Shown: positions 1-62,336 of the stretch, piece by piece
Layout of the letters: every line of letters begins with the position of its first letter
How positions within the stretch are numbered: position 1 is the first letter of the stretch
NCBI GenBank assembly: GCA_037442745.1
Contig: JBBIPP010000002.1
Location: 110,463-172,798 of the forward strand
Length of the DNA: 62,336 nt
Direction of reading: 5' to 3'
Origin: an archaeon
GTDB lineage: Archaea > SpSt-1190 > DYHY01
Notes under the pieces: generated by a model
The model's input: only the letters and a program-made list of their open reading frames with translations
Told to the model about the DNA's origin: nothing
The model's database searches: none
Translations under genes and position numbers: made by a program

Positions 1-140
1 GCTCCTCTAATTGCGCATAACTATTGGCCAGTGCCTCAGATTTCAGCCAACCTTCATTGCCTCAACCTTCGGCACTCGCTCCTCTAATTGCGCATAACTA
101 TTGGCCAGTGCCTCAGATTTCAGCCAACCTTCGGCACCCT
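1..140. repeat. Direct tandem repeat with a ~77-bp period. Copy 1 spans 1-77 and copy 2 starts at 78 and lacks a 15-bp internal 'attgcctcaaccttc' segment. The array begins exactly at the window edge and may continue upstream.
   Basis: Positions 1-54 ('gctcctctaattgcgcataactattggccagtgcctcagatttcagccaacctt') are identical to 79-132. An internal 'caaccttc' duplication is present in copy 1. Confidence 0.7.
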
Positions 141-490
141 TCTTCATTTCCCAGAGAAAAACCTTTATCAACTACGCAAGCGAGCCTTCCCAGATGTTCG
201 ATATTTCGGAAACGTTCAGGCCTTCCTACGGAAAACTGATTCTTACTGCAGTGATTTTTCTCCTATTCGCTCCTACAATAAACATTGACACCGGAATAAG
301 GTGCATAGATGTTCCCTGCCCCCCAATCGGCCAGGCGTCTTTCGCATTCGCGCTTGCATTCGGAAAGCCGATAATCGGCTTTGACCCGTTCGGCATTTTT
401 TTCTGGTTCGGAATCTCCTACGTGTTCTTGGCGTCCATTTTGTCGTTCTTCTCAGAAATAAAGAAAACAAGGCTTATTAGGAGGTCTTGA
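101..490 (+). CDS. Possible small hydrophobic membrane protein. The start is uncertain, because the N-terminal part is generated by the tandem repeat and a TTG start.
   Basis: The C-terminal 80 aa are strongly hydrophobic (FLLFAPTINID...FFWFGISYVFLASILSFF). Its stop codon ends 12 bp before the CDGSH gene. Confidence 0.25.
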   Translation: MASASDFSQPSAPFFISQRKTFINYASEPSQMFDISETFRPSYGKLILTAVIFLLFAPTINIDTGIRCIDVPCPPIGQASFAFALAFGKPIIGFDPFGIFFWFGISYVFLASILSFFSEIKKTRLIRRS

Positions 491-501
491 AAAACGACGA
501 C

Positions 502-681
502 ATGCCTGAGAAAATAGAGCTTGATTTCACGGAGAACGGCCCGATTCTTGCAAAAAGGGGGCTGACCCTTGTCGGCGCATTCTGCAGGTGCGGGCAATCC
601 AAATCGAAACCCAATTGCGACGGAAGCCATAGGGCATGCGGTTTCAAGGCTGAGAAAGCCAGAGCCCAACTGTCCGATTAG
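502..681 (+). CDS. CDGSH-type iron-sulfur domain protein (mitoNEET-like zinc-finger fold)
   Basis: The motif CRCGQSKSKPNCDGSH matches C-x-C-x2-S-x3-P-x-C-D-G-S-H. The ATG at 502 is taken as start; the ORF track begins at an upstream TTG (487). Confidence 0.6.
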   Translation: MPEKIELDFTENGPILAKRGLTLVGAFCRCGQSKSKPNCDGSHRACGFKAEKARAQLSD

Positions 682-1298
682 AAAACGAGGAGAATCGCGA
701 GACCAAAGATCGCTCCAGCAACTACAAAGATTTTTTTCCAGTCAAGCTCGTCCAGGAAAACCGGGGAAGAGGCCAATGTCAGGATTGCAATTTCCCCGAG
801 TTTGCGGAGCTAACGAATCCCGGGTTCTGAGAGCGGAGATAGCAGAGGTTCATTGACCAATTGAAAGAGAACGCGAAAATCCCGGCTGAGAGGAAGAAGG
901 GCGCGCTTTTCCGGAAAAAAAGCCACCTTCAATCCTTGTTTTCTTCTGGAAGATTTCCCCGAAAATCAAGAGGGGTGTAGTCCTAATTTTCCAAAAAAGC
1001 AGGACTGAGACATCATAACCAATTTTCACAAGATATTTTGAGAAGAGAGCGAGGAAACCAAATATTAAGAAGCAAGAAATTGTCAGGGGAATCCAATCCG
1101 TCCGGTTTGGAGAGAAAACCCACTTTAAAACGCAATCTGGGATTGTGCAGAAACCCAATTATTGTCCTTGAACCCCTCTTCCAAAATGCTGTCAATTTCC
1201 GAGAAAATCTCCTCCAAAAAAGTCTGCCGTTTTTCCATAACTGCTTGACTCGTTTCAGATATTAAGGGGTGTGGAGAGAGCGCTTTTCCGGTAATTTG

Positions 1299-1835
1299 CT
1301 AGGAATGTATTCTCAAAGCCTCCTTAAGGAGTTCTTTGCCGAAAATTTCCCTTTCATAAATGCAAAGGGCGTTTAAGCGCGGCTTTCCCCTAAAAATGCC
1401 ATTTACCATTGCCTCATATTCAAAAAACCTGTTCGCTCCGGGAACGCCCTTTTCCGGAAGGATGAACGAGGCTGTCCCGAAAAAAAATGTCCCGGAGAAG
1501 CCACTCTTTATGGAGCGCCCGTGAATTAATTCAATTCGCCTCAGCAGTTCCGCGGGGACGAACTTTCCCGAGGGGAAATACGCCTCGCTAGGGATCCTTA
1601 CAGCCAACTGGTTTCGCCCAATTGCCCGCTCAAGAAGGGATTTTCCGGATTTCGTTTTGCCGAGAGCGGAGAAAAACTGGACGAAATCCTCCGATTCCAA
1701 GGATCCGAAAACGAACGCCCCGGAGGCGAGCCCTTTGAGAGAGAACAAAGCAGCCTCTCTTGCCAGCTCCCCTTTCCCTTCGGGGAATGTGCATCTATGA
1801 TTTTTCATTCTTAACGGGATATTTAACTGCCCCAA
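1299..1835 (-). CDS. Hypothetical protein with a Walker-A-like segment (GKTKSGKS)
   Basis: A 178-aa ORF with a TTG start. It contains ALGKTKSGKSLL, which fits GxxxxGK[ST]. No other family assignment is possible from sequence alone. Confidence 0.35.
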   Translation of the reverse strand: MGQLNIPLRMKNHRCTFPEGKGELAREAALFSLKGLASGAFVFGSLESEDFVQFFSALGKTKSGKSLLERAIGRNQLAVRIPSEAYFPSGKFVPAELLRRIELIHGRSIKSGFSGTFFFGTASFILPEKGVPGANRFFEYEAMVNGIFRGKPRLNALCIYEREIFGKELLKEALRIHS

Positions 1836-1871
1836 CTTTTTATTTTTTCCGCAAGGTCACGGGCAGTATCC

Positions 1872-2309
1872 TTAGCGCTTCCTCCATCTTGGCTTCCGGG
1901 AAAGCGAATCTCGCGTATTTTCAGAGAATTTTGATTCTTCGGTCGGCACTTGAGAGTTGTTAATCCCCGATTCAAAGCCGAATTGGCAACAATATCCAGA
2001 GGACCTCTCAATTATGAATGTCGCGTTCCAGAACGCACGGAATTTTCCAAATTCCCCTTCATTTGCACAGGAATAAGATTTGCCAATTGATTCAAATGCA
2101 GTCTGCGCCGAAAAACGCCCGTCCGAAAAAAAGCACTCCGAATGCCCCCTTATTGAAAGGTTTCCCTTCGATATTGCCCTTTCAAAAAGTCCTTCTCCCT
2201 CCCCCCTCCGTTTATCAATAATTGCGAAGAATTTTTGGATTTCCCCTTCCCTGAGCAAGCCGAGAACGAATTCCTTCTCATCGATTCCCACAAGAGCGAA
2301 GGAAGCCAA
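1872..2309 (-). CDS. Hypothetical protein
   Basis: A 145-aa ORF in the same frame as 1299..1835, separated from it by two stops (TAA at 1872-1874 and a TGA). Confidence 0.3.
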   Translation of the reverse strand: MASFALVGIDEKEFVLGLLREGEIQKFFAIIDKRRGEGEGLFERAISKGNLSIRGHSECFFSDGRFSAQTAFESIGKSYSCANEGEFGKFRAFWNATFIIERSSGYCCQFGFESGINNSQVPTEESKFSENTRDSLSRKPRWRKR

Positions 2310-2436
2310 ATTTTCAAGAACCTCCTAATTCGAATCGGCAACAACGCACAAGCGATTTTTCATTCAGCAAGGCAAGAACCGAAACGCCAACAATATATTT
2401 CTTTTCAAAGGAATCGTAAATCTTACAGAAAAAACA

Positions 2437-3716
2437 TCATTTCTTCTGTGTTGGAAGCCATTCCATTTCATAGTATTTCTTCAGGCTTCCATATCCTTTC
2501 ATTTTCCGTATCATTGATGCTAGAACGTCGCGCCTTCCGACATGCGTTTCCCGAAACTCCTTTGCCGCCTTCCTGTATGCAGAGTCAGTCATTCTCGCAG
2601 TTTTCCTCTTGTCGTTTTTCTCGGCAACCTTCCTTGCAATTGCCCCCATTTTTCTTGAGAGGCGGGAATCGGAGAGGAGCCGAAGAACATTCTCAATGAA
2701 TCCGGAGCAAGTCTTTGCAACAAGACCGCTCGACTTGTCTGAGACCAGTTCGCTCGTTGCCCCCTCGAAAACAACTACCGGAACGCCTGACGCCATTGCC
2801 TCTAGGACAACCAACCCCTGCGTCTCAGTCCTTGACGGAAGGGCGAAGACATCCGCGCAGTTGTAGAATCCGGATAGTTCGGAATCCCCCAAATACCCGG
2901 CAAAAATCGTTTTTTCCAGGACTCCGAGGTTGCTCGCCCTCTTCCTCAGGAACTCTTCAGCTGGGCCCCTTCCACCAATAACAAGGACGGAATTTTCCGA
3001 GGATTTTATTGTTTCGAAGAGAAGCTGGATGTTCTTTTCGAAGCCAATGCGCCCGAGATAGAGAAGAACGCGCTTTCCCTCCGGTATTCCGAACCTTTTC
3101 CTGAACCTCTCCTTCTTTTCCGTGGACATTGGGAGGAATTTTTCCGTGTTCACCCCTCCCGGGACATAGTGCACCTTTTCGAACCCCCGTTTTTCAAGTT
3201 CAGTTTTGACATATTTCGAGGGGGCGATTATTGCGTCCGCATGGGAATGGAAATAGCGCATATGCGCCCAAAGATATGCCCTTATAGGGGCTCTGAGTAA
3301 AGGCTCAAGAGTTTTTCCCGAAACATATGCGTTGTACTGGTCCCAGAAAGTGTGGAATGTCGAGACGCAGGGGATTTTCAAGACCTTTTGAACATAGAGG
3401 CCGTTGAAACCGTTAGTTGACTCAAGGTGGACATGCACGAGCTCAGCATTCCTTTCCCTGCAATGATTGAGAAGCTTGTTCAGGCTTATTGTGTTTATGA
3501 AATAGCCCTTGTAGAGGAAATCCACAGGAATTCCTCTGAAAAGGGAGATTTCAACCCCGTCCCGGAAATAGTTCCGGGTTTCGTCGCTTCCGGAAATTAT
3601 GAACGGCCTGTGCCCGAGGCCGACCTGCGCGACCGCGAGATCGGTCAATGCTGTTGATATTCCGTTTGCAGTAAGAGCATAGGAATCGTGGAAATGCGCT
3701 ATTGAGTCAATAGTCA
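2437..3716 (-). CDS. Glycosyltransferase family 4 (GT-B, group 1)
   Basis: The C-terminal block GRIGFEKNIQLLFE...VLVIGGRGP...FALPSRTETQGLVVLEAMASGVPVV carries the E-x7-E motif typical of GT4. The start was moved to the internal ATG at 3716 (MTIDSIAHFHD), which lies 27 bp from a TATA box. Confidence 0.8.
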
Positions 3717-3742
3717 TTTTTCCCGGCGTTTTCCGCATTTCT

Positions 3743-3752
3743 TTATATAAAT
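3743..3752. promoter_or_regulatory. Palindromic TATA box (TTTATATAAA) shared by the divergent GT4 and GT2 genes
   Basis: Perfect palindrome 27 bp upstream of the minus-strand ATG at 3716 and 27 bp upstream of the plus-strand ATG at 3779. Confidence 0.45.
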
Positions 3753-3778
3753 GGGGTTGATTTCCTGAAAAGGGAAAA

Positions 3779-4531
3779 ATGTCAGAAAAGAAAGCCCCCC
3801 TGATATCGGTGGTAATACCTGCCTGGAACGAGGAGAAATACATTGGCAGGACTGTCCGCTCACTCCTCAACCAATCTCTCGACCGGGAGGAGTACGAGAT
3901 AATTGTTGTTGACGGGCGCTCGACTGACAGGACTGTCCGGATTGCAAGAAGCCTTGGAGCGAAAGTTTTCTATGAGAACGAAAAGTCGATAGGGGAGGCA
4001 AGGAACGTCGGGGCGAAAAAAGCAAAGGGGAAATATGTCGCGTTCGTCGATGCCGACTGCATTGCTCCCCGTGGCTGGCTTCTCCGGATAAAGAAGACTT
4101 TTGAGCGAAAAGGCGAGAAATTGAAGGGAATGGGCGGGTTCGGAGTCCCGATAAACCCGAGGTGGCAAGACCGGCTCACATTTTTCATACTAGATTATTA
4201 CTGGAAGGCAACTTCCTGGCTCGGGATATACCATTTCGTCGGGTTCAACTGCGTTTATTCGAGGAAGGAATTCCTCAATCTCGGCGGGTTCAATAAGAAG
4301 ATAAAGTTTATGGAGGATGTTGATATGTCTTTCCGCTTCAGGAGGGCCGGCCACCCCTGCAAAGTCTCCAGAAGGCTGAAAATGATGACATCTCCAAGAC
4401 GATTCTCACAGATGGGCCTCCTAAAGATCCTCGGAATTGTCGTTGTCGGCTATTACTGCCTGTTTTTCGACAAACCTTTCCCCTGGGAATACGGGCGCCT
4501 CCTGAAAAAGCACGGGGCAATTGACAGGTGA
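3779..4531 (+). CDS. Glycosyltransferase family 2 (dolichyl-phosphate sugar transferase-like)
   Basis: LISVVIPAWNEEKYIGRTVRSLLNQS...YEIIVVDGRSTDRT...VAFVDADC is the classic GT-A/GT2 N-terminal region with DxD. Confidence 0.8.
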   Translation: MSEKKAPLISVVIPAWNEEKYIGRTVRSLLNQSLDREEYEIIVVDGRSTDRTVRIARSLGAKVFYENEKSIGEARNVGAKKAKGKYVAFVDADCIAPRGWLLRIKKTFERKGEKLKGMGGFGVPINPRWQDRLTFFILDYYWKATSWLGIYHFVGFNCVYSRKEFLNLGGFNKKIKFMEDVDMSFRFRRAGHPCKVSRRLKMMTSPRRFSQMGLLKILGIVVVGYYCLFFDKPFPWEYGRLLKKHGAIDR

Positions 4532-5436
4532 GCAGTCAAATGGACAAGGAAAAAAAACCAATAATTTCCGTAATAATCCCTGCCCTAAACGAGGAGAAAT
4601 ACATTGGCCGGACCATTCACTCCCTGCTGAAACAGAGCCTTCCAAGGAAAGAGTACGAGATAATAGTTGTTGACGGGAACTCGAAAGACGGGACTGTGAA
4701 GGTTGCAGAAAGGCTTGCTGACCTTGTCATAATAGAGAAGAAAAAATCCATAGGATATGCCAGGAACATCGGAGCGAATCTTTCAAGAGGGAAAATCGTC
4801 GCATTCGTTGATGCGGACTGCGCCGTCCCAAAAGGCTGGCTGAAAGCTGTAAAACGCTTTTTGATTTTCCAAGGGTTCTCAGGAGCCGGGGGGCCTGTCC
4901 TTCCAATCGGGGGGAAACTCCAGGAAAAAGGCTATTTCACAATATCCAACAGCTTAATGGCTGCTAGCGCGAAAACTGGGCTCTGTGTGTTCATAGGCTC
5001 GAATTGCGCATATGACAGAAGGAAATTCCTAGCTCTCGGTGGTTTTGACAAATCCCTGAAATATCTGGAGGACGCGGAATTCTCAATGAGGTTCGGGGAG
5101 AAGCACAGCTGTATTTTCTCGAAGAAGATGACGCTTCGGACATCCGTTAGGAGGATACTGCAGAACGGCGTCCTCAAACACACCACCCAGACTCTTGTTG
5201 GCTTTTTCTGCCTTGCGACAGGCGCAGACTTTCCGTGGGATTACTCAGGAGAACTGGCAAAGGACGGAACATTTTCAGGAACAAGGAAGCCCTGGAAGAA
5301 GCAGAACTTCAGGACCTTTTTCCGGCAATTGTCCTCAAAAACAAGCCCCAAGGCAAAGTCCCTACGAATCAAAATAGGGAGATATTTCTCGGCAACCGGC
5401 CGGGCCCTCGGAAAAAGAACAGGGAAAATATCCTAA
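4528..5436 (+). CDS. Glycosyltransferase family 2, tandem paralog of the preceding gene
   Basis: IISVIIPALNEEKYIGRTIHSLLKQS...YEIIVVDGNSKDGT...VAFVDADC. It overlaps the upstream gene by ATGA. A K/R-rich C-terminal tail may be read-through. Confidence 0.75.
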   Translation: MSSQMDKEKKPIISVIIPALNEEKYIGRTIHSLLKQSLPRKEYEIIVVDGNSKDGTVKVAERLADLVIIEKKKSIGYARNIGANLSRGKIVAFVDADCAVPKGWLKAVKRFLIFQGFSGAGGPVLPIGGKLQEKGYFTISNSLMAASAKTGLCVFIGSNCAYDRRKFLALGGFDKSLKYLEDAEFSMRFGEKHSCIFSKKMTLRTSVRRILQNGVLKHTTQTLVGFFCLATGADFPWDYSGELAKDGTFSGTRKPWKKQNFRTFFRQLSSKTSPKAKSLRIKIGRYFSATGRALGKRTGKIS

Positions 5437-5528
5437 TTATAAACAAGAAAAGACATCAAAAGAAAACCCGCGAATTCCTTCGGATTATAAACAAGAGAAA
5501 TGTCCTGTCCTTGAAAACCAAAAAAAAC

Positions 5529-5547
5529 AACGTGGGAATATGCTAGC
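5529..5547 (+). repeat. 19-bp direct repeat copy 1 (aacgNgggaatatgctagc). It matches the first 16 nt of tRNA-Pro plus 3 nt of leader at 5664-5682.
   Basis: 18 of 19 bp match, with 135 bp between the copies. Confidence 0.6.
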
Positions 5548-5666
5548 CTATGCCAACCCGCGGGGCTAGTCGCCCCCCAGTTCTGGGTTTCTCCTGACCC
5601 CGACAGATTGACAGCTCCCTCAAACCTTTTATAAAAAGAAACTTTCATTTTTCCAACAACCCAAAC

Positions 5667-5744
5667 GGGGGAATATGCTAGCTTGGTCCAGGCTTCGAGG
5701 TTTGGGGCCTCGCGACCCGAGTTCAAATCTCGGTTCCCCCACCA
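5667..5744 (+). tRNA. tRNA-Pro (anticodon UGG) with genomically encoded CCA
   Basis: Hand-folded. Acceptor GGGGGAA pairs with TTCCCCC. T-arm is CCGAG-TTCAAAT-CTCGG. Anticodon stem CGAGG/CCTCG carries loop TTTGGGG (U33, UGG, G37). The D-arm is a little irregular (4 bp with one mismatch, 11-nt loop carrying the GG). Confidence 0.6.
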
Positions 5745-6041
5745 AACGCATTCCAATTTTAATTGCGTTTGGTGTGGATTTTTCTTCGTACCTTTCTCAA
5801 CCCCCTCATTTGCTTTCGCCCAGTCGTGCGACATCCTTTCAGTCATCCCCACCAACTTCAAGCTCCCTTTCTTCTCCCGAAAGCATCCGCGCCGGTGTTG
5901 ACCTCGCTCGGCCCAGAGATCTTTTCCAACCAAAGTTTTCCCAAAAAACAACCGAAAACCCCCCTAAACAAGCCTTTCCCCTGAAAACACCCCCGTTTCA
6001 GAAAACCATTTTATACTACGGGCGTTTTTTTACCGGAGAGA

Positions 6042-7526
6042 GTGACATCCGAAATGACTAAACAAACACGCTTTTTAGTTTTCCTTGCAATAGTGTTGCT
6101 TCTGACTCAATTTTCCTCCGTATTTTCCGCTAACCAGCCTATTTCTGTTTCAGTCGAGAACGTTGTTCCATCAATAAAGGAAGGGGGAATTGCCGAGTTC
6201 AACGCGGTAATTTTCAACGAGCATTCGGATGAGGTTTCGGCAGTTCTCACAATCTCGGGACCCTCGTCAGATTCTTGGGTTCTTCCGTACGACTATTCAG
6301 TCAAAATACCTTCCGGCGAATATCTGAAAATCCCTTTGAAAATAAAGCCCCTCCCAAATTCTCCGGGAGGAAACTATGCATACAGCCTCCTTGTCCAATA
6401 CAAGATAGGGGAAAATGTCTGGGAGAATCTCAATGTCGCTCCGACCATGATAATGAACCTTGTCCAAGAAAAGACTGATTTCGTTGACCCGGCAAAAATC
6501 ATTGTCTCGATTTTCGATGAAAAAGCCAGCTATTCTCCCGGGGAAAGCGTCCAGACACAGGTTCAAATACACTCAATTAAGCAAATATTCCCCGAGCTCG
6601 ATATTACTCTCCAGCTCCTTGATTCCCAGGAAAGGCCAGTATACAGCTACACTTCCCCAGTAACAAGCCAAAAGGAGCCGATAAAACCCCTCTCCCAGAC
6701 AATTCCCCTTGGCCAAAAGCTCATCCCCGGGACATATCATATTGTAGCTACTCTGTCCTCACCCGATATTGGGAAAATAGCGTCCGCACGAAAAACAATA
6801 GGAGTCTCGGAAGTTAGGAAACTAGACGAGAAAAAAGCGACCTCAAGAGGGCTTTTCTCGAGAAAGACCACAATACACTATGAGAATGTCGGGAACGTTC
6901 CAGTTGGCGGGACAATATCTGAAAAAATCTACTGGTATGAGAAATATCTCCTGACAGCTGACCCAGCCCCGAACATTGTTCCGGCGGAAGGCGGAATGCT
7001 CTCCCTGATATGGACTTTTGACGGGCTGAAAGCGGGGGAGAAAACCCGGCTCTTTACATATTCAGTTTCCTACCTTCCGGCAGTCCTTTTGACAATACTC
7101 GTAGCAATCCTGATTCTTCTTGCCTGGCAAAGGATAAGGGCAGTCTCAGTATCAAAAGAAGTGATAAAGCAGAGGATTTCCCAAGATGTTCTTGAGGCAA
7201 CAATTTCAATTCACATTCGGAACAACACTGAAAAGGAGCTCTCAAAAGTCGTGCTGACTGACTATGTCCCGAAGCTTGCAAAGCCGGTCGAATTCGGGAC
7301 AATGAAGCCGAGCGAAACCCGGGCGGACAAAGTCGAGAGCGCGCTCATCTGGCCCCTTGAGACCCTGAAAGGAGGGGAAGAGAGGGTAATAACTTACAAA
7401 ATACGGACAACTGTTGGCGTTCTCGGCTCAATTGACCTTCCTGCGGCGAATGTCCGCTTCCTTTCCCCGAATGGCAGGGAAGGGTTCGTGAGATCGAACA
7501 CTGCTGAATGCGGAAGGAACGTCTGA
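6042..7526 (+). CDS. Putative cell-surface protein with a signal peptide, a beta-rich extracellular region and a C-proximal TM helix
   Basis: The N-terminus MTKQTRFLVFLAIVLLLTQFSSVFSANQ looks like a signal peptide. A TM segment LPAVLLTILVAILILLAW lies near residue 350. There are no enzymatic motifs. Confidence 0.5.
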   Translation: MTSEMTKQTRFLVFLAIVLLLTQFSSVFSANQPISVSVENVVPSIKEGGIAEFNAVIFNEHSDEVSAVLTISGPSSDSWVLPYDYSVKIPSGEYLKIPLKIKPLPNSPGGNYAYSLLVQYKIGENVWENLNVAPTMIMNLVQEKTDFVDPAKIIVSIFDEKASYSPGESVQTQVQIHSIKQIFPELDITLQLLDSQERPVYSYTSPVTSQKEPIKPLSQTIPLGQKLIPGTYHIVATLSSPDIGKIASARKTIGVSEVRKLDEKKATSRGLFSRKTTIHYENVGNVPVGGTISEKIYWYEKYLLTADPAPNIVPAEGGMLSLIWTFDGLKAGEKTRLFTYSVSYLPAVLLTILVAILILLAWQRIRAVSVSKEVIKQRISQDVLEATISIHIRNNTEKELSKVVLTDYVPKLAKPVEFGTMKPSETRADKVESALIWPLETLKGGEERVITYKIRTTVGVLGSIDLPAANVRFLSPNGREGFVRSNTAECGRNV

Positions 7527-7533
7527 AGCTGAA

Positions 7534-7746
7534 TTGGGCGCGCCCTCCTCATTGGAAACTGGTTCAGCTGAGAACAGCCCAGCGAAATTGGCTCCGATTT
7601 CAAGAGGAATCCTCCTATTTTACCTGCTTTTTGCCCTGATTGTCGCCCTCATTGCTTTCGCCCTAATCCGGGCGAACCCATATCGGGAAATGCTTTCCTC
7701 AAACCCCGTCTATTCAGGATTCCTAGTTGTCTCCGAATGCGGGTAA
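7534..7746 (+). CDS. Small membrane protein (hypothetical)
   Basis: A 70-aa ORF with the hydrophobic helix ILLFYLLFALIVALIAFALI. Confidence 0.3.
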   Translation: MGAPSSLETGSAENSPAKLAPISRGILLFYLLFALIVALIAFALIRANPYREMLSSNPVYSGFLVVSECG

Positions 7747-7987
7747 TATGTCGGAATTGAATGCAATTCGGATTCGGACGGCGCCGGACATTATGCGAAC
7801 AAGACTGACGGCGCGATTATCTGCGGTTTCTTCGGTCCCGCGAATTCGGAAAAGACCGCCGTGTCCAGAAGGAATTTTGTCCTGCTTGGAAGACCCCCTT
7901 ATCAGGATAACGAATTATCTTGTCTCAGGATGAGGAGCGGGGAAAAATAATGTTTTTAAAGGGCGGAGAAGGGTTCCCTCCCGTCAA

Positions 7988-8157
7988 CCCCTGGTAACTC
8001 AATCTGGCAGAGTGGTCGACTGTAGAGCCGTCCTATCCTCCAAAAAAGGGAGAGAGGGCAGCTTGGTTAGGAGCCATTCTCACAAAGAAGGTGGTTTTGG
8101 GCCCAAGGCGGCGCAGCCATCGACTTGTTGCAGGTTCAAATCCTGCCCAGGGGACCA
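7988..8157 (+). tRNA. tRNA-Tyr (anticodon GUA) with a ~93-nt intron at the canonical 37/38 position. CCA is encoded.
   Basis: Acceptor CCCCTGG pairs with CCAGGGG (the C1-G72 pair typical of archaeal tRNA-Tyr). D-stem is ACTC/GAGT. Anticodon stem GTCGA (8015-8019) carries loop CTGTAGA; the partner TCGAC lies at 8120-8124. T-arm is GCAGG-TTCAAAT-CCTGC. The intron is roughly 8027-8119. Confidence 0.75.
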
Positions 8158-8243
8158 GTTCTAATTCTTGAGGAAAACACATCCGAACTGTTCCCCCGGA
8201 CTTGCAGACAATGAAATTATTGGCTCAGCCAAGGGGACAACAA

Positions 8244-8849
8244 CTATTTGCCCAAAAAATTCCTTCCCCTGAATTCCCGTTCAATCTCCTTCCATCTTGG
8301 ACAGGAAACCAAATGGTCATTCACAATTCCCACTGCCTGCATATATGCATACACAATTGTCGGGCCTACGAAATTCATTCCCCTCTTTTTCAGGTCCTTT
8401 GAGATTTTTTCAGAGATGGACGTTTTTGCGGGAATTTCCTTCAGGGAACGAAACCTGTTAACAATCCGCTTCCCTCCGGAAAAACCCCAGAAATATTTGG
8501 AAAAGCTCCCGAACTCTTCCCTTATGCGGATGAACGCTTTCGCGTTAGAGACTGCCGAACTTATTTTCAGGCGGTTACGAATAATGCCAGGATTCCTCAT
8601 TAGCTTCTCGACCTCCCATTTCCCGAATCCGGCAACCTTGTTGAAATCAAATCCAGAGAACGCTGTTTTGTAATTCTTCCGCCTGTTCAGTATTGTCTCC
8701 CAAGAGAGACCAGCCTGCGCGCCCTCGAGAAGGAGGAACTCAAAGAGCTTTTTGTCATCAACCAAGGGTATGCCCCATTCTGAATTGTGATAAGAAAGAT
8801 AGAGCGGGTTTCCTGTTCTTGTTGCCCAAGGGCAGATTTTCCGTTTCAT
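8244..8849 (-). CDS. tag: DNA-3-methyladenine glycosylase I
   Basis: The segment LLLEGAQAGLSWETILNRRKNY is the Tag signature. Conserved Cys/His are present at both termini (CPW..., HLVSC). Confidence 0.8.
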   Translation of the reverse strand: MKRKICPWATRTGNPLYLSYHNSEWGIPLVDDKKLFEFLLLEGAQAGLSWETILNRRKNYKTAFSGFDFNKVAGFGKWEVEKLMRNPGIIRNRLKISSAVSNAKAFIRIREEFGSFSKYFWGFSGGKRIVNRFRSLKEIPAKTSISEKISKDLKKRGMNFVGPTIVYAYMQAVGIVNDHLVSCPRWKEIEREFRGRNFLGK

Positions 8850-8854
8850 TGGGA

Positions 8855-9487
8855 CTATGTAGAGGAATAATAATAGCCGGAGAGCGGGATTATTGTAGCC
8901 TTTGCCCGTTCCTCGTCTCCAACCCGAGAGCAGAGGTCGTAGTTGTCCTCGCCCTTTTCCGTCTCAATCAGGAGAATTTCATTGTAGGAATTGGCGTCGT
9001 TCTTCGGACCATAGTAATATCTCGAGTCAAGGAGGAGTTGAACTGTCTTCTTCTCGCTTGCCGAGAGCTCGACCGCTCCGTATGCCGGGCCGGAAGAATA
9101 GCCATATCCAATCGATTTCATTGAAACGCTGTCTGAGAGGACTTCTCCGAGGGCAGGCTCACTGAAAGGAGATGCCGTTTTCACAAAGGAGCTGTAGGAG
9201 ATGCCAATAGACTGGCCCTTCATTTTCCCGGTCGAATCGTAGAGACAGGCCGAGACTCTCGGAAGCTCAAACGACCGCGGAAGGAAATAGCTGTTAGTAA
9301 CAGTTATCTCCTGGATAACCACCCGCCTATTCGCGGAAGTCGAATAGTCTCTGTAGAAAATGTCCTGCCGAAGGAGCCCCTCCACCGATTTCTTTTCGAC
9401 AACAAAGGCCGGGCCGAAGGAGCTCACCGCAAAGACGAGCGCAAAGGCAATTCCGAAGAAAAAGAGTATTTTCAGGGATTTTTCCAT
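8855..9487 (-). CDS. Secreted hypothetical protein
   Basis: The N-terminal signal peptide is MEKSLKILFFFGIAFALVFAVSSFG. There are no catalytic motifs. Confidence 0.45.
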   Translation of the reverse strand: MEKSLKILFFFGIAFALVFAVSSFGPAFVVEKKSVEGLLRQDIFYRDYSTSANRRVVIQEITVTNSYFLPRSFELPRVSACLYDSTGKMKGQSIGISYSSFVKTASPFSEPALGEVLSDSVSMKSIGYGYSSGPAYGAVELSASEKKTVQLLLDSRYYYGPKNDANSYNEILLIETEKGEDNYDLCSRVGDEERAKATIIPLSGYYYSST

Positions 9488-9488
9488 C

Positions 9489-9764
9489 TCACTTCACAAC
9501 GGGCATTTTTCCCGATTTGCCGCTGAACTTCTTCATGAAATAGTATCCGAGGCCCATCATCAGGACCGAGGAGAGCGCAAGGAGCCCGAGTATCCCGTTT
9601 TTCCCAAGATTGAAAGCCTCAATAACATATCCGACAGTGAAAACATAGACGCAGATAGAGACGAGATAGAGGAGGTGGTTGAACTTGCGAAAGTTCGCAT
9701 AGAGTATTATTGCGGCAATCAGTCCAATCCAGAAAACAATTCCCCCTGTAAGTTCAGTCAGCAT
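9489..9764 (-). CDS. Small membrane protein (hypothetical)
   Basis: Three predicted TM helices. It lies 2 bp from the upstream gene. Confidence 0.4.
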   Translation of the reverse strand: MLTELTGGIVFWIGLIAAIILYANFRKFNHLLYLVSICVYVFTVGYVIEAFNLGKNGILGLLALSSVLMMGLGYYFMKKFSGKSGKMPVVK

Positions 9765-9770
9765 TTTTCT

Positions 9771-9968
9771 TCACAACCCCTTCTCCCTCAGATATTCCCC
9801 GCCAAAGAAGAACGCCCCCGCTAGGAGGACTAGGAGGAGAGTCTTTATTTCCTTTGCGAATCCGAGAATATATCCGTATGTGAAATAGCCTATTGTAATG
9901 AAAAGGAAGATTATCCCCATTATGAAAAACGCGTGCTCTATTTTCATGCCTCCCTGACAGCAAGGCAT
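9771..9968 (-). CDS. Small membrane protein (hypothetical)
   Basis: A 65-aa protein with two hydrophobic helices. Confidence 0.3.
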   Translation of the reverse strand: MPCCQGGMKIEHAFFIMGIIFLFITIGYFTYGYILGFAKEIKTLLLVLLAGAFFFGGEYLREKGL

Positions 9969-9998
9969 TTATTTAAACAATTCGTGTTTTTATCCGAT

Positions 9999-10559
9999 AT
10001 GGCGCCTGATTTTTTCCAACAAATCGCCCTTCTCGCCTCAAATCCCTCTGAGCTTTTCCGGCAGGTGAAGGGCAAAGAGAACGGGGGATTTTGGAAAACA
10101 TTCATTTTCCTCGCGACAATAGTTCTTGTCTCGGGGGTTCTCTCGGGATTCTCCGGTTTCTTTTACGGGGGAGGATATTCTTCCTTTTCGCCAATTTCAT
10201 TCATTGCGTTAAACCTTGTAGCTCTTCTCTATTCATCAGTTGTCCTAATAGTGATATCGAAGCTCTTCATCGGAAAGAACGGCTGGAAGGAGACTTTCAA
10301 GGCTGTCGCATATTCGGCAGCAATACCAATTTTCGTCAGGGCCCTGCCAATCGGCAAGATATCCACTTTTCTCCTTCCAATAGACCTCCTTGCGTTCGGA
10401 TATTCCCTCGTTCTCCTAGCAAAGGGGCTGATAATACTAAACGAGCTCTCCCTAGGAAAAGCGATTGGCGCAATAATAGTGTTTGTCCTCTTCACTCTAG
10501 GGATTTTTGCGTTCCTCCTTCTAGGAGTAATCCTCCCAAGCATCAGGGGAGTATTCTAG
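9999..10559 (+). CDS. Yip1-domain-like polytopic membrane protein
   Basis: The N-terminus MAPDFFQQIALLASNPSELFRQ is followed by 5 TM helices, resembling the Yip1/DUF1282 layout. The start was chosen at ATG 9999 to avoid overlap with the minus-strand gene. Confidence 0.45.
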   Translation: MAPDFFQQIALLASNPSELFRQVKGKENGGFWKTFIFLATIVLVSGVLSGFSGFFYGGGYSSFSPISFIALNLVALLYSSVVLIVISKLFIGKNGWKETFKAVAYSAAIPIFVRALPIGKISTFLLPIDLLAFGYSLVLLAKGLIILNELSLGKAIGAIIVFVLFTLGIFAFLLLGVILPSIRGVF

Positions 10560-10733
10560 AATATTTGAGGCAAGCGCAGAAAGGAGCCCGAATGCTTAGG
10601 AGAACCCAACCAAAAGTCTTATAAAGCAATTTTTCGGCTTCCCCGATGTGTCAGTGGTCCCTTTTCCCCCGGAAGCGCGTTCATCTATAGCAAGAGGATG
10701 CGAACAAGTGCTTTCGAGGGACAGGGAAAAGCT

Positions 10734-10809
10734 GTCCCGGTGGTGTAGTGGTCTAGCATATGAGCCTGTCACGCTTATGACTCGGGTTCGAATCCCGACC
10801 GGGACGCCA
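10734..10809 (+). tRNA. tRNA-Asp (anticodon GUC) with encoded CCA
   Basis: Acceptor GTCCCGG pairs with CCGGGAC. T-arm is TCGGG-TTCGAAT-CCCGA. Anticodon stem TGAGC/GCTTA (one G-U pair) carries loop CTGTCAC. The D-stem has two G-U pairs. Confidence 0.7.
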
Positions 10810-10884
10810 CTCGAACAAGCAACGAAGACAATGGAGATAATTCTCCCGTCTTCCGCCCTTTTTTCGGAGAAACTGGCAAAAGAA

Positions 10885-10996
10885 GGGCCGGTAGCTCAGC
10901 ATGGTAGAGCATCTGGCTTTTATTTTCAGGGGGGAGAAATCTCCCCTGGAGGAAGAAACCAGGTGGTCGTGGGTCCAAATCCCACCCGGCCCACCA
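10885..10996 (+). tRNA. tRNA-Lys (anticodon UUU) with a 35-nt intron at 37/38 (10923-10957). CCA is encoded.
   Basis: Acceptor GGGCCGG pairs with CCGGCCC. D-arm is GCTC...GAGC. Anticodon stem TCTGG/CCAGG flanks CTTTTA-[intron]-A. T-arm is GTGGG-TCCAAAT-CCCAC, with C at position 55 where U is normally found. Confidence 0.7.
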
Positions 10997-11211
10997 CGAA
11001 ACCGCAGGGACCAATTGCCCCTGCAGTTTTACGCTCCTCCTTTGCCCCAACAGCCGGCTTTCGGACGGTTAATGCGACATTCAATCAGCTCAACAGTTCG
11101 AGGATTGCTGGCGGAGAAAAATCGCAGAACTTCAAACTTCTTCATTTCGGAGGGAGGCATCTTCCGGAATTTCTGGGAAAAAAAATTTCAAAGGAGCTGT
11201 GAAAAAGGAAA

Positions 11212-12717
11212 ATGAACGATCTCGGGGAAGAACTTGTAAAGGCATTTTTGGAAGAATACGGAACTGTCCGCCACCATATCGACTCATTCAACAGCTTCAT
11301 GACCCGCGGAATGCAGGCAGTAGTTGACGAGACAGGAGAGCTTCTCCCAGCAATAATACCTCACGGGGCCAAGGAATACAGAATCCGCTTTGGGAATGTC
11401 TCTGTAGGAAACCCGGTTGTGAAGGAAGCTGACGGCTCAATGAACAAAATCCTCCCGTTCGAGGCTCGGATAAGGCAGATAACATACGAGGCTCCCATAA
11501 CTCTAGAGCTCTTCGTTGAGCAGGACGGGATAAGGAAGGATCCGGTAATTGCCGAACTCGGAAGCCTTCCAATTATGCTCAAGAGCAACGCGTGCTATCT
11601 CTCGAAAATGGGCGTGCGTGATCTAATTGAGAACGGGGAGGACCCGACAGACCCGGGCGGATATTTCGTAATTAACGGGACTGAGCGCGTCCTAATTGCA
11701 ATAGAGGATTTGGGACCGAACACACCCCTTCTTGAGGAGAAGAAGAACGGGCCGGTCACCCACGCCGCTAGGCTTTTTTCCGAGGCTCCCGGAATAAGGA
11801 TACCACATCTTTTCGAGCGCCTTCAGGACGGGACAGTCAGGGTCAGTTTCGGAAGAATTGCAAAGCTCCCTGTCGGGGTACTGGTGATGGCTCTCGGCCT
11901 TGAGAGCGATGAGGAAATAGGGAACTCGATATCCGAAAATCCAGATTTGATGGAGGACGTTATGGTCAACCTCGAGACAATTGAGGAATCAAAGAACGTT
12001 GAGGACGCCCTCGACTGGATAGGACGCCAATTGAAAATCGGGCAGGGCAAGGAATACCGCGTCCAAAGAGTCCAGGAACTGATTGACCAGTATCTGCTCC
12101 CCCACATAGGAAGGGGCCCGTCCTCCCGCAGAGAAAAAGCAATATATCTAGGGAAAATAACGGAGCGCCTGATAAAACTCCACTACGGCTTCCTGAAAGA
12201 GGACGACAAGGACCATTATTCGAACAAGCGCCTGAAGCTCGCGGGGGAACTAATGGAACAGCTTTTCCGCGCATCCTTCAAGGCAATTGTCAACGACATG
12301 AAATACTCTTTTGAGCGTATAACAAAGAGGGGAAGGGAGCCACCGATAGAGACAATTGTCAGAAGCCAGCTCCTCACAGGACGCCTTCGAAGCGCTCTTG
12401 CAACAGGATACTGGGTCGGCTCAAGAACCGGAGTTTCCCAGCATCTCCAAAGGCTCAATTACTTGGACACTCTTTCCCATTTGAGAAGGGTTCTTTCCCC
12501 CCTGACAACGTCCCAACCACATTTCGAGGCAAGGGAACTACATCCAACCCACTGGGGAAAGCTCTGCGCGTCAGAGACTCCTGAAGGACAGAACATCGGC
12601 CTCAGGAAGAACTTGGCGCTCACTGCAAGGGTTACCCACGGGACTGACGAGAGCGAAGTTAGGAAATTCCTCGCATCTAACGGAGTGGAACTCGCGGAAA
12701 ATTCTGGCAAGAAATAA
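11212..12717 (+). CDS. rpoB2: DNA-directed RNA polymerase subunit B'' (N-terminal half of split RpoB)
   Basis: The 501-aa product ends where the B' ORF begins and fits the standard archaeal operon position; assignment is by position and end-to-end size, not by a cited motif. Confidence 0.9.
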   Translation: MNDLGEELVKAFLEEYGTVRHHIDSFNSFMTRGMQAVVDETGELLPAIIPHGAKEYRIRFGNVSVGNPVVKEADGSMNKILPFEARIRQITYEAPITLELFVEQDGIRKDPVIAELGSLPIMLKSNACYLSKMGVRDLIENGEDPTDPGGYFVINGTERVLIAIEDLGPNTPLLEEKKNGPVTHAARLFSEAPGIRIPHLFERLQDGTVRVSFGRIAKLPVGVLVMALGLESDEEIGNSISENPDLMEDVMVNLETIEESKNVEDALDWIGRQLKIGQGKEYRVQRVQELIDQYLLPHIGRGPSSRREKAIYLGKITERLIKLHYGFLKEDDKDHYSNKRLKLAGELMEQLFRASFKAIVNDMKYSFERITKRGREPPIETIVRSQLLTGRLRSALATGYWVGSRTGVSQHLQRLNYLDTLSHLRRVLSPLTTSQPHFEARELHPTHWGKLCASETPEGQNIGLRKNLALTARVTHGTDESEVRKFLASNGVELAENSGKK

Positions 12718-12755
12718 TTCCAAAGGAACAAGACAAAAAGGAGACAGAGAATCAT

Positions 12756-14594
12756 ATGGCTAAAATATCGGAAAATCAGAAATTCGAAAAGGCGGACGTT
12801 TTCCTGAACGGGCGGTTTGTCGGACGGCACGAGGACGGGCGCGCGCTTGTTGAACGGCTGAAGGAAGAGAGGCGAAGCGGACGGATATTGCCTGAAACAA
12901 CAATTGCATATCTCGCCCATTTGGGAGAGGTCAGGGTATTCACGGATGCCGGAAGAGTTGTCCGGCCCCTGATAATTGTCTCGGATGGCAATCCATTGGT
13001 AGGAAAGGAGGAATTGGCAAAACTCCGAAAGAAGGAGATTTCCTGGAAAGACCTCCTTAGTGAGGGAAAAGTTGAATTTCTTGACGCTGACGAGGAAGAA
13101 GAGGCACTGGTAGCGCTCACCCCAAAGGAGCTCACCAAAAAGCACACGCACATGGAAATAGACCCTGTGACAATACTCGGGCTTCCGGCAAGCCTTGTTC
13201 CCTTTGCCAATTTCTCAAGGGGAGACCGCGTGAACTACGGAGCGTCAAAAGGGGTGAAGCAGGCGCTCGGAATATACACTGCGAACTATCTTACCCGCTT
13301 CGACACTTATTCGAACATTCTCCACTATCCCCAAAAGCCGATTGTCAGGAGCAGGCTAACAGGAGTAATCGGCTTTGACAACCATGCGGCTGGGCAGAAC
13401 TTCATTGTCGCTCTAATGCCCTGGGAAGGGTATAACATGGAAGACGCGGTTGTTATTAACAAGGGCTCAATTGAGCGGGGACTCGGGCGGAGCACATTTT
13501 ACCGGCCCTATGTCACGCAGGAGCAGAGGCATCCTTCGGGGCAGGAGGACACTATTGAAGTCCCCCAGAAGGATGTTGTCGGATACAGAATGGAGCACCT
13601 CTACAGGAATTTGGGAGAGGACGGGCTAGTTGAGCTTGAAACAAGGGTAGATAGCGACGACGTTATTATCGGGCGCACAAGTCCCCCAAGGTTCCTTGGC
13701 GCAGTCGACATATTCAGGAGAGGGACGGAGTCGAGAAGGGAGAGCTCAATTGTTGTCCGGCACGGAGAGGGCGGATGGGTTGACACTGTCCTGATAACCG
13801 AGGATCAAGAAGGCCACAAAATGGCGAAAATCCGGGTGAGGGACGATAGGATTCCGGAACTCGGTGACAAATTCTCCTCAAGGCACGGCCAGAAAGGAGT
13901 AGTCGGAATGCTAGTTGAGCAGACAGATATGCCATATTCCGAGAACGGAATAGTTCCCGACATGATAGCGAATCCCCACGGAATACCCTCAAGAATGACA
14001 GTTTCCCAGCTAATGGAAATACTGACAGGCAAGGGCGCGAGCGTTTCCGGAAAATATGTTGACGGGACAGCATTCTCAGAGAACCCGGTCGATGGGATGA
14101 AGCAAGTCCTCCTAGAGAACGGCTTTAGGCCTGACGGAAAAGAGGTCTTCTATGACGGAATTACCGGCAAGCGCTTCGAGGCCGACATATTCGTCGGAGT
14201 AATCTACTACCACAAACTCAGGCATATGGTGCTAAACAAGCTCCACGCAAGGTCAAGGGGGCCTGTGCAGATACTGACAAGGCAACCGACAGAAGGGCGT
14301 TCGAAGAAAGGCGGTCTTCGTATGGGGGAAATGGAAAAGGACTGCCTTGTTGCCCACGGAGCGTCGCTTCTCCTGAAAGAGAGGTTCGACTCGGACAAGA
14401 CCACAGTTCCAATATGCCTGTCCTGCGGAGTCGCGGCAGTATATGACAAGCAAAAGGAGAAGAGCCACTGCCCAATGTGCGGTGAGAGCGCGAAAATCGA
14501 GTTCGTCGAAGTCTCCTACGCTTTCCACCTTCTATTGCACGAACTGATGAGCATCGGGGTTTTCCCGAAATTGAGGCTTGAGAACAAGAGTTAG
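12756..14594 (+). CDS. rpoB1: DNA-directed RNA polymerase subunit B' (C-terminal half of split RpoB)
   Basis: 612 aa containing the conserved SRHGQKG and GEMEKD blocks and a C-terminal Cys4 zinc ribbon (CLSCG...CPMCG). Confidence 0.9.
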   Translation: MAKISENQKFEKADVFLNGRFVGRHEDGRALVERLKEERRSGRILPETTIAYLAHLGEVRVFTDAGRVVRPLIIVSDGNPLVGKEELAKLRKKEISWKDLLSEGKVEFLDADEEEEALVALTPKELTKKHTHMEIDPVTILGLPASLVPFANFSRGDRVNYGASKGVKQALGIYTANYLTRFDTYSNILHYPQKPIVRSRLTGVIGFDNHAAGQNFIVALMPWEGYNMEDAVVINKGSIERGLGRSTFYRPYVTQEQRHPSGQEDTIEVPQKDVVGYRMEHLYRNLGEDGLVELETRVDSDDVIIGRTSPPRFLGAVDIFRRGTESRRESSIVVRHGEGGWVDTVLITEDQEGHKMAKIRVRDDRIPELGDKFSSRHGQKGVVGMLVEQTDMPYSENGIVPDMIANPHGIPSRMTVSQLMEILTGKGASVSGKYVDGTAFSENPVDGMKQVLLENGFRPDGKEVFYDGITGKRFEADIFVGVIYYHKLRHMVLNKLHARSRGPVQILTRQPTEGRSKKGGLRMGEMEKDCLVAHGASLLLKERFDSDKTTVPICLSCGVAAVYDKQKEKSHCPMCGESAKIEFVEVSYAFHLLLHELMSIGVFPKLRLENKS

Positions 14595-14610
14595 GAAAGG
14601 AGAGGAAAAA

Positions 14611-17235
14611 ATGGCACAACCAATAATCAAGAAAAGAATAGGCTCAATAGATTTCGGGCTTCTAGGTCCACAGGCAATAAGGAAACTTTCCACCCTTGAA
14701 GTGACGGTGTCCGAACTATACGACCAGGACGGCTTTCCCGTGGAAGGGGGACTAATGGACCCCCGTATGGGAATTGTCGACCCAGGTCTTCGGTGCAGGA
14801 CGTGCGGGTCAAGGGTCGGGGAATGCCCGGGCCATTTCGGGTATATTGAGCTAGCAAGACCGGTAATCCACATAAAATTCTCGGAAATAATATACCGGAT
14901 ACTCTCCGCAACCTGCCACGAATGCGGGCGGATAAAGATTGATGAGAAAGCCAACCAGAAATACAAAAAGCTCTACGACAATATTGATCGCGAGCAGACA
15001 GACATTTCCAAATGGAAGCTTGTCCCTGAAATCTACAGGCTCGCTGCAAGGGGGAAGAATTGCCCGCACTGCGGGAAGAAGACCCTTCCGATAAAGTTCG
15101 AAAAGCCGACAACATACTATCGGGACAAGGATAAGCTGACGCCAATTGACGTCAGGGACCAATTGGAAAAAGTCCCGAATTCAGACCTCCTGCTTCTCGG
15201 AATTGACCAGAAATCGGCAAGGCCGGAATGGATGGTAACGACCGCATTGGCAGTGCCTCCAGTTACAGTTAGACCTTCAATTACTCTTGACTCGTCAGAG
15301 CGGGCGGAAGACGACCTGACCCACAAGCTAGTCGATATTATGAGAATTAACCTAAGGCTGAAGGAGAACATGGGAGCAGGAGCTCCGTCAGTAATCATCG
15401 AGGATTTGTGGGAACTCCTGCAGTACCACGTCACCACATTCACAGACAACGAGGTCGCGTCAATCCCCCCGGCAAGGCACAGGGCAGGACGCGTTCTCAA
15501 GGGAATTGCCCAGAGAATAAAGAGCAAGGAAGGGCGCTTTAGATACAACCTGGCCGGAAAGCGCGTCAACTTCTCAGCAAGAACGGTTATTTCCCCTGAC
15601 TCGAAGCTATCAATTGAGGAAGTTGGAATCCCGAGCGAAGTCGCAAAGGAACTCACAGTCCCCGAAATTGTCACTGAGCGTAACCTTGACTGGCTGAAGA
15701 AGCTCATACTTAACGGACCTTCCAAGGTCGGAGGGGCGAACTATGTCCTTCTCCCGGACGGCCGGAAGAAGAGAATTACCGAGGATGACAAGGAACAGGT
15801 AGCTGAAGAATTGAAGCCGGGAATGGTTGTAGAACGCCATGTTGTTGACGGGGACATTGTCCTTTTCAACAGGCAGCCCTCCCTTCACAGGCTCTCGATA
15901 ATGGCGCACAGGGCCCGGGTGCTTCCCTACCACTCTTTCAGGCTGAACCCAGCGGTCTGCCCTCCTTATAACGCGGACTTTGACGGGGACGAAATGAACC
16001 TGCACGTTCCGCAGACCCTTGAAGCGTCAATAGAGGCCGAGGAACTGATGACTGTCTCAAAACAGATAAGGTCTCCTAGGTACGGAGGACCGATTGTCGG
16101 AGGCCATCAGGACCATATAACTGCTCTGTATCTGATGACTCTTCCGGAAACTGAGGTTTCGAGGAACGAGGCTAACCAGCTTCTCTTCGAAGCCGGGATT
16201 GAGGATGTCTCAATTGAGGGCGAGAAAATCTCCGGAAAAGAGCTTTTCTCCATGATTATTCCAAAGGACGCGACCCTCTCATTCAGGAGCAAGGCATGCA
16301 AGTTCTACGGATGCAGGAACTGCACGCCCGAGACTTGCGCAACAAAGACCCATGTACTGATTGAAAAGGGGGTTCTAAAGACCGGCGTAATTGACGGAGC
16401 GGCAATAGGATCTGGGGAGGGAAAGCTCCTTGACTATTTCACCCAGAAATACGGCCCGATAGCCTCGAAGAAATTCATTGACAAGTTCACGCAGCTCGGC
16501 CTCGCCTATTTCAGGAAGACCGGCTTTTCCGTAGGAATTGAGGATTTCGAAATATCGGAATCAGCCAAAGCTTCAGTAGCCCAAGTGCTGTCTGAAGGGG
16601 AAGCGGAATCCCTTAACCTTATTGAGGAATACAAGGCAGATAGATTGGAAGCCCTTCCGGGAATGACCGCAAGGCAGACATTGGAAATGGAGATAATGGG
16701 TGCCTTGAACAGGGCAAGGGACAAGGCTGTCGAAATTGTCAGGCAGTTTGTCAAGCCGACCAATCCGGCAATAATAATGGCAATCTGCGGGGCGCGAGGC
16801 AAGGTGCTAAACGTCGCCCAGATGGCGGCCTGCTTGGGCCAGCAGGCAATCAGCGGAGGGCGTGTCAAGCGCGGATACTATGAGAGGACGCTCCCCCATT
16901 TTGTGAAAGGGGACATTGGAGCGGCTTCAAAAGGATTCGTCAAGAATTCCTATGGAAGCGGACTCGACCCGTTCGAATTCTACTGGGTCGCAATGGCCGG
17001 AAGGGAAGGGTTGACCGACACCTCTATGAGAACGCCGAAATCAGGATACATGTACAGGCGTCTTTCGAACGCTCTACAGGACCTATTTGTCGATTATGAC
17101 CTCTCAGTCAGGGACTCGAGAGGGGGAATAGTCCAGTTCAAGTACGGGGAGGACGGCCTTGACCCGTCGAAGACTGACCAGGGCCTTCTTTCAATAAAGA
17201 AAACAAGGGCGCTCCAGGGAAAGAAGGGGGTTTAG
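14611..17235 (+). CDS. rpoA1: DNA-directed RNA polymerase subunit A'
   Basis: Zinc motifs CRTCGSRVGECPGHFG and the catalytic NADFDGDEMN are present. The start is set at MAQPIIKK (14611), preceded by GGAGAGG. The track's upstream ATG at 14578 would overlap rpoB1. Confidence 0.9.
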   Translation: MAQPIIKKRIGSIDFGLLGPQAIRKLSTLEVTVSELYDQDGFPVEGGLMDPRMGIVDPGLRCRTCGSRVGECPGHFGYIELARPVIHIKFSEIIYRILSATCHECGRIKIDEKANQKYKKLYDNIDREQTDISKWKLVPEIYRLAARGKNCPHCGKKTLPIKFEKPTTYYRDKDKLTPIDVRDQLEKVPNSDLLLLGIDQKSARPEWMVTTALAVPPVTVRPSITLDSSERAEDDLTHKLVDIMRINLRLKENMGAGAPSVIIEDLWELLQYHVTTFTDNEVASIPPARHRAGRVLKGIAQRIKSKEGRFRYNLAGKRVNFSARTVISPDSKLSIEEVGIPSEVAKELTVPEIVTERNLDWLKKLILNGPSKVGGANYVLLPDGRKKRITEDDKEQVAEELKPGMVVERHVVDGDIVLFNRQPSLHRLSIMAHRARVLPYHSFRLNPAVCPPYNADFDGDEMNLHVPQTLEASIEAEELMTVSKQIRSPRYGGPIVGGHQDHITALYLMTLPETEVSRNEANQLLFEAGIEDVSIEGEKISGKELFSMIIPKDATLSFRSKACKFYGCRNCTPETCATKTHVLIEKGVLKTGVIDGAAIGSGEGKLLDYFTQKYGPIASKKFIDKFTQLGLAYFRKTGFSVGIEDFEISESAKASVAQVLSEGEAESLNLIEEYKADRLEALPGMTARQTLEMEIMGALNRARDKAVEIVRQFVKPTNPAIIMAICGARGKVLNVAQMAACLGQQAISGGRVKRGYYERTLPHFVKGDIGAASKGFVKNSYGSGLDPFEFYWVAMAGREGLTDTSMRTPKSGYMYRRLSNALQDLFVDYDLSVRDSRGGIVQFKYGEDGLDPSKTDQGLLSIKKTRALQGKKGV

Positions 17236-18435
<1,200 letters not shown>

Positions 18436-18472
18436 GTTTTAAAAAAGAGGAAAAAAGGGGAAAAGGAACAAA

Positions 18473-18760
18473 ATGGAACAGAAAGAATTCGTCAAAGCCC
18501 TCTCCAAGGCAATCTCAGAGAACAAGCTCGTCTTAGGAACAGAAACAAACCTGAAAATGCTCTCGGCTGGAAAGCTTGAGATAATTGCATATTCCGAGAA
18601 CACCCCTGAAAAGGTGAAGAAGGCAATAGCGGAAAAGCTCGGAGGAGCAAAGGAACATCCGTTCTCCGGAAACAACATAGAGCTTGGCGAGCTCTCGAAG
18701 AGGCCCCACAGGGTTTCAGTAGTCGGAATTGCAAAAACCGAGAAGAAAAAAGCTAACTAG
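18473..18760 (+). CDS. rpl30e: Ribosomal protein L30e
   Basis: 95 aa (KLVLGTETNLKMLSAGKLEIIAYSENTPEKVKKAIAEKL). It sits in the canonical archaeal position between rpoA2 and nusA. Confidence 0.85.
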   Translation: MEQKEFVKALSKAISENKLVLGTETNLKMLSAGKLEIIAYSENTPEKVKKAIAEKLGGAKEHPFSGNNIELGELSKRPHRVSVVGIAKTEKKKAN

Positions 18761-18784
18761 TCCGGAAAAAATGGGGGAGAAAAA

Positions 18785-19258
18785 GTGGGAATTACTCTGA
18801 AAATATCCTCCTCTTCAGGCTCTCCCGGAAAATCCGTCAAAATGGGGATGGACCATTTCAAGTTCATCAACCTTTTTGAGTCAATGACGAACGCGCATGT
18901 CAAGGACTGCGTAATTCTCCCAGACAGGCTTGTCTTCATTATTAACGAGGGGGAAATCGGCCTTGCAATAGGAAAAGGCGGGGCGAACGTAAAGAAGGTT
19001 GAGACAGCGCTCCAAGGGAAGAAAGTCGACCTGATTGAGTATTCAAAGGACCCGATCCAGTACCTGAAGAACATCCTCTATCCGATGAAAATAAAGAGCG
19101 CCTACAATTCGGAAAAGTCCGACGGGAAGAAGGTCTTGAATATTGACCTAGATTCCCATGACAAGAAGAAGCTCCTTTCAAACGGGAAGAAGAGGCTGAC
19201 TGAGGCCAAGGGATATTTCCTCAGGCACCATAAGGTGGACGACATTGAGGTTGTTTAG
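18785..19258 (+). CDS. nusA: Archaeal NusA-like termination factor (two KH domains). The start may be the internal ATG at 18842.
   Basis: A KH motif is present (LAIGKGGANVKKVETAL). Size and position are as in archaeal RNAP operons. Confidence 0.8.
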   Translation: MGITLKISSSSGSPGKSVKMGMDHFKFINLFESMTNAHVKDCVILPDRLVFIINEGEIGLAIGKGGANVKKVETALQGKKVDLIEYSKDPIQYLKNILYPMKIKSAYNSEKSDGKKVLNIDLDSHDKKKLLSNGKKRLTEAKGYFLRHHKVDDIEVV

Positions 19259-19329
19259 GGCGCCTTGTTTTTGGGTTTCTTCAATAAATCTCGAAAACAT
19301 ATTTAATTGGATTTTAATTGTTTGAGCTA

Positions 19330-20385
19330 ATGGAAAAGTTTACATTTGTAGATTTAATTAATCGAGTTTTCAAAGAATCTAAAACACCTTTATCACCAAA
19401 AGAAATTTGGGAAAAAGCAATTCAGTTAGATTTAGTTTCTCGATTAAATTCAAAATGAAAAACTCCTTGGGAGGCCATCAATTCATACATTTATGACGAT
19501 GTTTCAAAAAGCGTAACTCCGCATTTCAAGAAATTCGGAACAAGACCAACAAGATTTCATTTTGCTAATTTTGCAGGAAACGTGCTTGACTTACCAGAAA
19601 AAAATTTCACCGGGAAGTTCAATGAAAGAGATTCACATACCTTGTGAATTTTGCTGGTCGCAATAACAAATTCGGTGTGCTAATAAAACAATACATCACG
19701 AAAATTCCAGAAAGACAAGAATCTGGAAGTCGTCTTGGTTACATTCCGATCTCGTTTGGTGTATTTTCCTTTTCAAGAAGATGAATACACATCTTCCTTT
19801 ATAGACTTACAAAAAGAAGTATCAATTTCTTTAGTAAGATTTTTTTCTTTTGAAATGAAAATAAATCTAAACTTTAGCAGTATAAGAGAATCATATTTTC
19901 AGGCAGTTTCAAATTCAAGCTGGGCAAACGAGGGCTATTTAGTTGCGTTGAACATAAATAAAGAATCCGACTTTCTTCAAGAACCTCACAGGTTGGCGGA
20001 TGCATTTGGAATTGGTATAATAGAATTAGACGCAGAGAATGTTGCTGAAAGTAAGATATTAATTCGTGCAAAAGAGAACAAAGAATTAGATTGGAATACG
20101 TTAAATCGCCTAGCAGAAAAAAATGGCGATTTTGGTGTCTTTCTCAAAGATATAGTTAAGGACTTGAGTGTCTGTTGTTACTGGAAGATACGATTCAATT
20201 CTTTCTATCGAAGAGTTATTTGCTTGGATAAAAGAGAAGAAAATAACGAAAGAACTTCTCTAACTTTTCTCAAAAACAAACACATATTCGTGCGCGAGAA
20301 GCAGGAAATTATACTTTATGCTCTGGGGATACCAAAAGCCTGTCGCTCGGCAGTTGTGTTGTTCTTTGATTATTATCTCCTTTAG
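19330..20385 (+). pseudogene. Degraded gene with an N-terminal HARE-HTH-like winged-helix domain and a C-terminal nuclease-like region. It is interrupted by at least 3 in-frame stops (TGA at 19456, TGA at 19644, TAA at 19678-19683).
   Basis: The frame-1 reading gives MEKFTFVDLINRVFKESKTPLSPKEIWEKAIQLDLVSRLNSK*KTPWEAINSYIYDDVSKSVTPHFKKFGTRPTRFHFANF. The same frame continues into the 216-aa ORF 19735..20385. Confidence 0.4.
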
Positions 20386-21090
20386 GGAAAAACCAGCCTC
20401 CAGAAACTTTTCCATTGTCCTGAATCCCAAAGGAACCACTTTTCCCCGTTTACGGGTGTCTCCCATCATTACTGCGCAGAACTTGCTTTGTTTGAGGACA
20501 GAGTAAAATTCTTTTGCAATCATCCCTATTTCTTTTATGAATTCTTCGACTGAAAGAGAGGACAAATCACTTTCATCCTCATCACTATACGAGATGATGT
20601 TCGCATAATGAGGATGGGCACAGACAAAGTCAACGCTTTCCTTTCCGAAATAAGCTACGACTTTCTTGGCGTCCCCGATCTTTAGTACCGGATCGAACGA
20701 ATCCGGAAACTCAAAAGAGCTTCTTGCTTTCGAGAGTTTTATTGCATCTGAGCTTAGGTCAATTCCTATTCCTCTCCTGCCGAGAAGTTTCGCCTCTATT
20801 GCAGTTGTCCCGCTTCCAATGAACGGATCAAGAACAACATCTCCTTTTTTCGAATAGCGGAGTATGAGGTTTCTCGGAATTTCGGGCGCCCAATTCCCGC
20901 GATAATCTCCCTTGTGGGTTGCCCAACTGCCCCTCCTAGGAAAACTCCAATTGGTGGTTGCCTGCATCTTGAATTCATTCGGCTCAGTAGCTAAAGCACT
21001 TTTTTTCTTTTCAAAAGGGCTAGAAACCAATTTATTAGTTTTCAACAAAGGTTTCTCTTTAGATTGTACCAATTTTGTTCCTTCTGCCAT
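20260..21090 (-). CDS. Orphan SAM-dependent N6-adenine/N4-cytosine-type DNA methyltransferase with atypical motif order and an HPHY motif
   Basis: EIPRNLILRYSKKGDVVLDPFIGSGTTAIEAKLLGRRGIGIDL is the motif I / SAM-binding block of N6/N4 methyltransferases. Downstream, VDFVCAHPHY occupies the place of the (D/N/S)PPY catalytic motif. The ORF is intact. Confidence 0.65.
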   Translation of the reverse strand: MAEGTKLVQSKEKPLLKTNKLVSSPFEKKKSALATEPNEFKMQATTNWSFPRRGSWATHKGDYRGNWAPEIPRNLILRYSKKGDVVLDPFIGSGTTAIEAKLLGRRGIGIDLSSDAIKLSKARSSFEFPDSFDPVLKIGDAKKVVAYFGKESVDFVCAHPHYANIISYSDEDESDLSSLSVEEFIKEIGMIAKEFYSVLKQSKFCAVMMGDTRKRGKVVPLGFRTMEKFLEAGFSLKEIIIKEQHNCRATGFWYPQSIKYNFLLLAHEYVFVFEKS

Positions 21091-21186
21091 TTTAGAAGAT
21101 TTCTTTTTTTCTCATTTATACTTGGACACAGTCTTTCCGTTATTAATTTTAGAGAAATTTAAAAGGGGCCTTTTCACTCCGGAAAT

Positions 21187-22017
21187 GTGCCGACTGAGAA
21201 GTTCCAATTGCCAGTTTTCCTCAAATGGGCGGGAGGAAAGCGCCAGCTTCTGCCGGAACTAACGAAGAGGTTTCCCAAAAGTTTTTCAGGTTATGTAGAG
21301 CCTTTCTTGGGCGGGGGAACCGTTTTCTTTCAGGTGAAAAAAGACAGATCACCGAAAAAGGTGTTTCTTTCAGACATAAACGAGTATCTTGTAAATTGTT
21401 TCATCTAAGTAAGGGATTCTCCTGAAAAACTCTCAGATCTTTTGGAAGAACACCGGAAAAACCACTCGAAAGAGCATTATTACAAAGTAAGAGCACTTAA
21501 CGGTGGCCTAGACAAGGCAGAAAGCGCAGCAAGGTTGATTTACCTTAACAAAACCTGTTTCAACGGCCTTTATAGGGTTAATTCCCAAAACGAGTTCAAT
21601 GTCCCGTACGGAAAACACAAGCACCCGGCAATTCCATCTAGAGATTTGATTCTTTCCGCCAGTTATTTCCTCAAAGACGCGAAAATAAAGAAAATGTCTT
21701 TCGATAAGCTCGATTGGATTGCCAAGAATGGCGATTTTGTTTATTTTGACCCTCCTTATTATCCGATGTCAAAAACAGCCAATTTCACGGCATATTCGAC
21801 CGGAGGATTCGCGGAGGAGGATCAAATTAAACTATCTGAGATTTTCAAGAAACTTTCAGAAAGGGGCTGTTTTGTTATGCTCTCAAACAGCGACCATCCC
21901 AAAATAAAGGAAATTTATTCAGAATTCAAAATAGCTTCGGTTCTCGCTAGAAGGTCGATAAATTCCGTTTCCTCTGGTAGGGGCCCAGTAAAAGAACTGA
22001 TAATAACGAACTATTGA
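21187..22017 (+). pseudogene. Dam-like (D12-class) N6-adenine DNA methyltransferase interrupted by an in-frame TAA at 21406-21408
   Basis: The N-terminal part has LKWAGGKRQLLPELTKRFPKSFSGYVEPFLGGGTVFF (motif I). The C-terminal part has VYFDPPY (motif IV). Both parts are in frame 1 and are separated only by the TAA. Confidence 0.7.
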
Positions 22018-22538
22018 CTTTCTTCGGGAAGACCGAAATACTCAAGAGGTATTTCGTTGAAGAAATAACCACACCCAACAGATTTTACATATTCCAAAGT
22101 GTCCTTATATTCCGGCTTTTGGAACCAGTTATTCAGAACATATACATATTTTACCTGCGTTTTCAAGGAAGAGAATAGTTTTTTGTATTGTTTCAGCTTA
22201 AAGTCGCATGTTTGGAGTTTTTCATCAACTGATCTAGGGCTGTGCTGGAACTTCATCTCAACAATATGCACGACATTTCTCCTTAATATGAAAACTGCCT
22301 CGTCCGGAACAAGTTTTTTCGAGAGTATTTTTTTGTAGTCAATTCCTTTAGGAGCAAGGAATCCTTTGTAAAGGACGTGCTTTCAATAAAGTTCCGCAAC
22401 AACTTCTTTGTTGAAAAATATCTTGTTTCCAGAAACAGAATAACCTTTCAGTTTCCTGAATAAATCAGCTATTTTTACCCTATCCTCGAAAAGCAAGCCA
22501 ACCACTGTATTTGCGCCACCAAAACCACCCTTTTTCAT
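22011..22538 (-). pseudogene. PD-(D/E)XK restriction-endonuclease-like gene interrupted by an in-frame TGA at 22383-22385
   Basis: The minus-strand reading gives MKKGGFGGANTVVG...VAELY*KHVLYKGFLAPKGIDYKKILSKKLVPDEAVFILRRNVVHIVEMKFQH.... The PD...(19)...E-M-K arrangement fits a PD-(D/E)XK core. It is convergent with the Dam pseudogene. Confidence 0.5.
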
Positions 22539-22679
22539 AATCCCAAAAATATGATACGCAAATAAAATACCTTGCCTTGATTTTCCTCCAATCTAGCCAA
22601 AATCCCTTGCTTCAATTAGAAAACCCCTAAAATTACCTCCAAATACTTTAAATTCCGGCAACTCTTTCCCTTCCAAGAA

Positions 22680-23849
22680 ATGTTCCAAAAGCCCAAAAAT
22701 TCCCCCCCTTGCCCTAGGAAGAAAATCGAGTCACTGAACCTGTCAGCGAAAAGGGCGTCTGAGGGCTTCTCGCTTCTTTTCCTCGGAAAAACAATCCTTC
22801 TCTCAATATTCTTCGGATATTTCCTCCTCTACCACTCGCTCGGCTTTCCGGCAGGCCTCTCAATTCTCCTGATTTCATTCCCTCTGTTCTCGACAATTCT
22901 TTCCAAATACAGGGAATACCTGAAAATTAGGGAGATTTCCGGATTTTCCCGCCCGGACGAATTCCACACACTTTTCGTTGAAATCGAGCGCCAGAGACTT
23001 TTTTCAAAAATATCGCTTTTCCTTTCGGGCGGGCTCTCCCTAGCGTTCGGGCACATACTTTTTCCGCAATTCATCTCTGGATATCTCGACCTCTTCTCAG
23101 TCGAGGCTTCCGCATCCGCCTTCCTCGTTTTCTCCCTAGTTTTCCTCGGAACATTCATTGTCCCGGCATTCGCAAGATATTCCCTAGCAACGAAGACCAA
23201 AGGGACTGGCAGGCACGAGGAACTAGAAGAGACCCTCGGCCTTGTCGAACTGAAAACGCGGGCGCTCTCCCTTTTCCCGGCAATTTATTTCCTGATTTTC
23301 CTCCTCTTCCTCCTTGGAGGGGACAAAAAAATTCTTGTCTGGTTAATTGCAGTCTCATCACTCTTAATGGCAGGGGCAATAATTTCATTTTACCTGGAGT
23401 CAGAGCTTCTAATAAGAAAAAGACTGGCAAAGGAAGGGGTTCTTCCGGCAAAAGACGAAAGAATTGTGGCTACCTTCTTCGGAATAACCAGTTTGGGAAC
23501 TTATCCGAATTTCCACCTGCCGTTCTCAACTGAGCGGGAGAATTCCCTTCTCCTTACAAACAGGAGGATAGTTTTCCTCAAAATCCCCGGGAACAAAAAG
23601 ACTGCTCCTGAGATTGCGCGGGTTGGGAAGGAAATTGAGAGAAAGGGATTATCCGAACTCTTGAAACTGGGGAAAAATTCCCTTGAATATTTCGAGATTT
23701 CCCGGGCAGAACTCAAGGGAAAAGGGCTTGAGCTAGACATTGAGGCAAAGGACGGGCGGAAATACCGCCACCTTCTCCTAGATAGGGAGGATTCCGGGCG
23801 CCTCAGCGCCCACCTGAAAACGCAGATTTCCCACAAATTCACTGCCTGA
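22680..23849 (+). CDS. Polytopic membrane protein with a C-terminal bacterial-PH-like (YdbS/YdbT-type) domain
   Basis: Six or more TM helices are followed by LLLTNRRIVFLKIPGNKKT...LEYFEISRAELKGKGLELDIEAKDGRKYRHLLLD, a bPH-like pattern. GC content matches the host. Confidence 0.45.
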   Translation: MFQKPKNSPPCPRKKIESLNLSAKRASEGFSLLFLGKTILLSIFFGYFLLYHSLGFPAGLSILLISFPLFSTILSKYREYLKIREISGFSRPDEFHTLFVEIERQRLFSKISLFLSGGLSLAFGHILFPQFISGYLDLFSVEASASAFLVFSLVFLGTFIVPAFARYSLATKTKGTGRHEELEETLGLVELKTRALSLFPAIYFLIFLLFLLGGDKKILVWLIAVSSLLMAGAIISFYLESELLIRKRLAKEGVLPAKDERIVATFFGITSLGTYPNFHLPFSTERENSLLLTNRRIVFLKIPGNKKTAPEIARVGKEIERKGLSELLKLGKNSLEYFEISRAELKGKGLELDIEAKDGRKYRHLLLDREDSGRLSAHLKTQISHKFTA

Positions 23850-23913
23850 ACTTGCTGATTTTCCCTAGTTGAAAACTCTTAAAAAGGCTGGAACCCGCGG
23901 ATATTTCCGAAAA

Positions 23914-24351
23914 ATGGCAAAAAAACCGAAAGGCCTATTCGCAGCAGCAAAGCTCACAAAGAGAAGGAAGAAATTCCGGCTCTCCCAGAAGGGTTTCAGG
24001 CAGGTATTCTACGGAACGCGCCTCAAAGCAGACCCCCTGAAAAAGGCGCCACAGGCAAAGGGAATTGTCCTAGAAAAAGTCGGAGTTGAAGCGAAACAGC
24101 CCCACTCCGGAATCAGGAAGTGCGTCCGGGTACAGCTTTTGAAGAACGGAAAGCAGATTACAGCAATGACCCCGGGCGACAAGGCAATAACTTTCATTGA
24201 CGAGCACGACGAAGTCGAAGTCGAGGGAATCGGAGGGGCAATGGGCCGCGCAATGGGAGATATTCCGGGAGTGCGCTGGATTGTCACAAAGGTCAACGGA
24301 ATCGCGGTCCTCGAGCTCAGACGCGGAAAGAAGGAGAAGAAGAGGCGCTAG
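23914..24351 (+). CDS. rps12: 30S ribosomal protein S12
   Basis: [22 protein letters not shown]...[13 protein letters not shown]...VTKVNG. The start is set at ATG 23914 to give the usual 145-aa archaeal length. Confidence 0.85.
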
Positions 24352-24355
24352 GAAA

Positions 24356-24958
24356 ATGGAAGCACCAAAACTTTTCGGGAAATACGATTACTCTGTCGAA
24401 GTCAGGGAGCCGGGTCTCTCTGAATACATTAACCTTAGGCCGGTGATTGTCCCGCACTCGGGCGGAAAGCATGTCAAGAAGCGGTTCTGGAAGAACAAAA
24501 TTAACATTGTCGAGAGGCTTGTGAACAAGATTTCAGTCACAGGCCACTCGTCGCTCTCAAGAAAGCACATATTCACTTCAGCTCGGAACACCGGGAAGAA
24601 GCAAAAGGCAATTGCGACAGTCGAAGCAGCATTCGCCCAGATTTACGCGAAATCAGGGAAAAACCCGGTCGAAGTTCTTGTCAGGGCAATCGAGAACGCT
24701 GCTCCGAAAGGGGAGACAACTGCGGTAATGATGGGCGGAACAAGAAGGCCCGTTGCAGTCGATGTCAGCCCGCAGAGAAGGGTTGATTTGGCTCTTGCAA
24801 TAATAACAAAAGGGTGCTTCAACAAATCTAGGGGATCTTCAAAGGACCTCACAGCAGTATTGGTAGATGAACTGATATCTGCGGCTGAGAACGACCCAAA
24901 GAGCTTTGCAGTTGAAAAGAAAGTCAACACCGAAAGGCAAGCCGAGTCGGCCAAATAG
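24356..24958 (+). CDS. rps7: 30S ribosomal protein S7
   Basis: MEAPKLFGKYDYSVEVREPGLSEYINL... gives a 200-aa product. The start lies 5 bp after the rps12 stop. The track's upstream ATG at 24197 overlaps rps12 and was rejected. Confidence 0.85.
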   Translation: MEAPKLFGKYDYSVEVREPGLSEYINLRPVIVPHSGGKHVKKRFWKNKINIVERLVNKISVTGHSSLSRKHIFTSARNTGKKQKAIATVEAAFAQIYAKSGKNPVEVLVRAIENAAPKGETTAVMMGGTRRPVAVDVSPQRRVDLALAIITKGCFNKSRGSSKDLTAVLVDELISAAENDPKSFAVEKKVNTERQAESAK

Positions 24959-24971
24959 GCAGACGAAGTCT

Positions 24972-25036
24972 CCGGCTCCTGCCGGAGGCCGAATCAGTCA
25001 AATAAACCTCCTTTCCCTCCTGATAATCTTTTTTAT
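24972..25036 (+). terminator. Hairpin (CTCCGGC-TCCT-GCCGGAG) followed by a T-run (cttttttat) downstream of rps7
   Basis: Read directly from the sequence. Archaeal termination is usually oligo-T driven. Confidence 0.3.
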
Positions 25037-25402
25037 CCTAGCCCCTGCCATGTTCCGAATGGCATTCGGGAAGCTTCTTACAACAATTGCATCCAAAATA
25101 AGCTCTCAATCCGGGAAATACTGAAACCGGCGAAAGCGCTTGAGAAAACCGGGATGAGAATGCGCTATTTCAACATCTGAGATCCTAACAAGTTCGATTT
25201 CAACACGCCAATTCACCGGAGAACCTCCCAGAAAAAGGAGATTTAGGACGCTTTCAATTCCCTGAAGAAATACATTGAAAAGTTCAGATAATTCCCCTAC
25301 TCAAAAAAGGACTGCCGGAAAAAAGTTGACTGGACAATTATGTGCATTTTTCTCCAAAGAGCATATAACCAAAAATGTTTTACTATTGCAGAGAGGGGAA
25401 GA

Positions 25403-26671
25403 ATGCGAATGTCTTCTAGCAGAAAAGGGGAAATAAGGATATTTTACTCGTTTTCCGGGGAGAAAAACGAGGGGTTCCTTCCAAAGGAGCTTCTTCATCC
25501 AGACAAGGACGCGTGCTTCCAAGGCAATTACACTGGAAAGGGGATAGGGAAGCTTGAAGATGTTTTCCTCCCAATTGAGCTCCAAATATACAGGGAGGAT
25601 TCCGAAGAGACTGATTTTTCCGGGGAAGTTTCCTTAGACTTCCTAAATCCATTGGGCTCGGAAGAGCTCTTCCTCCGGCTCTCCGAAGGACGGACAATCC
25701 CTGAGAAAAACCTCAGGGAATATTTCGAGACAAGGCTCAGGAGGGCAGTCAAGAGGAATGTGTCGAAGACTACCAACTTTTTCTTGGACATTCGATATGG
25801 GAACTTGGAAACGGTTTCAATTACGACAAATTTCTCAGGAGTCTCTCAAGGACAAATCCCAAATCTTGTGACAAGCCTTCTTGACGAATATACTTTAATT
25901 GTCGGGGACGTTTCAGCTTCCCTCGGAGTTGCCCCGAAAAGCAGGACAATTCACATTGTCTTCAAGAAGACCGACTATTTCGGCAAGACTTCAGTTGAGC
26001 CGGCCGACCTTGAGACCGAGAGCGCGATCGGGGAGACGAGGAAACTGCCTCCGGGGAATTCAGGAGACAAAAAATGGAAAGGGTCGAACCAGATATTCCC
26101 CCACCTTCCATTCGAGGCAATTGCGCTCTCTGGCCTTTCGGAAGAAATTGACGAGACATATCCGAGGGATGAGACTTTCTATATAGGACCTGTCCTTGAG
26201 GCGGAATATTCCCTTTCGGGGACGAATTCCCCGAGAGTTTCTGTTTCAGACACGTCCGGCTGGATGGACGTTCCAGTGAAGAAAATATCACTGGTCGGAC
26301 GGCCTTCCGCCGGAGGCTATTCAATTGACGCCAGTTTCGAGCTTTCCGCGAATCTTGACAAACATTGTGTCCAAAGACTCCGGAACAGGATGGACGATTG
26401 CGGAATAAAGTATTCCCAAGCCGGGCGGGAATTCTCCATTGTCGGATATTCCGCAAATTCAAAGGAATCTGCAAAGGAAGAGCTTTTCAGGGCAGCGGTT
26501 GACATGAAGACCGCGCTATCAGAGCTTTTCCCCCGAGAAGAGGGGCGTTTCTGGTTCGTTCCTGTCGGAATCCCCCTCGACAGGGGAAATCTCGGAAAGG
26601 AGATTGAAAGTGTCCTCTCCGGAAGGGCGGACTATGCCTGGAATATGAAAAGGAGCGCGAGAGGTAAATGA
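25403..26671 (+). CDS. Protein with no family recognisable from sequence (423 aa), first gene of a coupled pair inserted in the str operon
   Basis: The start is chosen at MRMSSS (25403), which has GAGGGG 7 nt upstream and a TATA-like CATATAAC about 35 bp upstream. No known motifs were recognised. Confidence 0.5.
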   Translation: MRMSSSRKGEIRIFYSFSGEKNEGFLPKELLHPDKDACFQGNYTGKGIGKLEDVFLPIELQIYREDSEETDFSGEVSLDFLNPLGSEELFLRLSEGRTIPEKNLREYFETRLRRAVKRNVSKTTNFFLDIRYGNLETVSITTNFSGVSQGQIPNLVTSLLDEYTLIVGDVSASLGVAPKSRTIHIVFKKTDYFGKTSVEPADLETESAIGETRKLPPGNSGDKKWKGSNQIFPHLPFEAIALSGLSEEIDETYPRDETFYIGPVLEAEYSLSGTNSPRVSVSDTSGWMDVPVKKISLVGRPSAGGYSIDASFELSANLDKHCVQRLRNRMDDCGIKYSQAGREFSIVGYSANSKESAKEELFRAAVDMKTALSELFPREEGRFWFVPVGIPLDRGNLGKEIESVLSGRADYAWNMKRSARGK

Positions 26672-27768
26672 CCGCAAGAGTGAATGTATTTTTCCCGGAG
26701 AGATTGGAGGAAATCGCGAGAACTGCGCTGGAGACCGGAAAAAAGCAGGAATATCTCGCGCCCGAAGGGCGGGTTCTAGAGAGCTTCAAATTGGACGTCT
26801 CCTGCAAAGTCCCGGATGGAAAAGGAAAAGACGCTGTATATACGGGAAAAGTCGGGATCGCCTTCCCAGACACATTCGACCCCGACAAGGTTTCGGGATA
26901 TTATCTTCAGATGGCAATGGAAGCAGTCCCCCAGATTCTCGGGAGAGATCTGAATAAATCGAAGGAGGGTTTCGAATCCTGCGAGGACGGCTCTTTCCTT
27001 TATTCCAAATACTGCTTCGCTTCAGACAATGAAGCCGAGTTTGCGGAATTCGCAAGGAAGCTTGTCAGGACATATTCCATCATTTGCGAGGAAATTCTCA
27101 AGGACGCCGGGTTTGACGGAAAAATTAACCTGAATTTTTCAAAGAAAAAGGATGCTTCTTCCGGAACCACCTCTCTTCCTGCGCCCAAATCCGAAAGAAA
27201 GAATTCAAAAGTCCTCCACCCTCCCCGCATTGTCCCCTTTGCAATCTACAGCTCGTCTGAAATTGAGAGGAGCCTTTCTTCAGGGGAACCGATGCACTTT
27301 TTCCTCGGAACTCCCACCCTCTACGAGATTGACCCTGTCAGGAACTGCGCGAAAGAGGTTTCCTTCGGCTGGAAGCTCCTCGATTCGAAAGTCAACGCAA
27401 GCCTCTCAATTTTCCCCGGAAAATGCGGAATGTATTCGGAGGAAATTTCTCTCTCGTTTCCTGACGGAGATTGCCCGGAAATTTTCAGGAACGAATACGA
27501 GGAGCTCGGCTATTCGGCCGTTGCAAATGGTAACCGGTTAATTCTGAAAAGAGATTCCCTCTTTCCGGTTGATGCGAAAGGGGTTGCCAAAGGAATTGCC
27601 GACTCTGCACTCAAAATAGCCTCAACAGTTTCCAATTTCTCAGTTCCCCAGGAAAGGGAAGGGCTTTATCTCGCCCTCCCGATTGCCGACTATCAGCCGG
27701 AGAAGCACATTCTCAGGGGGGCTGTTGCAGATTTCGTGCAAAAAGGAAAGGCATACGGTCTTGAATAG
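26668..27768 (+). CDS. Protein with no family recognisable from sequence (366 aa), second gene of the coupled pair
   Basis: ATGA overlap with the upstream gene. No recognisable motifs, TM segments or signal peptide. Confidence 0.5.
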   Translation: MTARVNVFFPERLEEIARTALETGKKQEYLAPEGRVLESFKLDVSCKVPDGKGKDAVYTGKVGIAFPDTFDPDKVSGYYLQMAMEAVPQILGRDLNKSKEGFESCEDGSFLYSKYCFASDNEAEFAEFARKLVRTYSIICEEILKDAGFDGKINLNFSKKKDASSGTTSLPAPKSERKNSKVLHPPRIVPFAIYSSSEIERSLSSGEPMHFFLGTPTLYEIDPVRNCAKEVSFGWKLLDSKVNASLSIFPGKCGMYSEEISLSFPDGDCPEIFRNEYEELGYSAVANGNRLILKRDSLFPVDAKGVAKGIADSALKIASTVSNFSVPQEREGLYLALPIADYQPEKHILRGAVADFVQKGKAYGLE

Positions 27769-27854
27769 GCTGGGCCGAAAGCCCCTTGCTCGGAGAAAAA
27801 ATTAGTGCCGAAAAACCTTAAAAAGACCAATTCTGGGCGATTTCCTGAAAAATC

Positions 27855-30038
27855 ATGGCAACGCAGGAAGAAATCAAACAGAAAACGCTTGAATTGATGG
27901 CCAAGCCAACATTCATCAGAAACATCGGGATTGTGGCTCATGTTGACCACGGAAAGACTACTTGCACTGACAACCTCCTTGCGGGAGCGGGGATAATTTC
28001 GGACGAGCTCGCAGGCGACCAGACATGGACCGACTATGACGAGATTGAACAGCAAAGGGGAATTACAATAAAGTCCGCGAACGTCTCAATGGTCCAGGAA
28101 TATGGCAAGGATTTCTATCTGATAAACCTGATTGACACTCCCGGTCATGTCGATTTCGGAGGAGAGGTCACAAGGGCTCTTCGCGCAGTGGATGGCGCAG
28201 TCGTTATGTGCGATGCAGTGGAGGGCGTAATGCCCCAGACGGAAGCCGTCCTCAGGCAGGCCCTGAAAGAGCGGGCAAAGCCAGTCCTCTTCATTAACAA
28301 GGTAGACAGGTATGTGAAGGAGCTGAAGCTCACGCCAGAGATGATGCAAAAACAGTTCGTGAAAATAATCCAGAACGTCAACGAAATAATCTACAAGTTC
28401 GCGGCCGACGAATACAAGACAAAGTGGAGGGTATCAATTGAGGACGGCTCCGTCTCATTCGGATCGGCATACCAGAAATGGGCAATAAACGTCCCGATAA
28501 TGAAGGAATCAGGAATTGGGTTCGCCCAGATAATAAAGGCTGTCGAAGACGGGAACTCGAAGGAACTCAACAAAAAAATCCCCCTAACAAGGACACTTCT
28601 CCAGATGGTAATAAAGCACCTCCCAGACCCGGTCACAGCCCAGGCATACAGGATTCCTAGGATTTGGCATGGGGATATGGAGAGCCCCGTTGCAAAAGGC
28701 CTCCTTGCCTGCGACCCGAACGCCCAAACAATAGGAGTTGTGACAAAAGTCATAAGCGATCCGCACGCGGGAACAGTTGCGGCAGTAAGGCTCTACTCAG
28801 GGACAATCCGGGCAGGGCAGACAGTCGAACTGATTGGCGAAAAGCAGAGGGAAGTTGTCCAGCAAGTCGGAATTTACAAAGGGCCTTTCAGGCTCCTAGT
28901 CGACGCAATCCCTTGCGGAAACCTCGTTGCCCTGATCGGAATGAAGAGCGCGCGGGCAGGGGAGACAATTGCGACAGAGAAAATAGAGCCCTTTGAGGCA
29001 ATCAAGCACGCGTTCGACCCGGTCGTTACAAAGGCAATTGAGCCGAAAAGCCCCCAGGATCTTCCAAAGTTAATTGAGGCGCTGAAATCAATTGCAAGGG
29101 AGGACACAACCCTCAAGGTCACAATCGACCAGGAGACCGGGGAATATCTCTGGAGCGGTCTTGGAGAGCTCCACCTCGATGTCTGGCAGACAAGGCTTGA
29201 ACGTGACTGGAAAGTCCAGGTCAACGTTTCTCAGCCAATAGTTGTCTACAGGGAGACTGTTGCGGGAATAGGGCCTGAAGCCGAAGGCAAGTCGCCGAAC
29301 AAGCACAACAAATTCTACATGATTGTAGAGCCTCTTCCTGAGAAAATCTTCAAGGCATACGAGGAAGGGGATGTTTATGACACGCGAGTCAAGAGCAAAG
29401 ACCTTCCGCTTGTAAACAAGCTAATTGAGCTCGGAATGGAAAAGGATGTTGCGAAAAAGGTCCTTGAAATCTACAAGGGCAACTTCTTTATTGAATTGAC
29501 CAGGGGACAGGTGCATCTGCCCGAGGTAATTGACACTGTTCTCGAAGGGTGGAGGAATGTAATTGACCAGGGGCCCCTTGCAAAGGAAAAGTGCCAAGGA
29601 CTGGTTGTGAAACTGATGGACGCAACTCTCCACGAGGACGGAATCCACAGGGGACCTGCCCAGGTAATCCCGGCAGTTCGGGACGGAATAAGGGAATCTA
29701 TGGCGGGAGCGCAACCAAGGCTTCTTGAACCAATACAGAAGGTAAGGATCGACATACCCCACGAGGCAATGGGGTCGGCTTCGGGCCTTGTGCAGTCAAG
29801 GAGAGGGAAAATAATAGAAATAATTGATGAGGGAGGAAGCGCGGTGATAATGGCGGACGTCCCGGTCTCCGGAATGTTCGGATTCACGACAGACCTGAGG
29901 AGCGCAACCCAGGGAAGGGGATTTTGGAGCCTTGTTGATTCTAGGTTCGAGATGCTCCCCAAGGGCTTGACAGAGTCGACAGTAATGGAGATTCGGAAGA
30001 GAAAGGGCCTCAAGACCGAAGAAGAGAAGAAGGAATAA
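27855..30038 (+). CDS. fusA: Elongation factor 2 (aEF-2)
   Basis: A 727-aa ORF at the canonical fusA position of the archaeal str operon (after rps7, before tuf). Confidence 0.9.
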   Translation: MATQEEIKQKTLELMAKPTFIRNIGIVAHVDHGKTTCTDNLLAGAGIISDELAGDQTWTDYDEIEQQRGITIKSANVSMVQEYGKDFYLINLIDTPGHVDFGGEVTRALRAVDGAVVMCDAVEGVMPQTEAVLRQALKERAKPVLFINKVDRYVKELKLTPEMMQKQFVKIIQNVNEIIYKFAADEYKTKWRVSIEDGSVSFGSAYQKWAINVPIMKESGIGFAQIIKAVEDGNSKELNKKIPLTRTLLQMVIKHLPDPVTAQAYRIPRIWHGDMESPVAKGLLACDPNAQTIGVVTKVISDPHAGTVAAVRLYSGTIRAGQTVELIGEKQREVVQQVGIYKGPFRLLVDAIPCGNLVALIGMKSARAGETIATEKIEPFEAIKHAFDPVVTKAIEPKSPQDLPKLIEALKSIAREDTTLKVTIDQETGEYLWSGLGELHLDVWQTRLERDWKVQVNVSQPIVVYRETVAGIGPEAEGKSPNKHNKFYMIVEPLPEKIFKAYEEGDVYDTRVKSKDLPLVNKLIELGMEKDVAKKVLEIYKGNFFIELTRGQVHLPEVIDTVLEGWRNVIDQGPLAKEKCQGLVVKLMDATLHEDGIHRGPAQVIPAVRDGIRESMAGAQPRLLEPIQKVRIDIPHEAMGSASGLVQSRRGKIIEIIDEGGSAVIMADVPVSGMFGFTTDLRSATQGRGFWSLVDSRFEMLPKGLTESTVMEIRKRKGLKTEEEKKE

Positions 30039-30053
30039 TTGGCAAGAATGGAC

Positions 30054-30080
30054 GGGGCGCATGAGCGCCCCGGTTTCTTC
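30054..30080 (+). terminator. GC-rich hairpin (GGGGCGC-ATGA-GCGCCCC) plus a T-rich tail, 16 bp after the fusA stop
   Basis: A perfect 7-bp stem read directly. It is followed by GGTTTCTTC. Confidence 0.35.
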
Positions 30081-30734
30081 GAAATACAGTTACCTGCGCC
30101 TGAGAATAATTGCAAGTCTTTGGCGTTCCAATCAATTCGGCAGAGACCTAGTCGCTTCCCTTTCCGACTTTCTCAACAAGAGAAACAGGCTCCTTCCAGT
30201 CGTCCCCCTTCCAACCACGTTCAACATAGAAAACAACCATTTTCCCACATTTTCCCCGAAAACAACCATTGAGAAATTTAGATGGTTACGCCCCCCGTCA
30301 ACCGCGCCATCTTCCGGAGAGTGCCGAAACTGCCGACACAAGGGTGAATGCAATGTCGAGCGCCTAACTAACCTCCGGAAAATTGCTGTTGAGACGAGGA
30401 AGTAGGAAGGCCGAAAAGGGCCAACCAGACAACCATAACCTTTCCAACAATTGTCGGCGCACGAATAATTTGCCGGAATAGCTTTGCGGAAAGGCCCGAG
30501 AGTTTCTCCTCAACCGGAAGGAATTCCTTCGTTGAAAAGGAGAATTGACGAAAACCGTGAATATTCCTGCTGTTGCGAGGAGCGAAATCAAACAATCCCC
30601 CCTCTTTCCGAGTATCCCTTTCAGGACAAACTTTTCCAATAACTCCGTTTTAATAGGACTTGATCGGAAAGAACGACCTTTTTCTGCGTCAGCGCTCCCC
30701 TTCCAATAGGAACCCAAAATTGCGGGAGAACGCC

Positions 30735-31502
30735 CTATTTCTCGGATGCAGGGGCATTCCCCTTTCCCGCTTTGCCCCAATTTCCCCACGGTGGCCGTAT
30801 TTTCGCAATCAGGCCATTCTTCCCCTCAATGAAAATGTCAATTATGAGGAGGAGGACTAGGAACGAGAAGACCCAAAGGACAGGGAAACTCCAGATCCCA
30901 TAGTCTTTGATAACACTCCCGGCAAGTGTGTCGAGGACAGTTTTCGGAATTGCGCCAATTGCAGTGAAAACAATGAATTCGAAAAAGTCCCCATTCGTGA
31001 ACGAAGCAACGAAAACCGTTACCGTGTCGCCAGGAACCATTGGTGCCGCCCGTGTAAGCAGGTATGCCTTTCTCCGGGAGCGAGCTTTCCTGAAAAAATC
31101 CCTCACATACCCGATTTCCGCCTGGACAATCCCGGAATACCCGAAGAACTTGCTCGCCTTTCTTGCGAGGAAGAAAAGTATTGCGGTGCCAAGAAGGCTT
31201 CCGAAATAATTGAGGAAAACTGCGTTCCAAAAACCGAACAGGTAGCCCGAGGCGACTGTTACAACGCTTCCGGGAAGGAAAAAAACAACTGCCTGGACAA
31301 TGTAGAGGAGGACGACTATTACCGGGCCCAAAAGACCGCTCTCATCAACAACGTTTATCATTTTCTGGCGGTTGAGGAAGAGTTCATAGAGGAGGAAGAA
31401 GAGGCCGAAAAACAGAGCGCTTCCGAGCACTCCGAATATAATCTTTTTTTTGTCCACGCAGATTTCCAGAAATACTCTTTTTAAGACTCGTGTAGGGCTC
31501 AC
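30735..31502 (-). CDS. DedA/TVP38 (SNARE-associated) family membrane protein, antisense to the str operon
   Basis: [43 protein letters not shown] is the DedA signature region. Multiple TM helices are present. Confidence 0.7.
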
Positions 31503-31559
31503 GAAACCCCCAACAAAATCTTTTTAAATGCACTTCATTGCCACTTACCAACCAAAAAG

Positions 31560-32843
31560 GTGAACAAAAAAATGGCAAACAAAGCACACATGAACCTGAT
31601 TTTTATCGGGCACGTTGACCACGGAAAGAGCACGACAGTCGGACGGGTGCTCTTTGACACCGGGGCAATCTCGGAAGGAGACATGAAGAAGCTCCAGGAC
31701 AAGGCGAAGGAGTTCGGAATGGAAGGAACTGAGCTCGCATATGTAATGGACAACCTGAAAGAGGAAAGGCAGAGAGGGATGACAATTGACTTGTCCCACA
31801 AAAAGTTCGAATCCCAGAAATACTATTACACAATAATCGACGCACCGGGGCACAGGGACTTTGTAAAGAACATGATTACAGGAGTGTCCCAGGCGGACGC
31901 GGCAGTCCTCGTAGTCTCCTGCGTTGAAGGACCACAGGCCCAGACAAAGGAGCACATTTTCCTCGCTAGAACCTTGGGAATCAAGCAGTTGATAATTGCA
32001 GTCAACAAGATGGACAGGGAAAACTATTCCGAGGAAGCCTTCAAGAGGACGAAGGAAGCAGTAACAGAGTTCCTAAAGCAGATAGGCTACAAGATTGACG
32101 AGATAAAGTTCATCCCAATATCAGGGCTAAAGGGAGACAACGTTGTAAAGAAATCGACAAACACGCCCTGGTACAACGGACCCGCTCTCTTGGAAGCGTG
32201 CGACCAGTTCGCGCCTCCTGAAAAGCCCGTTGACAAGCCCCTTAGACTCCCAATCCAAGAAGCATACACAATCACAGGAATTGGAACAGTTCCGGTTGGC
32301 AGAGTTGAAACCGGGAAAATGAAGCCGAACGACACAATTGTCTTCATGCCCTCAGGAATTAAGGCAGAGGTAAAATCAATTGAAATGCACCACGAGCAGC
32401 TGACTGAAGCACTTCCGGGAGACAACGTCGGATTCTCAGTAAAGGGAATAGGAAAGAACGATGTCCACAGGGGAGATGTTGCAGGAAGCCCGTCTAACCC
32501 GCCGACTGTTGTCTCGGAATTCACGGCCCAGATTGTTGTACTTAACCATCCGACGGTAATTGCGAAAGGATACACTCCGGTGTTCCACGCCCACACCGCG
32601 CAGGTTGCGTGCACATTCACAGAGCTCCTGAAGAAAATTGACCCCAAGACCGGACAGGTTTCTCAGGAGAACCCCGACTTTATCAAGACGGGAGACGTCG
32701 CAGTTGTCAAATGCGTTCCCCTAAAGCCCCTATGCCTTGAGCGGGCAAAGGACTTCCCGCCACTCGGAAGGTTCGCAATCAGGGACATGGGTCAGACAGT
32801 TGCCGCAGGAATGGTAATTGACCTTGTCCCCAAGACGAACTAA
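31560..32843 (+). CDS. tuf: Elongation factor 1-alpha (aEF-1alpha)
   Basis: A 427-aa ORF at the canonical tuf position of the archaeal str operon (after fusA, before rps10). Confidence 0.9.
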
Positions 32844-32873
32844 TTGAGTAAAAAGGCGAGACGTGAAAAGACA

Positions 32874-33188
32874 ATGCAAAAAGCCAGGATAAAGCTGTCA
32901 GGGGCAGATTCAAAGGTTCTTGACAGCCTTGGCTCCCAGATAAAGGACATTGCCCTGAAGACAGGAGTGAAGGTCTCTGGCCCAGTTCCGCTTCCGACAA
33001 AGAAGCTGAAAATCACTACACTGAAATCCCCTGATGGGGAAGGGACAATGACCTGGGAGCGCTGGGAGATGCGCGTCCACAAACGGCTCGTTGATCTCGG
33101 AGTCGACGACCGGGCAATGAGGCAGATAATGCGCCTCAACGTCCCAGAGGGCGTCAACATCGAGATTGAACTCAGGGAAGCCAAGTGA
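32874..33188 (+). CDS. rps10: 30S ribosomal protein S10
   Basis: [45 protein letters not shown]...HKRLVDL. The start is set at 32874 to give the usual ~104-aa length. Confidence 0.8.
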
Positions 33189-33274
33189 GTCCGAAAGAAC
33201 GAACGCTGTCCGGACTGACCAAAACAGGCAAATCCGGTTGATTTGTTTTCCGGAATTTTTCTTTTATTTTTCAG

Positions 33275-33538
33275 CTAAACCTTCTGCCCAGGGCTCAAGT
33301 CGTGCTCGGCAACGAAATCAACCACTTTCTGGAAGAGCGCGTGGTTCTCAATTCCTTCGATTTTCTTCGAGAGCCATTCCAATGTCTCGTCTTTTCTCGT
33401 ACCCTCAATGTCTAAACGTTCCCGAAACCCCTTGGCAAAATCCTCGGCAGATTCCTTGTCCCCCCGATCAATTGCCTTGACAAATTCGGAGAACTCGGAA
33501 TCAAGGAGCTCCTCTTCCAGCCCAGAGAACGGAACCAT
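33275..33538 (-). CDS. Small acidic hypothetical protein (87 aa) immediately downstream of argF
   Basis: Its ATG directly abuts the argF stop codon on the same strand, which suggests translational coupling. Confidence 0.35.
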   Translation of the reverse strand: MVPFSGLEEELLDSEFSEFVKAIDRGDKESAEDFAKGFRERLDIEGTRKDETLEWLSKKIEGIENHALFQKVVDFVAEHDLSPGQKV

Positions 33539-34483
33539 CTATAGCTTCGCCTTCCCAAGGAGCCAGAGAATTATTGCCATCTCTGTCCAGAGCCGGTTCT
33601 CCGCCTCGTCAAAAACAACCGATTGCTTTCCGTCAATCACTTCTGCCGTCACTTCCATCCCCCTTTTCGCCGGAAGGCAGTGGAGGAAAATAGCGTCCTT
33701 CTTCGCAAGAGACATTTTTCCAAGGTCAACCTGATAGGGGGAGAGTATTTTCACTCTCTCTTCCTGTGAGTCCTTTGGAATATGATAGCTCATCCAGCTG
33801 TCAGTCACAACAAGGTCGGCTTCCCTTAGCGCTTCCTCAGGGTCATTTGTCACGGAGACTTTGGCGCCCGTTTTCCCCCCCTCATAGGAGGCAATGTGGA
33901 GAACCTCCTTTTTCGGGGAATATTCCACCATTTCCGGACAGGCAACCGAGACAGATATCCCCATTTTTGCGCACCCGACAAGGAGGGAATGAGTAACGTT
34001 GTTGTTCCCGTCCCCGAGATAGCAGAGCTTCAGTCCCTTCAGCCTCCCTTTCTTTTCCTTGATTGCCATTAAATCCGCCACAATCTGGCAAGGGTGAGAA
34101 TAGTTTGTTAGCGCATTAATTACCGGAACAGTCGAATTTTTCGCGAACTCCAAAATATCCTCGTGCCTGTAGAGACGGGCCAAAATTATGTCAACGTAGC
34201 GGGAAGCCGTTTTCGCAGTGTCGGCAATTGTCTCCCCTTTGCCAATGGGGGAATTCGCAACGTCATAGTAAATCGCGTGCCCGCCCATTTTCTCCATCCC
34301 GACCTCGAAACTAACCCTTGTCCGAAGGGAGGGCTTTTCAAAGAACATGAGAAGGGTCTTTCCGGAGAGCTTGCGGGAATATCTTGCCGGGGCTCTTTTG
34401 ATTTTTCCGGCAAGGGAAATTAGCCCGGAAAGCTCCCTTCCGGACAAGTCAGACAAATCAACGAAATCCCTTTTCTTTGCCAT
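33539..34483 (-). CDS. argF: Ornithine carbamoyltransferase
   Basis: STRTRVSFEVGMEKMGGHAIY (carbamoyl-phosphate binding) and HCLPAKRGMEVT (the HCLP motif characteristic of OTCase rather than ATCase). Confidence 0.8.
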   Translation of the reverse strand: MAKKRDFVDLSDLSGRELSGLISLAGKIKRAPARYSRKLSGKTLLMFFEKPSLRTRVSFEVGMEKMGGHAIYYDVANSPIGKGETIADTAKTASRYVDIILARLYRHEDILEFAKNSTVPVINALTNYSHPCQIVADLMAIKEKKGRLKGLKLCYLGDGNNNVTHSLLVGCAKMGISVSVACPEMVEYSPKKEVLHIASYEGGKTGAKVSVTNDPEEALREADLVVTDSWMSYHIPKDSQEERVKILSPYQVDLGKMSLAKKDAIFLHCLPAKRGMEVTAEVIDGKQSVVFDEAENRLWTEMAIILWLLGKAKL

Positions 34484-34564
34484 TGGGGAATCCGCGCGAA
34501 TCTTGTTTTTATCAGTTGTCCTTTGTGCGAGAGTTAAAAAGGGCCCCGAAGAGCAAAACTACGA

Positions 34565-35878
34565 ATGGAAGACTCTTCAATAAAATTCCAGAATTTCCTG
34601 ACTAATGACGAATTGGAGGAAATCGCGGGCGCGGTGAAGTCGTCTCCCAAGGGGAAGCTCCTGATAAACTGCCTCTATCTTCTATCGGGAAACGGCCATT
34701 ACCGGGGCGCATCATCAGTTGCCCGGGCGGCGGAGATTGTGAATGCGGAGCTCCATGAGCGTAAACTACTCTCAGAGTCAGAACAGATTGTCCCAAAACT
34801 CATTTATTTCCCCTCCCTAATTTCCGGCCCCTCAGCACGCTTCTTTGAGTGGGGCGCAAGGGACCTCTACGAAACCCTCTCGAAAATGCTCTTTTTCCAG
34901 TACAGCTGGAACGACGCTTCAAGGGAAATGGCGGAGAGCTCGCGTCTGGACGCGCTTTCCTTTTTCACGAGGAAACTTATGGAGGCGTCAAAGCTGAAAA
35001 GCCCGCTTGAGGGCGTTATTCTCTCCTTCCATTTCGCCCCCGGAGATGTTTTTTCAAAATATCCGGAATATTCCAACAGGTTCGCAATAGTGCCCCTAGA
35101 CGACCTAGTTTACCCTAGCTTTGTCCGGAAGGAGACTCAGAACTATTTCGCGGGGTCTGAGCGGTGCAAGGACGACATAATAAGGGCGCTCTCCTCGGAC
35201 GGAATCCCCTCCGCAAATGCGTCATTTAGGGTGAAAGTCACCGGCCAACCCGTTAATCCGGATTCAATAAGGGGCGCTCCTTGGATTGAAGGAAATGAAG
35301 ACAAGAAAAAGGAAGATTCGCAAGACAAGCCGAAACGTTATCTGATTGCAATGGGGGGTGCTGGAGCCCAGCTTCCAGAAATGAAAAAACTCCTCTCCTC
35401 CTTCTCAAAATATCCCGGGAAACGCCCGGAAATAGTCTTCTATGTAGGGCATCACCAAGATGCGGCAAAGGAGTTGGAGAAACTTTCCGGTCCTGAAGGG
35501 ACAATAATTTCCAAGAACTCAAACAGGCTCGAGGCAATTGACAAGTTGTCCTCAGAGATACGGAAATGCGACGCTTTCATAACGAAACCGAGCGAACTCG
35601 CATTCTATCCGGCGCCAATATACTCCCTTCCCCCAATAGGATACCACGAATCTAGGAACCTTGCGACAATAATCTCTGAAAAGCGCGGGCGCGTTATCCA
35701 CTCTCTCTGGAAGGGTGAAATGATCCCTTTGGATCCTCTTGAGGAAATACTTAACTATGAGGACGGTCTTGAGAAACTTTCAAAGGGAGCGCTCCTCAAG
35801 AACCCGAACACTCCCGGAGCTTTCCGAATGGTCAGAGAAGCGTGCAAAATAGCCCCGGCCCAAACAAAGGAGAAATAG
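34565..35878 (+). CDS. Putative GT-B glycosyltransferase (MurG/MGDG-synthase-like C-terminal domain)
   Basis: YLIAMGGAGAQLPEM...FITKPSELAFYPAPIYSLPPIGYHESRNLATI resembles the GT28 C-terminal donor-binding region. This is an inference. Confidence 0.35.
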   Translation: MEDSSIKFQNFLTNDELEEIAGAVKSSPKGKLLINCLYLLSGNGHYRGASSVARAAEIVNAELHERKLLSESEQIVPKLIYFPSLISGPSARFFEWGARDLYETLSKMLFFQYSWNDASREMAESSRLDALSFFTRKLMEASKLKSPLEGVILSFHFAPGDVFSKYPEYSNRFAIVPLDDLVYPSFVRKETQNYFAGSERCKDDIIRALSSDGIPSANASFRVKVTGQPVNPDSIRGAPWIEGNEDKKKEDSQDKPKRYLIAMGGAGAQLPEMKKLLSSFSKYPGKRPEIVFYVGHHQDAAKELEKLSGPEGTIISKNSNRLEAIDKLSSEIRKCDAFITKPSELAFYPAPIYSLPPIGYHESRNLATIISEKRGRVIHSLWKGEMIPLDPLEEILNYEDGLEKLSKGALLKNPNTPGAFRMVREACKIAPAQTKEK

Positions 35879-36910
35879 TCACCTTTTTTTCCGGAGAATA
35901 AACTCCAAAGTTTTCCTGTTCAGGAAATCCTTGGCGTTTGCCAAATGAGGGTGCGAGAAAACACCGAATCCTATCGAGACTGTCAGGCTGTTTGCCGAGA
36001 CCTTTTCAAGGACAATTGAGACCTTTTCCCGCTTTATTCCCGCAAAATCCCTTGCCTCCTTCGAGAGTACTGCCGCGTTCAGGTGTTTTTCGAGCGCCTT
36101 GAGGTCGGTTTCCTTCGGAGTTTCCACAAGTATTGACGAGCCGAACTCGTCAGTGGGTCTTGAGAGGTTAGTCACCCTCTGTTTTGCGAGCTCGCTATTC
36201 GATATCATTATCAAGTTTCCGTTCAGGTCCTCCAAGCGCGAGCTACGGAGGCCTATTTTCACGAGGCGCGCGACCTCCCCATTGGAGCTGAATTTAAGGT
36301 ACTCTCCGTACGCTAAGGGCCTGTCGAGCTGGAGAGCCAACCCTGCGAAAATGTTCGCAAGAGTCTCCTGGCTTGCGAGCCCGATGACGACGCCCACAAC
36401 GCTAGCAATTGCAAAGAGCCCGGTTACGTTTATCCCGATAAATGAAAGCGCGATTGTCGTCCCGACAGACACAATCACAATTTTCGATAGCTTCCTGACA
36501 AAAGGCAGGAGGGAGACATCAACTTTTATGTTCTTTACGTAGCTCTTCTGCCTCCCCTCAAGATAATACCATCTGAGGATTGCCCCAACAACCTCAGCCA
36601 CGGAATATGCCAAAAGGAAAACCGTTATTGAGATTGAATATCTAGAAATAATCTCCCGAAGGCCGGATAGGTTCACCATGTGGCGGGAGAGCTCGTAGAT
36701 TACTAGTGAAATCGAAATCGCGACAATAGGCCCGTCCAATTCCTCAATAATAAAGTCGTCAAGCTTTGTATTTGTCCGCCGAGCAATCTTCTTTATCGCC
36801 GTCTGGAGGAGAATGTGGGCGGTCTTTCCGACAAGAAAGCCACCGACAAAAAGCCAGACAATTTCGAGCAAGACAACAACGAAAACCGGGATTTCCATTG
36901 GAATTAGCAA
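35879..36910 (-). CDS. mscS: Small-conductance mechanosensitive channel (MscS family)
   Basis: IGLASQETLANIFAGLALQLDRPLAYGEYLKF is the MscS signature region. There are 3 N-terminal TM helices. Confidence 0.75.
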   Translation of the reverse strand: MLIPMEIPVFVVVLLEIVWLFVGGFLVGKTAHILLQTAIKKIARRTNTKLDDFIIEELDGPIVAISISLVIYELSRHMVNLSGLREIISRYSISITVFLLAYSVAEVVGAILRWYYLEGRQKSYVKNIKVDVSLLPFVRKLSKIVIVSVGTTIALSFIGINVTGLFAIASVVGVVIGLASQETLANIFAGLALQLDRPLAYGEYLKFSSNGEVARLVKIGLRSSRLEDLNGNLIMISNSELAKQRVTNLSRPTDEFGSSILVETPKETDLKALEKHLNAAVLSKEARDFAGIKREKVSIVLEKVSANSLTVSIGFGVFSHPHLANAKDFLNRKTLEFILRKKR

Positions 36911-37980
36911 GCCCTCTTTTCTTTATAACTCCTTTCCCGTTTAACCGGATTTACTCAACAGCTTTTTTTCAAACCACTCAATCACTGCCGTGACAATTAA
37001 CGGCCGGGCACCTGTTGCGTCCGAATAGACCTCTACTTGGCGGGCCCTCATCAGACTGGGGAACGAACTTGCCCTAGGAAACCACTTTTGAATATGTGCA
37101 TCCGGAGAGGCTCCTCCAATTGACTGGCTCCGGGAACACCCGGACCGCATAGTGGAAGCGTTTGAAAGCCCCCATTTTCCAATCCTTTTGTTTATTGTGT
37201 CAAGATACGGCCCGACCCGCTCCGCCCAATTCCTAGGGACGCCTCCTCCAACAGTGAATATGCCTAGTTTTTTCTGACTAATTTACCTTCGCAGTATAGT
37301 CTTCGAGATCAAGGAAGCGATTATATATTGCCGGTTTTTCCAAGAATTTTCATTCTACGGCAACATATTCCGAAATCCGGCCAGAACTCTGAACCGCTGA
37401 AAGCAGGGATATAGACAGGAACGTTCTTCAGATATTCGCCTTTCAGGACTCCTCAGGCTTTTTTAGAGGCGTTTTTGGCAAAATATTTTCCGGACATTGA
37501 ATCATCTCCATGCTGCAAGTCTCGCTTCCGGCAGGAAGAGTCATGTAAATTACGCTAATTATTTCTTCAGAGATGTCCAAGTTTCTCTCAAGTTCAGGAG
37601 TGCAATATCCCCATTAATAGAGCTCGACATTGTTCATTTTGTTGGGCTCTTACTTGAGTAATTCCTGCTGCCTCTCCGATTCCCTGAATAGCTCTTTCGG
37701 ACAGTTGCGTCCACCATCCCCTCCTCGATTATTTCGCAGACAACAAGGCCAATTTTGGCATCAGTCATTGCGCCGGAGAGGGTCTTGACTCTAGAGAACT
37801 TGGACAGGTCGAGGGATTTCAGAGAGGGCCTGAAGCCGCAGGCAAACCCCCTCCGGCAGTTCTTGAGCTTCCTTCGAGTGTCCTTTTTCAGGCATTTCGA
37901 AACTCCCCGGGAGATTGTCCTAGCTCTTTAAATTATTTCCGAGAAAATAAAATTTGCGTGGACTTCTCACCCCGCGCAAA
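36911..37980 (-). pseudogene. ORF-free ~1.07-kb stretch containing frame-broken coding-like fragments on the minus strand. It is a probable degraded gene of unknown identity.
   Basis: The longest ORF is 69 aa. Minus-strand fragments (for example CLKKDTRRKLKNCRRGFACGFRP..., ...VEVYSDATGARPLIVTAVIEWFEKK) switch frame repeatedly. Confidence 0.3.
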
Positions 37981-37983
37981 AAA

Positions 37984-38247
37984 CTATCCTAAAATATCCG
38001 ACTCGAACTCGTCGGCAACAAAGAACGAGTCGTTACCTTCCAGACCAGCAAGTTCGCTTTCCAGACTCGAAAAGTCGTCCTGGGAAATTCCCCCATGCGA
38101 ACCAGTTCCTGAGACTGAAGCTACGTCTGATTGGAGGCTTCCTCCCGATGCCTGAGAATTCGCCGACTTTCCAACACAGCCCGCAAGGAGAACGAGCGAT
38201 GCCAGAAGAACTGCGAAAGCCGCGATTGTTCCCTTCCCCATCTTCAT
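37984..38247 (-). CDS. Small secreted/lipoprotein-like Gly/Ser-rich protein
   Basis: It has a signal peptide with a lipobox-like LLAGC. ATGA overlap with the upstream gene. Confidence 0.4.
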   Translation of the reverse strand: MKMGKGTIAAFAVLLASLVLLAGCVGKSANSQASGGSLQSDVASVSGTGSHGGISQDDFSSLESELAGLEGNDSFFVADEFESDILG

Positions 38248-39155
38248 TCAACCTCAGTCGAGTTGGAGTTGCCAAGACCTTTCGCTATTTTCAGGTACTC
38301 GGTATATGCTTCCCTCAAAAGCTTCATTGCGGTAGAGAGTTCCTGCTTTGATTCCCTCATCAGACGGTTGCCTTCCACAATATTGTCCCCGCCGAAAGCG
38401 ATTTTTGCAGAGCCAAAAAGGGAATTGGCCAAGTCTAGATGAGAATCCGCTTCATGGAGTTTTGCCGAGACTAATGATGTGTCTTTTCCGAGACTTGCGA
38501 GTTCTTCGGTCTTATTCTCCAATCTTTCCGACACTGAGACCGCCTTCCTATAAAGGACAAACCCTTTCTCAACCCTTGCTAGATAGTATATCCTATGGGA
38601 GAGCGCCTTTACATTGTTCCAGACGCCTTTCATTTCTCTTGAAGCTTCCGCAAGAGAAGTCCTGTTAGCTGCGACGGATATTTTCTCTTTCACTGAAGCA
38701 ACTGACGCGTTCGCCGAATCGAGTTCAGAGAGCCATTTTTCCTGAAGAGCCTCAAGAGCCTCCCCATCAGTCGAGTTGAAGGAAGCGACGAGGATTGCCT
38801 CGTTCCTGACAATGCTTATCAGGCTAGTCAGTTTGTCGGCAGACCTTATCATATAGTCTTTAGCCTTTTCCAGAAGGGCTTCCTGGGAGACTTTCCTCTC
38901 CGATGCCTGATTCCTAAGACCTTGAGAATAACCGAGCCTAGCAGTCAAAAAGTCGTTCCTCGCTTCCCTGTATTCGGAAACAGACTCCCTGTAACTCTCC
39001 GCAACCTGCTTCATTTCGCCTCTGGCTTTCTCCCTCGCCTCCTTTACGGACCCGGCATACTGGCCCGCTGCGAAAGCTCCGGAGAAGAGTATGAGCATTG
39101 CCACTGCGATTCCAAGAACCGCGAACGCTCCGCCACTTGCCATTTTTCTTTCCAT
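38244..39155 (-). CDS. N-terminally membrane-anchored alpha-helical/coiled-coil protein (hypothetical)
   Basis: An N-terminal TM helix (GGAFAVLGIAVAMLILFSGAFA) is followed by ~270 aa of E/K/A/L-rich helical sequence. Confidence 0.45.
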   Translation of the reverse strand: MERKMASGGAFAVLGIAVAMLILFSGAFAAGQYAGSVKEAREKARGEMKQVAESYRESVSEYREARNDFLTARLGYSQGLRNQASERKVSQEALLEKAKDYMIRSADKLTSLISIVRNEAILVASFNSTDGEALEALQEKWLSELDSANASVASVKEKISVAANRTSLAEASREMKGVWNNVKALSHRIYYLARVEKGFVLYRKAVSVSERLENKTEELASLGKDTSLVSAKLHEADSHLDLANSLFGSAKIAFGGDNIVEGNRLMRESKQELSTAMKLLREAYTEYLKIAKGLGNSNSTEVE

Positions 39156-39254
39156 GAATAGCCGGCCTCGGATTTTCCTTAAATAAACTCTTTCGAAAGC
39201 TTTACGAAGCTTCAGCTAAAGCTTTATATCCCCGTTTTACAGGCATATTGGATA

Positions 39255-40025
39255 ATGGGGAAAAGCTCCCGGATTTTGGCACTTTTGTTCATTTTCCTAA
39301 TTCTCTGTTCTTCCCCAGTCTTCCCAGCATCCATTTCCGGGAGCGCGCATTACTGGGACACTCTTGAGCCAGCAAGCCAGATGGTTTTCTCGATAAACAC
39401 TACCCCTGTTCAGACAATAGTCTCCCTTGAAGGAGCGTATTCGTTCACTGTCGGCCCTGGAACTTATGCAGTTTCCGCTAAAAAAATGGAGAAAGGGCAA
39501 GTCTCTTTCGAGGACTCGTCAGAGATAACTGTTCTTTCGGATGTCGGAGAATACAGAATAGATTTTATCCTGTTTCCTTCGGACGATTACTTTTCCGAGG
39601 AACTAGACTTTTCCGGGGAAAACGAGGGGTTAGTCGAGCTTCCCAAAGAGGGCGCTCCCGAAAATTCTTCCCTTGCAATAATCCCAGCGCTTCTTGCTGG
39701 AGCTTTTCTCATCGCCTTTATCGCAAACAGGAAAAATTCACAGGCATTTTCCAAAGGGGCTACAAAGCGCAGTCCCAAAGGCAAGCAAACAAAAAAAAGG
39801 CTCCCAAGGGAATCCCCCAAAGGCACCCCAAAAGAAGCCGAGGAAATTCTCAGAATTATCAGGGAGGCTGGAGGAAGAATGTCCCAGAGGGATTTGAGGA
39901 AAGCCCTCCCTTATTCCGAAGCGAAAGCAAGCCTGATTGTCTCTGAACTAGACGCAAGGGGAATTGTGAAGAAATACAAAAGGGGAAGGACGAACCTCCT
40001 CGTATTGTCAGAAGCCTACCGGTAA
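39255..40025 (+). CDS. Single-pass membrane protein with an extracellular Ig-like/CarboxypepD_reg-like domain and a cytoplasmic C-terminal winged-helix HTH
   Basis: A signal peptide is followed by a beta-rich domain (SFTVGPGTYAVSAKKMEKGQV) and a TM helix (AIIPALLAGAFLIAFIA). The C-terminus EEILRIIREAGGRMSQRDLRKALPYSEAKASLIVSELDARGIVKK is HTH-like. Confidence 0.55.
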   Translation: MGKSSRILALLFIFLILCSSPVFPASISGSAHYWDTLEPASQMVFSINTTPVQTIVSLEGAYSFTVGPGTYAVSAKKMEKGQVSFEDSSEITVLSDVGEYRIDFILFPSDDYFSEELDFSGENEGLVELPKEGAPENSSLAIIPALLAGAFLIAFIANRKNSQAFSKGATKRSPKGKQTKKRLPRESPKGTPKEAEEILRIIREAGGRMSQRDLRKALPYSEAKASLIVSELDARGIVKKYKRGRTNLLVLSEAYR

Positions 40026-40352
40026 AATTCGGGCGAGAGAATTACTAGTTTCTTTTCCGGGATGAGCTTTCCGGACTTGTCGAAAACGAACCTCCAATAA
40101 ACCCTCTTCCCAGAGAGGACTTTTGTAAGCCAGACTTTATCGTCCGCCCACGTCTCCCCGCAAGGGATGTTATTTTCATCAAACCAAAAAGGGCCCTGCT
40201 TACTGGGTTTCTAGAGGAGTTCCAGAAAATTTCTCGGAGAAATATGCGAAAACCCTCATGAACGGCCGGCCCTTTCTTATCGGAAACATCTCGACAGTTA
40301 GGGGCATTTCTCAGGAAAGCCTCCAAGAGAAATGGATTAAATATGTTTATGG

Positions 40353-41012
40353 TTGTTTTCCCCCAAAATGAAACTTGACTTGTGGGGAAAGCTCGCCTTT
40401 CTGACGTGTTCCTTGACTTTTATAATGTCCTTCATAGCCTATCCGATACTCCCCGATAAGATTGCCACCCATTGGAACATTTCCGGAGAACCCGATCAAT
40501 ATTCCGGAAGGGCGTTCGGCGCATTCCTCCTGCCAGCAATTCTCTTTGGGCTTTTGGCTCTGCTGGAATTCCTCCCGAAAATAGATCCGGCGAACAAAGG
40601 AGCAGGGGAGGGGTTTTCCAAAGCATACGGGATTGTCAAGCTTTCCCTAGCGTTGTTCCTTTCCGGGCTACATGCCTTTGTCCTTTTCTTCCAAAGCCTG
40701 GGAAATCCTGACATAAGGCCGTTCATGGCATACTTTATGTTCTTTCTGTTCCTTTCAATCGGGCTCGCCCTTCCCAAAACCAAGAGGAACTATTTTCTCG
40801 GCATAAGGACTCCTTGGACCCTTGAGAGCGAAGCGGTCTGGGAGAGGACGCACGCTGAAGGCGGACGGGTTTTCCGTTTTGCTTCTGCAATCCTATTCGC
40901 CGGAGTTTTCCTCCCTGAACTTTTCTTCACATCAATTTTCCTCATACTCGGAGCCTCGGCATATCTTGTTGTTTTCTCCTATTTCGCCTTTAGAAATAGC
41001 CGGAAACAGTAG
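40353..41012 (+). CDS. SdpI/YhfL-family membrane protein (DUF1648 plus SdpI-like)
   Basis: IATHWNISGEPDQYSGRAFGAF and NYFLGIRTPWTLESEAVWERTHAEGGRVF are the typical conserved blocks. Six TM helices. Confidence 0.55.
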   Translation: MFSPKMKLDLWGKLAFLTCSLTFIMSFIAYPILPDKIATHWNISGEPDQYSGRAFGAFLLPAILFGLLALLEFLPKIDPANKGAGEGFSKAYGIVKLSLALFLSGLHAFVLFFQSLGNPDIRPFMAYFMFFLFLSIGLALPKTKRNYFLGIRTPWTLESEAVWERTHAEGGRVFRFASAILFAGVFLPELFFTSIFLILGASAYLVVFSYFAFRNSRKQ

Positions 41013-41598
41013 TCCTTTTCTGGCTGATTCCTAGAACGGGCGCAAGAAGGCGGTCAAGCGAGCCGAGTTCTCCCGGCAAAACTTCAATTACTTCCGCGCC
41101 CAGTTTCTTGTAGAGCGCCCTTTTCAGCGGAGTTTTGACAAACGTGTAATATGCGATTGCGCGCTCGTGGCGTTTTCTCAGGGATTTGGCCGAGAACTTT
41201 TTACTTGGAAAATAGAGCCCGAGATATTCGATATGAATCTTCCTCGGCTTTCCGGAAGGAACCTCTTCCCCTTCAACTGAAAAATCGCATCTGAATAGTT
41301 CCGGCCTAGCCTTTTCAATCGAAAAGCTTTTTCGAAGCGACTTCGCTACCGATTCGTCCGCCTCCGAGAGGGCGCGGGCGACAATCTCCCATTTCTCTTT
41401 TTCAGGGAATTTTATTGGCGCCTTCCCAGCAATTCTCCCGTGAATCCTGAAACTGATCCCCTTTTCCGAGAGCCACAGCGCAATTCTCTCCTCAGCTGAG
41501 CTTCCGGTTTTTCTTTCCGGAGAGAATGCCTTTCTGAAGAGAAAGCCCTTCCGTCCGGCGGTTTTTCCGAAGAGATCAGCCTGCCTAGATTTCGCCAT
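40990..41598 (-). CDS. Hypothetical protein, possibly with a restriction-endonuclease-like (Vsr/DUF559-like) fold
   Basis: RCDFSVEGEE...KIHIEYLGLYFP. The start is chosen at MAKSRQ (41598), 10 nt after the ferredoxin-like gene's stop. The call is weak. Confidence 0.3.
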   Translation of the reverse strand: MAKSRQADLFGKTAGRKGFLFRKAFSPERKTGSSAEERIALWLSEKGISFRIHGRIAGKAPIKFPEKEKWEIVARALSEADESVAKSLRKSFSIEKARPELFRCDFSVEGEEVPSGKPRKIHIEYLGLYFPSKKFSAKSLRKRHERAIAYYTFVKTPLKRALYKKLGAEVIEVLPGELGSLDRLLAPVLGISQKRTTVSGYF

Positions 41599-41608
41599 TT
41601 TCCCAAAC

Positions 41609-41878
41609 TCAAATGAGCCTTTTTTTGCGGGCAGTGTCAACAATGTGGATGCAGTTAACCGGGCAGGACTCGGCGGCAAGCATCTCTTTGCCAAGCTTTC
41701 CCAAGTCAGTTTTTTTCGGAACGAACTTTTCCCCCTTTGCCTTCCAGTTTGTTGAAATCGATGCGCACGCCCCGCAACCAATGCAGTCCTTCAGTACATG
41801 GACAATCTTGAACAACGAAGCTTTCCCTCCCGTTCCCTTGGGCTTGCCCTTTGGCTTTCCGCTACGCCTTTTCGCCAT
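41609..41878 (-). CDS. Small 4Fe-4S ferredoxin-like protein with a Lys-rich N-terminal tail
   Basis: CIGCGACASI followed by CPVNCIHIV is a single-cluster ferredoxin motif. The N-terminus MAKRRSGKPKGKPKGTGGK is basic. Confidence 0.45.
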   Translation of the reverse strand: MAKRRSGKPKGKPKGTGGKASLFKIVHVLKDCIGCGACASISTNWKAKGEKFVPKKTDLGKLGKEMLAAESCPVNCIHIVDTARKKRLI

Positions 41879-42191
41879 CCAGTTCCCCTCCCCCCATTTT
41901 CCTCCTTTTTTTGTAGAGGATGTTTATTGCCCTTGAGAGGTCCTCCAAGTCGCGCATCATTCTCTTCATTATCCCGCTGTGCTTTTTTGTAATTGCCTTG
42001 TATTCTTCCTGACTTATTGTGAATGAGAACTTGAGGGTAGCTAGGTAAGGGGGTTCGTCTTTTGTCTCGCACACTTCCACCCGTATCTTGCCAGTAGGTT
42101 CCTTGCTGAAGAGAACTCTCAAGTTCTTCAAATCAAGCAAGTGGAGGAATTTCGAATCCTGCTTTCCTTCCCCCAATTTTATCAGTTTCAT
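41862..42191 (-). CDS. Hypothetical protein (109 aa)
   Basis: ORF only. It overlaps the downstream gene by 17 nt. Confidence 0.3.
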   Translation of the reverse strand: MKLIKLGEGKQDSKFLHLLDLKNLRVLFSKEPTGKIRVEVCETKDEPPYLATLKFSFTISQEEYKAITKKHSGIMKRMMRDLEDLSRAINILYKKRRKMGGGELDGEKA

Positions 42192-42285
42192 TGCCAGAGG
42201 GACTGGCTGAAACTAGGATTTAATCTTTTTCATTGACCGCCAAGCCTAACAACATTTAATAAGGGGATTTGGTTGTTTCCAAGGG

Positions 42286-42639
42286 ATGGCTGATTTCTCA
42301 ACCGAACTGCTAAAGGACCCTGTTTTCATAATAACAATTGCAATACTTCTCGTATATGCGTGGGGCTTGAAGGGCTTGGCGGAGAATATCCTGAAAAGAA
42401 TAACAGTGTCCGAGCGCTATCTTGTCCTCTCGAAGAAAGAGACATTTCTAATAACGCTCGCGTTCGCATTCTCATCAATATATATCGGCCTCGTGATGAT
42501 AGGAATTTACGAGGCAATCTCGGGGCTTATCCGCCCGACAGGTGCCCTGCGATACATTTCCCTCGGGTTCTTCGGTCTTGGAGCAATCCTTATTGTCCTT
42601 GGCGCCAAATGGGGAAAAGAGCTCCGGGAATTGTTCTAG
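42286..42639 (+). CDS. Small membrane protein (hypothetical)
   Basis: Three hydrophobic helices. Confidence 0.4.
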   Translation: MADFSTELLKDPVFIITIAILLVYAWGLKGLAENILKRITVSERYLVLSKKETFLITLAFAFSSIYIGLVMIGIYEAISGLIRPTGALRYISLGFFGLGAILIVLGAKWGKELRELF

Positions 42640-43610
42640 AAAACCTCCTTGATTTCGGCAGAGTCGACAATCCCGTCTCCGTTCAGGTCAATTCCTTCGA
42701 CAACAAGTCCCGATTTAGCGGAGCGCACGCGCTCCCCCATTAAAAGAAGGGCTAGGAGGGCTGAGCGGGTTCCCGAGAACCTTTTTCCGGCAACAACGAC
42801 AATCTCCTTTTCAGGGCTCCAGGGGTTCTTCGTCCTTGCGACAATTCCACAGTCCTCCTCCGAATAATACTTTCCGCTCCGTTCAGACAGTATGTCCCAA
42901 TTGTGCTCCCTCTCGAAGCGAACGGGAAGACTCTCGTTCACAAGCCCAACAAGCATGTTCGTTATCGGGCCCCCCAATAGGACCAGGTTCTCTTTCCTTT
43001 CGCTCTCCCGTAGCTCGGTGTCTGTTCGCACAATAGGCCTTCCGATTGACGCGAACCCGGAGATTACCGAAGCCATTTCCCCCGAATAATGCCCGTCCCT
43101 TGCCCGCGCCCTGTTCGGGCCGTGGGAATCGGGAGAGCCGACAACAAGGAGACCGTCGAAATCCCCCTCCTTTCCAACAAAGCCCTCAAACATTTCAGGG
43201 ACATTCCTCGCACCGCCCTTTGACTTGAGAGCGAGCGCGAAATCCTTTCCCCCGGGAAGCTTCACAGCAAACGCAGTTCCTGTGACGCTGAAATAGTTCG
43301 CAATCCCCCCGCGTCGCTCCTCCCGTTTTTCCACCTTCACAAACCCCCCTGCCCTTAGAGCCCGCATGTGATAGAAGACCTTTTGCTCGGGGATTCTCAG
43401 TTTCTCCGCTAGCTTTGTCGGATAAGAGGGCTCCTTTGAGAGCTCAGAGAGAATCTGCATTCTCATTGGATTCAGAAGATAATGGAATTTCTCCTCCGAG
43501 ACAAGAACACCCTTCCTTGCGAGGTATTTTCCGCGATCCTCTTCTACCACCAACACCATTTCAATACCCTTTGTGTCAAATTTATAATACTTGTTGAAAG
43601 AACTGTACAA
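42636..43610 (-). CDS. ArsR-type HTH domain protein with a C-terminal domain of unknown function
   Basis: PMRMQILSELSKEPSYPTKLAEKLRIPEQKVFYHMRALRAGGFV is an ArsR/SmtB-like wHTH. The true start may be the internal ATG at 43559. Confidence 0.5.
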   Translation of the reverse strand: MYSSFNKYYKFDTKGIEMVLVVEEDRGKYLARKGVLVSEEKFHYLLNPMRMQILSELSKEPSYPTKLAEKLRIPEQKVFYHMRALRAGGFVKVEKREERRGGIANYFSVTGTAFAVKLPGGKDFALALKSKGGARNVPEMFEGFVGKEGDFDGLLVVGSPDSHGPNRARARDGHYSGEMASVISGFASIGRPIVRTDTELRESERKENLVLLGGPITNMLVGLVNESLPVRFEREHNWDILSERSGKYYSEEDCGIVARTKNPWSPEKEIVVVAGKRFSGTRSALLALLLMGERVRSAKSGLVVEGIDLNGDGIVDSAEIKEVF

Positions 43611-43715
43611 TTGGCGCCAGAAATACCCCCGACCACCGGGAGTTTCCCCAGAACGCTTGATTATTTTCTGCAGAATCCTTATTAAAGAAAACGCGGTTCC
43701 GAAAAAAGCTGGAAA

Positions 43716-45527
43716 ATGTGCGGAATAATAGGATATGTTGGCGAGAAGAACTGCTCGAAGATTCTAATTGACGGCCTGAAAAGCCTTGAATACAGAGGGT
43801 ATGACTCTGCGGGGATTGTTGTCCTGAACAACGGGAGCCGATGGATGAAAGTTATGAAGGTGGTCGGAAGGGTCTTTAGCCTGGAAGAGCGGATAGACAA
43901 AGAGTCCTTTCTCGGAAAGACTGGGCTCGCCCACACAAGATGGGCAACCCATGGAAAGCCATCAGTTTCAAACAGCCATCCCCATTTCGACAATGCTGGA
44001 GAGGTGGGGGTTGTCCACAACGGGATAATAGAGAACTTCTCCGAACTAAAGAGCGGGCTAATTTCCCGGGGAGTCTCCTTTGCGTCAGAGACTGACACAG
44101 AAGTGATTGCCCATCTGATAGCCGAAGAGCTCGCGAAAAAACCTTCTTCCTCCGGCAAAAAAAGGGAAAAGACACTTGAGGAGGCGGTTGCAAAAGTGCT
44201 TCCCCTCCTCCAGGGCTCCTATGCTCTCGGGGTAGTCTACCAAAAAGAGCCGGGGAAAATTGTCGCTGCTAGGAAATCAAGCCCATTGGTAATAGGGATT
44301 GGAAAGGGAGAGAATTTTCTGGCTTCAGATGTTCCCGCTTTCCTCGCCCACACGAACAGGGCGCTCGTCATGGATGACGGGGAATTGGCAGTCCTCACAG
44401 GAAAGCAAGTCTCACTTTATAGGGACGGAAAAAGCGTCAAAAAAGCTGTCTGGAAAATAGACTGGACGCCCGAGGCCGCGAAACTTAACGGATATCCGCA
44501 CTATACGCTAAAGGAGATAGAGGAACAGCCAGAGACTGTTCCCAAGGCAACGGTCCAGGAAAAAGGGATTATTGAGAGGCTGGCTAGGGACATCAAAAAG
44601 TCTGACAGGGCAGTCTTCGTTGCCTGCGGAACCTCACGGCATGCTGCGCTCATCGGAAGGTATCTCATGATGAATGAAGCGAAGAAGTACTGCGACGTTG
44701 TGTTGGCATCCGAGTTTTCCCATTTCGCGGAATCCCTCGGGAAAGGTTCCGTTGTCCTCGCAGTTTCCCAGTCGGGAGAGACCGCGGACGTAATGGAATC
44801 TGTCCGAATGGCGAAGAAGTCCGGCGCCAAAATATATTCAATAGCAAACGTGCTCGGATCAACGTTGACCAGGGAATCAATTGGGACTCTCTACATGCGG
44901 GCAGGTCAGGAGGTGGGAGTTGCCGCAACGAAATCCTTCTCGGCAACACTTGCCTGCTTCTACCTTCTCTCAAAGGCAATGAAGGGGAAGAAGGAATATC
45001 AGAAAGCTGTCCTTGATGTAAAGGCGTGGGCCCCTTTGATAAAGAGGACAATTGAGGACAACCGCGAGGCAATACAGAAAATCTCAATGGAGATAAAGGA
45101 TGCGCCTTCAGTTTATTTCATTGGAAGGGGGATAAACTTCGCTTCGGCAATTGAGGGCTCTCTTAAGCTCAAGGAAATTGCGTATATGCACTCTGAAGGG
45201 ATGCCTGCCGGGGAGCTGAAGCACGGCTCAATTGCCCTGGTTGAAAAGGGGGTTCCAATTGTTTCAATTAACCCGACGGACGAGACTTACGAGGAGACAA
45301 TATCGAACACAATGGAGGTCAGAGCAAGGGAAGGTTTTGTCATAGGAATCTCGAACAGGGAGAACCCAATATATGACAGGCTGATAAAGCTCCCAGATGC
45401 GGAAAAGAGCGCATATCCGTTGCTTTCCGTAATACCGCTCCAGATGCTCGCATATTATACGGGAGTTCTAAGAGGGAACGACGTTGACAAGCCCCGCAAC
45501 CTCGCAAAAAGCGTTACAGTCAAATAA
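43716..45527 (+). CDS. glmS: Glutamine--fructose-6-phosphate aminotransferase
   Basis: MCGIIGYVG (Ntn Cys), two SIS domains, and a C-terminal ...VDKPRNLAKSVTVK. Confidence 0.9.
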   Translation: MCGIIGYVGEKNCSKILIDGLKSLEYRGYDSAGIVVLNNGSRWMKVMKVVGRVFSLEERIDKESFLGKTGLAHTRWATHGKPSVSNSHPHFDNAGEVGVVHNGIIENFSELKSGLISRGVSFASETDTEVIAHLIAEELAKKPSSSGKKREKTLEEAVAKVLPLLQGSYALGVVYQKEPGKIVAARKSSPLVIGIGKGENFLASDVPAFLAHTNRALVMDDGELAVLTGKQVSLYRDGKSVKKAVWKIDWTPEAAKLNGYPHYTLKEIEEQPETVPKATVQEKGIIERLARDIKKSDRAVFVACGTSRHAALIGRYLMMNEAKKYCDVVLASEFSHFAESLGKGSVVLAVSQSGETADVMESVRMAKKSGAKIYSIANVLGSTLTRESIGTLYMRAGQEVGVAATKSFSATLACFYLLSKAMKGKKEYQKAVLDVKAWAPLIKRTIEDNREAIQKISMEIKDAPSVYFIGRGINFASAIEGSLKLKEIAYMHSEGMPAGELKHGSIALVEKGVPIVSINPTDETYEETISNTMEVRAREGFVIGISNRENPIYDRLIKLPDAEKSAYPLLSVIPLQMLAYYTGVLRGNDVDKPRNLAKSVTVK

Positions 45528-45592
45528 TAGGTTTCGGGAGGCCGGTAATTGCGCAAAAGCGTTTAATACTACGCGGGCGGGAAGGGAATTCA

Positions 45593-46189
45593 ATGGTTGC
45601 GGAAGCTTACCTTGGGGGAATTTTTGGAAAGCTCCTCGAAATTATTACCGAACCTTTCATGATAGGGGGTCTGTTCATTTCGGGAATCATTCTCCACAAA
45701 TTCTTCCACAGGAAAGATGCGCTTTTCGCGCTATTCATTTTCATTGTCCTGATTGTCTCCGTCTCAGGAGGCGCCTCCCTCGCCCTGAAGGAACATTTCG
45801 GAATTGAGAGGCCGTGCGCCGGAAAGACCCTTTCCTGCCCTACCGACAAGTCCTTCCCGTCAGGGCATGCGACAGTCTCCTTTGCAGTGTTCTCCTTTCT
45901 CTTTTTCCTTAACGGCAGGTGGGTTGCATCAGAGACAATTCTCGCATTCCCGTTCATAATATCCCTTGCAAGGGTCCTCCAAGGAGTGCACACAATTGCA
46001 GACATTTCATTCGGGGCAATTCTTGGGACACTGACAGGACTAATTTTCTCAAGAATTCACATTTTCTCCAATTCCCTTGCGGAAAAGAAGTTCAGAAGGG
46101 ATTCGGAACCTATCAACGGCAAAGACCAGCTCTGGAAAAAAAGCGAGGGCGTCCTGAGAAAGGAGAGCCAGAAAGGTAGAAACTTGTAG
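45593..46189 (+). CDS. PAP2-family phosphatase (membrane phosphatidic-acid/undecaprenyl-PP phosphatase-like)
   Basis: Has the PSGH and SR-x5-H-x3-D blocks (KSFPSGHATVS, ARVLQGVHTIADI). Confidence 0.7.
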   Translation: MVAEAYLGGIFGKLLEIITEPFMIGGLFISGIILHKFFHRKDALFALFIFIVLIVSVSGGASLALKEHFGIERPCAGKTLSCPTDKSFPSGHATVSFAVFSFLFFLNGRWVASETILAFPFIISLARVLQGVHTIADISFGAILGTLTGLIFSRIHIFSNSLAEKKFRRDSEPINGKDQLWKKSEGVLRKESQKGRNL

Positions 46190-46287
46190 ATACTCTTTGC
46201 AAGTTTATTAAAGTTTCCAACGGATTGGTTTTTGTTACTATTCAGTAATCGGTCTTTGTTATATAGAAAAGAGTCCCTTTAGTAAGC

Positions 46288-48843
46288 ATGGGCAGGGGAA
46301 ATGGCAGTTTCGCAGTTTTATCGGAAAAGCCGGATATGCAGATAGGGATTGTGGGTCCGACCGGAGTTGGCTCGGTATACTATGCCCCCGGGACTTTTGA
46401 CCGCATTGCCAGCTATTTCGGAGAGGTGGCTCCCGATGCCGACGCAATTGTAATGTCCGGTCTCGTTGCGCAAGTTCCAAGCGAACATACCAAAAGGCTA
46501 ACTGCCAGAGCACTTGAACCAAATGTCGACGTTGTTGATGACATTTCCGCCGACTTTGGCGCGGAATTAGGGGGCTTTTCACAATATCTTGGAGTTCCAA
46601 AGAACGGGGAAGATGAGCCTGCAAGAAAGCCGAAAAAATCAGACGTTATTCCGGTCTATTACGCGCTTGACCCGAACGATTTTCGGAACATTTACGAAAT
46701 TGCCAACTGCAAATTCAACCAGTTAAAGCAGATCCAGAACACCGAAAAGGAGAAACGCCACCGCCTTGAAAAGGGAAGGGAAGCCTGCCTTGCAATAAGC
46801 ATGGCTCTCCAGATGCAAACTGAGGTTGCAGAAGAGCTAAAGGCGCTCCTAGCGTCAGACGCCGAAAAATATGCTCAGGAATTGGCTGAAATAGAGTCGA
46901 GAGCGAGGCGTGCTGGAAGGGCACTCGAAAATTACCGCGAAAGGATAGAGAACATAACGATGGCAATTGCCGAGATAAAAAAGAAGCTCAAGAATTCCCC
47001 TGCCGGAAAGGCGGAGGAATTGGAGGAGAAGATTGAAGGAGCCCTCAAGAAAATAAAGAAATCAAAGACCGAAATCGCAAAACAACAGGCTCGCCTCGAG
47101 AAATTGAAGGGAACTGATGCGGAAGGTTTGGTGGAAGCCCTCACAACATATGACAACATTTCCGCGACAATTGCCGCAATAACAACTGAAGAGGCGAGAG
47201 CGGTAAAGGAACTCAGTTCAGCTGACAAGAAGCTGGAAGAACTGACTGACAGCATGACTGGCTTCAAGCAGGCAATAGAATATTTCACAAAGAGAGCGCG
47301 GGCGCTCCCGTCAGTCCAGCAGGATGTTGACGACGAATCGGTCATACATTATAAAAAGCTTCTCGAGGACCTCCTCGAGATAAAGATAAAGCTGGTCACG
47401 TCTTCTGAGACTGTAAAAATAGGGAAAAAGAACGTCAATATTGCCGGAAGGCGGGCTAGCGCACTATCAAGCCAGAGCGCGACTGCAGGCGACCTTGCCG
47501 CAAGCGTCAATTATGCAAGGGTCAAGCTCCAGGAAGGAACGCCCCAGGCGGACTTTTACATTACTGTTGCTCCCGGAACAAGCAACCTTGCGATTACAAC
47601 CGACATGAACACTGCCGAACGAGAGCCAATCTACCACTTCAAGGCGCCCAAGGCAATGAAAAAGGACGGCATTAAGGCGGCCGCAAAGAAGCTTGTCAGG
47701 TCGCTTGAAACCGATGCGGCATCTGGGAGATATCCTTATACTGACGGAGTAAGCGTTCTTGAGGGATACCGCGATGGAAGCGTTGTAGTGAGATACGCTT
47801 CCCTTGAAAGCATTGAAGGGAAAAAGGAAAAGTTCGGAAAAGCGGTAAGGGTCCTGAACCTGACAGATACCCACCTTAACTCATCGACGCCTATTGGAAT
47901 TGACACTCCCGAGACACTCCTTGACGCTGTCGAGAAATTCACACTAAAATACTGCAAAGACGCAAGGAATGCGGGAGACGTTGTTGTGATAAATGTCGGA
48001 GGGGACCTTGCTCAGTGGGGGCACTACCCGACCGCGCCAACCGAAGGGTGGAGGGCAACCGAGGCCGAGAAGAAGAAGCTCGATCGGGCATACCGTGACA
48101 GTGCAGTGACAAAGGAGGATGTCCTCAACTCGATTGCTAAACTGGACGGAGCCCTTGGTGAGAAAAACATGACTGTTCAGGAAGCGAACATCCAAGCGCG
48201 CTTCGGCCGGCTGATGAACGCAGTCCTAAGGAACCCGAACGTCACGGTTTTCATTGCCGGAGGGAACCACAGCCTCCACAAAGACCCTGACAGGACTGAA
48301 GCCCAGTTCCTATACGAGGGTATTGATGAAAAGCTACGCTACAGGGCTTTCCACGAGGAACAAATCGGAGCGCCATCGGAAGTTGTCGGAGCTCTAGGTC
48401 TCATAAAACCAGACGAGCCCGAAATTTTCAGGCGGGGCACTGACGGGGCATACGTCCTGAGAGTGAACGAAGGAGGGGCGTCTAGGGACATACCTTTCTG
48501 GTCAAGCCACTACAACAGTCCAAGTCCCACCGCAGTCGAGTCTTCAATTGCTAGGGCAGTGAATGAAAATAGAGCCGTCCTATTCACCGCAAGGGGGGAT
48601 ATGCATGTCGGGGGAGCGGCAGTTGCCGGAAAAGCCCTTCACTTGGCGGGCCTTGCGCTTCAGCCAAGGAACGACTATACTGACACAAAGTCACTAGGGG
48701 AATCAATGCGCGGAATACAGGCGGCGACAATCTACGGGGAGGGGTGCTATGACATTGCGTTCGTTCCGGAAAAGGCCCTCCTTGGCTCTGTGAAAAGCTA
48801 TGCGCAAAGGGAAGTGCATTCAATAGCAAGGCTGAACGCCTAG
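46288..48843 (+). CDS. Large (851 aa) protein with no family recognisable from sequence. It has an N-terminal domain, a ~300-aa coiled-coil and a C-terminal calcineurin-like metallophosphoesterase-like domain.
   Basis: The coiled-coil region is rich in E/K/A heptads (aa ~170-470). C-terminal motifs appear in phosphoesterase order: LNLTDTHL (DxH), VINVGGDLAQWGH (GD), FIAGGNHSLHKD (GNH), GDMHVGG. Confidence 0.5.
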   Translation: MGRGNGSFAVLSEKPDMQIGIVGPTGVGSVYYAPGTFDRIASYFGEVAPDADAIVMSGLVAQVPSEHTKRLTARALEPNVDVVDDISADFGAELGGFSQYLGVPKNGEDEPARKPKKSDVIPVYYALDPNDFRNIYEIANCKFNQLKQIQNTEKEKRHRLEKGREACLAISMALQMQTEVAEELKALLASDAEKYAQELAEIESRARRAGRALENYRERIENITMAIAEIKKKLKNSPAGKAEELEEKIEGALKKIKKSKTEIAKQQARLEKLKGTDAEGLVEALTTYDNISATIAAITTEEARAVKELSSADKKLEELTDSMTGFKQAIEYFTKRARALPSVQQDVDDESVIHYKKLLEDLLEIKIKLVTSSETVKIGKKNVNIAGRRASALSSQSATAGDLAASVNYARVKLQEGTPQADFYITVAPGTSNLAITTDMNTAEREPIYHFKAPKAMKKDGIKAAAKKLVRSLETDAASGRYPYTDGVSVLEGYRDGSVVVRYASLESIEGKKEKFGKAVRVLNLTDTHLNSSTPIGIDTPETLLDAVEKFTLKYCKDARNAGDVVVINVGGDLAQWGHYPTAPTEGWRATEAEKKKLDRAYRDSAVTKEDVLNSIAKLDGALGEKNMTVQEANIQARFGRLMNAVLRNPNVTVFIAGGNHSLHKDPDRTEAQFLYEGIDEKLRYRAFHEEQIGAPSEVVGALGLIKPDEPEIFRRGTDGAYVLRVNEGGASRDIPFWSSHYNSPSPTAVESSIARAVNENRAVLFTARGDMHVGGAAVAGKALHLAGLALQPRNDYTDTKSLGESMRGIQAATIYGEGCYDIAFVPEKALLGSVKSYAQREVHSIARLNA

Positions 48844-48878
48844 GGCAGTTAAATGGAGGGTTTCTCCCACTCTCACTT

Positions 48879-49901
48879 TCAATTACTGCCCGAAAATTTC
48901 CTTCCTATTGGTGCCGTTTCCATGTCAACCTCTTCAGAGGTGGGTGTTGTCGAGACAATTGAGACTCTGTATTTCCCGGAGAGCTTCTTTGCGAGGGATT
49001 TTGGGAACTCGACCCTTTTTTTCTTTTTGTTATGGAACTGGAGATCTTTTGGAATTTCAGGAACAGCTTTTCTTCCTTCAATAACCGCCTTCACAAGGAG
49101 GCCGTCCGAATCAATTTCCTCGAAACTTTTCCTGATTCTCCCGGCAGTCCGAAGGAACCTCTTCCTTATCTGGACTGCGTCCTTTGTCCTGCTAGAGCAG
49201 TAGTGGACAGGCATTCCGGGAGTGTTTTCCTTCGCCCAGGAAACTATTTTCAACGCGAATTCCTCGCTTCCCCTGACAGCATAACTTTCCCTGTTTTTTA
49301 TCTTGAATCCACTTTTCCTGAATGCCTCAAAGTTCTGCTCGCTCCAATCGAGCTCGTTCAAGTTGCAGAACCCGGCATTGTTTTTATGGAGGAATTCCAA
49401 ATAATCAGTTGTCGCCTTCCAGTTCCCCGGAATTGCAGGAATTTCCCCTCCAACAACCCAGGGCAATTTCAGAGCATCAAGAATCTCATTTTTGTTGAAA
49501 TGAAACCTTATTTCGTCAACTCCCGCGCGAAAGAGCTTTTTGAACTTGTCGGGCGTTCCCAGTTCCCCTGTTGTATAGAGGTGGATATGGAAAGATTTTC
49601 CGAACCTCCTTTTCAGGGCGCGGACATATTCGATTGTCCGCGAGAGCCGGTAGAGCGGGTCCCCCCCAGTCACTCCAGCCCCCTTTGCTCCCATTCTCTC
49701 CGCCTCGAAAAGAAGATCTTTTGTCCCAATTATCCGCCTCTCGTTCGCAAACGGAGAATCAACCATTTTCCTTCTCTGAGAAATCGGGCAATAGAAGCAC
49801 TTCATTTTGCAGATTCCCGTAGCGAATACGACAATTTTCTCGCCCTTTAGGCACTGGACGCAGCCTTTCGGAAGGGGGCCTGTTGTCGCATCCTTGTACA
49901 T
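48879..49901 (-). CDS. Radical SAM enzyme (PflA/AmmeMemo-like activase family)
   Basis: GICKMKCFYCPIS carries the CxxxCxxC cluster motif. The size of ~340 aa is typical. Confidence 0.7.
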   Translation of the reverse strand: MYKDATTGPLPKGCVQCLKGEKIVVFATGICKMKCFYCPISQRRKMVDSPFANERRIIGTKDLLFEAERMGAKGAGVTGGDPLYRLSRTIEYVRALKRRFGKSFHIHLYTTGELGTPDKFKKLFRAGVDEIRFHFNKNEILDALKLPWVVGGEIPAIPGNWKATTDYLEFLHKNNAGFCNLNELDWSEQNFEAFRKSGFKIKNRESYAVRGSEEFALKIVSWAKENTPGMPVHYCSSRTKDAVQIRKRFLRTAGRIRKSFEEIDSDGLLVKAVIEGRKAVPEIPKDLQFHNKKKKRVEFPKSLAKKLSGKYRVSIVSTTPTSEEVDMETAPIGRKFSGSN

Positions 49902-49942
49902 CTGGGATGGGGACTCTGGGAACGCCGTTTAAAAGCAATTCT

Positions 49943-51076
49943 CTAGCTGTAAAAATTCTTCCTGTGCTCGAGCATTGCAAGGACCGCATGCCGGTTATTG
50001 TCAACCCTTTTTATCTGGGTTTCGAACGAATTCCCGAAGCCTCCAAGAACATTTTCCGCAAGTCCATTTTCAATTCTTTCGGGTTCAAAATATTGGAGGG
50101 ATTTTAAAAATTCAATTGACGAGAACAGGACTTTTTTGTATCGGGCAACTCTGGCCGAGTCTCCCATTTCCTTTGCAAGGAAATATGCGTCTTCCATCCA
50201 TTCAATATAGACTGCGGTAGAAATTCCACCTGGAACCGAGAACGCGCCAGTTGTTAGGTTTTCCTTGATTTCCGAAAGATAGTAACCCATTTCAAAGACA
50301 ACTTCTTAATAGTCTTTCCGCGGTTCAACGCGGTAAAGGAGAGCGTATGCCTGGATACGCCTGTGTGTAAATGCAATTGATTTGTTTACCTCCAATAGTC
50401 CCTGTAATAAAGTCCCTTCCTGACTGAGTCAAGACATCTGGGATCGCCAGTTTCCTGATGGAGGGAAACAAGGGAAAGAAGGGATTCGCCCGGATAATAA
50501 TTGCTCCCTTTTCTATTCCGTTCTCCTCGAAAAGTGTCCTGAACGCTCAATCCTCCCTCTGCCTTTCAAGGAGGCCGTCTCCCACCAGAATTAAGGTGAT
50601 GTTTCTTTCAGGGAAATCATCAGCTTCGACGATGGAAAGAATAATGAAAGCGGAATGCGCAATCTTCCCGTCTGGAACCGGAACATAGGAGATATTTCTC
50701 GACGGAAGGTAGATTATGCCTTTCCTGAAAAAAGAAAAGCCTTTTTGAAAAAGCCCATTCAGGCGCAAATCCCCAGTTTCCCCATACGACTTGGATATTG
50801 CCCAGATGGTTGCAAGCTTCCTGACTTTATTGTCCTCGTGAGAACAACACCCCGCTCAGGATGGTAAGAGTAATGGATGAAATCCGAGTTTTCATTCCTC
50901 AGGAACCATTCAATTCCTTCGGAAATTGACCCGTTAAGAGTTATCTCCTATTTAGCTTCCAAACAGGCGGAGCACAAGCGTCCTTTTTCGGAATTCGCCT
51001 GATTGAAAAAGAGAGGCAAATCAAGGACTGCCAAGGCTGCCGCAAGAATAATCAGTAATCCAGAGAACTTTTCTTT
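49943..51076 (-). pseudogene. Probable frameshifted remnant of a secreted protein gene
   Basis: A signal-peptide mini-ORF (MKEKFSGLLIILAAALAVLDL..., 50945-51076) and downstream coding-like fragments in changing frames are present, including ORF 49943..50290. No ORF >73 aa lies between 50291 and 50944. Confidence 0.3.
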
Positions 51077-51272
51077 CATTTTATTACCTTGTATGCGCAG
51101 ACTTCCTAGCATATTTCGGCGGAGACATCAAGCAGTTCCTCTTTGAATGGGAATAGCCGGAAAAATACACACCAATTTTTCTTTTCGCTCAATTGCCGTC
51201 AAAGTCGGCTGAAAGAAGCCTCTCGTGCCTGCCCGCGGGAATCTCAATCGAGGTAGCATACCCGATATAGGG

Positions 51273-51590
51273 CTAACCCTTGTCAGTATTCGCCTTAATC
51301 AAATGGCTCGCTTCAGCCGGCCAGTGCCTTCCAACAACAAGGGTATTTTTTTCAAGAAGCTCTTTCGGGAAATGGCCCTCGTATTTCCAGCCTTCGAGCG
51401 CATTCTCAGGCAGAGCTATTGATATTCCTGTGACCTCTCCTACAACTCCAACGGATTTTTTCTTTCCAATTGCCCGGATAGTTATTTCCCCATTGGAAAC
51501 TTCTATTCCTCCCGTGATGAGGTTATTGTATTCCGAAATCCCATCCTTTTCGGGAAAATTAATTCTATGGCGAGCATGGTCTGAAACCAA
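51273..51590 (-). CDS. Hypothetical protein (105 aa)
   Basis: ORF only. Confidence 0.35.
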   Translation of the reverse strand: MVSDHARHRINFPEKDGISEYNNLITGGIEVSNGEITIRAIGKKKSVGVVGEVTGISIALPENALEGWKYEGHFPKELLEKNTLVVGRHWPAEASHLIKANTDKG

Positions 51591-51682
51591 TCAAATCGCG
51601 CTCGTTGACTCGAGCCCTTCAAGATATTAATATGTCTTTTCAATTTATTTTCCAATATCTTCTTATCTTGGAATTAAGAAAA

Positions 51683-52018
51683 CTACCTCCCGAGCCTTAT
51701 TATTATTGAGGAAACGTTGAACCTTTCCTTCCGCTCGTTCTCGACAGTCTCAGTCCCAATTTCTATTGAATTGACCTTGATGTCCGAGAGGAAGCGGTTC
51801 CTGACAATCTCGGCGACATCGACTGCAACCGAGATTGCCCGCCCCCTAGCTTTGAGAACAACCTCAGAGCTTCCGTTGTGGAACTGGGTAATTGCTGCCA
51901 TTACATAGTTCATTGGCGGGCGGTTCCCAATGAAAATAGTGCTGTCCGTTCCTTGATGTGTTTGTTGGTGCCCCTGTGGGTGCCTCTGTTGGTTGGTCTG
52001 TCTGTCTCCGTCTGACAT
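51683..52018 (-). CDS. alba: Alba (Sso10b-like) DNA/RNA-binding chromatin protein with a Q/H-rich N-terminal extension
   Basis: TIFIGNRPPMNYVMAAITQFHNGSSEVVLKARGRAISVAVDVAEIVRNRF matches the Alba core. It is preceded by MSDGDRQTNQQRHPQGHQQTHQG. Confidence 0.75.
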   Translation of the reverse strand: MSDGDRQTNQQRHPQGHQQTHQGTDSTIFIGNRPPMNYVMAAITQFHNGSSEVVLKARGRAISVAVDVAEIVRNRFLSDIKVNSIEIGTETVENERKERFNVSSIIIRLGR

Positions 52019-52043
52019 TTAGGGACTACGCAACCCCCATTTT

Positions 52044-52847
52044 TTAAAGCTTTTTTGTGTCGAGGCTGGAAAAGGAGGAAAAGACGCAGTCGGCCCTGCC
52101 GGAGAGTTCGGAACGAGAGTGGCTTGTTGTTATTGCGAAAACGCGCATTCCGGCCAATTTTCCAGCCTCAATTCCGGAGAGGGAATCCTCAAAAACCACG
52201 CAATTTTCAGGGAGGACCCCCATTTCTCTTGCGCATTTCAGGAAAATGTCCGGGAATGGCTTTTTTCTCTGGACGCTTTTTGCAGTGAGAATTGACAAGA
52301 ATCTTCCCAAAAACCCCCTGCCATAGAGCTTCTCAAGAATCGAGAGCTTGTATTCCCTTGCGGAACTTGCAATTCCCAGGGCAAAGCCCTTCCGCTCAAG
52401 AGCGGAGATTATCCGAAGAATTCCCGCGGGCTTTTTCAACTTCCCGGAGAGCTCAATGAAAAATTCCGTTTTTTTCGCGAAAATTTCCTCAAGTTCCCCC
52501 CTGCCAGAAATCCCCGGATAAAAGAATTTGGCAGTCTCTTCAAAACCCCTGCCATTGAGCCTTGAGAAGAATTCCTTTTTCGAGATTTTCCCGATTTTCG
52601 GTTCATTAAAGCCGGTTTTCATCAGGGCTTTCCAGGAAAGGTAGTCAATTTCCTCGCTGTTCTCAATAAGGACCCCATCAATGTCGAATATTGCGCCCCT
52701 TTTCAAAATACCCCAAGCCTCCTGCCGAGAAGGAAGACCAGATGGCGCAGGCCGTCCCTGACTGGGTTCAGTTTCGCCCGGCCCTTCCTCTTCGAGTAGA
52801 CAATAGGAACTTCTATTCGCGTGAGTCCGAGGCGCCTGCCTTCGCAA
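52044..52847 (-). CDS. HAD-superfamily hydrolase (beta-phosphoglucomutase/phosphatase-like). The true start is probably the TTG at 52706.
   Basis: AIFDIDGVLIEN is HAD motif I. That motif sits at residue ~54 of the full ORF but at residue ~5 if translation starts at the TTG, which overlaps the upstream GT2 stop (TTGA). Confidence 0.6.
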   Translation of the reverse strand: MRRQAPRTHANRSSYCLLEEEGPGETEPSQGRPAPSGLPSRQEAWGILKRGAIFDIDGVLIENSEEIDYLSWKALMKTGFNEPKIGKISKKEFFSRLNGRGFEETAKFFYPGISGRGELEEIFAKKTEFFIELSGKLKKPAGILRIISALERKGFALGIASSAREYKLSILEKLYGRGFLGRFLSILTAKSVQRKKPFPDIFLKCAREMGVLPENCVVFEDSLSGIEAGKLAGMRVFAITTSHSRSELSGRADCVFSSFSSLDTKKL

Positions 52848-53377
52848 TTCAGTTCGCTTGCGAATTCCATTCCCCCGGAGGAGAGGCGCATTCTTTCCAA
52901 ATCGGATTTCCGGTAAATCCTAAAGCCCGACTGGGAATCCGAGAGGGTGTCTGAAAACAGGAAATTGGTGAGTGCGGTTAGGATGAAATTCCCAAAGCGG
53001 TTGGCTGGGCCCATTGCGCCCGGGAGTATTTTCCCGGAGAACCTTGATGCAAGAAGGAAATTTTTCCCGGATTTTCTCAGTTCCCAGAAAAAGGGGCCGA
53101 TTTTCCCCGCCGGATATGTTCCGTCACCGTCAATTAATGCAACATATTCCCCGCGGGAGATTGAAATCCCCCGTTTGTAAGCGTTACCGTATCCCCTTCT
53201 ACTCTCGACAACAACTCTTGCCCCTGCCCTTCTAGAAACTTCCCGCGTACTGTCCGAGGACTTTCCATCAACAACAATTATTTCGCTTTGCGTTCCCCCA
53301 AGGGATTTCTTCGCAAGGAGTATGACTTTTCCAATAGACCCCTCCTCGTCAATGGCAGGGATTATTACCGAAAGCAT
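52703..53377 (-). CDS. Glycosyltransferase family 2
   Basis: MLSVIIPAIDEEGSIGKV...EIIVVDGKSSDSTRE...VALIDGDGTYPA. Confidence 0.75.
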   Translation of the reverse strand: MLSVIIPAIDEEGSIGKVILLAKKSLGGTQSEIIVVDGKSSDSTREVSRRAGARVVVESRRGYGNAYKRGISISRGEYVALIDGDGTYPAGKIGPFFWELRKSGKNFLLASRFSGKILPGAMGPANRFGNFILTALTNFLFSDTLSDSQSGFRIYRKSDLERMRLSSGGMEFASELNCEGRRLGLTRIEVPIVYSKRKGRAKLNPVRDGLRHLVFLLGRRLGVF

Positions 53378-53438
53378 TTTTCAGGGAGAGTTTTTCACGA
53401 ACATATTAAATAACTGCCATTTTCCGCTGGGCAAAGGC

Positions 53439-54323
53439 ATGAGAACAATCTTCGGCGTGTTCGCCCTAAACGAGAGAAGAGCTCTTGGAAGGATGGAAAA
53501 ATCCGTACCGAGAAACGCGGTATTCGTTGTTGACTGCGACGACGGCTCCAAGGAATTCCTACTGTCGAAAGGAAGAAAGGTTCTCTATTCAGATTCTCGG
53601 AGGGGAAAGGCCGGAGCAGTTTCTGACTTCCTCAACTATTGCCGGAGGGAACGGGCCGAATTCGCGGTTCTTGTCCAGGCGGACACAATGCCGAACGCAA
53701 AATTCTTCTCAGAGATCCAAAAGCCCCTTGAGGAAAACGCCCGCGCGGGAATTGTTGTCGCAAGAGTCGATCCGGTCGGCCCGGACTCGTTCTGCGGATT
53801 CTTCGGGAAGCTCAATTGGGAAATGCACAACAGGTTCTGCGAGAGGGGGCGCCCGAAAGCTGGGGAAATATGCCTGAGAGTGTCTGCCGTAACTAACCTC
53901 CCGCGCGAGATAATAAACGAGGATGCCTTCCTCCAAACAGAGTCGGAAATGCGGGGATATGAGACAACATATTTCCCCAAGGCTGTTGTGAGAATCGGCA
54001 CTCCTGAGAACCTCCCGGAACTAGTTTCCCAGAGAAGGAGGATTGCGTCTGGGCATTTTCAGCTCGCAAGAATTGGGAGGAAAGTTCCGACAGCGGACCT
54101 CTTTGAGAGGATTTCGGTTTTCCTTGAGACTGCTCCAGAAATATCCAATTCCCAGAGGGAAGTTTTCTATTCGGCAGTCGCCCCATTTGTCGAGCTTTTA
54201 GCGACAATACTGGGGGTTTTCGATTCAGCATTCGGGCTGGCAAGCCCGGCATGGGAACCCCTGGAATCAACAAAGAAAGACTTGAAATCTTGTCCAAAGT
54301 ACAATAAGTTTAAAAAGAATTGA
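53439..54323 (+). CDS. Putative GT-A-fold glycosyltransferase
   Basis: VFVVDCDDGS (DxD-like) is present. The start is chosen at ATG 53439, which has ATATTAAATAA (53402-53412) about 30 bp upstream. The track's upstream start at 53322 overlaps the minus-strand GT2. Confidence 0.4.
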   Translation: MRTIFGVFALNERRALGRMEKSVPRNAVFVVDCDDGSKEFLLSKGRKVLYSDSRRGKAGAVSDFLNYCRRERAEFAVLVQADTMPNAKFFSEIQKPLEENARAGIVVARVDPVGPDSFCGFFGKLNWEMHNRFCERGRPKAGEICLRVSAVTNLPREIINEDAFLQTESEMRGYETTYFPKAVVRIGTPENLPELVSQRRRIASGHFQLARIGRKVPTADLFERISVFLETAPEISNSQREVFYSAVAPFVELLATILGVFDSAFGLASPAWEPLESTKKDLKSCPKYNKFKKN

Positions 54324-54420
54324 CCACCACATAAAAGTAAAAAGGTGCACTTGAGAAGAGGCCCTTTTTGGGTATATAATATAAGTTGTTAAATATTAGA
54401 AAAGGAAAAGGAGGGAAAGA

Positions 54421-55020
54421 ATGGGCGTTATTGTATACAAGGCCAATATCGGGACCTCAATAACCGGTCCTGATGGCAAGCAACGCCTTCTCCTCGCATT
54501 CGCCCGGTTAATGTCAATATTCTATTCCGGGTCAATAAAGTCAATTAACATGGAAGCAGTTGCCCCGATTGAGGTTGTCTATAAAATTCCAAACCGGGCG
54601 CAAATTGCCCTGAAAACGAAGGATTTCACTGAAGCGCTGATAAAGGATCTTGTCCAGGCGGAGACATTCGAAATTTCCGTTTTCGTAAGCGTTGTCCAGA
54701 TGAAAATAACGCACAACAAAAAAGTGCACAACGACAATGCTGTGAACATTGAATACAGGGCTGAATACACCGAATACATGTCAAAGGCGGCTCTCGGAAT
54801 TGTCCTCCACAAGAACATTGTTGCAACAACTGTTTTTTATGAGCGTGCGCACAACAGGATTGAGCGAGTCTATGACCTCTCAATGACGCTTCTACGGAAA
54901 TTCCTCGGGGACACTCTGATTTCCGGGCTCCAGAGGATAAACGTTGAGAAATTCAACAGGGATTTCATTTACTTCAACCTGTTCGGGTTCGCATTCGTGA
55001 TAAAGAGGAGGTTCCTTTAG
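54421..55020 (+). CDS. Hypothetical protein (199 aa)
   Basis: ORF with an RBS-like GGAGGGAAAG upstream. No motifs. Confidence 0.4.
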   Translation: MGVIVYKANIGTSITGPDGKQRLLLAFARLMSIFYSGSIKSINMEAVAPIEVVYKIPNRAQIALKTKDFTEALIKDLVQAETFEISVFVSVVQMKITHNKKVHNDNAVNIEYRAEYTEYMSKAALGIVLHKNIVATTVFYERAHNRIERVYDLSMTLLRKFLGDTLISGLQRINVEKFNRDFIYFNLFGFAFVIKRRFL

Positions 55021-55075
55021 GGAAAAGGGGCCCGCAATTAAAAAGGGAGAATAATCAAAAGAGGAAGAAAAGGAA

Positions 55076-56101
55076 ATGTCGAAATACAAGACAATCAAGG
55101 AATATGTGACTGAAAAGATTGAGCTGACAATTCTTGCGCTAGTAATGGTCGCAATATCCGCGTATTTCTTCCCCGAAATAAGGATTTCTGCATATGTCGC
55201 CCTTGCGCTAGTTCTCCTCTATTTCATTTTCCAGCTCCTCTTCAACGCTGGGTTCATTCTCGAGGTGACTGAATACAACCGGGCAATAGTTTTCCGGATG
55301 GGTCATTTCCACAGGGTTGCCGGGCCCGGCTGGGTAATACTGATACCTTTCCTCGAGAACACTGTTGTAATTGACCTTCGCGTCCAATCGTTCGACCTCC
55401 CGCCACAGGAAGTAATAACAACCGACGAAATAAGGACTGCAATTGACACAATTGTCTACTACCAGATACTCGACCCGAAGAAGGCAGTCCTCAAGGTGAA
55501 GGAGTTCGAAAAGACAGCGTCAGGATTCGTTTACGGCGCGCTCCGAGACATTGCATCCGATCTCACATTAAACGAGCTATTCGGCGAACTTGAAAAGGTG
55601 AACGACCTGGTCAAGGTGAAAATGGAGCCACTTGTGTCCGAATGGGGAATAACAATAATCGATGTCCAGATAACGAACGTCACAATCCCAGAAAACATCC
55701 AGTACGCAATGCATGCGAGGAGGCGGGCGAAAGAGGAATGGGCGGCAGCGCAGTACCAGGCGCGCGCTCAAAAGACAATGATAGAATCGTTGGGGGACGC
55801 ATCCAAGAAGCTTGACCAGAATGCGCTCAACTACCTATACATCAAGGAAGGTCTTCCAAGAATTGCGGAAGGCAAGTCGACAAAGCTCTTCTTCCCGACG
55901 CAATTCACTGACCTGGCAAAGGCGTTCTCAAACACCCAGAACCCGAATCCGTCAGCCCTCGGGGCTGCAGCGGCAGCGCTCTATCCTGTCGGTCTTCGGG
56001 CTGTCGGGGGTGGAATGAGTGCGGAAGGGGCGGGAGAGCCGGATGTTACAGCTGATTCAGGCGAGGAAGCCACTGCAAGCGCGCCAGAAGAAGGAAAATA
56101 A
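55076..56101 (+). CDS. SPFH/band-7 (stomatin/prohibitin-like) membrane protein
   Basis: Two N-terminal TM helices are followed by YNRAIVFRMGHFHRVAGPGWVILIPFLENTVVIDLRVQSFDLPPQEVITTDEIRTAIDTIVYYQILDP. Confidence 0.8.
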   Translation: MSKYKTIKEYVTEKIELTILALVMVAISAYFFPEIRISAYVALALVLLYFIFQLLFNAGFILEVTEYNRAIVFRMGHFHRVAGPGWVILIPFLENTVVIDLRVQSFDLPPQEVITTDEIRTAIDTIVYYQILDPKKAVLKVKEFEKTASGFVYGALRDIASDLTLNELFGELEKVNDLVKVKMEPLVSEWGITIIDVQITNVTIPENIQYAMHARRRAKEEWAAAQYQARAQKTMIESLGDASKKLDQNALNYLYIKEGLPRIAEGKSTKLFFPTQFTDLAKAFSNTQNPNPSALGAAAAALYPVGLRAVGGGMSAEGAGEPDVTADSGEEATASAPEEGK

Positions 56102-56177
56102 ACTTAAATCACCTGTTCTTTCCCATTTCGGAAAAAGAGCCACATTAATATAGTAGCTTATTCTCAAAACTTTTGGG

Positions 56178-57353
56178 ATGGTGTTGGAGAAGGGATATGT
56201 GTTTTCACATTCCCATCAGATTTCTAAACGAAGAAAGGGCGCTGCCCTGACAGGGGAGATGATTTCCCTAATAATTGTCTCAATACTCCTTGTTGCGGCA
56301 ATTGGGGGAATTGCCTCCGAAATAGCCTTTCTTGCAACAACCGCACATTTCCTCGAAGCCAAAATAATTGCAGGAGCAGTTGCCGGAGCTCTCACATCAG
56401 TCTCCTCCGCCCCCCAGAACGGGGTCTATTGCATCACTCTTCCGGGAACCTTCCAATACAAGGTCGCTTTCGGAATTGGGACTGAAAAGGCATCAGTCGG
56501 ACCCGCCCTTGTCGATCCTCCGGAACTGGGAGAATATTGCCCGGTAACCCCCCCGAGCTATTCTGCATACGAAAAATACCTGACAGGGCCCTACAAGGAG
56601 TTCTTCGATTCGGCTTCCGAGAAGTATGCTGTCCCGCTTCCTTATATTCTTGCAATTGCATATACTGAATCGGGAATTGAGCACTATGACACTTCCGGGA
56701 ATGTGAAGGATTCGGGCTCTGGGTATATCGGGATAATGATGGTATCAGACGACAACCCGGAAAACCGCGAGCCGGAAGGGAACATTAATTCCGGAGTTGC
56801 CGAGCTACGAAACAAGCTCGACTATTTCGGAGGCGACTTTCAGGCGGCAGCCGCGGCATATAGCGGGGGGACTGCCGGGGCTGTCGAATATATCAGAGCT
56901 CTCGGAGGGGCGGGTTCCTGGGTCAAAAACCTCCAGGCCGCGGAATTCATGGAACTTGAAATTTACGAGGACATAAACCCCCTTCTAGCCAATCTGCATT
57001 TCCCGGACGGCTCAGAATATACAGTAGAAAAGCAGAACGCATGCGGAGTCGCAAGGAACACTGCGAACGCGCGCTTCTTCGAGTCAATGGGCCTTGGGAC
57101 AGCAAAGTACGGGTTCGTTGCAGTTGTCCGGGAAACCGACAAATCCGGGGCTATCTCATATGTACCTGTCACAACATTCGAGCCCGGCGTTTTCAAAATA
57201 CCGTCCGGCGGGAAATACACTCTTGTGATGAAAAAGTCACTCTTCAGAATGCCCCATGGCGGATATAAGGAGGCAATACGGTTCGCTGTCCGGGAAGGGG
57301 GACTTCGGGAAGCCGGGTGCCAGGCCGAGACTCCGGCAATCTGCGGGTTTTAG
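56178..57353 (+). CDS. Membrane-anchored lytic transglycosylase (SLT-domain, lysozyme-like) protein
   Basis: After a TM anchor (LIIVSILLVAAIGGIA) comes YILAIAYTESGIEHYDTSGNVKDSGSGYIGIMMV...AAYSGG, which fits the SLT E-S...S-x-G-x-x-G-h-M-Q...AYN-G pattern. Confidence 0.55.
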   Translation: MVLEKGYVFSHSHQISKRRKGAALTGEMISLIIVSILLVAAIGGIASEIAFLATTAHFLEAKIIAGAVAGALTSVSSAPQNGVYCITLPGTFQYKVAFGIGTEKASVGPALVDPPELGEYCPVTPPSYSAYEKYLTGPYKEFFDSASEKYAVPLPYILAIAYTESGIEHYDTSGNVKDSGSGYIGIMMVSDDNPENREPEGNINSGVAELRNKLDYFGGDFQAAAAAYSGGTAGAVEYIRALGGAGSWVKNLQAAEFMELEIYEDINPLLANLHFPDGSEYTVEKQNACGVARNTANARFFESMGLGTAKYGFVAVVRETDKSGAISYVPVTTFEPGVFKIPSGGKYTLVMKKSLFRMPHGGYKEAIRFAVREGGLREAGCQAETPAICGF

Positions 57354-57370
57354 GAGGAGTGAGAAAGGGA

Positions 57371-58624
57371 ATGACTGAAAGGAAAATGAAAGGGAGGAAA
57401 GCGCAGCAGCCCTCAATCCTTCTTCTCGCCCTGATTTTCCTCGTCACCTTGGTGGGGCTTGCGGTAATAGTCCTCCTTGCGAACGCAGACCTTCTCTCAA
57501 CAATTGAGCGGCATAACGAGAACAGGATGGCAATACTCGTTGCAACAAGGATAACTGGCGCTCCCAATTTCGTTATGGACACAGGATACTTGGGCCTCCA
57601 CAAGAACGTCCTTGACACAAGGCGCCTTGACATTTATTCCAAGAGCTTCATGCGCTCGCTCTCCAACTATGCGAATTCCGGGGGCGCGACAAACCTCCTT
57701 CCCCAAACTCCCTATGAGCTCAGGTCAAGCTGCTATTCCTGGATTGCCGTTATCCGCAACCCTCAGGAGGACAGGCTCTGGGTTTTTGGAGAGTATGAAA
57801 TTCTCCAAGAGCCCCTGAAAACGGAAATAAGGGAAGCAGCCCTCGATGCATATGCAAGTAAGCGGAACTATTATGCCGGAGCGGGCTCGACATCCTATTC
57901 CCGGGCACAGCAAATGAACACAATGTTAGAATCAATGGGCGGATACACAATCCCTGTCACAATTGCTCTCTACGAAGGGGACCAGATAAAGAAGTTCGAC
58001 CTTGGAACGCTCCAGGTTTTCGTCAGAAAGACCCCTGCCTGCACTGACTCGGACAAGCAAGAGGAGGAGTATATAAAGGCAATGACATTGGTTGAGAAAT
58101 ACTATGATTTTCCGCAGGTGTCCCGCTCATTCAGGAACACCCCCCTCCCCCACATTCCGAGATTCGACCATTCAGGAGGAGCAGGGAGATATTTGAGATG
58201 CGAGGAACTTCCAATAGAGGAGATTTCAAAACACTTCACTTTCGAGGAGGCTGAGCTTGTGGCCGGAATGACTTCATTGACTGAGAGAATTGAATCCGCA
58301 GGCGAGGCTTCCGGAGTTGACCAGAATTTCCTCCGGGCAGTGCTCTTCCATGAGACTGGCCTTGATCCGGAAATTCTCGCATACACTGACATCGAAGCAA
58401 TGGCAGGTTCAATCAGGCAGGAAGCGGACTATTTCGCGGACAAGGTCTCTGCATCCCAATGCGCTCCCAATTATGTCGCAATATCGAGGCTTGTTGGGCC
58501 GACAGAGACTGATGAATACATTACCGGGACATTGGCTCCCCTTCCGGAGACAAGAAGGTCGGCCGAACGAATTATTTATTATTATACTGCGTTTTCGTCC
58601 TGCTTTGGAGTTGAGGGAAGATGA
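57371..58624 (+). CDS. Membrane-anchored extracytoplasmic protein of unknown function
   Basis: The start is MTERKMKGRK, preceded by GGAGG. It has a TM helix (ILLLALIFLVTLVGLAVIVLLA). The segment NFLRAVLFHETGLDPEILAYTD is a weak lysozyme-like hint. Confidence 0.45.
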   Translation: MTERKMKGRKAQQPSILLLALIFLVTLVGLAVIVLLANADLLSTIERHNENRMAILVATRITGAPNFVMDTGYLGLHKNVLDTRRLDIYSKSFMRSLSNYANSGGATNLLPQTPYELRSSCYSWIAVIRNPQEDRLWVFGEYEILQEPLKTEIREAALDAYASKRNYYAGAGSTSYSRAQQMNTMLESMGGYTIPVTIALYEGDQIKKFDLGTLQVFVRKTPACTDSDKQEEEYIKAMTLVEKYYDFPQVSRSFRNTPLPHIPRFDHSGGAGRYLRCEELPIEEISKHFTFEEAELVAGMTSLTERIESAGEASGVDQNFLRAVLFHETGLDPEILAYTDIEAMAGSIRQEADYFADKVSASQCAPNYVAISRLVGPTETDEYITGTLAPLPETRRSAERIIYYYTAFSSCFGVEGR

Positions 58625-59355
58625 AACTCGTGAGAAACACGGCAGGTTGCCGGAGCCGAAAATCGCTTGTTGCAGGAACCCTTCTTGTAGTTCTCCTGAC
58701 CGCAATACTAATTGGAGGAGGGATTTTCCTCCTTGTTTCGACCCGCCTAAAAGTACAACTCAACATTCTTGAGGAATTGGCCGAGCGCGATCAAAAGCCG
58801 ACTCTTCAGGCTCTCTCATATTCGACTGTCGGGTTCATGCAGAACAGTCCGATTTCGTTCTATGATCTTGTCTCGCTTTCAGCAGTCCTAGGAAGGGACG
58901 ACTATATTCTCGGGGGGAACCAAGTATCTGCTGAGGAGACTGTTGACAGGCAGATTGACTATTTCTCGGAAACAAGCCTCGCAGCATATCCAATTTCCTG
59001 CTTTGACTATGCGCTCTCCGGGGAAGACGGAACAATAATTTTCAACAGAGTAATATCGTCCGGAACGCTTCCCGCCGAGACCGAATCCTGCGACGAGATT
59101 GTGGCAAAGCTGGGTGATGCGGGACTGGTTGCAACAGCGAAAAGGGGATATTCTTATCTTATACCTCTTCCTCCTTTCAAGAGCGGTTCAGCTAGGCTAA
59201 CTGCCCAGTTCATATACGATTTGGAGGCTTCTGAAGGCGCGTCAAAAATCCCTGACTCTGAGAGGCCCTTCTGCAAGGAGGAAGGAGTTGAAGCGGGAGT
59301 TGCTGAAGAGTGCTGTAGCGGAAGAATTGAGAAAGGGAGGTGCACAAGGGGATGA
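58621..59355 (+). CDS. Membrane-anchored extracytoplasmic protein of unknown function
   Basis: ATGA overlap with the upstream gene. TM helix (LVAGTLLVVLLTAILIGGGIFLLV). Cys-rich C-terminus. Confidence 0.4.
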   Translation: MKLVRNTAGCRSRKSLVAGTLLVVLLTAILIGGGIFLLVSTRLKVQLNILEELAERDQKPTLQALSYSTVGFMQNSPISFYDLVSLSAVLGRDDYILGGNQVSAEETVDRQIDYFSETSLAAYPISCFDYALSGEDGTIIFNRVISSGTLPAETESCDEIVAKLGDAGLVATAKRGYSYLIPLPPFKSGSARLTAQFIYDLEASEGASKIPDSERPFCKEEGVEAGVAEECCSGRIEKGRCTRG

Positions 59356-62336
59356 GCGCCAAGGTAAGGAAGGGAATCGGTGCCGTAGCAATAATAGGTA
59401 TCCTGGTAATTCTTGTAGCTGTCGGAACTATCGGATATCTCTGGGTTCTTTTCAACAGGCCAATTGACCTCTATTCAACAATGGAGACTTCCGAGAACAA
59501 GTTCATCAGGGCAATACACGTGATGGAGGAAGCGCGCCTCTATATCAAAAAGGCAATGGACTATTCGCTCCAACTCGCTGTAATTGAGGTCTCGGACAAC
59601 GGAGGATTCCTGCGGGCGTCGAAAACAACTGCATCCGGAAAGCCGTATTTGACAACCCTGAAAGACGATTCAACATTCCCCGACTATTGCCCTGACGAGG
59701 ACAAGCGCTTTGAGATGATAATTAATCCGAACGATGTTACTGGAGCGCTTGAACCAGTAATTACAAGGGTTCTCGAGAACATCAAGGCGAACATCCCCGA
59801 AAAACTGAACGAATACGCCGACCTCTTCACAGAGTTCGAGGTCTCAAACAAGGTGAATATTTCAATATATGACAAGGCAGTTGGCGAAGAAGGCTTCAAG
59901 AAGCACTGCCTTTTCATGAATTCCCTATCATCCGACCTGACAATTGCTTCCGAAGCCGGAGCGTCCTGGGTGAAGGTTCCTGTCAGGTGGAAGGACATTG
60001 AGATAGTTCCCAATTCAAACGTCTATGACTGGAGCGCCCTTGACCTCTTCTATGAGAAAGCGGAGGCTGAAAACATTGAGGTAATCCCGGTTCTCGGGTG
60101 GGCTCCGGAATGGGCGCTCTCTGAGAAGGACAAGCCGGCGGACCCTTCCTATAACTACGGGCCTGACCCAAGGTATTTCACCAATTTCGCGAAATTCGCG
60201 GAGGCAATGGTTGCGCATATTGAAGGCAAGGGCTGGAATGTCAATTATTTGATCCCCTGGCTTGCGCCGAATGTCGGGCGGAACTGGTCTCCCAAGGGAA
60301 TTGAGCCAATAGAGTTCGCGCGCCTCTTCAAGCAGACATCCCTATATGTCCGGGACGCGAACCCGTCAGTAAAGATAATTTTCCCGGCAACTCTTGAGGT
60401 TCCCACCTGCGGATATGACAGATATCCTTCAGACCCCCGGCCGTTCTCAACATATCTTGACAATTCCCAAGCGTGCGAAACTGTCGAGTGCGGAACCAAC
60501 AACTGCCTCGGCCTCCGGTATGTCGAGAGATGCGGAACGAGCTATTCCACCCGAGAGAACTTGGAATGCCTCCCGACGCTTGATGTCGATTGCCCGAACA
60601 ACGACGCAATAAAAAAGATTGGCGAACCTGCCTGCAAATCATCCGACTATTGGCAGCCATATATGTATGATGTTTCTCTCCGGCCGGAGTCCCCGACAAG
60701 ATTCAGGTATTTCACTCTCTCGGACCTTGACTTTTTGCGGGAAATGTATTTCCACGGCCTATCTGACTATTTCGACATATTGGAATTCCAGGCAACAGGG
60801 ACTGAAGCCCCCCAAGAAGAGCTCGAGGACTGCGACACTGAAAATCCTTCCACATGTAAGGGAGTCGGGCGCCTGAAGCTCTACTATGACCTTCTCTGGG
60901 ACAACCGCGATGAGGACAAGGAGATTTTCGTCAATGCCGAGTGGCCCGGTTTGACTCCGGCCTCTAAAAGCGAAGGGTTCGCAAGGAATTTCTACATACT
61001 TTCAGCAGATCCTGTGAGCGGAGTTAACACAGGCCCAATATGCGTTCCTGAGAGCTATTCAGAGGTTGTCCGTACTCAAGTGAAGGACGAGACATTCTCT
61101 CCTTGGGGAGGGATTTCCGCCTCCGCCAACCACACAACAAAGGTCTCGACAATAAGGCGGGCGAATCAGGAAATGTTCGCAACCGGTTTCGGAATGGTCA
61201 CTGCTGACGACAATTCGACCGGAAAGCTCGGTTTCTCAATTACCGAGATTATCAAGGAGGCCCGACTAATTGCAAAGGATCCCGAGAGGGCAATAATGTC
61301 TTTGGGCGCAACCTGCTCAGCTGTCGAGGGCGGAGAGAAATGCCCTTCGGGATTCTTCAAGAGGTCGGATACCGCTTCCTGCGACACAGGAACTTTCATC
61401 TGCCCTGACGGGCTGACTGGGAGCGGAAGCGGGGACGAATTCACCTGCGTTGCCGAACTCTCAGCTCCCTATACCTTGGACTGCAAGGTGAAGACAGCTG
61501 TCTACAACTATTCATGCGCAGTCGACTCTGCCGAATATCCGGGAAGCGACCTTGACAGGGAGGAGGTCAGGCCGAACTCTTGCTATATTGACGATGAAAC
61601 AGGGGCAATGGGAATATGCACAGCAACTCCATCCAGGAACGAGTACGCTTCCTGCGAGGAAATGAACCCAGTGTCAAGGACAAAGGGGCCAACTGAATTC
61701 ATCTGGTGCCGAAACATTGACGACAACTGCTGTCAATGGGCTTTCTCCCAATCGGGCGGAGGGCCTCTCGGATTCGAGATGGAAGAGAGCGTTGCTGCCG
61801 CTACTCCCGACGCGCAGTGCAGGTGCATAAAACTCTCAGAAATAATGAGTCCGGACATCAAAGACTGGGGCCCAGTTCTTCCAGATGGACAGCTTCCTCC
61901 GGGAAGCCCTGACACTTTTTGGCCTCAATATGCAGTCGAATGCCCGAAAGAATCAGGAATTTCCGCGCCAAAGCCTGAAGGAATGAACTGCTGTGAAACT
62001 GGTGGAACTGGATATGTTGATGACCCGATAGTTGGAACTGGGCACATAGGTTGCAATTGGCGCCTAGGAGCGGAGATGTGGGCGGCAAACGACCTGACTG
62101 CATTTGACCTTGGGACAACATACCAATTGGGAAACGTTGTTCCCGGTTCCGCCTACTATTCCGGATGCAGGAACGACAAGCTACAAGGACATATTGAAAT
62201 ATGCAAAAAAGCCGATTCAGTTGGAGACGACCCCAAGGTATGCCCCGGATTTAAAGAAGTTCTTAATGACAACTCCGCTGTTCAGGAATGGATTGATTAT
62301 TGTCAGGGAACTGCTGGAGCTAATTGTGAGAAGCTG
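59352..62336 (+). CDS. Large Cys-rich extracytoplasmic protein of more than 995 aa, partial because it runs off the window. It has an N-terminal TM anchor and a glycoside-hydrolase-like (beta/alpha)8 region.
   Basis: The frame is open from ATG 59352 (ATGA overlap with the upstream gene) to the window end. A TM helix (IGAVAIIGILVILVAVGTIGYLWVLF) is present. The segment WVKVPVRWKDIEIVPNSNVYDWSALDLFYEKAEAENIEVIPVLGWAPEW resembles GH5/GH42-type barrels. The C-terminal 600 aa hold more than 40 Cys. Confidence 0.5.
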   Translation, partial: MSAKVRKGIGAVAIIGILVILVAVGTIGYLWVLFNRPIDLYSTMETSENKFIRAIHVMEEARLYIKKAMDYSLQLAVIEVSDNGGFLRASKTTASGKPYLTTLKDDSTFPDYCPDEDKRFEMIINPNDVTGALEPVITRVLENIKANIPEKLNEYADLFTEFEVSNKVNISIYDKAVGEEGFKKHCLFMNSLSSDLTIASEAGASWVKVPVRWKDIEIVPNSNVYDWSALDLFYEKAEAENIEVIPVLGWAPEWALSEKDKPADPSYNYGPDPRYFTNFAKFAEAMVAHIEGKGWNVNYLIPWLAPNVGRNWSPKGIEPIEFARLFKQTSLYVRDANPSVKIIFPATLEVPTCGYDRYPSDPRPFSTYLDNSQACETVECGTNNCLGLRYVERCGTSYSTRENLECLPTLDVDCPNNDAIKKIGEPACKSSDYWQPYMYDVSLRPESPTRFRYFTLSDLDFLREMYFHGLSDYFDILEFQATGTEAPQEELEDCDTENPSTCKGVGRLKLYYDLLWDNRDEDKEIFVNAEWPGLTPASKSEGFARNFYILSADPVSGVNTGPICVPESYSEVVRTQVKDETFSPWGGISASANHTTKVSTIRRANQEMFATGFGMVTADDNSTGKLGFSITEIIKEARLIAKDPERAIMSLGATCSAVEGGEKCPSGFFKRSDTASCDTGTFICPDGLTGSGSGDEFTCVAELSAPYTLDCKVKTAVYNYSCAVDSAEYPGSDLDREEVRPNSCYIDDETGAMGICTATPSRNEYASCEEMNPVSRTKGPTEFIWCRNIDDNCCQWAFSQSGGGPLGFEMEESVAAATPDAQCRCIKLSEIMSPDIKDWGPVLPDGQLPPGSPDTFWPQYAVECPKESGISAPKPEGMNCCETGGTGYVDDPIVGTGHIGCNWRLGAEMWAANDLTAFDLGTTYQLGNVVPGSAYYSGCRNDKLQGHIEICKKADSVGDDPKVCPGFKEVLNDNSAVQEWIDYCQGTAGANCEKL

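Follow-up and report, generated by a model that had tools for sequence, protein, structure and literature searches.

The question raised by this locus is how a run of low-GC restriction and modification genes, most of them broken, came to lie directly 3' of nusA in a conserved archaeal gene array, and what is left of their function. The window, by which is meant the whole stretch of archaeal DNA that was analysed, is 62,336 nucleotides long, and the features discussed are collected in Table 1 by their position in it. The explanation that accounts best for the observations, and in which we place a good deal of confidence, is that a defence islet of ~3.3 kb was acquired horizontally, comprising an HrgA module and a DpnII-type cassette with two methyltransferases, and that it has since decayed.

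Table 1. Features at the nusA junction, with positions in the window
Feature	Coordinates	Strand	Basis or remark
Host spacer 3' of nusA, including a run rich in T (TTGTTTTTGGGTTTC)	19259..19286	+	aligned to the empty junctions in L066 and L146
Inserted low-GC islet, ~3.33 kb, GC 0.38	19287..22617	.	composition; empty sites in L066, L146 and L001
HrgA-family pseudogene (HARE-HTH + PD-(D/E)XK, former DUF511)	19330..20263	+	Pfam HARE-HTH, 36 bits; homologues
MT1 (M2 of the cassette), N6/N4-type DNA methyltransferase, circularly permuted, uninterrupted ORF	20260..21090	-	PF01555, 94 bits
Codon CAT = His161 in catalytic motif IV of MT1	20608..20610	-	HPHY, family HPPY
Intergenic region of 96 bases from which the two methyltransferase genes diverge	21091..21186	.	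ORF positions
M1, DpnM-like D12-class (alpha) adenine methyltransferase, one TAA	21187..22017	+	PF02086, 222 bits; TIGR00571, 280 bits
R, small PD-(D/E)XK nuclease, 175 aa, putative restriction enzyme, one TGA	22011..22538	-	homologues; PD...ExK; fold matches
Host spacer again, with a TATA-like box TTTAAAT at 22647-22653	22618..22679	+	common to L066 and L146
Membrane-protein gene, host-like (GC 0.48), outside the islet	22680..23849	+	between the islet and rps12 (23869-24351)

A foreign segment at the nusA junction

Past the nusA stop (19258) the GC content falls from ~0.49 to ~0.38 and stays low until ~22620; by segment it is 0.504 for rpoA'-nusA (14578-19258), 0.380 for the islet and 0.481-0.496 for the downstream genes. 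Set against 524 host windows (mean 0.493, sd 0.013) the islet has a z of -8.8, the lowest GC of any 3.3-kb window outside it being 0.464, and in tetranucleotide usage it lies at an L1 distance of 0.443 from the host, none of whose own windows exceeds 0.213. Both profiles thus mark the islet as an outlier and bear out the drop in GC that had originally been noticed after the nusA stop.

The junction is empty in three close relatives, L066, L146 and L001, which are related to this genome at ~90% nucleotide identity or 82% RpoA'' identity, and all the outgroups lack the islet too. In L066 the junction measures 135 bases, compared with 3.5 kb here, and in L146 75 bases lead from nusA to the membrane-protein gene. 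More distantly related archaea have nusA and rps12 side by side. The empty site in the three relatives therefore indicates a strain-specific insertion of ~3.3 kb. Alignment to L066 and L146 puts the left junction at ~19286 (+/- ~25 bases) and resolves the boundaries to ~20-25 bases, the intergenic sequence of L001 being too diverged to place them. The original prediction that foreign DNA had entered here is upheld by this comparison and by the outlier composition. The comparison took in just four genomes of the clade, and in a fifth (L002) the contig breaks off exactly at the end of nusA, which lends a little room to the idea that the islet is ancestral at the junction and was deleted in the relatives. 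That history would demand three independent deletions (L066, L146, L001) together with absence from every outgroup, for a segment of strongly non-host composition whose closest homologues do not exceed 62% identity and are dispersed among Bacteria and DPANN archaea, and it is scarcely credible. The segment is a foreign one of low GC directly 3' of nusA, and its acquisition is a real event of an ordinary kind.

The islet occupies the spacer between the putative nusA terminator, for which the T-run is the candidate, and the predicted promoter of the membrane-protein gene, which is lineage-specific and comes before rps12; the TTTAAAT box is the probable promoter element. A promoter and terminator scan was set aside, as its consensus is bacterial and the host is an archaeon. 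The membrane-protein gene is 82% identical in L066 and 36% identical in L001, and it is absent where nusA abuts rps12 (L003, L004 and Methanobacteria). The insertion had been described as lying between nusA and rps12; this is correct on the nusA side, but on the other side the membrane-protein gene separates the islet from rps12. No integrase, transposase or recombinase was found in the ORF list of the islet, nor any tRNA (the only two of the window are at 5667 and 10734) or Rfam match within it, and there are no significant flanking direct repeats, a 7-base CTTCAAT at 19280 and 22611 being possibly due to chance. The islet thus lacks the hallmarks of a mobile element borne by an integrase or transposase, namely a recombinase, a tRNA/att target and significant flanking repeats.

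The HrgA-family pseudogene

The first gene of the islet is a stand-alone nuclease gene of the HrgA family, separate from the cassette that follows. Translated conceptually, it matches proteins of 310-324 aa, some of them named HrgA, at 47% identity across 98% of its length, and it has the HrgA/DUF511 architecture of an N-terminal HARE-HTH and a C-terminal PD-(D/E)XK domain in ~320 aa, as has been described for HrgA (PMC3045609), in a gene that is dead. A TGA at 19456-19458 stands where 119/119 homologues carry Gly, there are at least four frameshifts (~19640-19760 and ~20170), a reading in a single frame meets 4 stops and the sequence departs from its family at 24 of 105 conserved columns. The "at least 3 stops" first counted in this gene was therefore right and understated the damage. 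The possibility that HrgA was the partner of the adjoining methyltransferase was rejected, since in 10 of 10 other HrgA contexts no GATC-type methyltransferase adjoins the gene (one locus has a weak D12 match, 22% identical, ~1.5 kb away), in agreement with PMC3045609; as HrgA stands alone in these contexts, its adjacency to a methyltransferase in the islet may be a coincidence.

A DpnII-type cassette with two methyltransferases

The remaining genes, M1, R and MT1, form one cassette of the DpnII type. The best solved relative of M1 is DpnM (PDB 2dpm, E = 8e-75, 255 bits, with a full-length alignment). M1 has the DPPY motif, and its single in-frame TAA, at 21406-21408, aligns to a Gln of DpnM, so the Dam-like methyltransferase with one TAA that had been recognised from the sequence is confirmed. 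R converges on M1 with an overlap of 7 bases. Its single TGA, at 22383-22385, was likewise read correctly at the outset, and R carries a missense change besides, G102R (codon 22233-22235), in an invariant GSVDEK motif in which this residue is Gly in 120/120 homologues. MT1 probably starts at the ATG at 20967, giving a protein of 235 aa, and its stop overlaps the end of the HrgA pseudogene by 4 bases. It scores 295 bits against the PADLOC Type II methyltransferase model, is permuted relative to the beta class in an alignment to PDB 2zie, and has homologues that are 59-62% identical. An exact look-up on encoding contigs, made for MT1 (276 and 235 aa) and for the membrane protein, found none.

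MT1 had been taken for an orphan, and this did not survive comparison with its homologues, which in Clostridium thermocellum (L092) and L075, and across many viral contigs, are the third gene of DpnII-type cassettes; the three islet genes are therefore one system. The operon at L075 consists of a D12 methyltransferase, a small nuclease 47% identical to R and an MT1 homologue at 62% identity, while L092 has a D12 gene, a DpnII endonuclease (PF04556) and then an MT1 homologue at 54% identity, an arrangement of D12, DpnII endonuclease and MT1 found also in L122, L126, L127 and L129. Among 19 other MT1 contexts a D12 gene occurs within 4 kb in 13, a DpnII endonuclease in 8 and the small nuclease in 4. 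The small nuclease for its part lies directly 3' of a DpnA-like beta or D12 methyltransferase in L076, L080 and L083, in N. gonorrhoeae (L065), on a Leuconostoc plasmid and in 17/27 viral loci. As in DpnII-type systems generally, a D12-class DpnM-like methyltransferase, here interrupted by a TAA, is accompanied by a second methyltransferase of a different class, 96 bases away from M1; the DpnII/MboI-family endonuclease PF04556 has no match anywhere in the islet. With a stop in each of M1 and R, the G102R change and an altered motif in MT1 (HPHY), this is not a working system.

The condition of the open methyltransferase

The N6/N4 methyltransferase was initially regarded as intact, and its ORF is indeed uninterrupted, but catalytic motif IV is HPHY in the islet copy alone, HPPY being the form found in 122 of 124 relatives. 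Including this change and five more, MT1 is altered at 6 of the 92 columns that are conserved at >=95%, compared with 0-2 in most homologues and exceeding all but 1 of 123. The altered motif and the further changes at conserved positions suggest that MT1 is probably drifting into decay as well, with a likely loss of activity as judged from the sequence.

Solitary methyltransferases derived from restriction-modification systems are common, and it might be asked whether the islet represents two independent systems, of which a functional solitary methyltransferase still methylates the host and is perhaps kept for regulation. The frame of MT1 is unbroken where all three of its neighbours have stops, and its motif I (DPFIGSGTT) is intact together with 86 of the 92 conserved positions. 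This interpretation is nonetheless an unlikely one, given that a D12 methyltransferase and a nuclease accompany the MT1 homologues in cassettes of three genes, and that both the motif IV change and the excess of altered conserved columns run counter to it. A pseudogene from the linked nuclease family lies 0.9 kb away, which, like the altered catalytic motif, is not what is seen of an orphan methyltransferase, and the altered motif and excess changes give no indication of retention under selection. The earlier view, that decay of the system had left a solitary methyltransferase, was thus correct as to a cassette in decay, but the survivor is neither a separate system nor healthy.

Are the lesions real?

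The genome comes from a metagenome assembly and is known as a consensus only, and R and M1 each have just one nonsense codon, so it is fair to ask whether the stops arose in assembly or consensus calling, or represent minority alleles, in an organism whose cassette is whole and working. The truncated products, of 73, 191, 51 and 216 aa, are recorded with identical sequence in two assemblies, the one an NCBI contig (172.8 kb) and the other an independently built Logan contig (43.2 kb), and are therefore not the artefact of one assembler, in keeping with the stops as first reported; as the two assemblies may share the same underlying reads, a population polymorphism could still be involved. Stops of the substitution type are atypical of assembler errors, the same islet contains independent missense damage (G102R and P161H) and a heavily frameshifted HrgA gene, and the flanking rpoA', rpoA'', nusA and rps12 genes read through cleanly. 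An intact cassette is accordingly very improbable. An alternative genetic code or recoding was also rejected, since host genes use standard stops and the lesions mix TGA, TAA and frameshifts with missense damage.

The small nuclease and its possible target

R belongs to a family of 2,023 homologues of ~175 aa, spread over Bacteria, DPANN-like archaea and viral contigs, and the 120 homologues listed are all unnamed. It can be placed in the PD-(D/E)XK superfamily since its alpha/beta core bears the catalytic motif PD...(D/E)XK, the PD...ExK residues being invariant across the homologues. A Foldseek search of the PDB gave weak matches (E >= 0.006), all of them to PD-(D/E)XK folds. The best fold matches are Type II restriction enzymes and nickases. 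The islet copy had no match in sequence searches of Pfam, NCBIfam and the PDB, a homologue (P0126) had none in PADLOC, and no match for R was found in cultured phage genomes.

R presumably acted as the restriction enzyme of the cassette, and it is tentatively proposed that its family consists of uncharacterised GATC-directed restriction endonucleases that replace the DpnII/MboI enzyme in GATC cassettes, or stack with it, a proposal to which we would give a little less than even weight. The family co-occurs with the canonical DpnII endonuclease in at least eight loci (L095, L097-L101, L124 and L128) and could therefore instead be an accessory nuclease of GATC methylation systems, in which case the islet never had a classical restriction enzyme; that no restriction-enzyme model in PADLOC or NCBIfam matches R, and that the listed homologues are without a name, would fit this. 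Two isospecific GATC endonucleases in one system are, however, known, for example in SsuDAT1I. Moreover, an R homologue is the sole nuclease beside the methyltransferase in L076, L083, L065, L105, L117, L119-121 and the Leuconostoc plasmid, the two genes frequently share a 4-base start/stop overlap, a layout typical of two-gene Type II systems, and the invariant catalytic residues and top-ranking folds are those to be expected of a restriction enzyme. An accessory role is thus rather doubtful. The family, the only moderately novel element of the islet, consistently accompanies GATC methyltransferases, and a restriction role for R would make it a candidate for a new family of restriction enzymes.

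The specificity of the cassette is probably GATC, to judge from the homology of M1 to DpnM, synteny with GATC-linked loci and the depletion of GATC in the host. D12-class enzymes with non-GATC targets exist. No other 4-mer is as depleted in host DNA as GATC (observed/expected 0.42, z = -8.3), and its depletion extends to the islet-free relatives (0.13-0.43). As to the syntenic loci, Cthe_1511-1513 is the GATC system predicted by REBASE in C. thermocellum, in which GATC is m6A-methylated and extracts show MboI-like activity (PMC6791906), and the one in N. gonorrhoeae is NgoAXI/drg, which is GATC-related and includes a DpnIIB-like methyltransferase (PMC4269198, PMC6789123). Marked avoidance of GATC in an archaeal lineage is possibly a useful result beyond this locus, and, were the R family GATC-directed as proposed, the lineage-wide depletion would record long-term pressure from such small-nuclease systems.

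A probable history of the islet

The course of events may be reconstructed as follows. One strain of an uncultivated Altiarchaeota-related archaeon would have gained the islet horizontally, the point of entry being the short stretch that separates the 3' end of the rpo-L30e-nusA unit from the promoter of the gene downstream. One module would have been the stand-alone HrgA-family nuclease gene, later badly degraded, and the other a Type II cassette of M1 (DpnM-like alpha), M2 (the permuted N6/N4-type enzyme MT1) and R, in whose intact state R would have cut unmethylated GATC while M1 and M2 protected the host by methylating it. As it stands the cassette no longer serves in restriction, R having a nonsense codon and a Gly-to-Arg change beside its active site and M1 a nonsense codon, and M2, with its frame open, has probably drifted, as the Pro-to-His change in HPPY and the other conserved-site changes suggest. 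The locus offers a clean and datable case of a restriction-modification cassette entering a conserved archaeal gene array and then decaying, as three relatives with empty sites bracket the event, and the order of damage is legible, with one nonsense codon each in R and M1, an open MT1 with an altered catalytic motif, and an HrgA gene that is far more eroded. The current understanding of restriction-modification biology is unchanged by it.

Comparison with known systems

The closest parallels are the cassettes of the DpnII/MboI/LlaDCHI type (dpnM-dpnA-dpnB of Streptococcus pneumoniae; Cthe_1511-1513), which share with the islet a DpnM-like D12 enzyme, a second methyltransferase and one nuclease, in a compact form without mobility genes. 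The islet differs in that its nuclease is a 175-aa PD-(D/E)XK protein of an unnamed family and not PF04556, its second methyltransferase is circularly permuted and not DpnA, and its genes are divergent and convergent instead of forming a single operon, R and M1 being pseudogenes. Its setting resembles that of the Neisseria leuS/dam/drg locus (NgoAXI) and of "minimal mobile elements", a low-GC restriction-related cassette without mobility genes again lying between conserved housekeeping genes. In the Neisseria locus a DpnIIB-like methyltransferase and a homologue of the small nuclease (49% identical, and unannotated there) are both disrupted; that locus is, however, bacterial, carries the methyl-dependent Drg endonuclease and lacks the D12 gene in most strains. 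As in solitary methyltransferases left by restriction-modification decay, an open methyltransferase frame lies beside dead restriction genes, but here M1, the other methyltransferase of the same cassette, is dead as well. In Helicobacter pylori, HrgA takes the place of hpyIIIR in the HpyIII locus, which is GATC-specific; the islet gene has the same two-domain build of ~320 aa and likewise adjoins a GATC-type methyltransferase gene, but it is a pseudogene.

Genomic context and insertion site

The window includes an archaeal RNA polymerase and ribosomal-protein array in which rpoB is split. The RpoA'' sequence is 82% identical to that of an unclassified archaeal genome (L001), 75% identical to that of a genome labelled Candidatus Micrarchaeum (L002) and 63% identical to that of Candidatus Altiarchaeota (L003), and on these identities the host is an uncultivated archaeon related to all three. 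The original prediction of a low-GC island following nusA was borne out by windowed GC and k-mer profiling. GC content drops from 0.50 ahead of the nusA stop to 0.38 across 19287-22617 and returns to 0.48-0.50 beyond (z = -8.8 for the islet), all 524 3.3-kb windows from the rest of the 62 kb are at or above 0.464, and the tetranucleotide distance of the islet to the host (0.443) is twice the host-window maximum (0.213).

Comparison of the nusA-rps12 junction in related genomes showed that the island is absent from three close relatives. In L066, a metagenome contig of ~90% nucleotide identity, the alignment covers window 11140-19259 and resumes at 22764, with 135 bases between the aligned blocks as against 3.5 kb in the window; in L146 (91% identity) nusA and the next gene are 75 bases apart, and the more distant L001 likewise lacks the island. 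This empty site, together with the non-host composition, upholds the view that the DNA is foreign and was acquired horizontally. For all four islet genes, identity to the nearest homologues reaches no more than 62%, and these homologues come from a scatter of Bacteria and DPANN archaea. Searches of the islet for a recombinase, a tRNA, an RNA family or a convincing flanking repeat were negative.

The placing of the insert between nusA and rps12 needs qualification, since it does follow nusA but lies upstream of a membrane-protein gene and does not adjoin rps12. That gene (389 aa, host-like GC) fills the nusA-rps12 spacer, has no match in Pfam, NCBIfam or PADLOC and is lineage-specific, occurring in the window, L066 (82% identity), L146 and L001 (36% identity, and shorter at 235 aa); it is also fast-evolving. 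It is missing from the Altiarchaeota and Methanobacteria, and nusA is followed directly by rps12 in these (L003 and L004 for the Altiarchaeota) and in others. Junction alignments with L066 and L146 put the left end at ~19286, 3' of a T-rich run after the nusA stop, and the right end at ~22617, just 5' of a TTTAAAT box that precedes the membrane-protein gene in all three. The insert thus likely sits between a terminator and a promoter, a position that would explain why it was tolerated in a conserved array.

Two further observations concern this region. The L002 contig (DYHY01000001.1, 135.8 kb) stops exactly at the nusA stop codon (locus position 11861), which hints at strain-variable DNA there. 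The aminotransferase gene 3' of rps7, intact in L066, L146 and L001 (401-417 aa), is a remnant in the window strain, a second and host-derived pseudogene.

Genes of the islet and their state of decay

The four genes originally proposed, and their lesions, were confirmed by gene calls and frame analysis.

Features of the array and islet, with lesions and the number of conserved columns (≥95%) that differ
Feature	Position	Strand	Lesions	Columns differing
rpoA'	14578-17235			
rpoA''	17242-18435			
L30e	18473-18760			
nusA	18785-19258			
HrgA (HARE-HTH) gene	19330-20263		TGA at 19456-19458; at least 4 frameshifts	24/105
MT1, N6/N4 methyltransferase	20260-21090	-	None disabling, ORF uninterrupted; P161H (HPPY to HPHY)	6/92
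M1, Dam-like methyltransferase			TAA at 21406-21408	2/38
R, small PD-(D/E)XK nuclease	22011-22538	-	TGA at 22383-22385; G102R (Gly in 120/120 homologues)	2/57
Membrane-protein gene	22680-23849			
rps12 (then rps7)	23869-24351			
Aminotransferase remnant	25109-25285		~1 kb internal deletion; in-frame TGA (NIG to NI*)	

Among solved structures M1 is closest to DpnM (PDB 2dpm, E = 8e-75, full-length alignment), which comes first of the methyltransferases in pneumococcal DpnII; a glutamine of DpnM aligns to the TAA. MT1 is matched along its full length by PF01555 and by a PADLOC model for Type II methyltransferases. Alignment of MT1 to PDB 2zie shows a circular permutation with respect to classical beta-class enzymes, in that residues 63-130 pair with the C-terminal motif I region and residues 135-213 with the N-terminal motif IV region. 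The small nuclease belongs to a family with no biochemically characterised member in the libraries searched. The fourth gene is of the HrgA family (former DUF511), with homologues of 310-324 aa that are ~47% identical and in some cases named HrgA; the family combines a winged helix with a PD-(D/E)XK domain, lacks a positional link to methyltransferases and is of unknown function (PMC3045609).

The counts of lesions and altered conserved columns place the cassette at an early stage of decay, and HrgA, whose TGA replaces a glycine kept in 119/119 homologues and whose GC content is 0.33 as against 0.37-0.43 for the cassette, has either long been dead or was so on arrival. The stops are not an artefact of one assembler, as exactly the same truncated products are on record from two assemblies that may share reads, in a 172.8-kb contig at NCBI and a 43.2-kb Logan contig. 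G-to-T / C-to-A substitutions account for several of the disabling changes, namely GGA to TGA in HrgA, CCT to CAT in MT1 (20608-20610) and the glycine codon to TGA in the aminotransferase (~25175), events too few to establish a mutational bias.

Decay after acquisition, as originally proposed, holds for a single restriction-modification cassette with stops in R and M1, but there is little to support the survival of a healthy solitary methyltransferase. The HPPY motif is present in 122 of 124 MT1 relatives (the exceptions are the window's own protein and one relative with no recognisable motif), and the six changes include three further columns invariant in 123/123 homologues, which usually carry 0-2 such changes, with one of the 123 exceeding six. 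Moreover, MT1 homologues occur in cassettes with a D12 methyltransferase and nuclease. It is rather unlikely that MT1 is still active, and a functional orphan methyltransferase in the islet is not well supported.

Gene contexts elsewhere

In C. thermocellum an MT1 homologue (54% identity) comes third, behind a D12 methyltransferase and an endonuclease of the DpnII family; this system (Cthe_1511-1513) is predicted in REBASE. The organism carries m6A at GATC, and MboI-like activity is present in its extracts (PMC6791906). Another operon (L075) comprises a D12 methyltransferase, a small nuclease 47% identical to that of the window and an MT1 homologue (62% identity). Within 4 kb of MT1 in 19 contexts outside the window, a D12 methyltransferase was found in 13, a DpnII endonuclease in 8 and the small nuclease in 4. 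The small nuclease lies directly 3' of a DpnA-like beta methyltransferase in L076, L080 and L083, often with a 4-base overlap, and in many viral contigs and on a Leuconostoc plasmid it is preceded by a D12 methyltransferase. It also follows a methyltransferase that has been called DpnIIB-like in the N. gonorrhoeae drg/NgoAXI locus, both genes being disrupted. A GATC-type methyltransferase adjoins HrgA homologues in none of 10 other contexts, the nearest case being one weak 22% D12 match ~1.5 kb away. From these contexts the islet is best read as a DpnII-type cassette of two methyltransferases and a non-canonical nuclease (M1, MT1 and R), plus a separate stand-alone HrgA gene. Because at least 8 loci have the small nuclease alongside a canonical DpnII endonuclease, its role in the cassette may be that of a second, isospecific enzyme or of an accessory nuclease, and not that of the restriction enzyme.

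The gonococcal homologue (NZ_CP119140.1, 10933-11470; 49% identity) is unannotated and frameshifted, adjoins the truncated DpnIIB-like methyltransferase beside drg, and is unmentioned in two papers on the locus (PMC4269198, PMC6789123). Viral or proviral IMG/VR contigs (L095, L097-L101, L124, L128) carry composite GATC-type clusters of up to two methyltransferase classes, a DpnII-family endonuclease and the small PD-(D/E)XK protein, which suggests two nucleases stacked on shared methylation.

Specificity and significance

The cassette probably recognises GATC: M1 resembles DpnM, the cassette is syntenic with the C. thermocellum system, and both the neisserial locus and the composition of the host DNA point to this site. 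Of all 4-mers in host DNA (window 1-19258 and 22680-62336), GATC shows the strongest depletion, with 55 observed against 132 expected (0.42, z = -8.3). The ratio is 0.31-0.43 in the island-free relatives and lower, 0.13-0.17, in the Altiarchaeota loci; there is no depletion in L002 (0.90) or Methanobacterium (0.95-1.13). Depletion in both the window and its island-free relatives suggests long GATC-directed restriction pressure on the lineage and is no proof of the cassette's own target.

In functional terms the islet should now be read as one decayed, DpnII-like cassette with probable GATC specificity, and a dead HrgA gene. Modest interest is added by the nuclease family, which is unnamed, and by the avoidance of GATC across the lineage. 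Restriction-gene insertions of this cassette type are already known, an example being the neisserial leuS/dam/drg locus, where they likewise lack mobility genes and are flanked by conserved housekeeping genes.

Follow-up and report, generated by a model that had tools for sequence, protein, structure and literature searches.

An 851-residue archaeal protein joining a coiled-coil module to a metallophosphoesterase-like domain

The gene, its neighbours and its relatives

Within the window, i.e., the whole 62,336-nucleotide stretch of archaeal DNA analysed here, an open reading frame for an 851-residue protein was found exactly as the initial annotation had described it (Table 1). The convergent radical SAM gene reported beside it is also real; 35 bp separate both genes, and its product carries the CX3CX2C motif at aa 31-38 (C31-x3-C35-x2-C38, reading CKMKCFYC), with every match to an NCBIfam subfamily lying far below the cut-off. 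Upstream, on the same strand as the 851-aa gene, lie glmS and then a PAP2 gene (undecaprenyl-diphosphatase-like), the latter followed by a gap of 98 bp, while two GT2 glycosyltransferases, a HAD hydrolase, Alba and a pseudogene are further neighbours. This gene order is preserved at the loci L001 and L004. Since it is known solely among genomes that are about 90% identical, the synteny carries no weight. A check of neighbourhood conservation, proposed initially, did find the radical SAM gene adjacent in these genomes, and only there; given this and the convergent orientation, a functional tie between both genes is not upheld. No Rad50/SbcC, HerA or NurA partner or other repair gene was found nearby, and no ABC/SMC gene was seen among the open reading frames scanned in the window.

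Comparison with the 89% identical orthologue at L001 shows purifying selection (dN/dS 0.07 at a dS of about 1) and zero indels across 851 codons, and the longest invariant runs include those over motifs III, IV and V of the C-terminal domain. In the upstream block, L001 and the window agree at every position (100% identity), whereas their coding sequences are just 81% identical at the nucleotide level. Judging by archaeal TATA spacing, this block may act as a promoter, and the distance of its TATA-like element from the ATG would imply a leaderless or near-leaderless transcript. Because of the low dN/dS, the lack of indels, the invariant runs at the motifs and the conserved putative promoter block we conclude, as far as sequence comparison can tell, that the gene is real, functional and strongly conserved. 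The protein has no hydrophobic segment and is thus read as soluble.

The family had been called unknown, and it is indeed essentially undescribed: about four sequences exist in the collections searched. An exhaustive phmmer search of 1.84 billion representatives with aa 397-851 matched only the cluster of ~90% orthologues and one distant homologue, P0004; a further locus, L002, was found by a DNA pattern which included the SMRGI signature. Phage and plasmid collections gave no match by tblastn. In the literature we found neither this family, which is without a name, nor the same combination of a metallophosphoesterase (MPE) with a coiled coil.

Table 1. Features of the locus in window coordinates; residue numbers are those of the 851-aa protein.
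Feature	Residues	Position	Strand	Remarks
Conserved upstream block, putative promoter/operator		46230..46271	+	42 nt identical, window vs L001
Palindrome TTACT-ATTC-AGTAA		46235-46248		inside upstream block
TATA-like TTATATA		46259-46265		centred 26 nt before ATG
CDS of 851-aa protein	1-851	46288..48843	+	ATG start; stop codon included
N-terminal lobe	1-128	46288..46671	+	carries Walker-A-like segment, then FDRIASYFGE
Walker-A-like IGIVGPTGVGS, without Lys	19-29	46342-46374	+
Coiled-coil region	129-360	46672..47367	+	AF2 helices, heptad score, Pro/Gly positions
Apex LKNSPAGK	234-241	46987-47010	+	between ascending helix 129-234 and descending helices 239-338
Middle beta-rich lobe	361-504	47368..47799	+	basic, pI 9.5
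Metallophosphoesterase-like domain	505-851	47800..48840	+
Motif I, LNLTDTHLNS	D527, H529	47854..47883	+	P0004 D470, H472; SbcD SDWHLG
Motif II, NVGGDLAQWGH	G572, D573	47992..48024	+	P0004 invariant GD (D508); SbcD AGDV/I
Family-specific helical insert, motifs II-III	580-650	48025..48237	+	spacer lengths, AF2
Motif III, FIAGGNHSLH	N660, H661	48250..48279	+	P0004 SGQHYN (Q599, H600); in 33-aa invariant run
Motif IV candidate, IPFWSSHYNSP	H741	48490..48522	+	P0004 LFAIHAP (H651); in 36-aa invariant run
Motif V variant, TARGDMHVGG	D771, H773	48586..48615	+	P0004 D681, H683; longest invariant run aa 764-819
Family signature SMRGI	806-810	48703..48717	+	fixed spacing after motif V; invariant in all members
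Radical SAM gene		48879..49901	-	PF04055, 45.9 bits, E 8.9e-12

The C-terminal domain

Phosphoesterase motifs in the canonical order had been noticed in the C-terminal part of the protein, and we find them there: DTH (527-529), GDLAQWGH (572-579), GGNHSLH (658-664) and GDMHVGG (770-776). The window protein itself (aa 515-851) matches PF00149 with 16.6 bits (E 0.011, profile positions 2-104), below the Pfam gathering cut-off of 21.5 bits. P0004 lies above this cut-off with 28.3 bits (E 2.9e-6), and it also matches PF12850 (E 8e-4) and phrog_1649 'metallo-phosphoesterase' (E 1.7e-5). Both proteins are homologous (E 5e-5 in the 1.84-billion-protein search, BLASTP 3e-17, 25% identity), with a Smith-Waterman z of 12 for the C-terminal domain. 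Comparison of this domain with six real SbcD sequences by hhalign brought motifs I and II into register at a P of 8.5e-5; none of 200 column shuffles, whose mean lies about 10 SD lower, reached the score, and the match covers these two motifs only, ending at template column 68. MPE folds lead both structure searches. The top 10 Foldseek matches in the PDB are all MPE folds (best 6knb_A, E 0.019; LpxH, E 0.05-0.15, making up seven of the ten), obtained with a low-confidence model of pLDDT 45 and not significant, and a profile search of PDB sequences returned nothing. On the evidence of P0004, the SbcD alignment, the retained candidate ligands described below and the leading folds, we conclude that the domain is very probably a divergent calcineurin-like MPE of the Mre11/SbcD superfamily. 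At the sequence level this establishes homology across motifs I and II; the remainder of the domain would presumably share the MPE fold, a beta-alpha-beta-alpha-beta sandwich of two sheets.

Loss of the motif residues in homologues had been named as evidence that would speak against such a domain. Across 25% identity, D527, H529, G572, D573, H661, G770, D771 and H773 are invariant in P0004, so that most candidate ligands are kept, N660 being replaced by Gln and H741 being ambiguous in the automatic alignment of the H741/H651 stretch, which an insertion of 29 aa in the window protein disturbs. Since there is a single distant homologue, 'conserved' here means kept in two lineages. In comparison to the G-N-H-[DE] form of motif III, the window protein reads GGNHS and P0004 SGQHY; the His is kept, and the following acidic residue is present in neither. 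Motif V is GDxH in both lineages instead of the canonical GHxH, with Asp in place of the first His. The spacers, said to be longer than those of Mre11/SbcD, are so between motifs II and III, where they measure 87 aa in the window protein and 91 aa in P0004; the corresponding spacing in P. furiosus Mre11 is about 35 aa. Helices of the insert are predicted at aa 592-602, 609-622 and 628-647 in the AF2 model of the domain, the full-length model being similar. After motif V there are 78 residues (aa 774-851), which leaves room for a single helix and the final MPE strands; thus, a capping domain of the Mre11 type cannot fit.

The coiled coil and its flanking lobes

The coiled coil had been put at about 300 aa. 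A heptad-rich helical region does exist, and both AF2 and the heptad score give it a length of about 230 aa. AF2 places helices at 129-234, 239-274, 277-338 and 349-363 (pLDDT 50-73), while a simple heptad score in 28-residue windows peaks at window starts from ~169 to ~323 and dips near the Pro/Gly break at 238/240. Because the modelled arms are of equal length, the coil is probably an antiparallel hairpin of two ~100-residue arms. At its apex, which has no Cys, no Zn hook, CxxC or hinge domain was found. Models of SMC, Rad50, LmuB and JetC match at low score, confined to their coiled-coil arm regions.

A coil that parts two lobes of ~130 and ~145 aa is the arrangement of SMC and Rad50. It is therefore possible, though we rather doubt it, that the protein is a single-chain, ATPase-dead fusion of Rad50/SbcC with Mre11/SbcD, in which the N-terminal lobe, the hairpin and the middle lobe would be a decayed ABC head. 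That the C-terminal domain fits SbcD most closely over motifs I and II agrees with such a fusion, and the Cys-free apex argues against it. The N-terminal string GIVGPTGVGSVYYAPGTFDRIASYF, located at aa 20-44, had been judged not to be a P-loop. This stands in so far as the Walker A Lys is missing (aa 23-29 read GPTGVGS and do not match GxxxxGK[ST]), and is put in doubt by a weak alignment with the SbcC Walker A that includes the following helix: QIGIVGPTGVGS...FDRIASYFGE is in register with LFAITGPTGAGKS...LDAI..ALYGE (hhalign P 0.002), a score of the N-terminal lobe against that of SbcC matched by one of 300 shuffles. Taken singly, five out of six SbcC sequences yield P values of 0.0009-0.047, whereas ParA, a DEAD helicase, EF-1a and EF-2 all give P > 0.2. 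Moreover, the Walker-A-like segment lies within aa 14-68, invariant in the 89% orthologue and one of the two longest such runs. It seems that the module around the coil may be a decayed Rad50/SbcC-type head and not something unrelated. However, since about 16 hhalign comparisons were made, the P of 0.002 is borderline after correction. Pfam has no match to the N-terminal lobe, and neither Pfam nor NCBIfam detects an ABC head domain in the 851-aa protein even at E 10. Also against the fusion, this lobe has no significant similarity to the P0004 N terminus (z 1.6), and no P-loop-like segment was found in the N-terminal lobe of P0004.

The middle lobe is significantly similar to aa 296-443 of P0004 (Smith-Waterman z 17) and has no family match. 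Against the SbcC C lobe it reaches no significance (hhalign P 0.35-0.42), which again weighs against the fusion, as does the absence of the signature LSGG[QE] and of Walker B hhhhDE with its Asp-Glu pair, where the candidates read LSSQS (393-397) and FYITVA (423-428). What the lobe offers in its favour is a low-stringency, non-significant alignment that puts R389-x3-LSSQ on R-x3-LSGGE and FYITVAPGT on FIDEGFGT, with H450 falling on the H-loop His. Without the Walker A Lys, Walker B and signature there is no functional ABC ATPase in the protein, as had been stated initially. Direct descent from Mre11-Rad50/SbcCD, which would make the protein an ATP-independent 'mini-MR' in one polypeptide with the head fused to an intact two-metal nuclease, strikes us as conceivable and somewhat unlikely.

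Possible functions and likeness to known systems

The reading that we prefer, tentatively and at a little short of an even chance, is a soluble enzyme of the cytoplasm, from an archaeal family with hardly any relatives, in which a divergent two-metal MPE stands behind an SMC/Rad50-like module. Its catalytic part would be the C-terminal ~330 residues, a calcineurin-like/Mre11-type two-metal MPE with D527 and H529 (motif I), D573 (II), N660 (III), H741 (IV), and D771 and H773 (V) as candidate ligands, H661 of motif III as the candidate catalytic histidine, and a ~70-residue helical cap between motifs II and III. The N-terminal and beta-rich lobes would be joined by the hairpin, and this non-catalytic head and arm may serve to place the enzyme on a polymeric substrate or to pair it there as a dimer, the likeliest substrate being the ends of nucleic acids. 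There, the MPE site would hydrolyse phosphodiester bonds in a Mn2+/Mg2+-dependent manner, without the ATP-driven gating of Mre11-Rad50. As to substrate and biological role, we infer from the architecture that a repair or nuclease-type function is plausible.

An envelope or glycan phosphoesterase, either an LpxH-like pyrophosphatase or a nucleotide-sugar/polyprenyl-linked phosphodiesterase with the coil as a scaffold, is unlikely. The position directly after glmS and PAP2 with GT2 and HAD genes near, kept at L001 and L004, would suit it, but this synteny is restricted to the ~90% identical genomes, and the gene is set apart from PAP2 by the gap and by its own conserved putative promoter block. 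Likewise, the predominance of LpxH among the Foldseek matches comes from non-significant hits of a low-confidence model, and a membrane segment is absent from the protein.

Even less probable is the anti-virus defence effector suggested by the initial annotation, in which a coiled-coil sensor or scaffold would be combined with a nuclease, cf. Lamassu (LmuB) or Wadjet (JetC). PADLOC models for LmuB (E 3e-5), JetC, PbeC and DruC do match, however with at most 21 bits and all within the coil (aa ~140-417). Like many defence genes, the family has a patchy distribution and is extremely rare, but very strong purifying selection and zero indels are atypical for fast-evolving ones. No defence partner genes or defence island adjoin the gene, the neighbours being glmS, PAP2, glycosyltransferases and Alba; its GC content resembles that of the surrounding chromosome, and the tblastn search of phages and plasmids gave nothing. 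Finally, chance motif resemblance or a pseudo-enzyme domain in a structural coiled-coil protein would fit the sub-threshold Pfam score, the non-canonical motif V and the poor structure models, and is very improbable in view of P0004 passing the Pfam cut-off, the SbcD score far above the shuffle mean, and most candidate ligands being kept across 25% identity in the most constrained segments.

The preferred reading, a divergent MPE behind an SMC/Rad50-like module, conservatively amounts to a new MPE architecture, a coiled-coil hairpin module plus a capped MPE; to our knowledge, an MPE fused to a ~500-aa coiled-coil module is known from no described MPE subfamily. If the arm is indeed Rad50-like and ATPase-dead and carries an active nuclease, we would have here a natural experiment on the contribution of coil and head without ATP hydrolysis, and a compact single-chain scaffold for studying MR/SbcCD-type machines. 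About four sequences are known among billions searched, yet they are under tight purifying selection; the extreme rarity and the absent functional context limit the general importance.

Among known systems, DP1, the small subunit of PolD in archaea, and LpxH of bacteria are the top, non-significant Foldseek matches of the low-confidence C-terminal model; sequence similarity is absent, and inserts and partners differ. Rad50, SbcC and SMC share the two lobes parted by a long, probably antiparallel coil, and SbcC aligns weakly with the Walker-A-like segment and the helix after it; the protein differs by the lack of the Walker A Lys, Walker B acids, signature motif, Zn hook and hinge, and its arms are far shorter than those of Rad50/SbcC. 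Of all profile-profile matches, that to Mre11/SbcD is the best, with the surroundings of motif I (D-x-H-L/V) and motif II (G-D) in register; the III-IV and IV-V spacings are similar as well, and a long coiled coil is likewise associated, but the protein has no capping domain, no Rad50-binding helix-loop-helix, a different motif V and no adjoining Rad50/SbcC gene. In comparison to the calcineurin-like MPE superfamily as a whole (PF00149/PF12850), the five motifs, the fourth being a candidate, follow the canonical order, and D-x-H, G-D and, in the window protein, G-N-H are kept, while the GDxH motif V, the ~70-aa insert between motifs II and III and the fusion to a coiled-coil module set it apart; the protein is a new architectural variant within a known enzyme superfamily.

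Gene, architecture and family

The gene under study is an open reading frame with an ATG start, encoding a protein of 851 aa. In comparison to its orthologue in L001 there are no indels in 851 codons, and dS is ~1.06 with a dN/dS of 0.07 (0.05-0.09 for individual domains). An upstream block of 42 nt is identical in both sequences, the coding DNA being 81% identical. In this block there is a TTATATA box whose centre lies 26 nt ahead of the ATG, a spacing typical of leaderless archaeal transcripts, and just upstream of the box lies the palindrome TTACT-N4-AGTAA (TTACT-ATTC-AGTAA), a possible operator. Judging by these sequences, this is a working gene with its own putative promoter.

The strings quoted in the initial annotation were all located in the protein: the N-terminal GIVGPTGVGSVYYAPGTFDRIASYF at aa 20-44, and the phosphoesterase-like motifs DTH at 527-529, GDLAQWGH at 572-579, GGNHSLH at 658-664 and GDMHVGG at 770-776. 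The coiled coil described there is real as a heptad-rich helical part (approximately aa 129-360), however its length is ~230 residues and not ~300. In the full-length AF2 model helices span residues 129-234, 239-274, 277-338 and 349-363, and these helices alone reach pLDDT values of 50-73; this model was built from 2 sequences and that of the C domain from 3, and both are of low confidence. A simple a/d-occupancy score is maximal for 28-residue windows starting between ~169 and ~323 and drops around the Pro238/Gly240 break. The lengths of the arms, 129-234 and 239-338, suggest that they would fold as an antiparallel hairpin, so that the N lobe (aa 1-128) would adjoin the middle lobe (aa 361-504). 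Together, the two lobes and the hairpin suggest the topology of an SMC/Rad50 head. No hydrophobic segment was found in the protein.

When 5.8 billion clusters were searched by word index with the full-length protein, the identical protein and an 89% orthologue were the sole hits, and a search with a 3-sequence profile gave no further family members. The same word-index search with the C-terminal aa 421-851 (431 aa) had no hits and so missed even the identical protein, hence its negative results for sub-fragments are unreliable, and an exhaustive phmmer search with aa 397-851 was used in its place. Among 1.84 billion representatives it found two proteins only: the orthologue cluster P0002 and P0004, a distant homologue of 751 aa (E 5e-5, 25% identity), which is a singleton on an ENA contig of 2.5 kb without neighbour genes. 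A hand-made DNA pattern running from motif V to the SMRGI sequence revealed one extra ~89% orthologue (L002) in JGI metagenomes and no match in IMG/VR viral contigs. The source of L002, metagenome Ga0116204, is described in a paper as Lake Kivu, an anoxic lake. No match was obtained with automatic DNA patterns in GTDB species representatives or in metagenome contigs, nor by tblastn in phage and plasmid records, and PDB sequence searches with the window protein, the family profile and P0004 gave nothing relevant. From these searches, therefore, the family consists of one shallow lineage (the window protein, L001/P0002, L002 and L004/P0003) and P0004. BLASTP aligns aa 245-810 of the window protein with aa 176-720 of P0004 (E 3e-17), and Smith-Waterman comparison against shuffled sequences gives z 17 when the middle lobes are aligned and z 12 with the C-terminal domains; similarity between the N lobes is not significant (z 1.6). 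P0004 also bears a coiled-coil stretch, shorter than that of the window protein, and shares its architecture.

The catalytic domain and the N-terminal lobes

The C domain (aa 505-851) is very probably a calcineurin-like metallophosphoesterase (MPE). Residues 464-527 of P0004 match PF00149 with 28.3 bits (E 2.9e-6, cut-off 21.5), and this protein also matches PF12850 (E 8e-4) and PHROG 1649 'metallo-phosphoesterase' (E 1.7e-5). The window protein itself scores below the PF00149 cut-off (16.6 bits, E 0.011), over profile positions 2-104, which we take to be motifs I to III. D527, H529, G572, D573, G770, D771 and H773 are invariant in the window lineage and P0004, motif III reads GNH in the former and GQH in the latter, and a candidate motif IV histidine is present in both (H741 and H651, respectively). 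For comparison we employed six real SbcD/SbcC pairs, namely that of E. coli K-12 and one from each of five plasmids. In hhalign the C domain matched the SbcD profile with P 8.5e-5 and a probability of 60%, motifs I and II being in register at the extreme N terminus of SbcD; the score was 39.6, and 0 of 200 column-shuffled queries exceeded 22.5. Thus, the phosphoesterase-like domain proposed initially is upheld by a homologue above the PF00149 cut-off, by candidate ligands mostly kept at 25% identity and by the in-register SbcD match, and transitive homology together with motif conservation indicates a divergent member of the MPE superfamily. Among the features of the family are a motif V of the form GDxH, a spacer of 87-91 aa between motifs II and III with three helices predicted by AF2, and an invariant SMRGI 32 residues after motif V. 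With no more than 78 residues after motif V, the protein lacks the capping domain of Mre11/SbcD.

We tentatively propose that the window protein would act as a Mn2+/Mg2+-dependent phosphodiesterase, most likely on nucleic-acid ends, with a capped MPE site held on a non-catalytic head-and-arm scaffold that would provide dimerisation or substrate tethering without ATP. This statement as a whole is plausible and falls somewhat short of an even chance. As a family it is close to an orphan, the two structure models are weak, and no feature indicates a substrate.

A narrower version of this proposal, in which the protein is a single-chain, ATPase-dead descendant of Rad50/SbcC-Mre11/SbcD, is possible, albeit doubtful. 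The N lobe of the window lineage matches that of SbcC with hhalign P 0.002 (1 of 300 shuffles reaches the score), placing GPTGVGS over the Walker A GPTGAGK[ST] and FDRIASYFGE over the next helix, LDAI..ALYGE. With individual SbcC sequences P was 0.0009-0.047 for five out of six, and P > 0.2 for the comparison sequences ParA, DEAD-box helicase, EF-1alpha and EF-2. Residues 14-68 form one of the two longest runs invariant relative to the 89% orthologue. These alignments hint that the N and middle lobes may be a decayed Rad50/SbcC head. Several findings speak against such a head. In hhalign the middle lobe shows no significant similarity to the C lobe of SbcC (P 0.35-0.42); a low-stringency, non-significant alignment does pair LSSQ with LSGGE, FYITVAPGT with FIDEGFGT and H450 with the H-loop. 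P0004 has no P-loop-like segment. The window protein has neither the Walker A lysine nor the Walker B acids nor a signature motif, and curated head-domain models do not match it. ATPase activity is therefore unlikely.

We also asked whether the N and middle lobes might make up another MPE domain, degenerate and arisen by internal duplication. This was rejected: hhalign and Smith-Waterman comparisons with the protein's own C domain were at background, as was the comparison of these lobes with SbcD. Spliced sequences of both lobes gave no Pfam match.

Genomic surroundings

The window is a piece of archaeal chromosome, with split rpoB''/rpoB' and rpoA'/rpoA'', a NusA-like KH protein, S12, S7, aEF-2, aEF-1alpha and Alba, and the GC content of the 851-aa gene is like that of its surroundings. 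Upstream, on the same strand, lie glmS and a PAP2 phosphatase gene; downstream are a radical SAM gene, a broken gene, Alba, a HAD hydrolase and GT2 glycosyltransferases. The glmS, PAP2, GT2 and HAD neighbours, as well as structural matches to LpxH, would fit a phosphoesterase of the envelope or of glycans, a reading that we consider unlikely. The radical SAM gene is as initially described (PF04055 E 8.9e-12, CKMKCFYC at aa 31-38), convergent and 35 bp away; it matches the generic PF04055 alone, every NCBIfam subfamily score being far under its cut-off. The two genes are not co-transcribed because they are convergent, and we see no basis for a functional tie between them. Conservation of the neighbourhood carries no information, as adjacency was seen only in genomes ~90% identical. 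The earlier suggestion of a defence effector is very unlikely, PADLOC matches being confined to the coiled coil and a defence island missing, and a non-enzymatic role is the least probable of all.

Other features are collected in the table. The broken gene is a pseudogene that carries three or more frameshifts or, alternatively, a product of errors in the assembly; its intact orthologue has 379 aa in L002 (1945-3084) and 365 aa in L001. The next L002 gene also has a counterpart in the window. Alba carries a His/Gln-rich N-terminal extension, MSDGDRQTNQQRHPQGHQQTHQG, with a longer HPQG repeat in L002. The low-GC patch sits within the conserved RNA polymerase/ribosomal-protein cluster, between the NusA-like and rpsL genes, and looks like a restriction-modification island inserted in a core operon. 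The genes rpsG/S7 and aEF-2 are usually adjacent; here, two overlapping ORFs without Pfam or PADLOC match lie between them. The arrangement of the SLT gene and two ORFs is kept in L001 and L004.

Features of the window and their coordinates
Feature	Position	Strand	Remarks
tRNA-Pro	5667-5744		called by ARAGORN, not confirmed by Rfam
tRNA match	7988-8154		167 nt, long enough for an intron; missed by ARAGORN
tRNA match	10885-10993		109 nt, long enough for an intron; missed by ARAGORN
NusA-like gene	18785-19258		
Low-GC patch	19735-23849		GC 0.40-0.44 vs ~0.49 elsewhere
ORF	19735-20385		no assignment
N6/N4 MTase	20260-21090	-	type II DNA methyltransferase
D12-class MTase	21442-22017	+	type II; covers only Pfam profile positions 81-253
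ORF	22680-23849		no assignment
rpsL/S12	23869-24351		
Two overlapping ORFs	25340-27768		443 and 366 aa
Unusual fusion	42636-43610	-	ArsR/HTH_20 DNA-binding domain (aa 45-94), then Methanococcales-type S-layer outer domain (PF05124 E 5.7e-8; TIGR01564 23.2 bits, just under the 25-bit cut-off)
Upstream block	46230-46271		
851-aa gene	46288-48843	+	
Radical SAM gene	48879-49901	-	
Broken gene	49946-50938	-	counterpart of an intact signal-peptide protein, in four pieces and three frames
Counterpart of next L002 gene	51129-51674		199 aa in L002; open ORF here just 105 aa
Alba	51683-52018	-	
SLT gene and two ORFs	56178-59355		lytic-transglycosylase domain (PF01464) protein in an archaeal genome, then two ORFs without family match

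Comparison with known systems

The window protein differs from Mre11/SbcD in being without both the capping domain and a partner gene, and from Rad50/SMC proteins in having no Walker A lysine, Walker B, signature motif or hook. The literature search gave no described family that matches it, and within the libraries and literature covered there is no description of a single chain that joins a coiled-coil hairpin module to a capped MPE. This is an unusual architecture, and it is under tight constraint.

Follow-up and report, generated by a model that had tools for sequence, protein, structure and literature searches.

A putative cell-tethered murein-degrading surface complex encoded by a chromosomal operon of an uncultivated archaeon

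Why should an archaeon encode a set of membrane-anchored proteins with the hallmarks of murein-degrading enzymes? The question is raised by a row of genes at the end of the window, i.e., the complete 62,336-nt stretch of DNA analysed here. The DNA carries archaeal chromosome markers (split rpoB''/B', rpoA'/A'', EF-2, EF-1alpha and Alba), and its EF-2 is only 54–57% identical to that of any named lineage, the named matches including Aenigm-, Woese- and Altiarchaeota. The host appears to be an uncultivated, deep-branching, DPANN-like archaeon from anoxic lake water, which is unclassified. The genes neighbouring the operon encode glycosyltransferases, a band-7 protein and Alba; GlmS, for de novo amino-sugar synthesis, is also encoded in the window. 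A preliminary description of the locus had placed four consecutive genes on the + strand, and these are indeed present. Their features are:

56145..56152, + strand: TATA-like box TTAATATA, about 30 nt 5' of the gene 1 ATG, read directly from the sequence
56178..57353, + strand: gene 1, 391 aa, with an anchor (residues ~24–56), an SLT/GH23 domain (143–239) and further regions
gene 1 residues ~80–125, + strand: small Cys-bridged beta region
56604–56894, + strand: gene 1 residues 143–239, SLT/GH23 domain (Pfam PF01464)
gene 1 residues ~265–391, + strand: C-terminal domain without assigned family
57371..58624, + strand: gene 2, 417 aa from ATG 57371, with an anchor (10–46) and an extracytoplasmic part without recognisable family
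58621..59355, + strand: gene 3, 244 aa, with an anchor running into a long helix (13–55)
59352..62336, + strand: gene 4, first 995 aa of a giant of ~2000–2200 aa, cut by the contig end
59352..59876, + strand: gene 4 residues 1–175, anchor module with R-K-G, a hydrophobic stretch and the conserved helix ENxFIxAxHVxEEARL
59919..61031, + strand: gene 4 residues ~190–355 and ~436–560, clan GH-A-like TIM-barrel domain, split by an insert
60417–60656, + strand: gene 4 residues 356–435, family-specific Cys-rich insert of 80 residues that divides the barrel
61302..62336, + strand: gene 4 residues 651–995, Cys-rich region with 24 Cys

Comparison with two close relatives gives dN/dS ratios of 0.08–0.14 for all four genes (0.09–0.12 for gene 1, 0.08 for gene 2 and 0.09 for gene 3), and the gene order is kept in four other assemblies or lineages of related uncultivated archaea. 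These ratios and the conserved order indicate that the four ORFs are real genes and not chance ORFs. Genes 2/3 and 3/4 overlap, as had been noticed, via ATGA start/stop sequences at 58621–58624 and 59352–59355, by which genes 3 and 4, judged from this arrangement, are translationally coupled to the preceding genes. The overlap proposed for genes 1 and 2 (57317/57353) does not hold, since it needs an unlikely GTG start at 57317; the start conserved in the orthologues is ATG 57371 (MTERKMKG...), which is preceded by GGAGGAG, one of the Shine-Dalgarno-like sites present within the operon, and leaves a gap of 17 nt. By analogy with archaeal promoter geometry, the TATA-like box 5' of gene 1 is the putative operon promoter, and its distance of about 30 nt from the ATG implies that gene 1 is leaderless or near-leaderless. 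The upstream band-7 gene, which had been suggested to belong to the same unit, is separated from the operon by a 76-nt AT-rich spacer containing the TATA-like box. It is under much stronger constraint than the operon (dN/dS 0.02–0.04) and is syntenic only insofar as the whole neighbourhood is.

Each product contains one hydrophobic segment (Kyte-Doolittle 19-residue windows of at least 1.6), located near its N-terminus (residues ~20–56, 10–46, 12–43 and 3–36 for genes 1–4, respectively), in agreement with the single transmembrane anchor described before. In all four proteins and their orthologues the motif R-[KR]-[G/A/S], often followed by Q, directly precedes a hydrophobic stretch of 22–30 residues, while four further exported proteins encoded in the window start with ordinary short signal peptides of the Sec type. 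On the basis of these N-termini, the four products are predicted to be a membrane-anchored, extracytoplasmic set. The same motif could also be read as a class III (prepilin-type) signal, with cleavage after R-[KR]-[G/A/S]. Once mature, the proteins would then use the hydrophobic helices at their N-termini to assemble into a short filament or tip complex on the surface, i.e., a pilus- or bindosome-like assembly presenting murein hydrolases. The recurrence of the motif and hydrophobic stretch, which extends to unrelated proteins that carry the gene 4 anchor module, is in line with such an assembly, as is the difference from the Sec-type signal peptides of the window. In addition, the single-sequence AlphaFold model of gene 3 is confident only for residues 13–55, which form a continuous N-terminal helix of 43 residues. 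The arrangement of the operon, in which a giant closes a set of four anchored proteins, furthermore resembles that of minor-pilin operons, and bacteria have modular pilins with functional domains. However, basic residues ahead of any signal anchor are already predicted by the positive-inside rule, and no match to a pilin, archaellin or class III signal was obtained in Pfam or NCBIfam, even for isolated N-termini at E≤10. A Pfam scan that covered all but a few of the window ORFs of at least 180 aa revealed no prepilin peptidase, PilB/FlaI-type ATPase or PilC/FlaJ-type platform protein, and two structure predictions (pLDDT 31 and 44) gave no usable fold model. A filament of this kind is therefore regarded as quite unlikely.

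The SLT motif set noticed in gene 1 is substantiated by a match to the Pfam SLT profile (PF01464) with E=8.1e-10 and a score of 38.7 bits, against a gathering cut-off of 21.3. The catalytic E164-S165 and the G-I-M-M and A-Y-S-G-G motifs are invariant across four gene 1 orthologues, and the best matches among solved structures are a phage tape-measure SLT domain, MltC and Slt70. By its domain, gene 1 is a bona fide SLT/GH23 lytic transglycosylase, with the activity predicted accordingly from fold family and motifs. Its relatives comprise only four clusters among 5.8 billion proteins. None of the four products matches an S-layer or pilus-assembly family, the more ordinary explanation that the preliminary description had set against its own.

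Gene 4 runs for 995 codons without a stop up to the window end, consistent with the truncated product of more than 995 aa described earlier; three independent assemblies break inside this gene. For its N-terminal 995 residues only two real relatives were found among 1.84 billion representatives. The anchor module also heads the proteins P0183 (370 aa), P0250 (675 aa, with Peptidase_C39_2) and P0152. An exhaustive search with gene 4 yielded 875 library proteins at E≤1e-3, and almost all of the best 150 cover the barrel segment (residues 190–355); the eight of these listed proteins that were tested themselves match GH5, GH39 or GH42 weakly to moderately. The best solved structure is that of a GH39 beta-xylosidase (PDB entry 4ekj, E=4e-5). 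The TIM-barrel assignment thus stands, and sequence comparison indicates that the domain is truly homologous, over residues ~190–355 and 436–500, to the clan GH-A barrels of GH39, GH5 and GH42. Its description as hydrolase-like does not stand equally well. The acid/base Glu, which lies in a W-N-E-P-N motif in homologues (Glu in 137 of the best 150 listed), is lost in gene 4 (W-L-A-P-N) and in the proteins L005 (WQFPN) and P0139 (WVPGIN), and the nucleophile motif is not conserved either. The barrel is probably a binding module and not an enzyme. The fragment is Cys-rich, as had been noted, with 37 cysteines (3.7%), of which 24 lie in residues 651–995 and 10 in residues 341–560; the count of more than 40 given for the C-terminal region was too high.

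Full-length gene 4 orthologues of 2018, 2152 and 2189 aa have either a single Peptidase_M23 domain or two of them at the C-terminal end (Pfam E=6.6e-17, 1.8e-34 for two copies, and 4.1e-16). Their HxxxD/HxH motifs are intact, with conserved HNGxD and HLH, and the matches in the PDB include zoocin A, LytM, lysostaphin and ShyA. The gene 4 of the window is expected to encode such a domain as well, given an orthologue of 85% identity. The giant orthologues also contain probable extra SLT-like modules, in which E-S, G-L-F-A-L and N-x-G-x-G are invariant over three copies. These copies are mutually paralogous (blastp E=2e-25) and have Slt70, in the correct register, as top PDB match; by statistics they are borderline (Pfam E=0.0076, PDB E=0.09). 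Just 5' of the contig break, residues 843–903 of gene 4 (nt 61878–62060) form a divergence hotspot, with dN of 0.35–0.44 versus 0.00–0.19 in all other 60-codon windows, and the giant protein shows shuffling of domain cassettes. Both features are as may be expected of a target-recognition protein.

Genes 2 and 3 account for ~40% of what is complete in the operon, and no function could be assigned to them by searches: neither has a match in Pfam, NCBIfam, PHROG or the PDB. Gene 3 carries a C-terminal motif, CxnCCSGxnGRC.

The preliminary description had considered a lateral acquisition of the operon. If recent, this would be at odds with the composition of the four genes: their GC content, GC3 and codon usage do not leave the range set by the window's housekeeping genes, among them those for RNA polymerase and EF-2. 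A methylase island of the window, unlike the operon, clearly deviates. Moreover, some relatives have gene 1 proteins that are only 59% identical, yet carry the operon in the same chromosomal context. A remnant of a virus or conjugative element might be suspected, since SLT and M23 domains are typical of tape-measure proteins, tail lysins and transfer-associated wall hydrolases, among solved structures a phage tape-measure protein gives the best match to the gene 1 SLT domain, and PHROG matches are to tail lysins, endolysins and tape-measure proteins. None of the PHROG matches, however, extends beyond the SLT and M23 domains. At the BLAST level, gene 1 is without relatives in phage collections, plasmid collections or viral contigs, gene 4 has no match in viral contigs, no integrase or other mobile-element gene is located near the operon, and every product has an N-terminal membrane anchor. 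Together with the native codon usage and the context shared by diverged relatives, this already largely refutes a mobile origin, which is very improbable. The best explanation is a chromosomal operon that is vertically inherited.

Taken together, we favour, with a probability of roughly 0.55, the view that this vertically inherited operon encodes a murein-degrading surface complex, which is tethered to the cell and acts on bacterial walls upon contact. One promoter 5' of gene 1 would drive the four coupled genes, or five with the next gene of the orthologues. The N-terminal anchors following R-[KR]-[G/A/S] would remain uncleaved, so that the catalytic parts would be held outside the cell, at the membrane surface. 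Gene 1 would cut MurNAc-GlcNAc glycan strands, using the lytic transglycosylase mechanism. The giant would provide reach and target binding through its catalytically dead GH-A barrel and long, Cys-rich, fast-evolving stalk, while its distal end, as in the orthologues, would carry a zinc M23 endopeptidase that cuts peptide cross-links, along with the probable SLT-like modules. Genes 2 and 3 are most likely conserved anchored scaffold or adaptor subunits. Since no murein- or pseudomurein-synthesis gene was seen within the 62-kb window, the producer is without evident murein, and the substrate would be the wall of neighbouring bacteria. Acting on contact, the complex would serve to break into, or hold on to, a bacterium used as host or prey. 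The idea of a cell-wall-attacking apparatus, put forward in the preliminary description, is strengthened by the M23 domains of the giant orthologues.

The same enzymology would also serve nutrient scavenging, in which the anchored enzymes digest peptidoglycan debris (necromass) in anoxic water for amino sugars and peptides. Heterotrophs are recognised to draw on peptidoglycan as a substrate pool (PMC11044484), and tethering would hold the products close to the cell. This reading is unlikely: no genes for uptake or catabolism of anhydro-muropeptides or amino sugars were seen adjacent to the operon, where glycosyltransferase, band-7 and Alba genes are found instead, GlmS points to de novo amino-sugar synthesis, and the fast evolution and cassette shuffling of the giant suit a protein involved in recognition or an arms race better than a bulk depolymerase. 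Alternatively, the domains may be repurposed for a non-murein target, either on an archaeal host, at its surface glycoprotein or wall, or in remodelling of the cell's own envelope, with M23 acting as a general Gly/Ala-specific endopeptidase and the SLT domain and dead barrel as glycan binders. Archaea are the known hosts of DPANN (PMC8204110). In the giant, the GH-A domain has already become a pseudo-enzyme, the operon adjoins glycosyltransferase genes, and no canonical peptidoglycan-binding domain (LysM, PG_binding_1 or SH3) was detected by profile search, orthologues included. Against this, both SLT and M23 keep their catalytic residues strictly, under purifying selection. The lytic transglycosylase mechanism requires the C6 hydroxyl of MurNAc, which is lacking in the talosaminuronic acid of pseudomurein, and we know of no archaeal surface polymer that is an SLT substrate. 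Repurposing is considered rather improbable.

With Slt70, MltC, T7 gp16, tape-measure and VirB1-type proteins, gene 1 shares the E-S / G-L-M-Q / A-Y-N-x-G motif set and the profile match. Some of the family 1, phage and secretion-system lytic transglycosylases are membrane-bound and work with endopeptidases, as proposed here. Unlike these enzymes, gene 1 has no close sequence relatives, its flanking domains are unique, and in its producer there is no evident murein that would need remodelling or crossing. Gene 4 has a part homologous to beta1–beta6 of the (beta/alpha)8 barrel of GH39 beta-xylosidase, GH5 and GH42, and shares the W..R/K..W, P.W and W..PN signatures of clan GH-A; it differs in the replaced Glu of N-E-P (L-A, Q-F, P-G-I), the non-conserved nucleophile motif and the 80-residue Cys-rich insert. 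In the Sulfolobus bindosome, functional non-pilin proteins are displayed via class III signal peptides. The present proteins resemble these and type IV pilins in having a short basic N-terminus, a small residue and a long hydrophobic helix, but without a profile match or machinery genes in the window, and with a cleavage that is putative.

Secreted modular peptidoglycan hydrolases, Woldo and Danwoldo, have been described in Halogranum salarium, and archaeal M23 hydrolases of this family kill bacteria in experiments (Strock et al. 2025, PMC12352652). The common element is an archaeal M23 domain of the zoocin A/lysostaphin type aimed at bacterial peptidoglycan. In contrast, Woldo and Danwoldo are small, Tat/Sec-secreted and diffusible, contain PG_binding_1, and are patchy in distribution and often plasmid-borne, whereas the present system is membrane-tethered, giant and multi-enzyme, without recognisable peptidoglycan-binding domain, and chromosomal with conserved synteny.

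The closest parallel is found in Woese- and Pacearchaeota. Such archaeal lytic transglycosylase proteins were reportedly first noted by Rinke in 2013 and Castelle in 2015. Large extracellular ones have been proposed to attack bacteria (2021, PMC8204110; PMC9723730), and lake Woesearchaeota carry GH23 genes (Vigneron et al. 2022, PMC9723730); with these and the M23-mediated killing (PMC12352652), a lytic transglycosylase in an archaeon is less unexpected than first stated. Both systems belong to uncultivated archaea of anoxic water, feature very large extracytoplasmic proteins with SLT/GH23 chemistry, and have a proposed role in binding or degrading bacterial walls in episymbiosis or predation. 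The present lineage is not demonstrably either of the two (EF-2 identity to them of at most 57%). Here the firm SLT domain resides in a separate 391-aa protein, the giant adds an M23 endopeptidase, a dead GH-A barrel and Cys-rich regions, and the proteins are anchored and encoded by a four- to five-gene operon. While bacterial-wall attack by small archaea is thus an already published idea, the present gene set represents a new, nearly orphan version of it.

The four genes of the operon lie consecutively on the + strand, as ORF listing and translation bear out:

56178-57353, + strand: gene 1, the SLT protein, 391 aa
57317-58624, + strand: gene 2, as an ORF opening with GTG 57317; orthologue-supported start at ATG 57371
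58621-59355, + strand: gene 3, 244 aa
59352 to the window end, + strand: gene 4, the giant, 995 codons without a stop

As in the preliminary description, genes 2 and 3 and genes 3 and 4 overlap at ATGA, each of the four products contains a single N-terminal hydrophobic segment and none elsewhere, and gene 4 is truncated by the window. The overlap previously placed between genes 1 and 2 (57317/57353) is unconvincing. The orthologues of gene 2 start at the equivalent of ATG 57371 (MTERKMKG), and genes 1 and 2 are therefore spaced by 17 nt; this ATG is preceded by GGAGGAG, right after the TAG stop of gene 1. A TTAATATA box is located ~30 nt upstream of the gene 1 ATG, a geometry that would suit an archaeal promoter whose first gene is leaderless. 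The cysteine count, put earlier at more than 40 for the C-terminal region of gene 4, is 37 for the whole 995-aa fragment, of which 24 fall within residues 651-995 and 10 within 341-560; this is high relative to the 0-7 of the other window proteins.

The SLT-type motifs ascribed to gene 1 reach profile significance, with a match to Pfam PF01464 of 38.7 bits (gathering threshold 21.3, E=8.1e-10) that spans profile positions 3-105 of 117, and precomputed PF01464 annotation is present on all four gene 1 orthologues. The motifs YTE164S165G, GYIGIMM and AAYSGG are invariant or near-invariant across these four proteins. Searched against solved structures, the gene 1 profile ranks a phage tape-measure SLT domain first, followed by MltC, Slt70 and T7 gp16, and the gene 1 glutamate aligns with the catalytic glutamate region of the tape-measure domain. 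From these matches gene 1 is predicted to encode a lytic transglycosylase with intact catalytic motifs. On its N-terminal side the SLT domain is flanked by a small region containing two invariant cysteines, and on its C-terminal side by a domain of 125 residues; neither of these matches any family. An AlphaFold2 model calculated from the four-sequence alignment has a mean pLDDT of only 30.9.

Extension of the contig, proposed earlier as the way to the complete gene 4, gave no further sequence from assemblies with identical genes, which stop at the same point or earlier, but orthologues supply the full length. Because all assemblies with identical genes end within gene 4, its full length was read from these orthologues: 2189 aa in L007 and 2018 aa in L005 (P0138), both the same locus in other assemblies, and 2152 aa in the related protein P0139 (38% identical). 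P0139 was recovered by exhaustive search only, and the gene 4 fragment gave no match in a word-indexed homology search although the exhaustive search found orthologues. Across the library searched exhaustively, residues 1-995 have just two strong relatives; the N-terminal half of the giant is almost unique in public data.

All assemblies of this organism, and the relative with 85% gene 1 identity, have their contig break within gene 4. Independent assemblies break in the giant gene at residues 995, 961 and 362 (window 61878-62336; L009 15700-16089; ends of L002/L004, all assemblies of this locus). Beside the break lies a hotspot, residues 843-903, with a dN of 0.35-0.44, versus at most 0.19 in other 60-codon windows. 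The position of the breaks beside this hotspot suggests strain-level hypervariability or recombination in that stretch of gene 4.

At the far end of all three full-length orthologues a Peptidase_M23 domain (PF01551) is found, with scores of 61.9, 118.2 and 59.4 bits versus a threshold of 28.7, and L005 contains two copies. As the window's gene 4 ends at residue 995, upstream of the M23 position, this domain is described from the orthologues. The zinc and catalytic motifs HxxxD and HxH are kept in the three proteins as H-N-G-[VL]-D and H-L-H, and zoocin A, LytM, lysostaphin and ShyA are among the matching solved structures. In the orthologues, the stretch from the Cys-rich region to M23 contains modules of ~300-400 residues with invariant E-S, G-x-G-L-F-A-L and N-x-G-x-G motifs; the two L007 copies and one L005 copy are mutually homologous (blastp E=2e-25). 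These modules are probably SLT-like domains, an assignment that is statistically borderline: one copy matches Pfam SLT with E=0.0076, and a three-copy profile has Slt70 as its top solved structure (E=0.09) in the correct register at both motifs. A single-sequence search of solved structures with SLT-like module 2 returned nothing, and profile-profile comparison of these modules with gene 1 revealed no significant relation.

The distal cassettes differ between orthologues: two SLT-like modules plus M23 in L007, one SLT-like module plus two M23 domains in L005, and a second GH-A-like domain plus M23 in P0139. The distal half of the giant (L007 11384-17953; L005 13235-19291; P0139) is a shuffled cassette array. 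The giant subunit evolves fast and exchanges cassettes. P0139 may be encoded on one contig with an EF-2 that is 83% identical to that of the window, in which case the giant, at 38% identity, would be evolving much faster than the core genome. After the giant, past the window end, the orthologous loci carry a fifth conserved gene (L007 17959-18579; L005 19305-19904), whose product of 199-206 aa has an N-terminal signal peptide, the motif YCGDxxCSKGERATTCPxDC and a C-terminal membrane anchor with a basic tail.

The TIM-barrel hydrolase-like segment noted earlier in gene 4 is homologous to clan GH-A, but its catalytic acid/base glutamate is absent. An exhaustive library search with gene 4 found 875 proteins (E<=1e-3). 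Among the best 150, nearly all match residues 190-355, and many also match residues 436-500. Eight of these hits, when tested in Pfam, all match GH5, GH39, GH42 or GH10, some under the curated cut-off. With a profile of the GH-A domain (residues 190-560) the best solved structure is the GH39 beta-xylosidase 4ekj (E=4e-5), and the direct Pfam match of gene 4 is weak (GH42, E=0.097). The barrel is split by a family-specific 80-residue Cys-rich insert. The acid/base position, in the N-E-P motif where strand 4 ends, holds Glu in 137 of the 150 homologues, within W-N-E-P-N. The giant family has other residues there: Ala in gene 4 of the window (W-L-A-P-N) and in L007 and L009, Phe in L005 (W-Q-F-P-N) and Gly/Ile in P0139 (W-V-P-G-I-N). 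For the strand 7 nucleophile, at which few homologues align, three members have a Glu shifted by one position, L005 has an Asp and P0139 is in a different register; the motif does not seem to be kept within the family. As a consequence of the lost acid/base glutamate and the apparently unconserved nucleophile motif, the barrel should not hydrolyse by the canonical mechanism, and glycan binding would be the natural role to propose for it. The gene 4 barrel neatly illustrates how a glycosidase barrel can become what is probably a binding module.

Genes 2 and 3 encode conserved, anchored, Cys-bearing proteins that match no family, solved structure or virus family (Pfam, NCBIfam, PHROGs, structures); NCBIfam and PHROGs also returned nothing for the gene 4 fragment. 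Profile-profile comparisons among genes 1-4 revealed no significant relation. A single-sequence model of gene 3 has a pLDDT of 43.9 and is confident only in a continuous helix, residues 13-55. The C-terminus of gene 2 was considered as a degenerate SLT domain (LRAVLFHETG) and dropped for lack of statistical support. Tight translational coupling and co-conservation argue that the products of genes 2 and 3 work with the enzymes.

In the four proteins and in every orthologue, R-[KR]-[G/A/S], often with a Q after it, immediately precedes 22-30 hydrophobic residues. Such a pattern looks alike for a prepilin [KR]-[GA] cleavage signal and for a plain signal anchor, and the N-termini are compatible with archaeal class III (prepilin-type) signals; exported proteins elsewhere in the window begin with ordinary short signal peptides of the Sec type. 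The N-terminal ~175 residues of gene 4, which include ENxFIxAxHVxEEARL, also head a Cys-rich protein of 370 aa and a protein of 675 aa with a Peptidase_C39_2 domain at its end, and therefore represent a reusable anchoring head. Relatives of this head (window 59352-59876) are P0183, P0250 and P0152. Its distribution suggests a surface-enzyme family with one common anchoring or assembly module. In a pilus-like assembly, a low-probability alternative, the four proteins and the head module would form a processed 'lytic pilus/bindosome' that drills bacterial peptidoglycan, with the giant as its rapidly diversifying, cassette-swapping warhead. On this reading, which we regard as improbable, a deep-branching lineage would possess a kind of archaeal machine for cross-domain predation or episymbiosis that has not been described before, and enzymatic cargo would be assigned to an archaeal type IV filament for the first time. 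Pfam models of pilin, archaellin or class III signals gave no match at E up to 10 with ten isolated N-termini, nor did such profiles match the whole proteins. In addition, no prepilin peptidase or assembly ATPase/platform protein was found among the Pfam-scanned ORFs of the window, which comprise all but a few of those of at least 180 aa. Basic residues are expected ahead of a signal anchor in any case. Together these points make an uncleaved signal anchor the default reading.

The operon genes are real, conserved and located on an archaeal chromosome. The window also encodes split rpoB''/B' and rpoA'/A'', rps7, EF-2, EF-1alpha, GlmS, Alba and aspartate/ornithine carbamoyltransferase. Look-ups of exact protein sequences recovered the same operon in two more assemblies of the same organism, in a relative at 89% gene 1 identity, including a contig from anoxic water of Lake Kivu (Ga0116204), and in relatives at 85% and 59% gene 1 identity, the latter an NCBI MAG. 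The common gene order is GT2, GT2, 199-aa protein, band-7, SLT, gene 2, gene 3, giant and small membrane protein. Comparison with two close relatives gave dN/dS values of 0.09-0.12 (gene 1), 0.08 (gene 2), 0.09 (gene 3) and 0.135 (gene 4), and of 0.02-0.04 for the band-7 gene just upstream of gene 1. GC, GC3 and codon usage of genes 1-4 lie within the housekeeping spread (distance 0.10-0.13 versus 0.06-0.135), and the operon is vertically inherited. A virus or plasmid origin was rejected on the basis of PHROGs, of phage, plasmid and viral-contig searches and of codon usage, and a viral or conjugative remnant is essentially excluded; no BLAST-level relatives of gene 1 turned up in viral contigs or in the collections of phages and plasmids.

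The family is extremely rare. Gene 1 falls into four clusters among 5.8 billion proteins, and the family is present in one genome of 185,579 species representatives and on one JGI contig; genome and metagenome scans for further members returned only JAZDJS010000003 and the Lake Kivu contig again. EF-2 has a handful of relatives at 61-88% identity, followed by a plateau at 54-59%, with the best named groups at only 54-57% (Aenigm-, Woese- and Altiarchaeota, Methanococci, Thermococci). This plateau places the host in a deep, unclassified lineage, for which a DPANN affinity is plausible.

Other features were observed in the window:

18000-24000: low-GC island (0.40-0.44 versus ~0.49-0.52) between rpoA'' and rps7
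20260-21090, - strand: N6_N4 DNA methylase of the island, codon usage deviant
21442-22017: further ORF of the island, codon usage deviant
42636-43610, - strand: protein with an unusual pairing of an ArsR-type HTH_20 and an S_layer_C-like outer domain
46288-48843: 851-aa ORF without Pfam match
25340-27768: ORFs of 443 and 366 aa upstream of EF-2, without Pfam match
6042-7526: 494-aa ORF with signal peptide, without Pfam match
54421-55020: 199-aa protein with no membrane segment or family, directly upstream of band-7 in all relatives
10648-11202: ORF overlapping tRNA-Asp (10734-10809), probably spurious

The codon-usage distance of the methylase island is clearly deviant (0.20-0.24), and the island looks like inserted restriction-modification or mobile DNA which interrupts the conserved RNA polymerase/ribosomal protein cluster. 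The 851-aa ORF is kept in relatives wherever the contig reaches it (851 aa in L009, 846 aa in L005); in L006/L007 the contig starts within it.

The operon thus encodes four products with N-terminal hydrophobic anchors, one of which carries M23 at its far end in the orthologues. We propose that they form a cell-tethered, murein-degrading complex that acts on bacterial walls on contact. Enzymes of the SLT and M23 classes would jointly cut the glycan and the peptide bonds of murein, and the dead barrel and Cys-rich stalk could provide reach and recognition. The target would be a bacterial wall, since neither murein nor pseudomurein genes were observed in the window and transglycosylase chemistry cannot act on pseudomurein. 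In the proposed complex, tethering to the membrane would make the action contact-dependent. One unlikely rival explanation is a target other than murein; LysM, PG_binding and SH3 gave no match in genes 1 and 4 or in the complete orthologues. A second unlikely rival, scavenging of necromass, would employ the same enzymes on bacterial remains. The gene 1 ectodomain and the M23 domain are clonable candidates with which contact-dependent archaeal lysis of bacteria could be probed, and the locus offers a sequence handle toward the bacterial partner of an uncultivated lake archaeon.

Physical attack of archaea on bacteria is a young question, built on genomic hints in DPANN and one proven small-hydrolase family of haloarchaea. 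Large extracellular lytic transglycosylase proteins in Woese- and Pacearchaeota (DPANN family fam00969) have been read in the same way (PMC8204110, PMC9723730, PMC10936187), and in experiments bacteria are killed by archaeal hydrolases of the M23 and glucosaminidase types, which are small and secreted (PMC12352652). The window locus would work like both, but has no demonstrable membership in either family and belongs to a different lineage. Here the SLT enzyme stands on its own as a small protein, the locus brings together M23, SLT-like and pseudo-GH modules, and the proteins are anchored instead of secreted and encoded in a conserved multi-gene operon. Unlike the secreted modular archaeal peptidoglycan hydrolases, they contain no recognised peptidoglycan-binding domain of the LysM, PG_binding or SH3 type. 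The locus would represent a different design: a vertically inherited operon whose membrane-held enzymes would attack murein at its glycan and its peptide bonds alike, with a giant Cys-rich subunit that evolves fast and differs between relatives through swaps of its distal catalytic cassettes.
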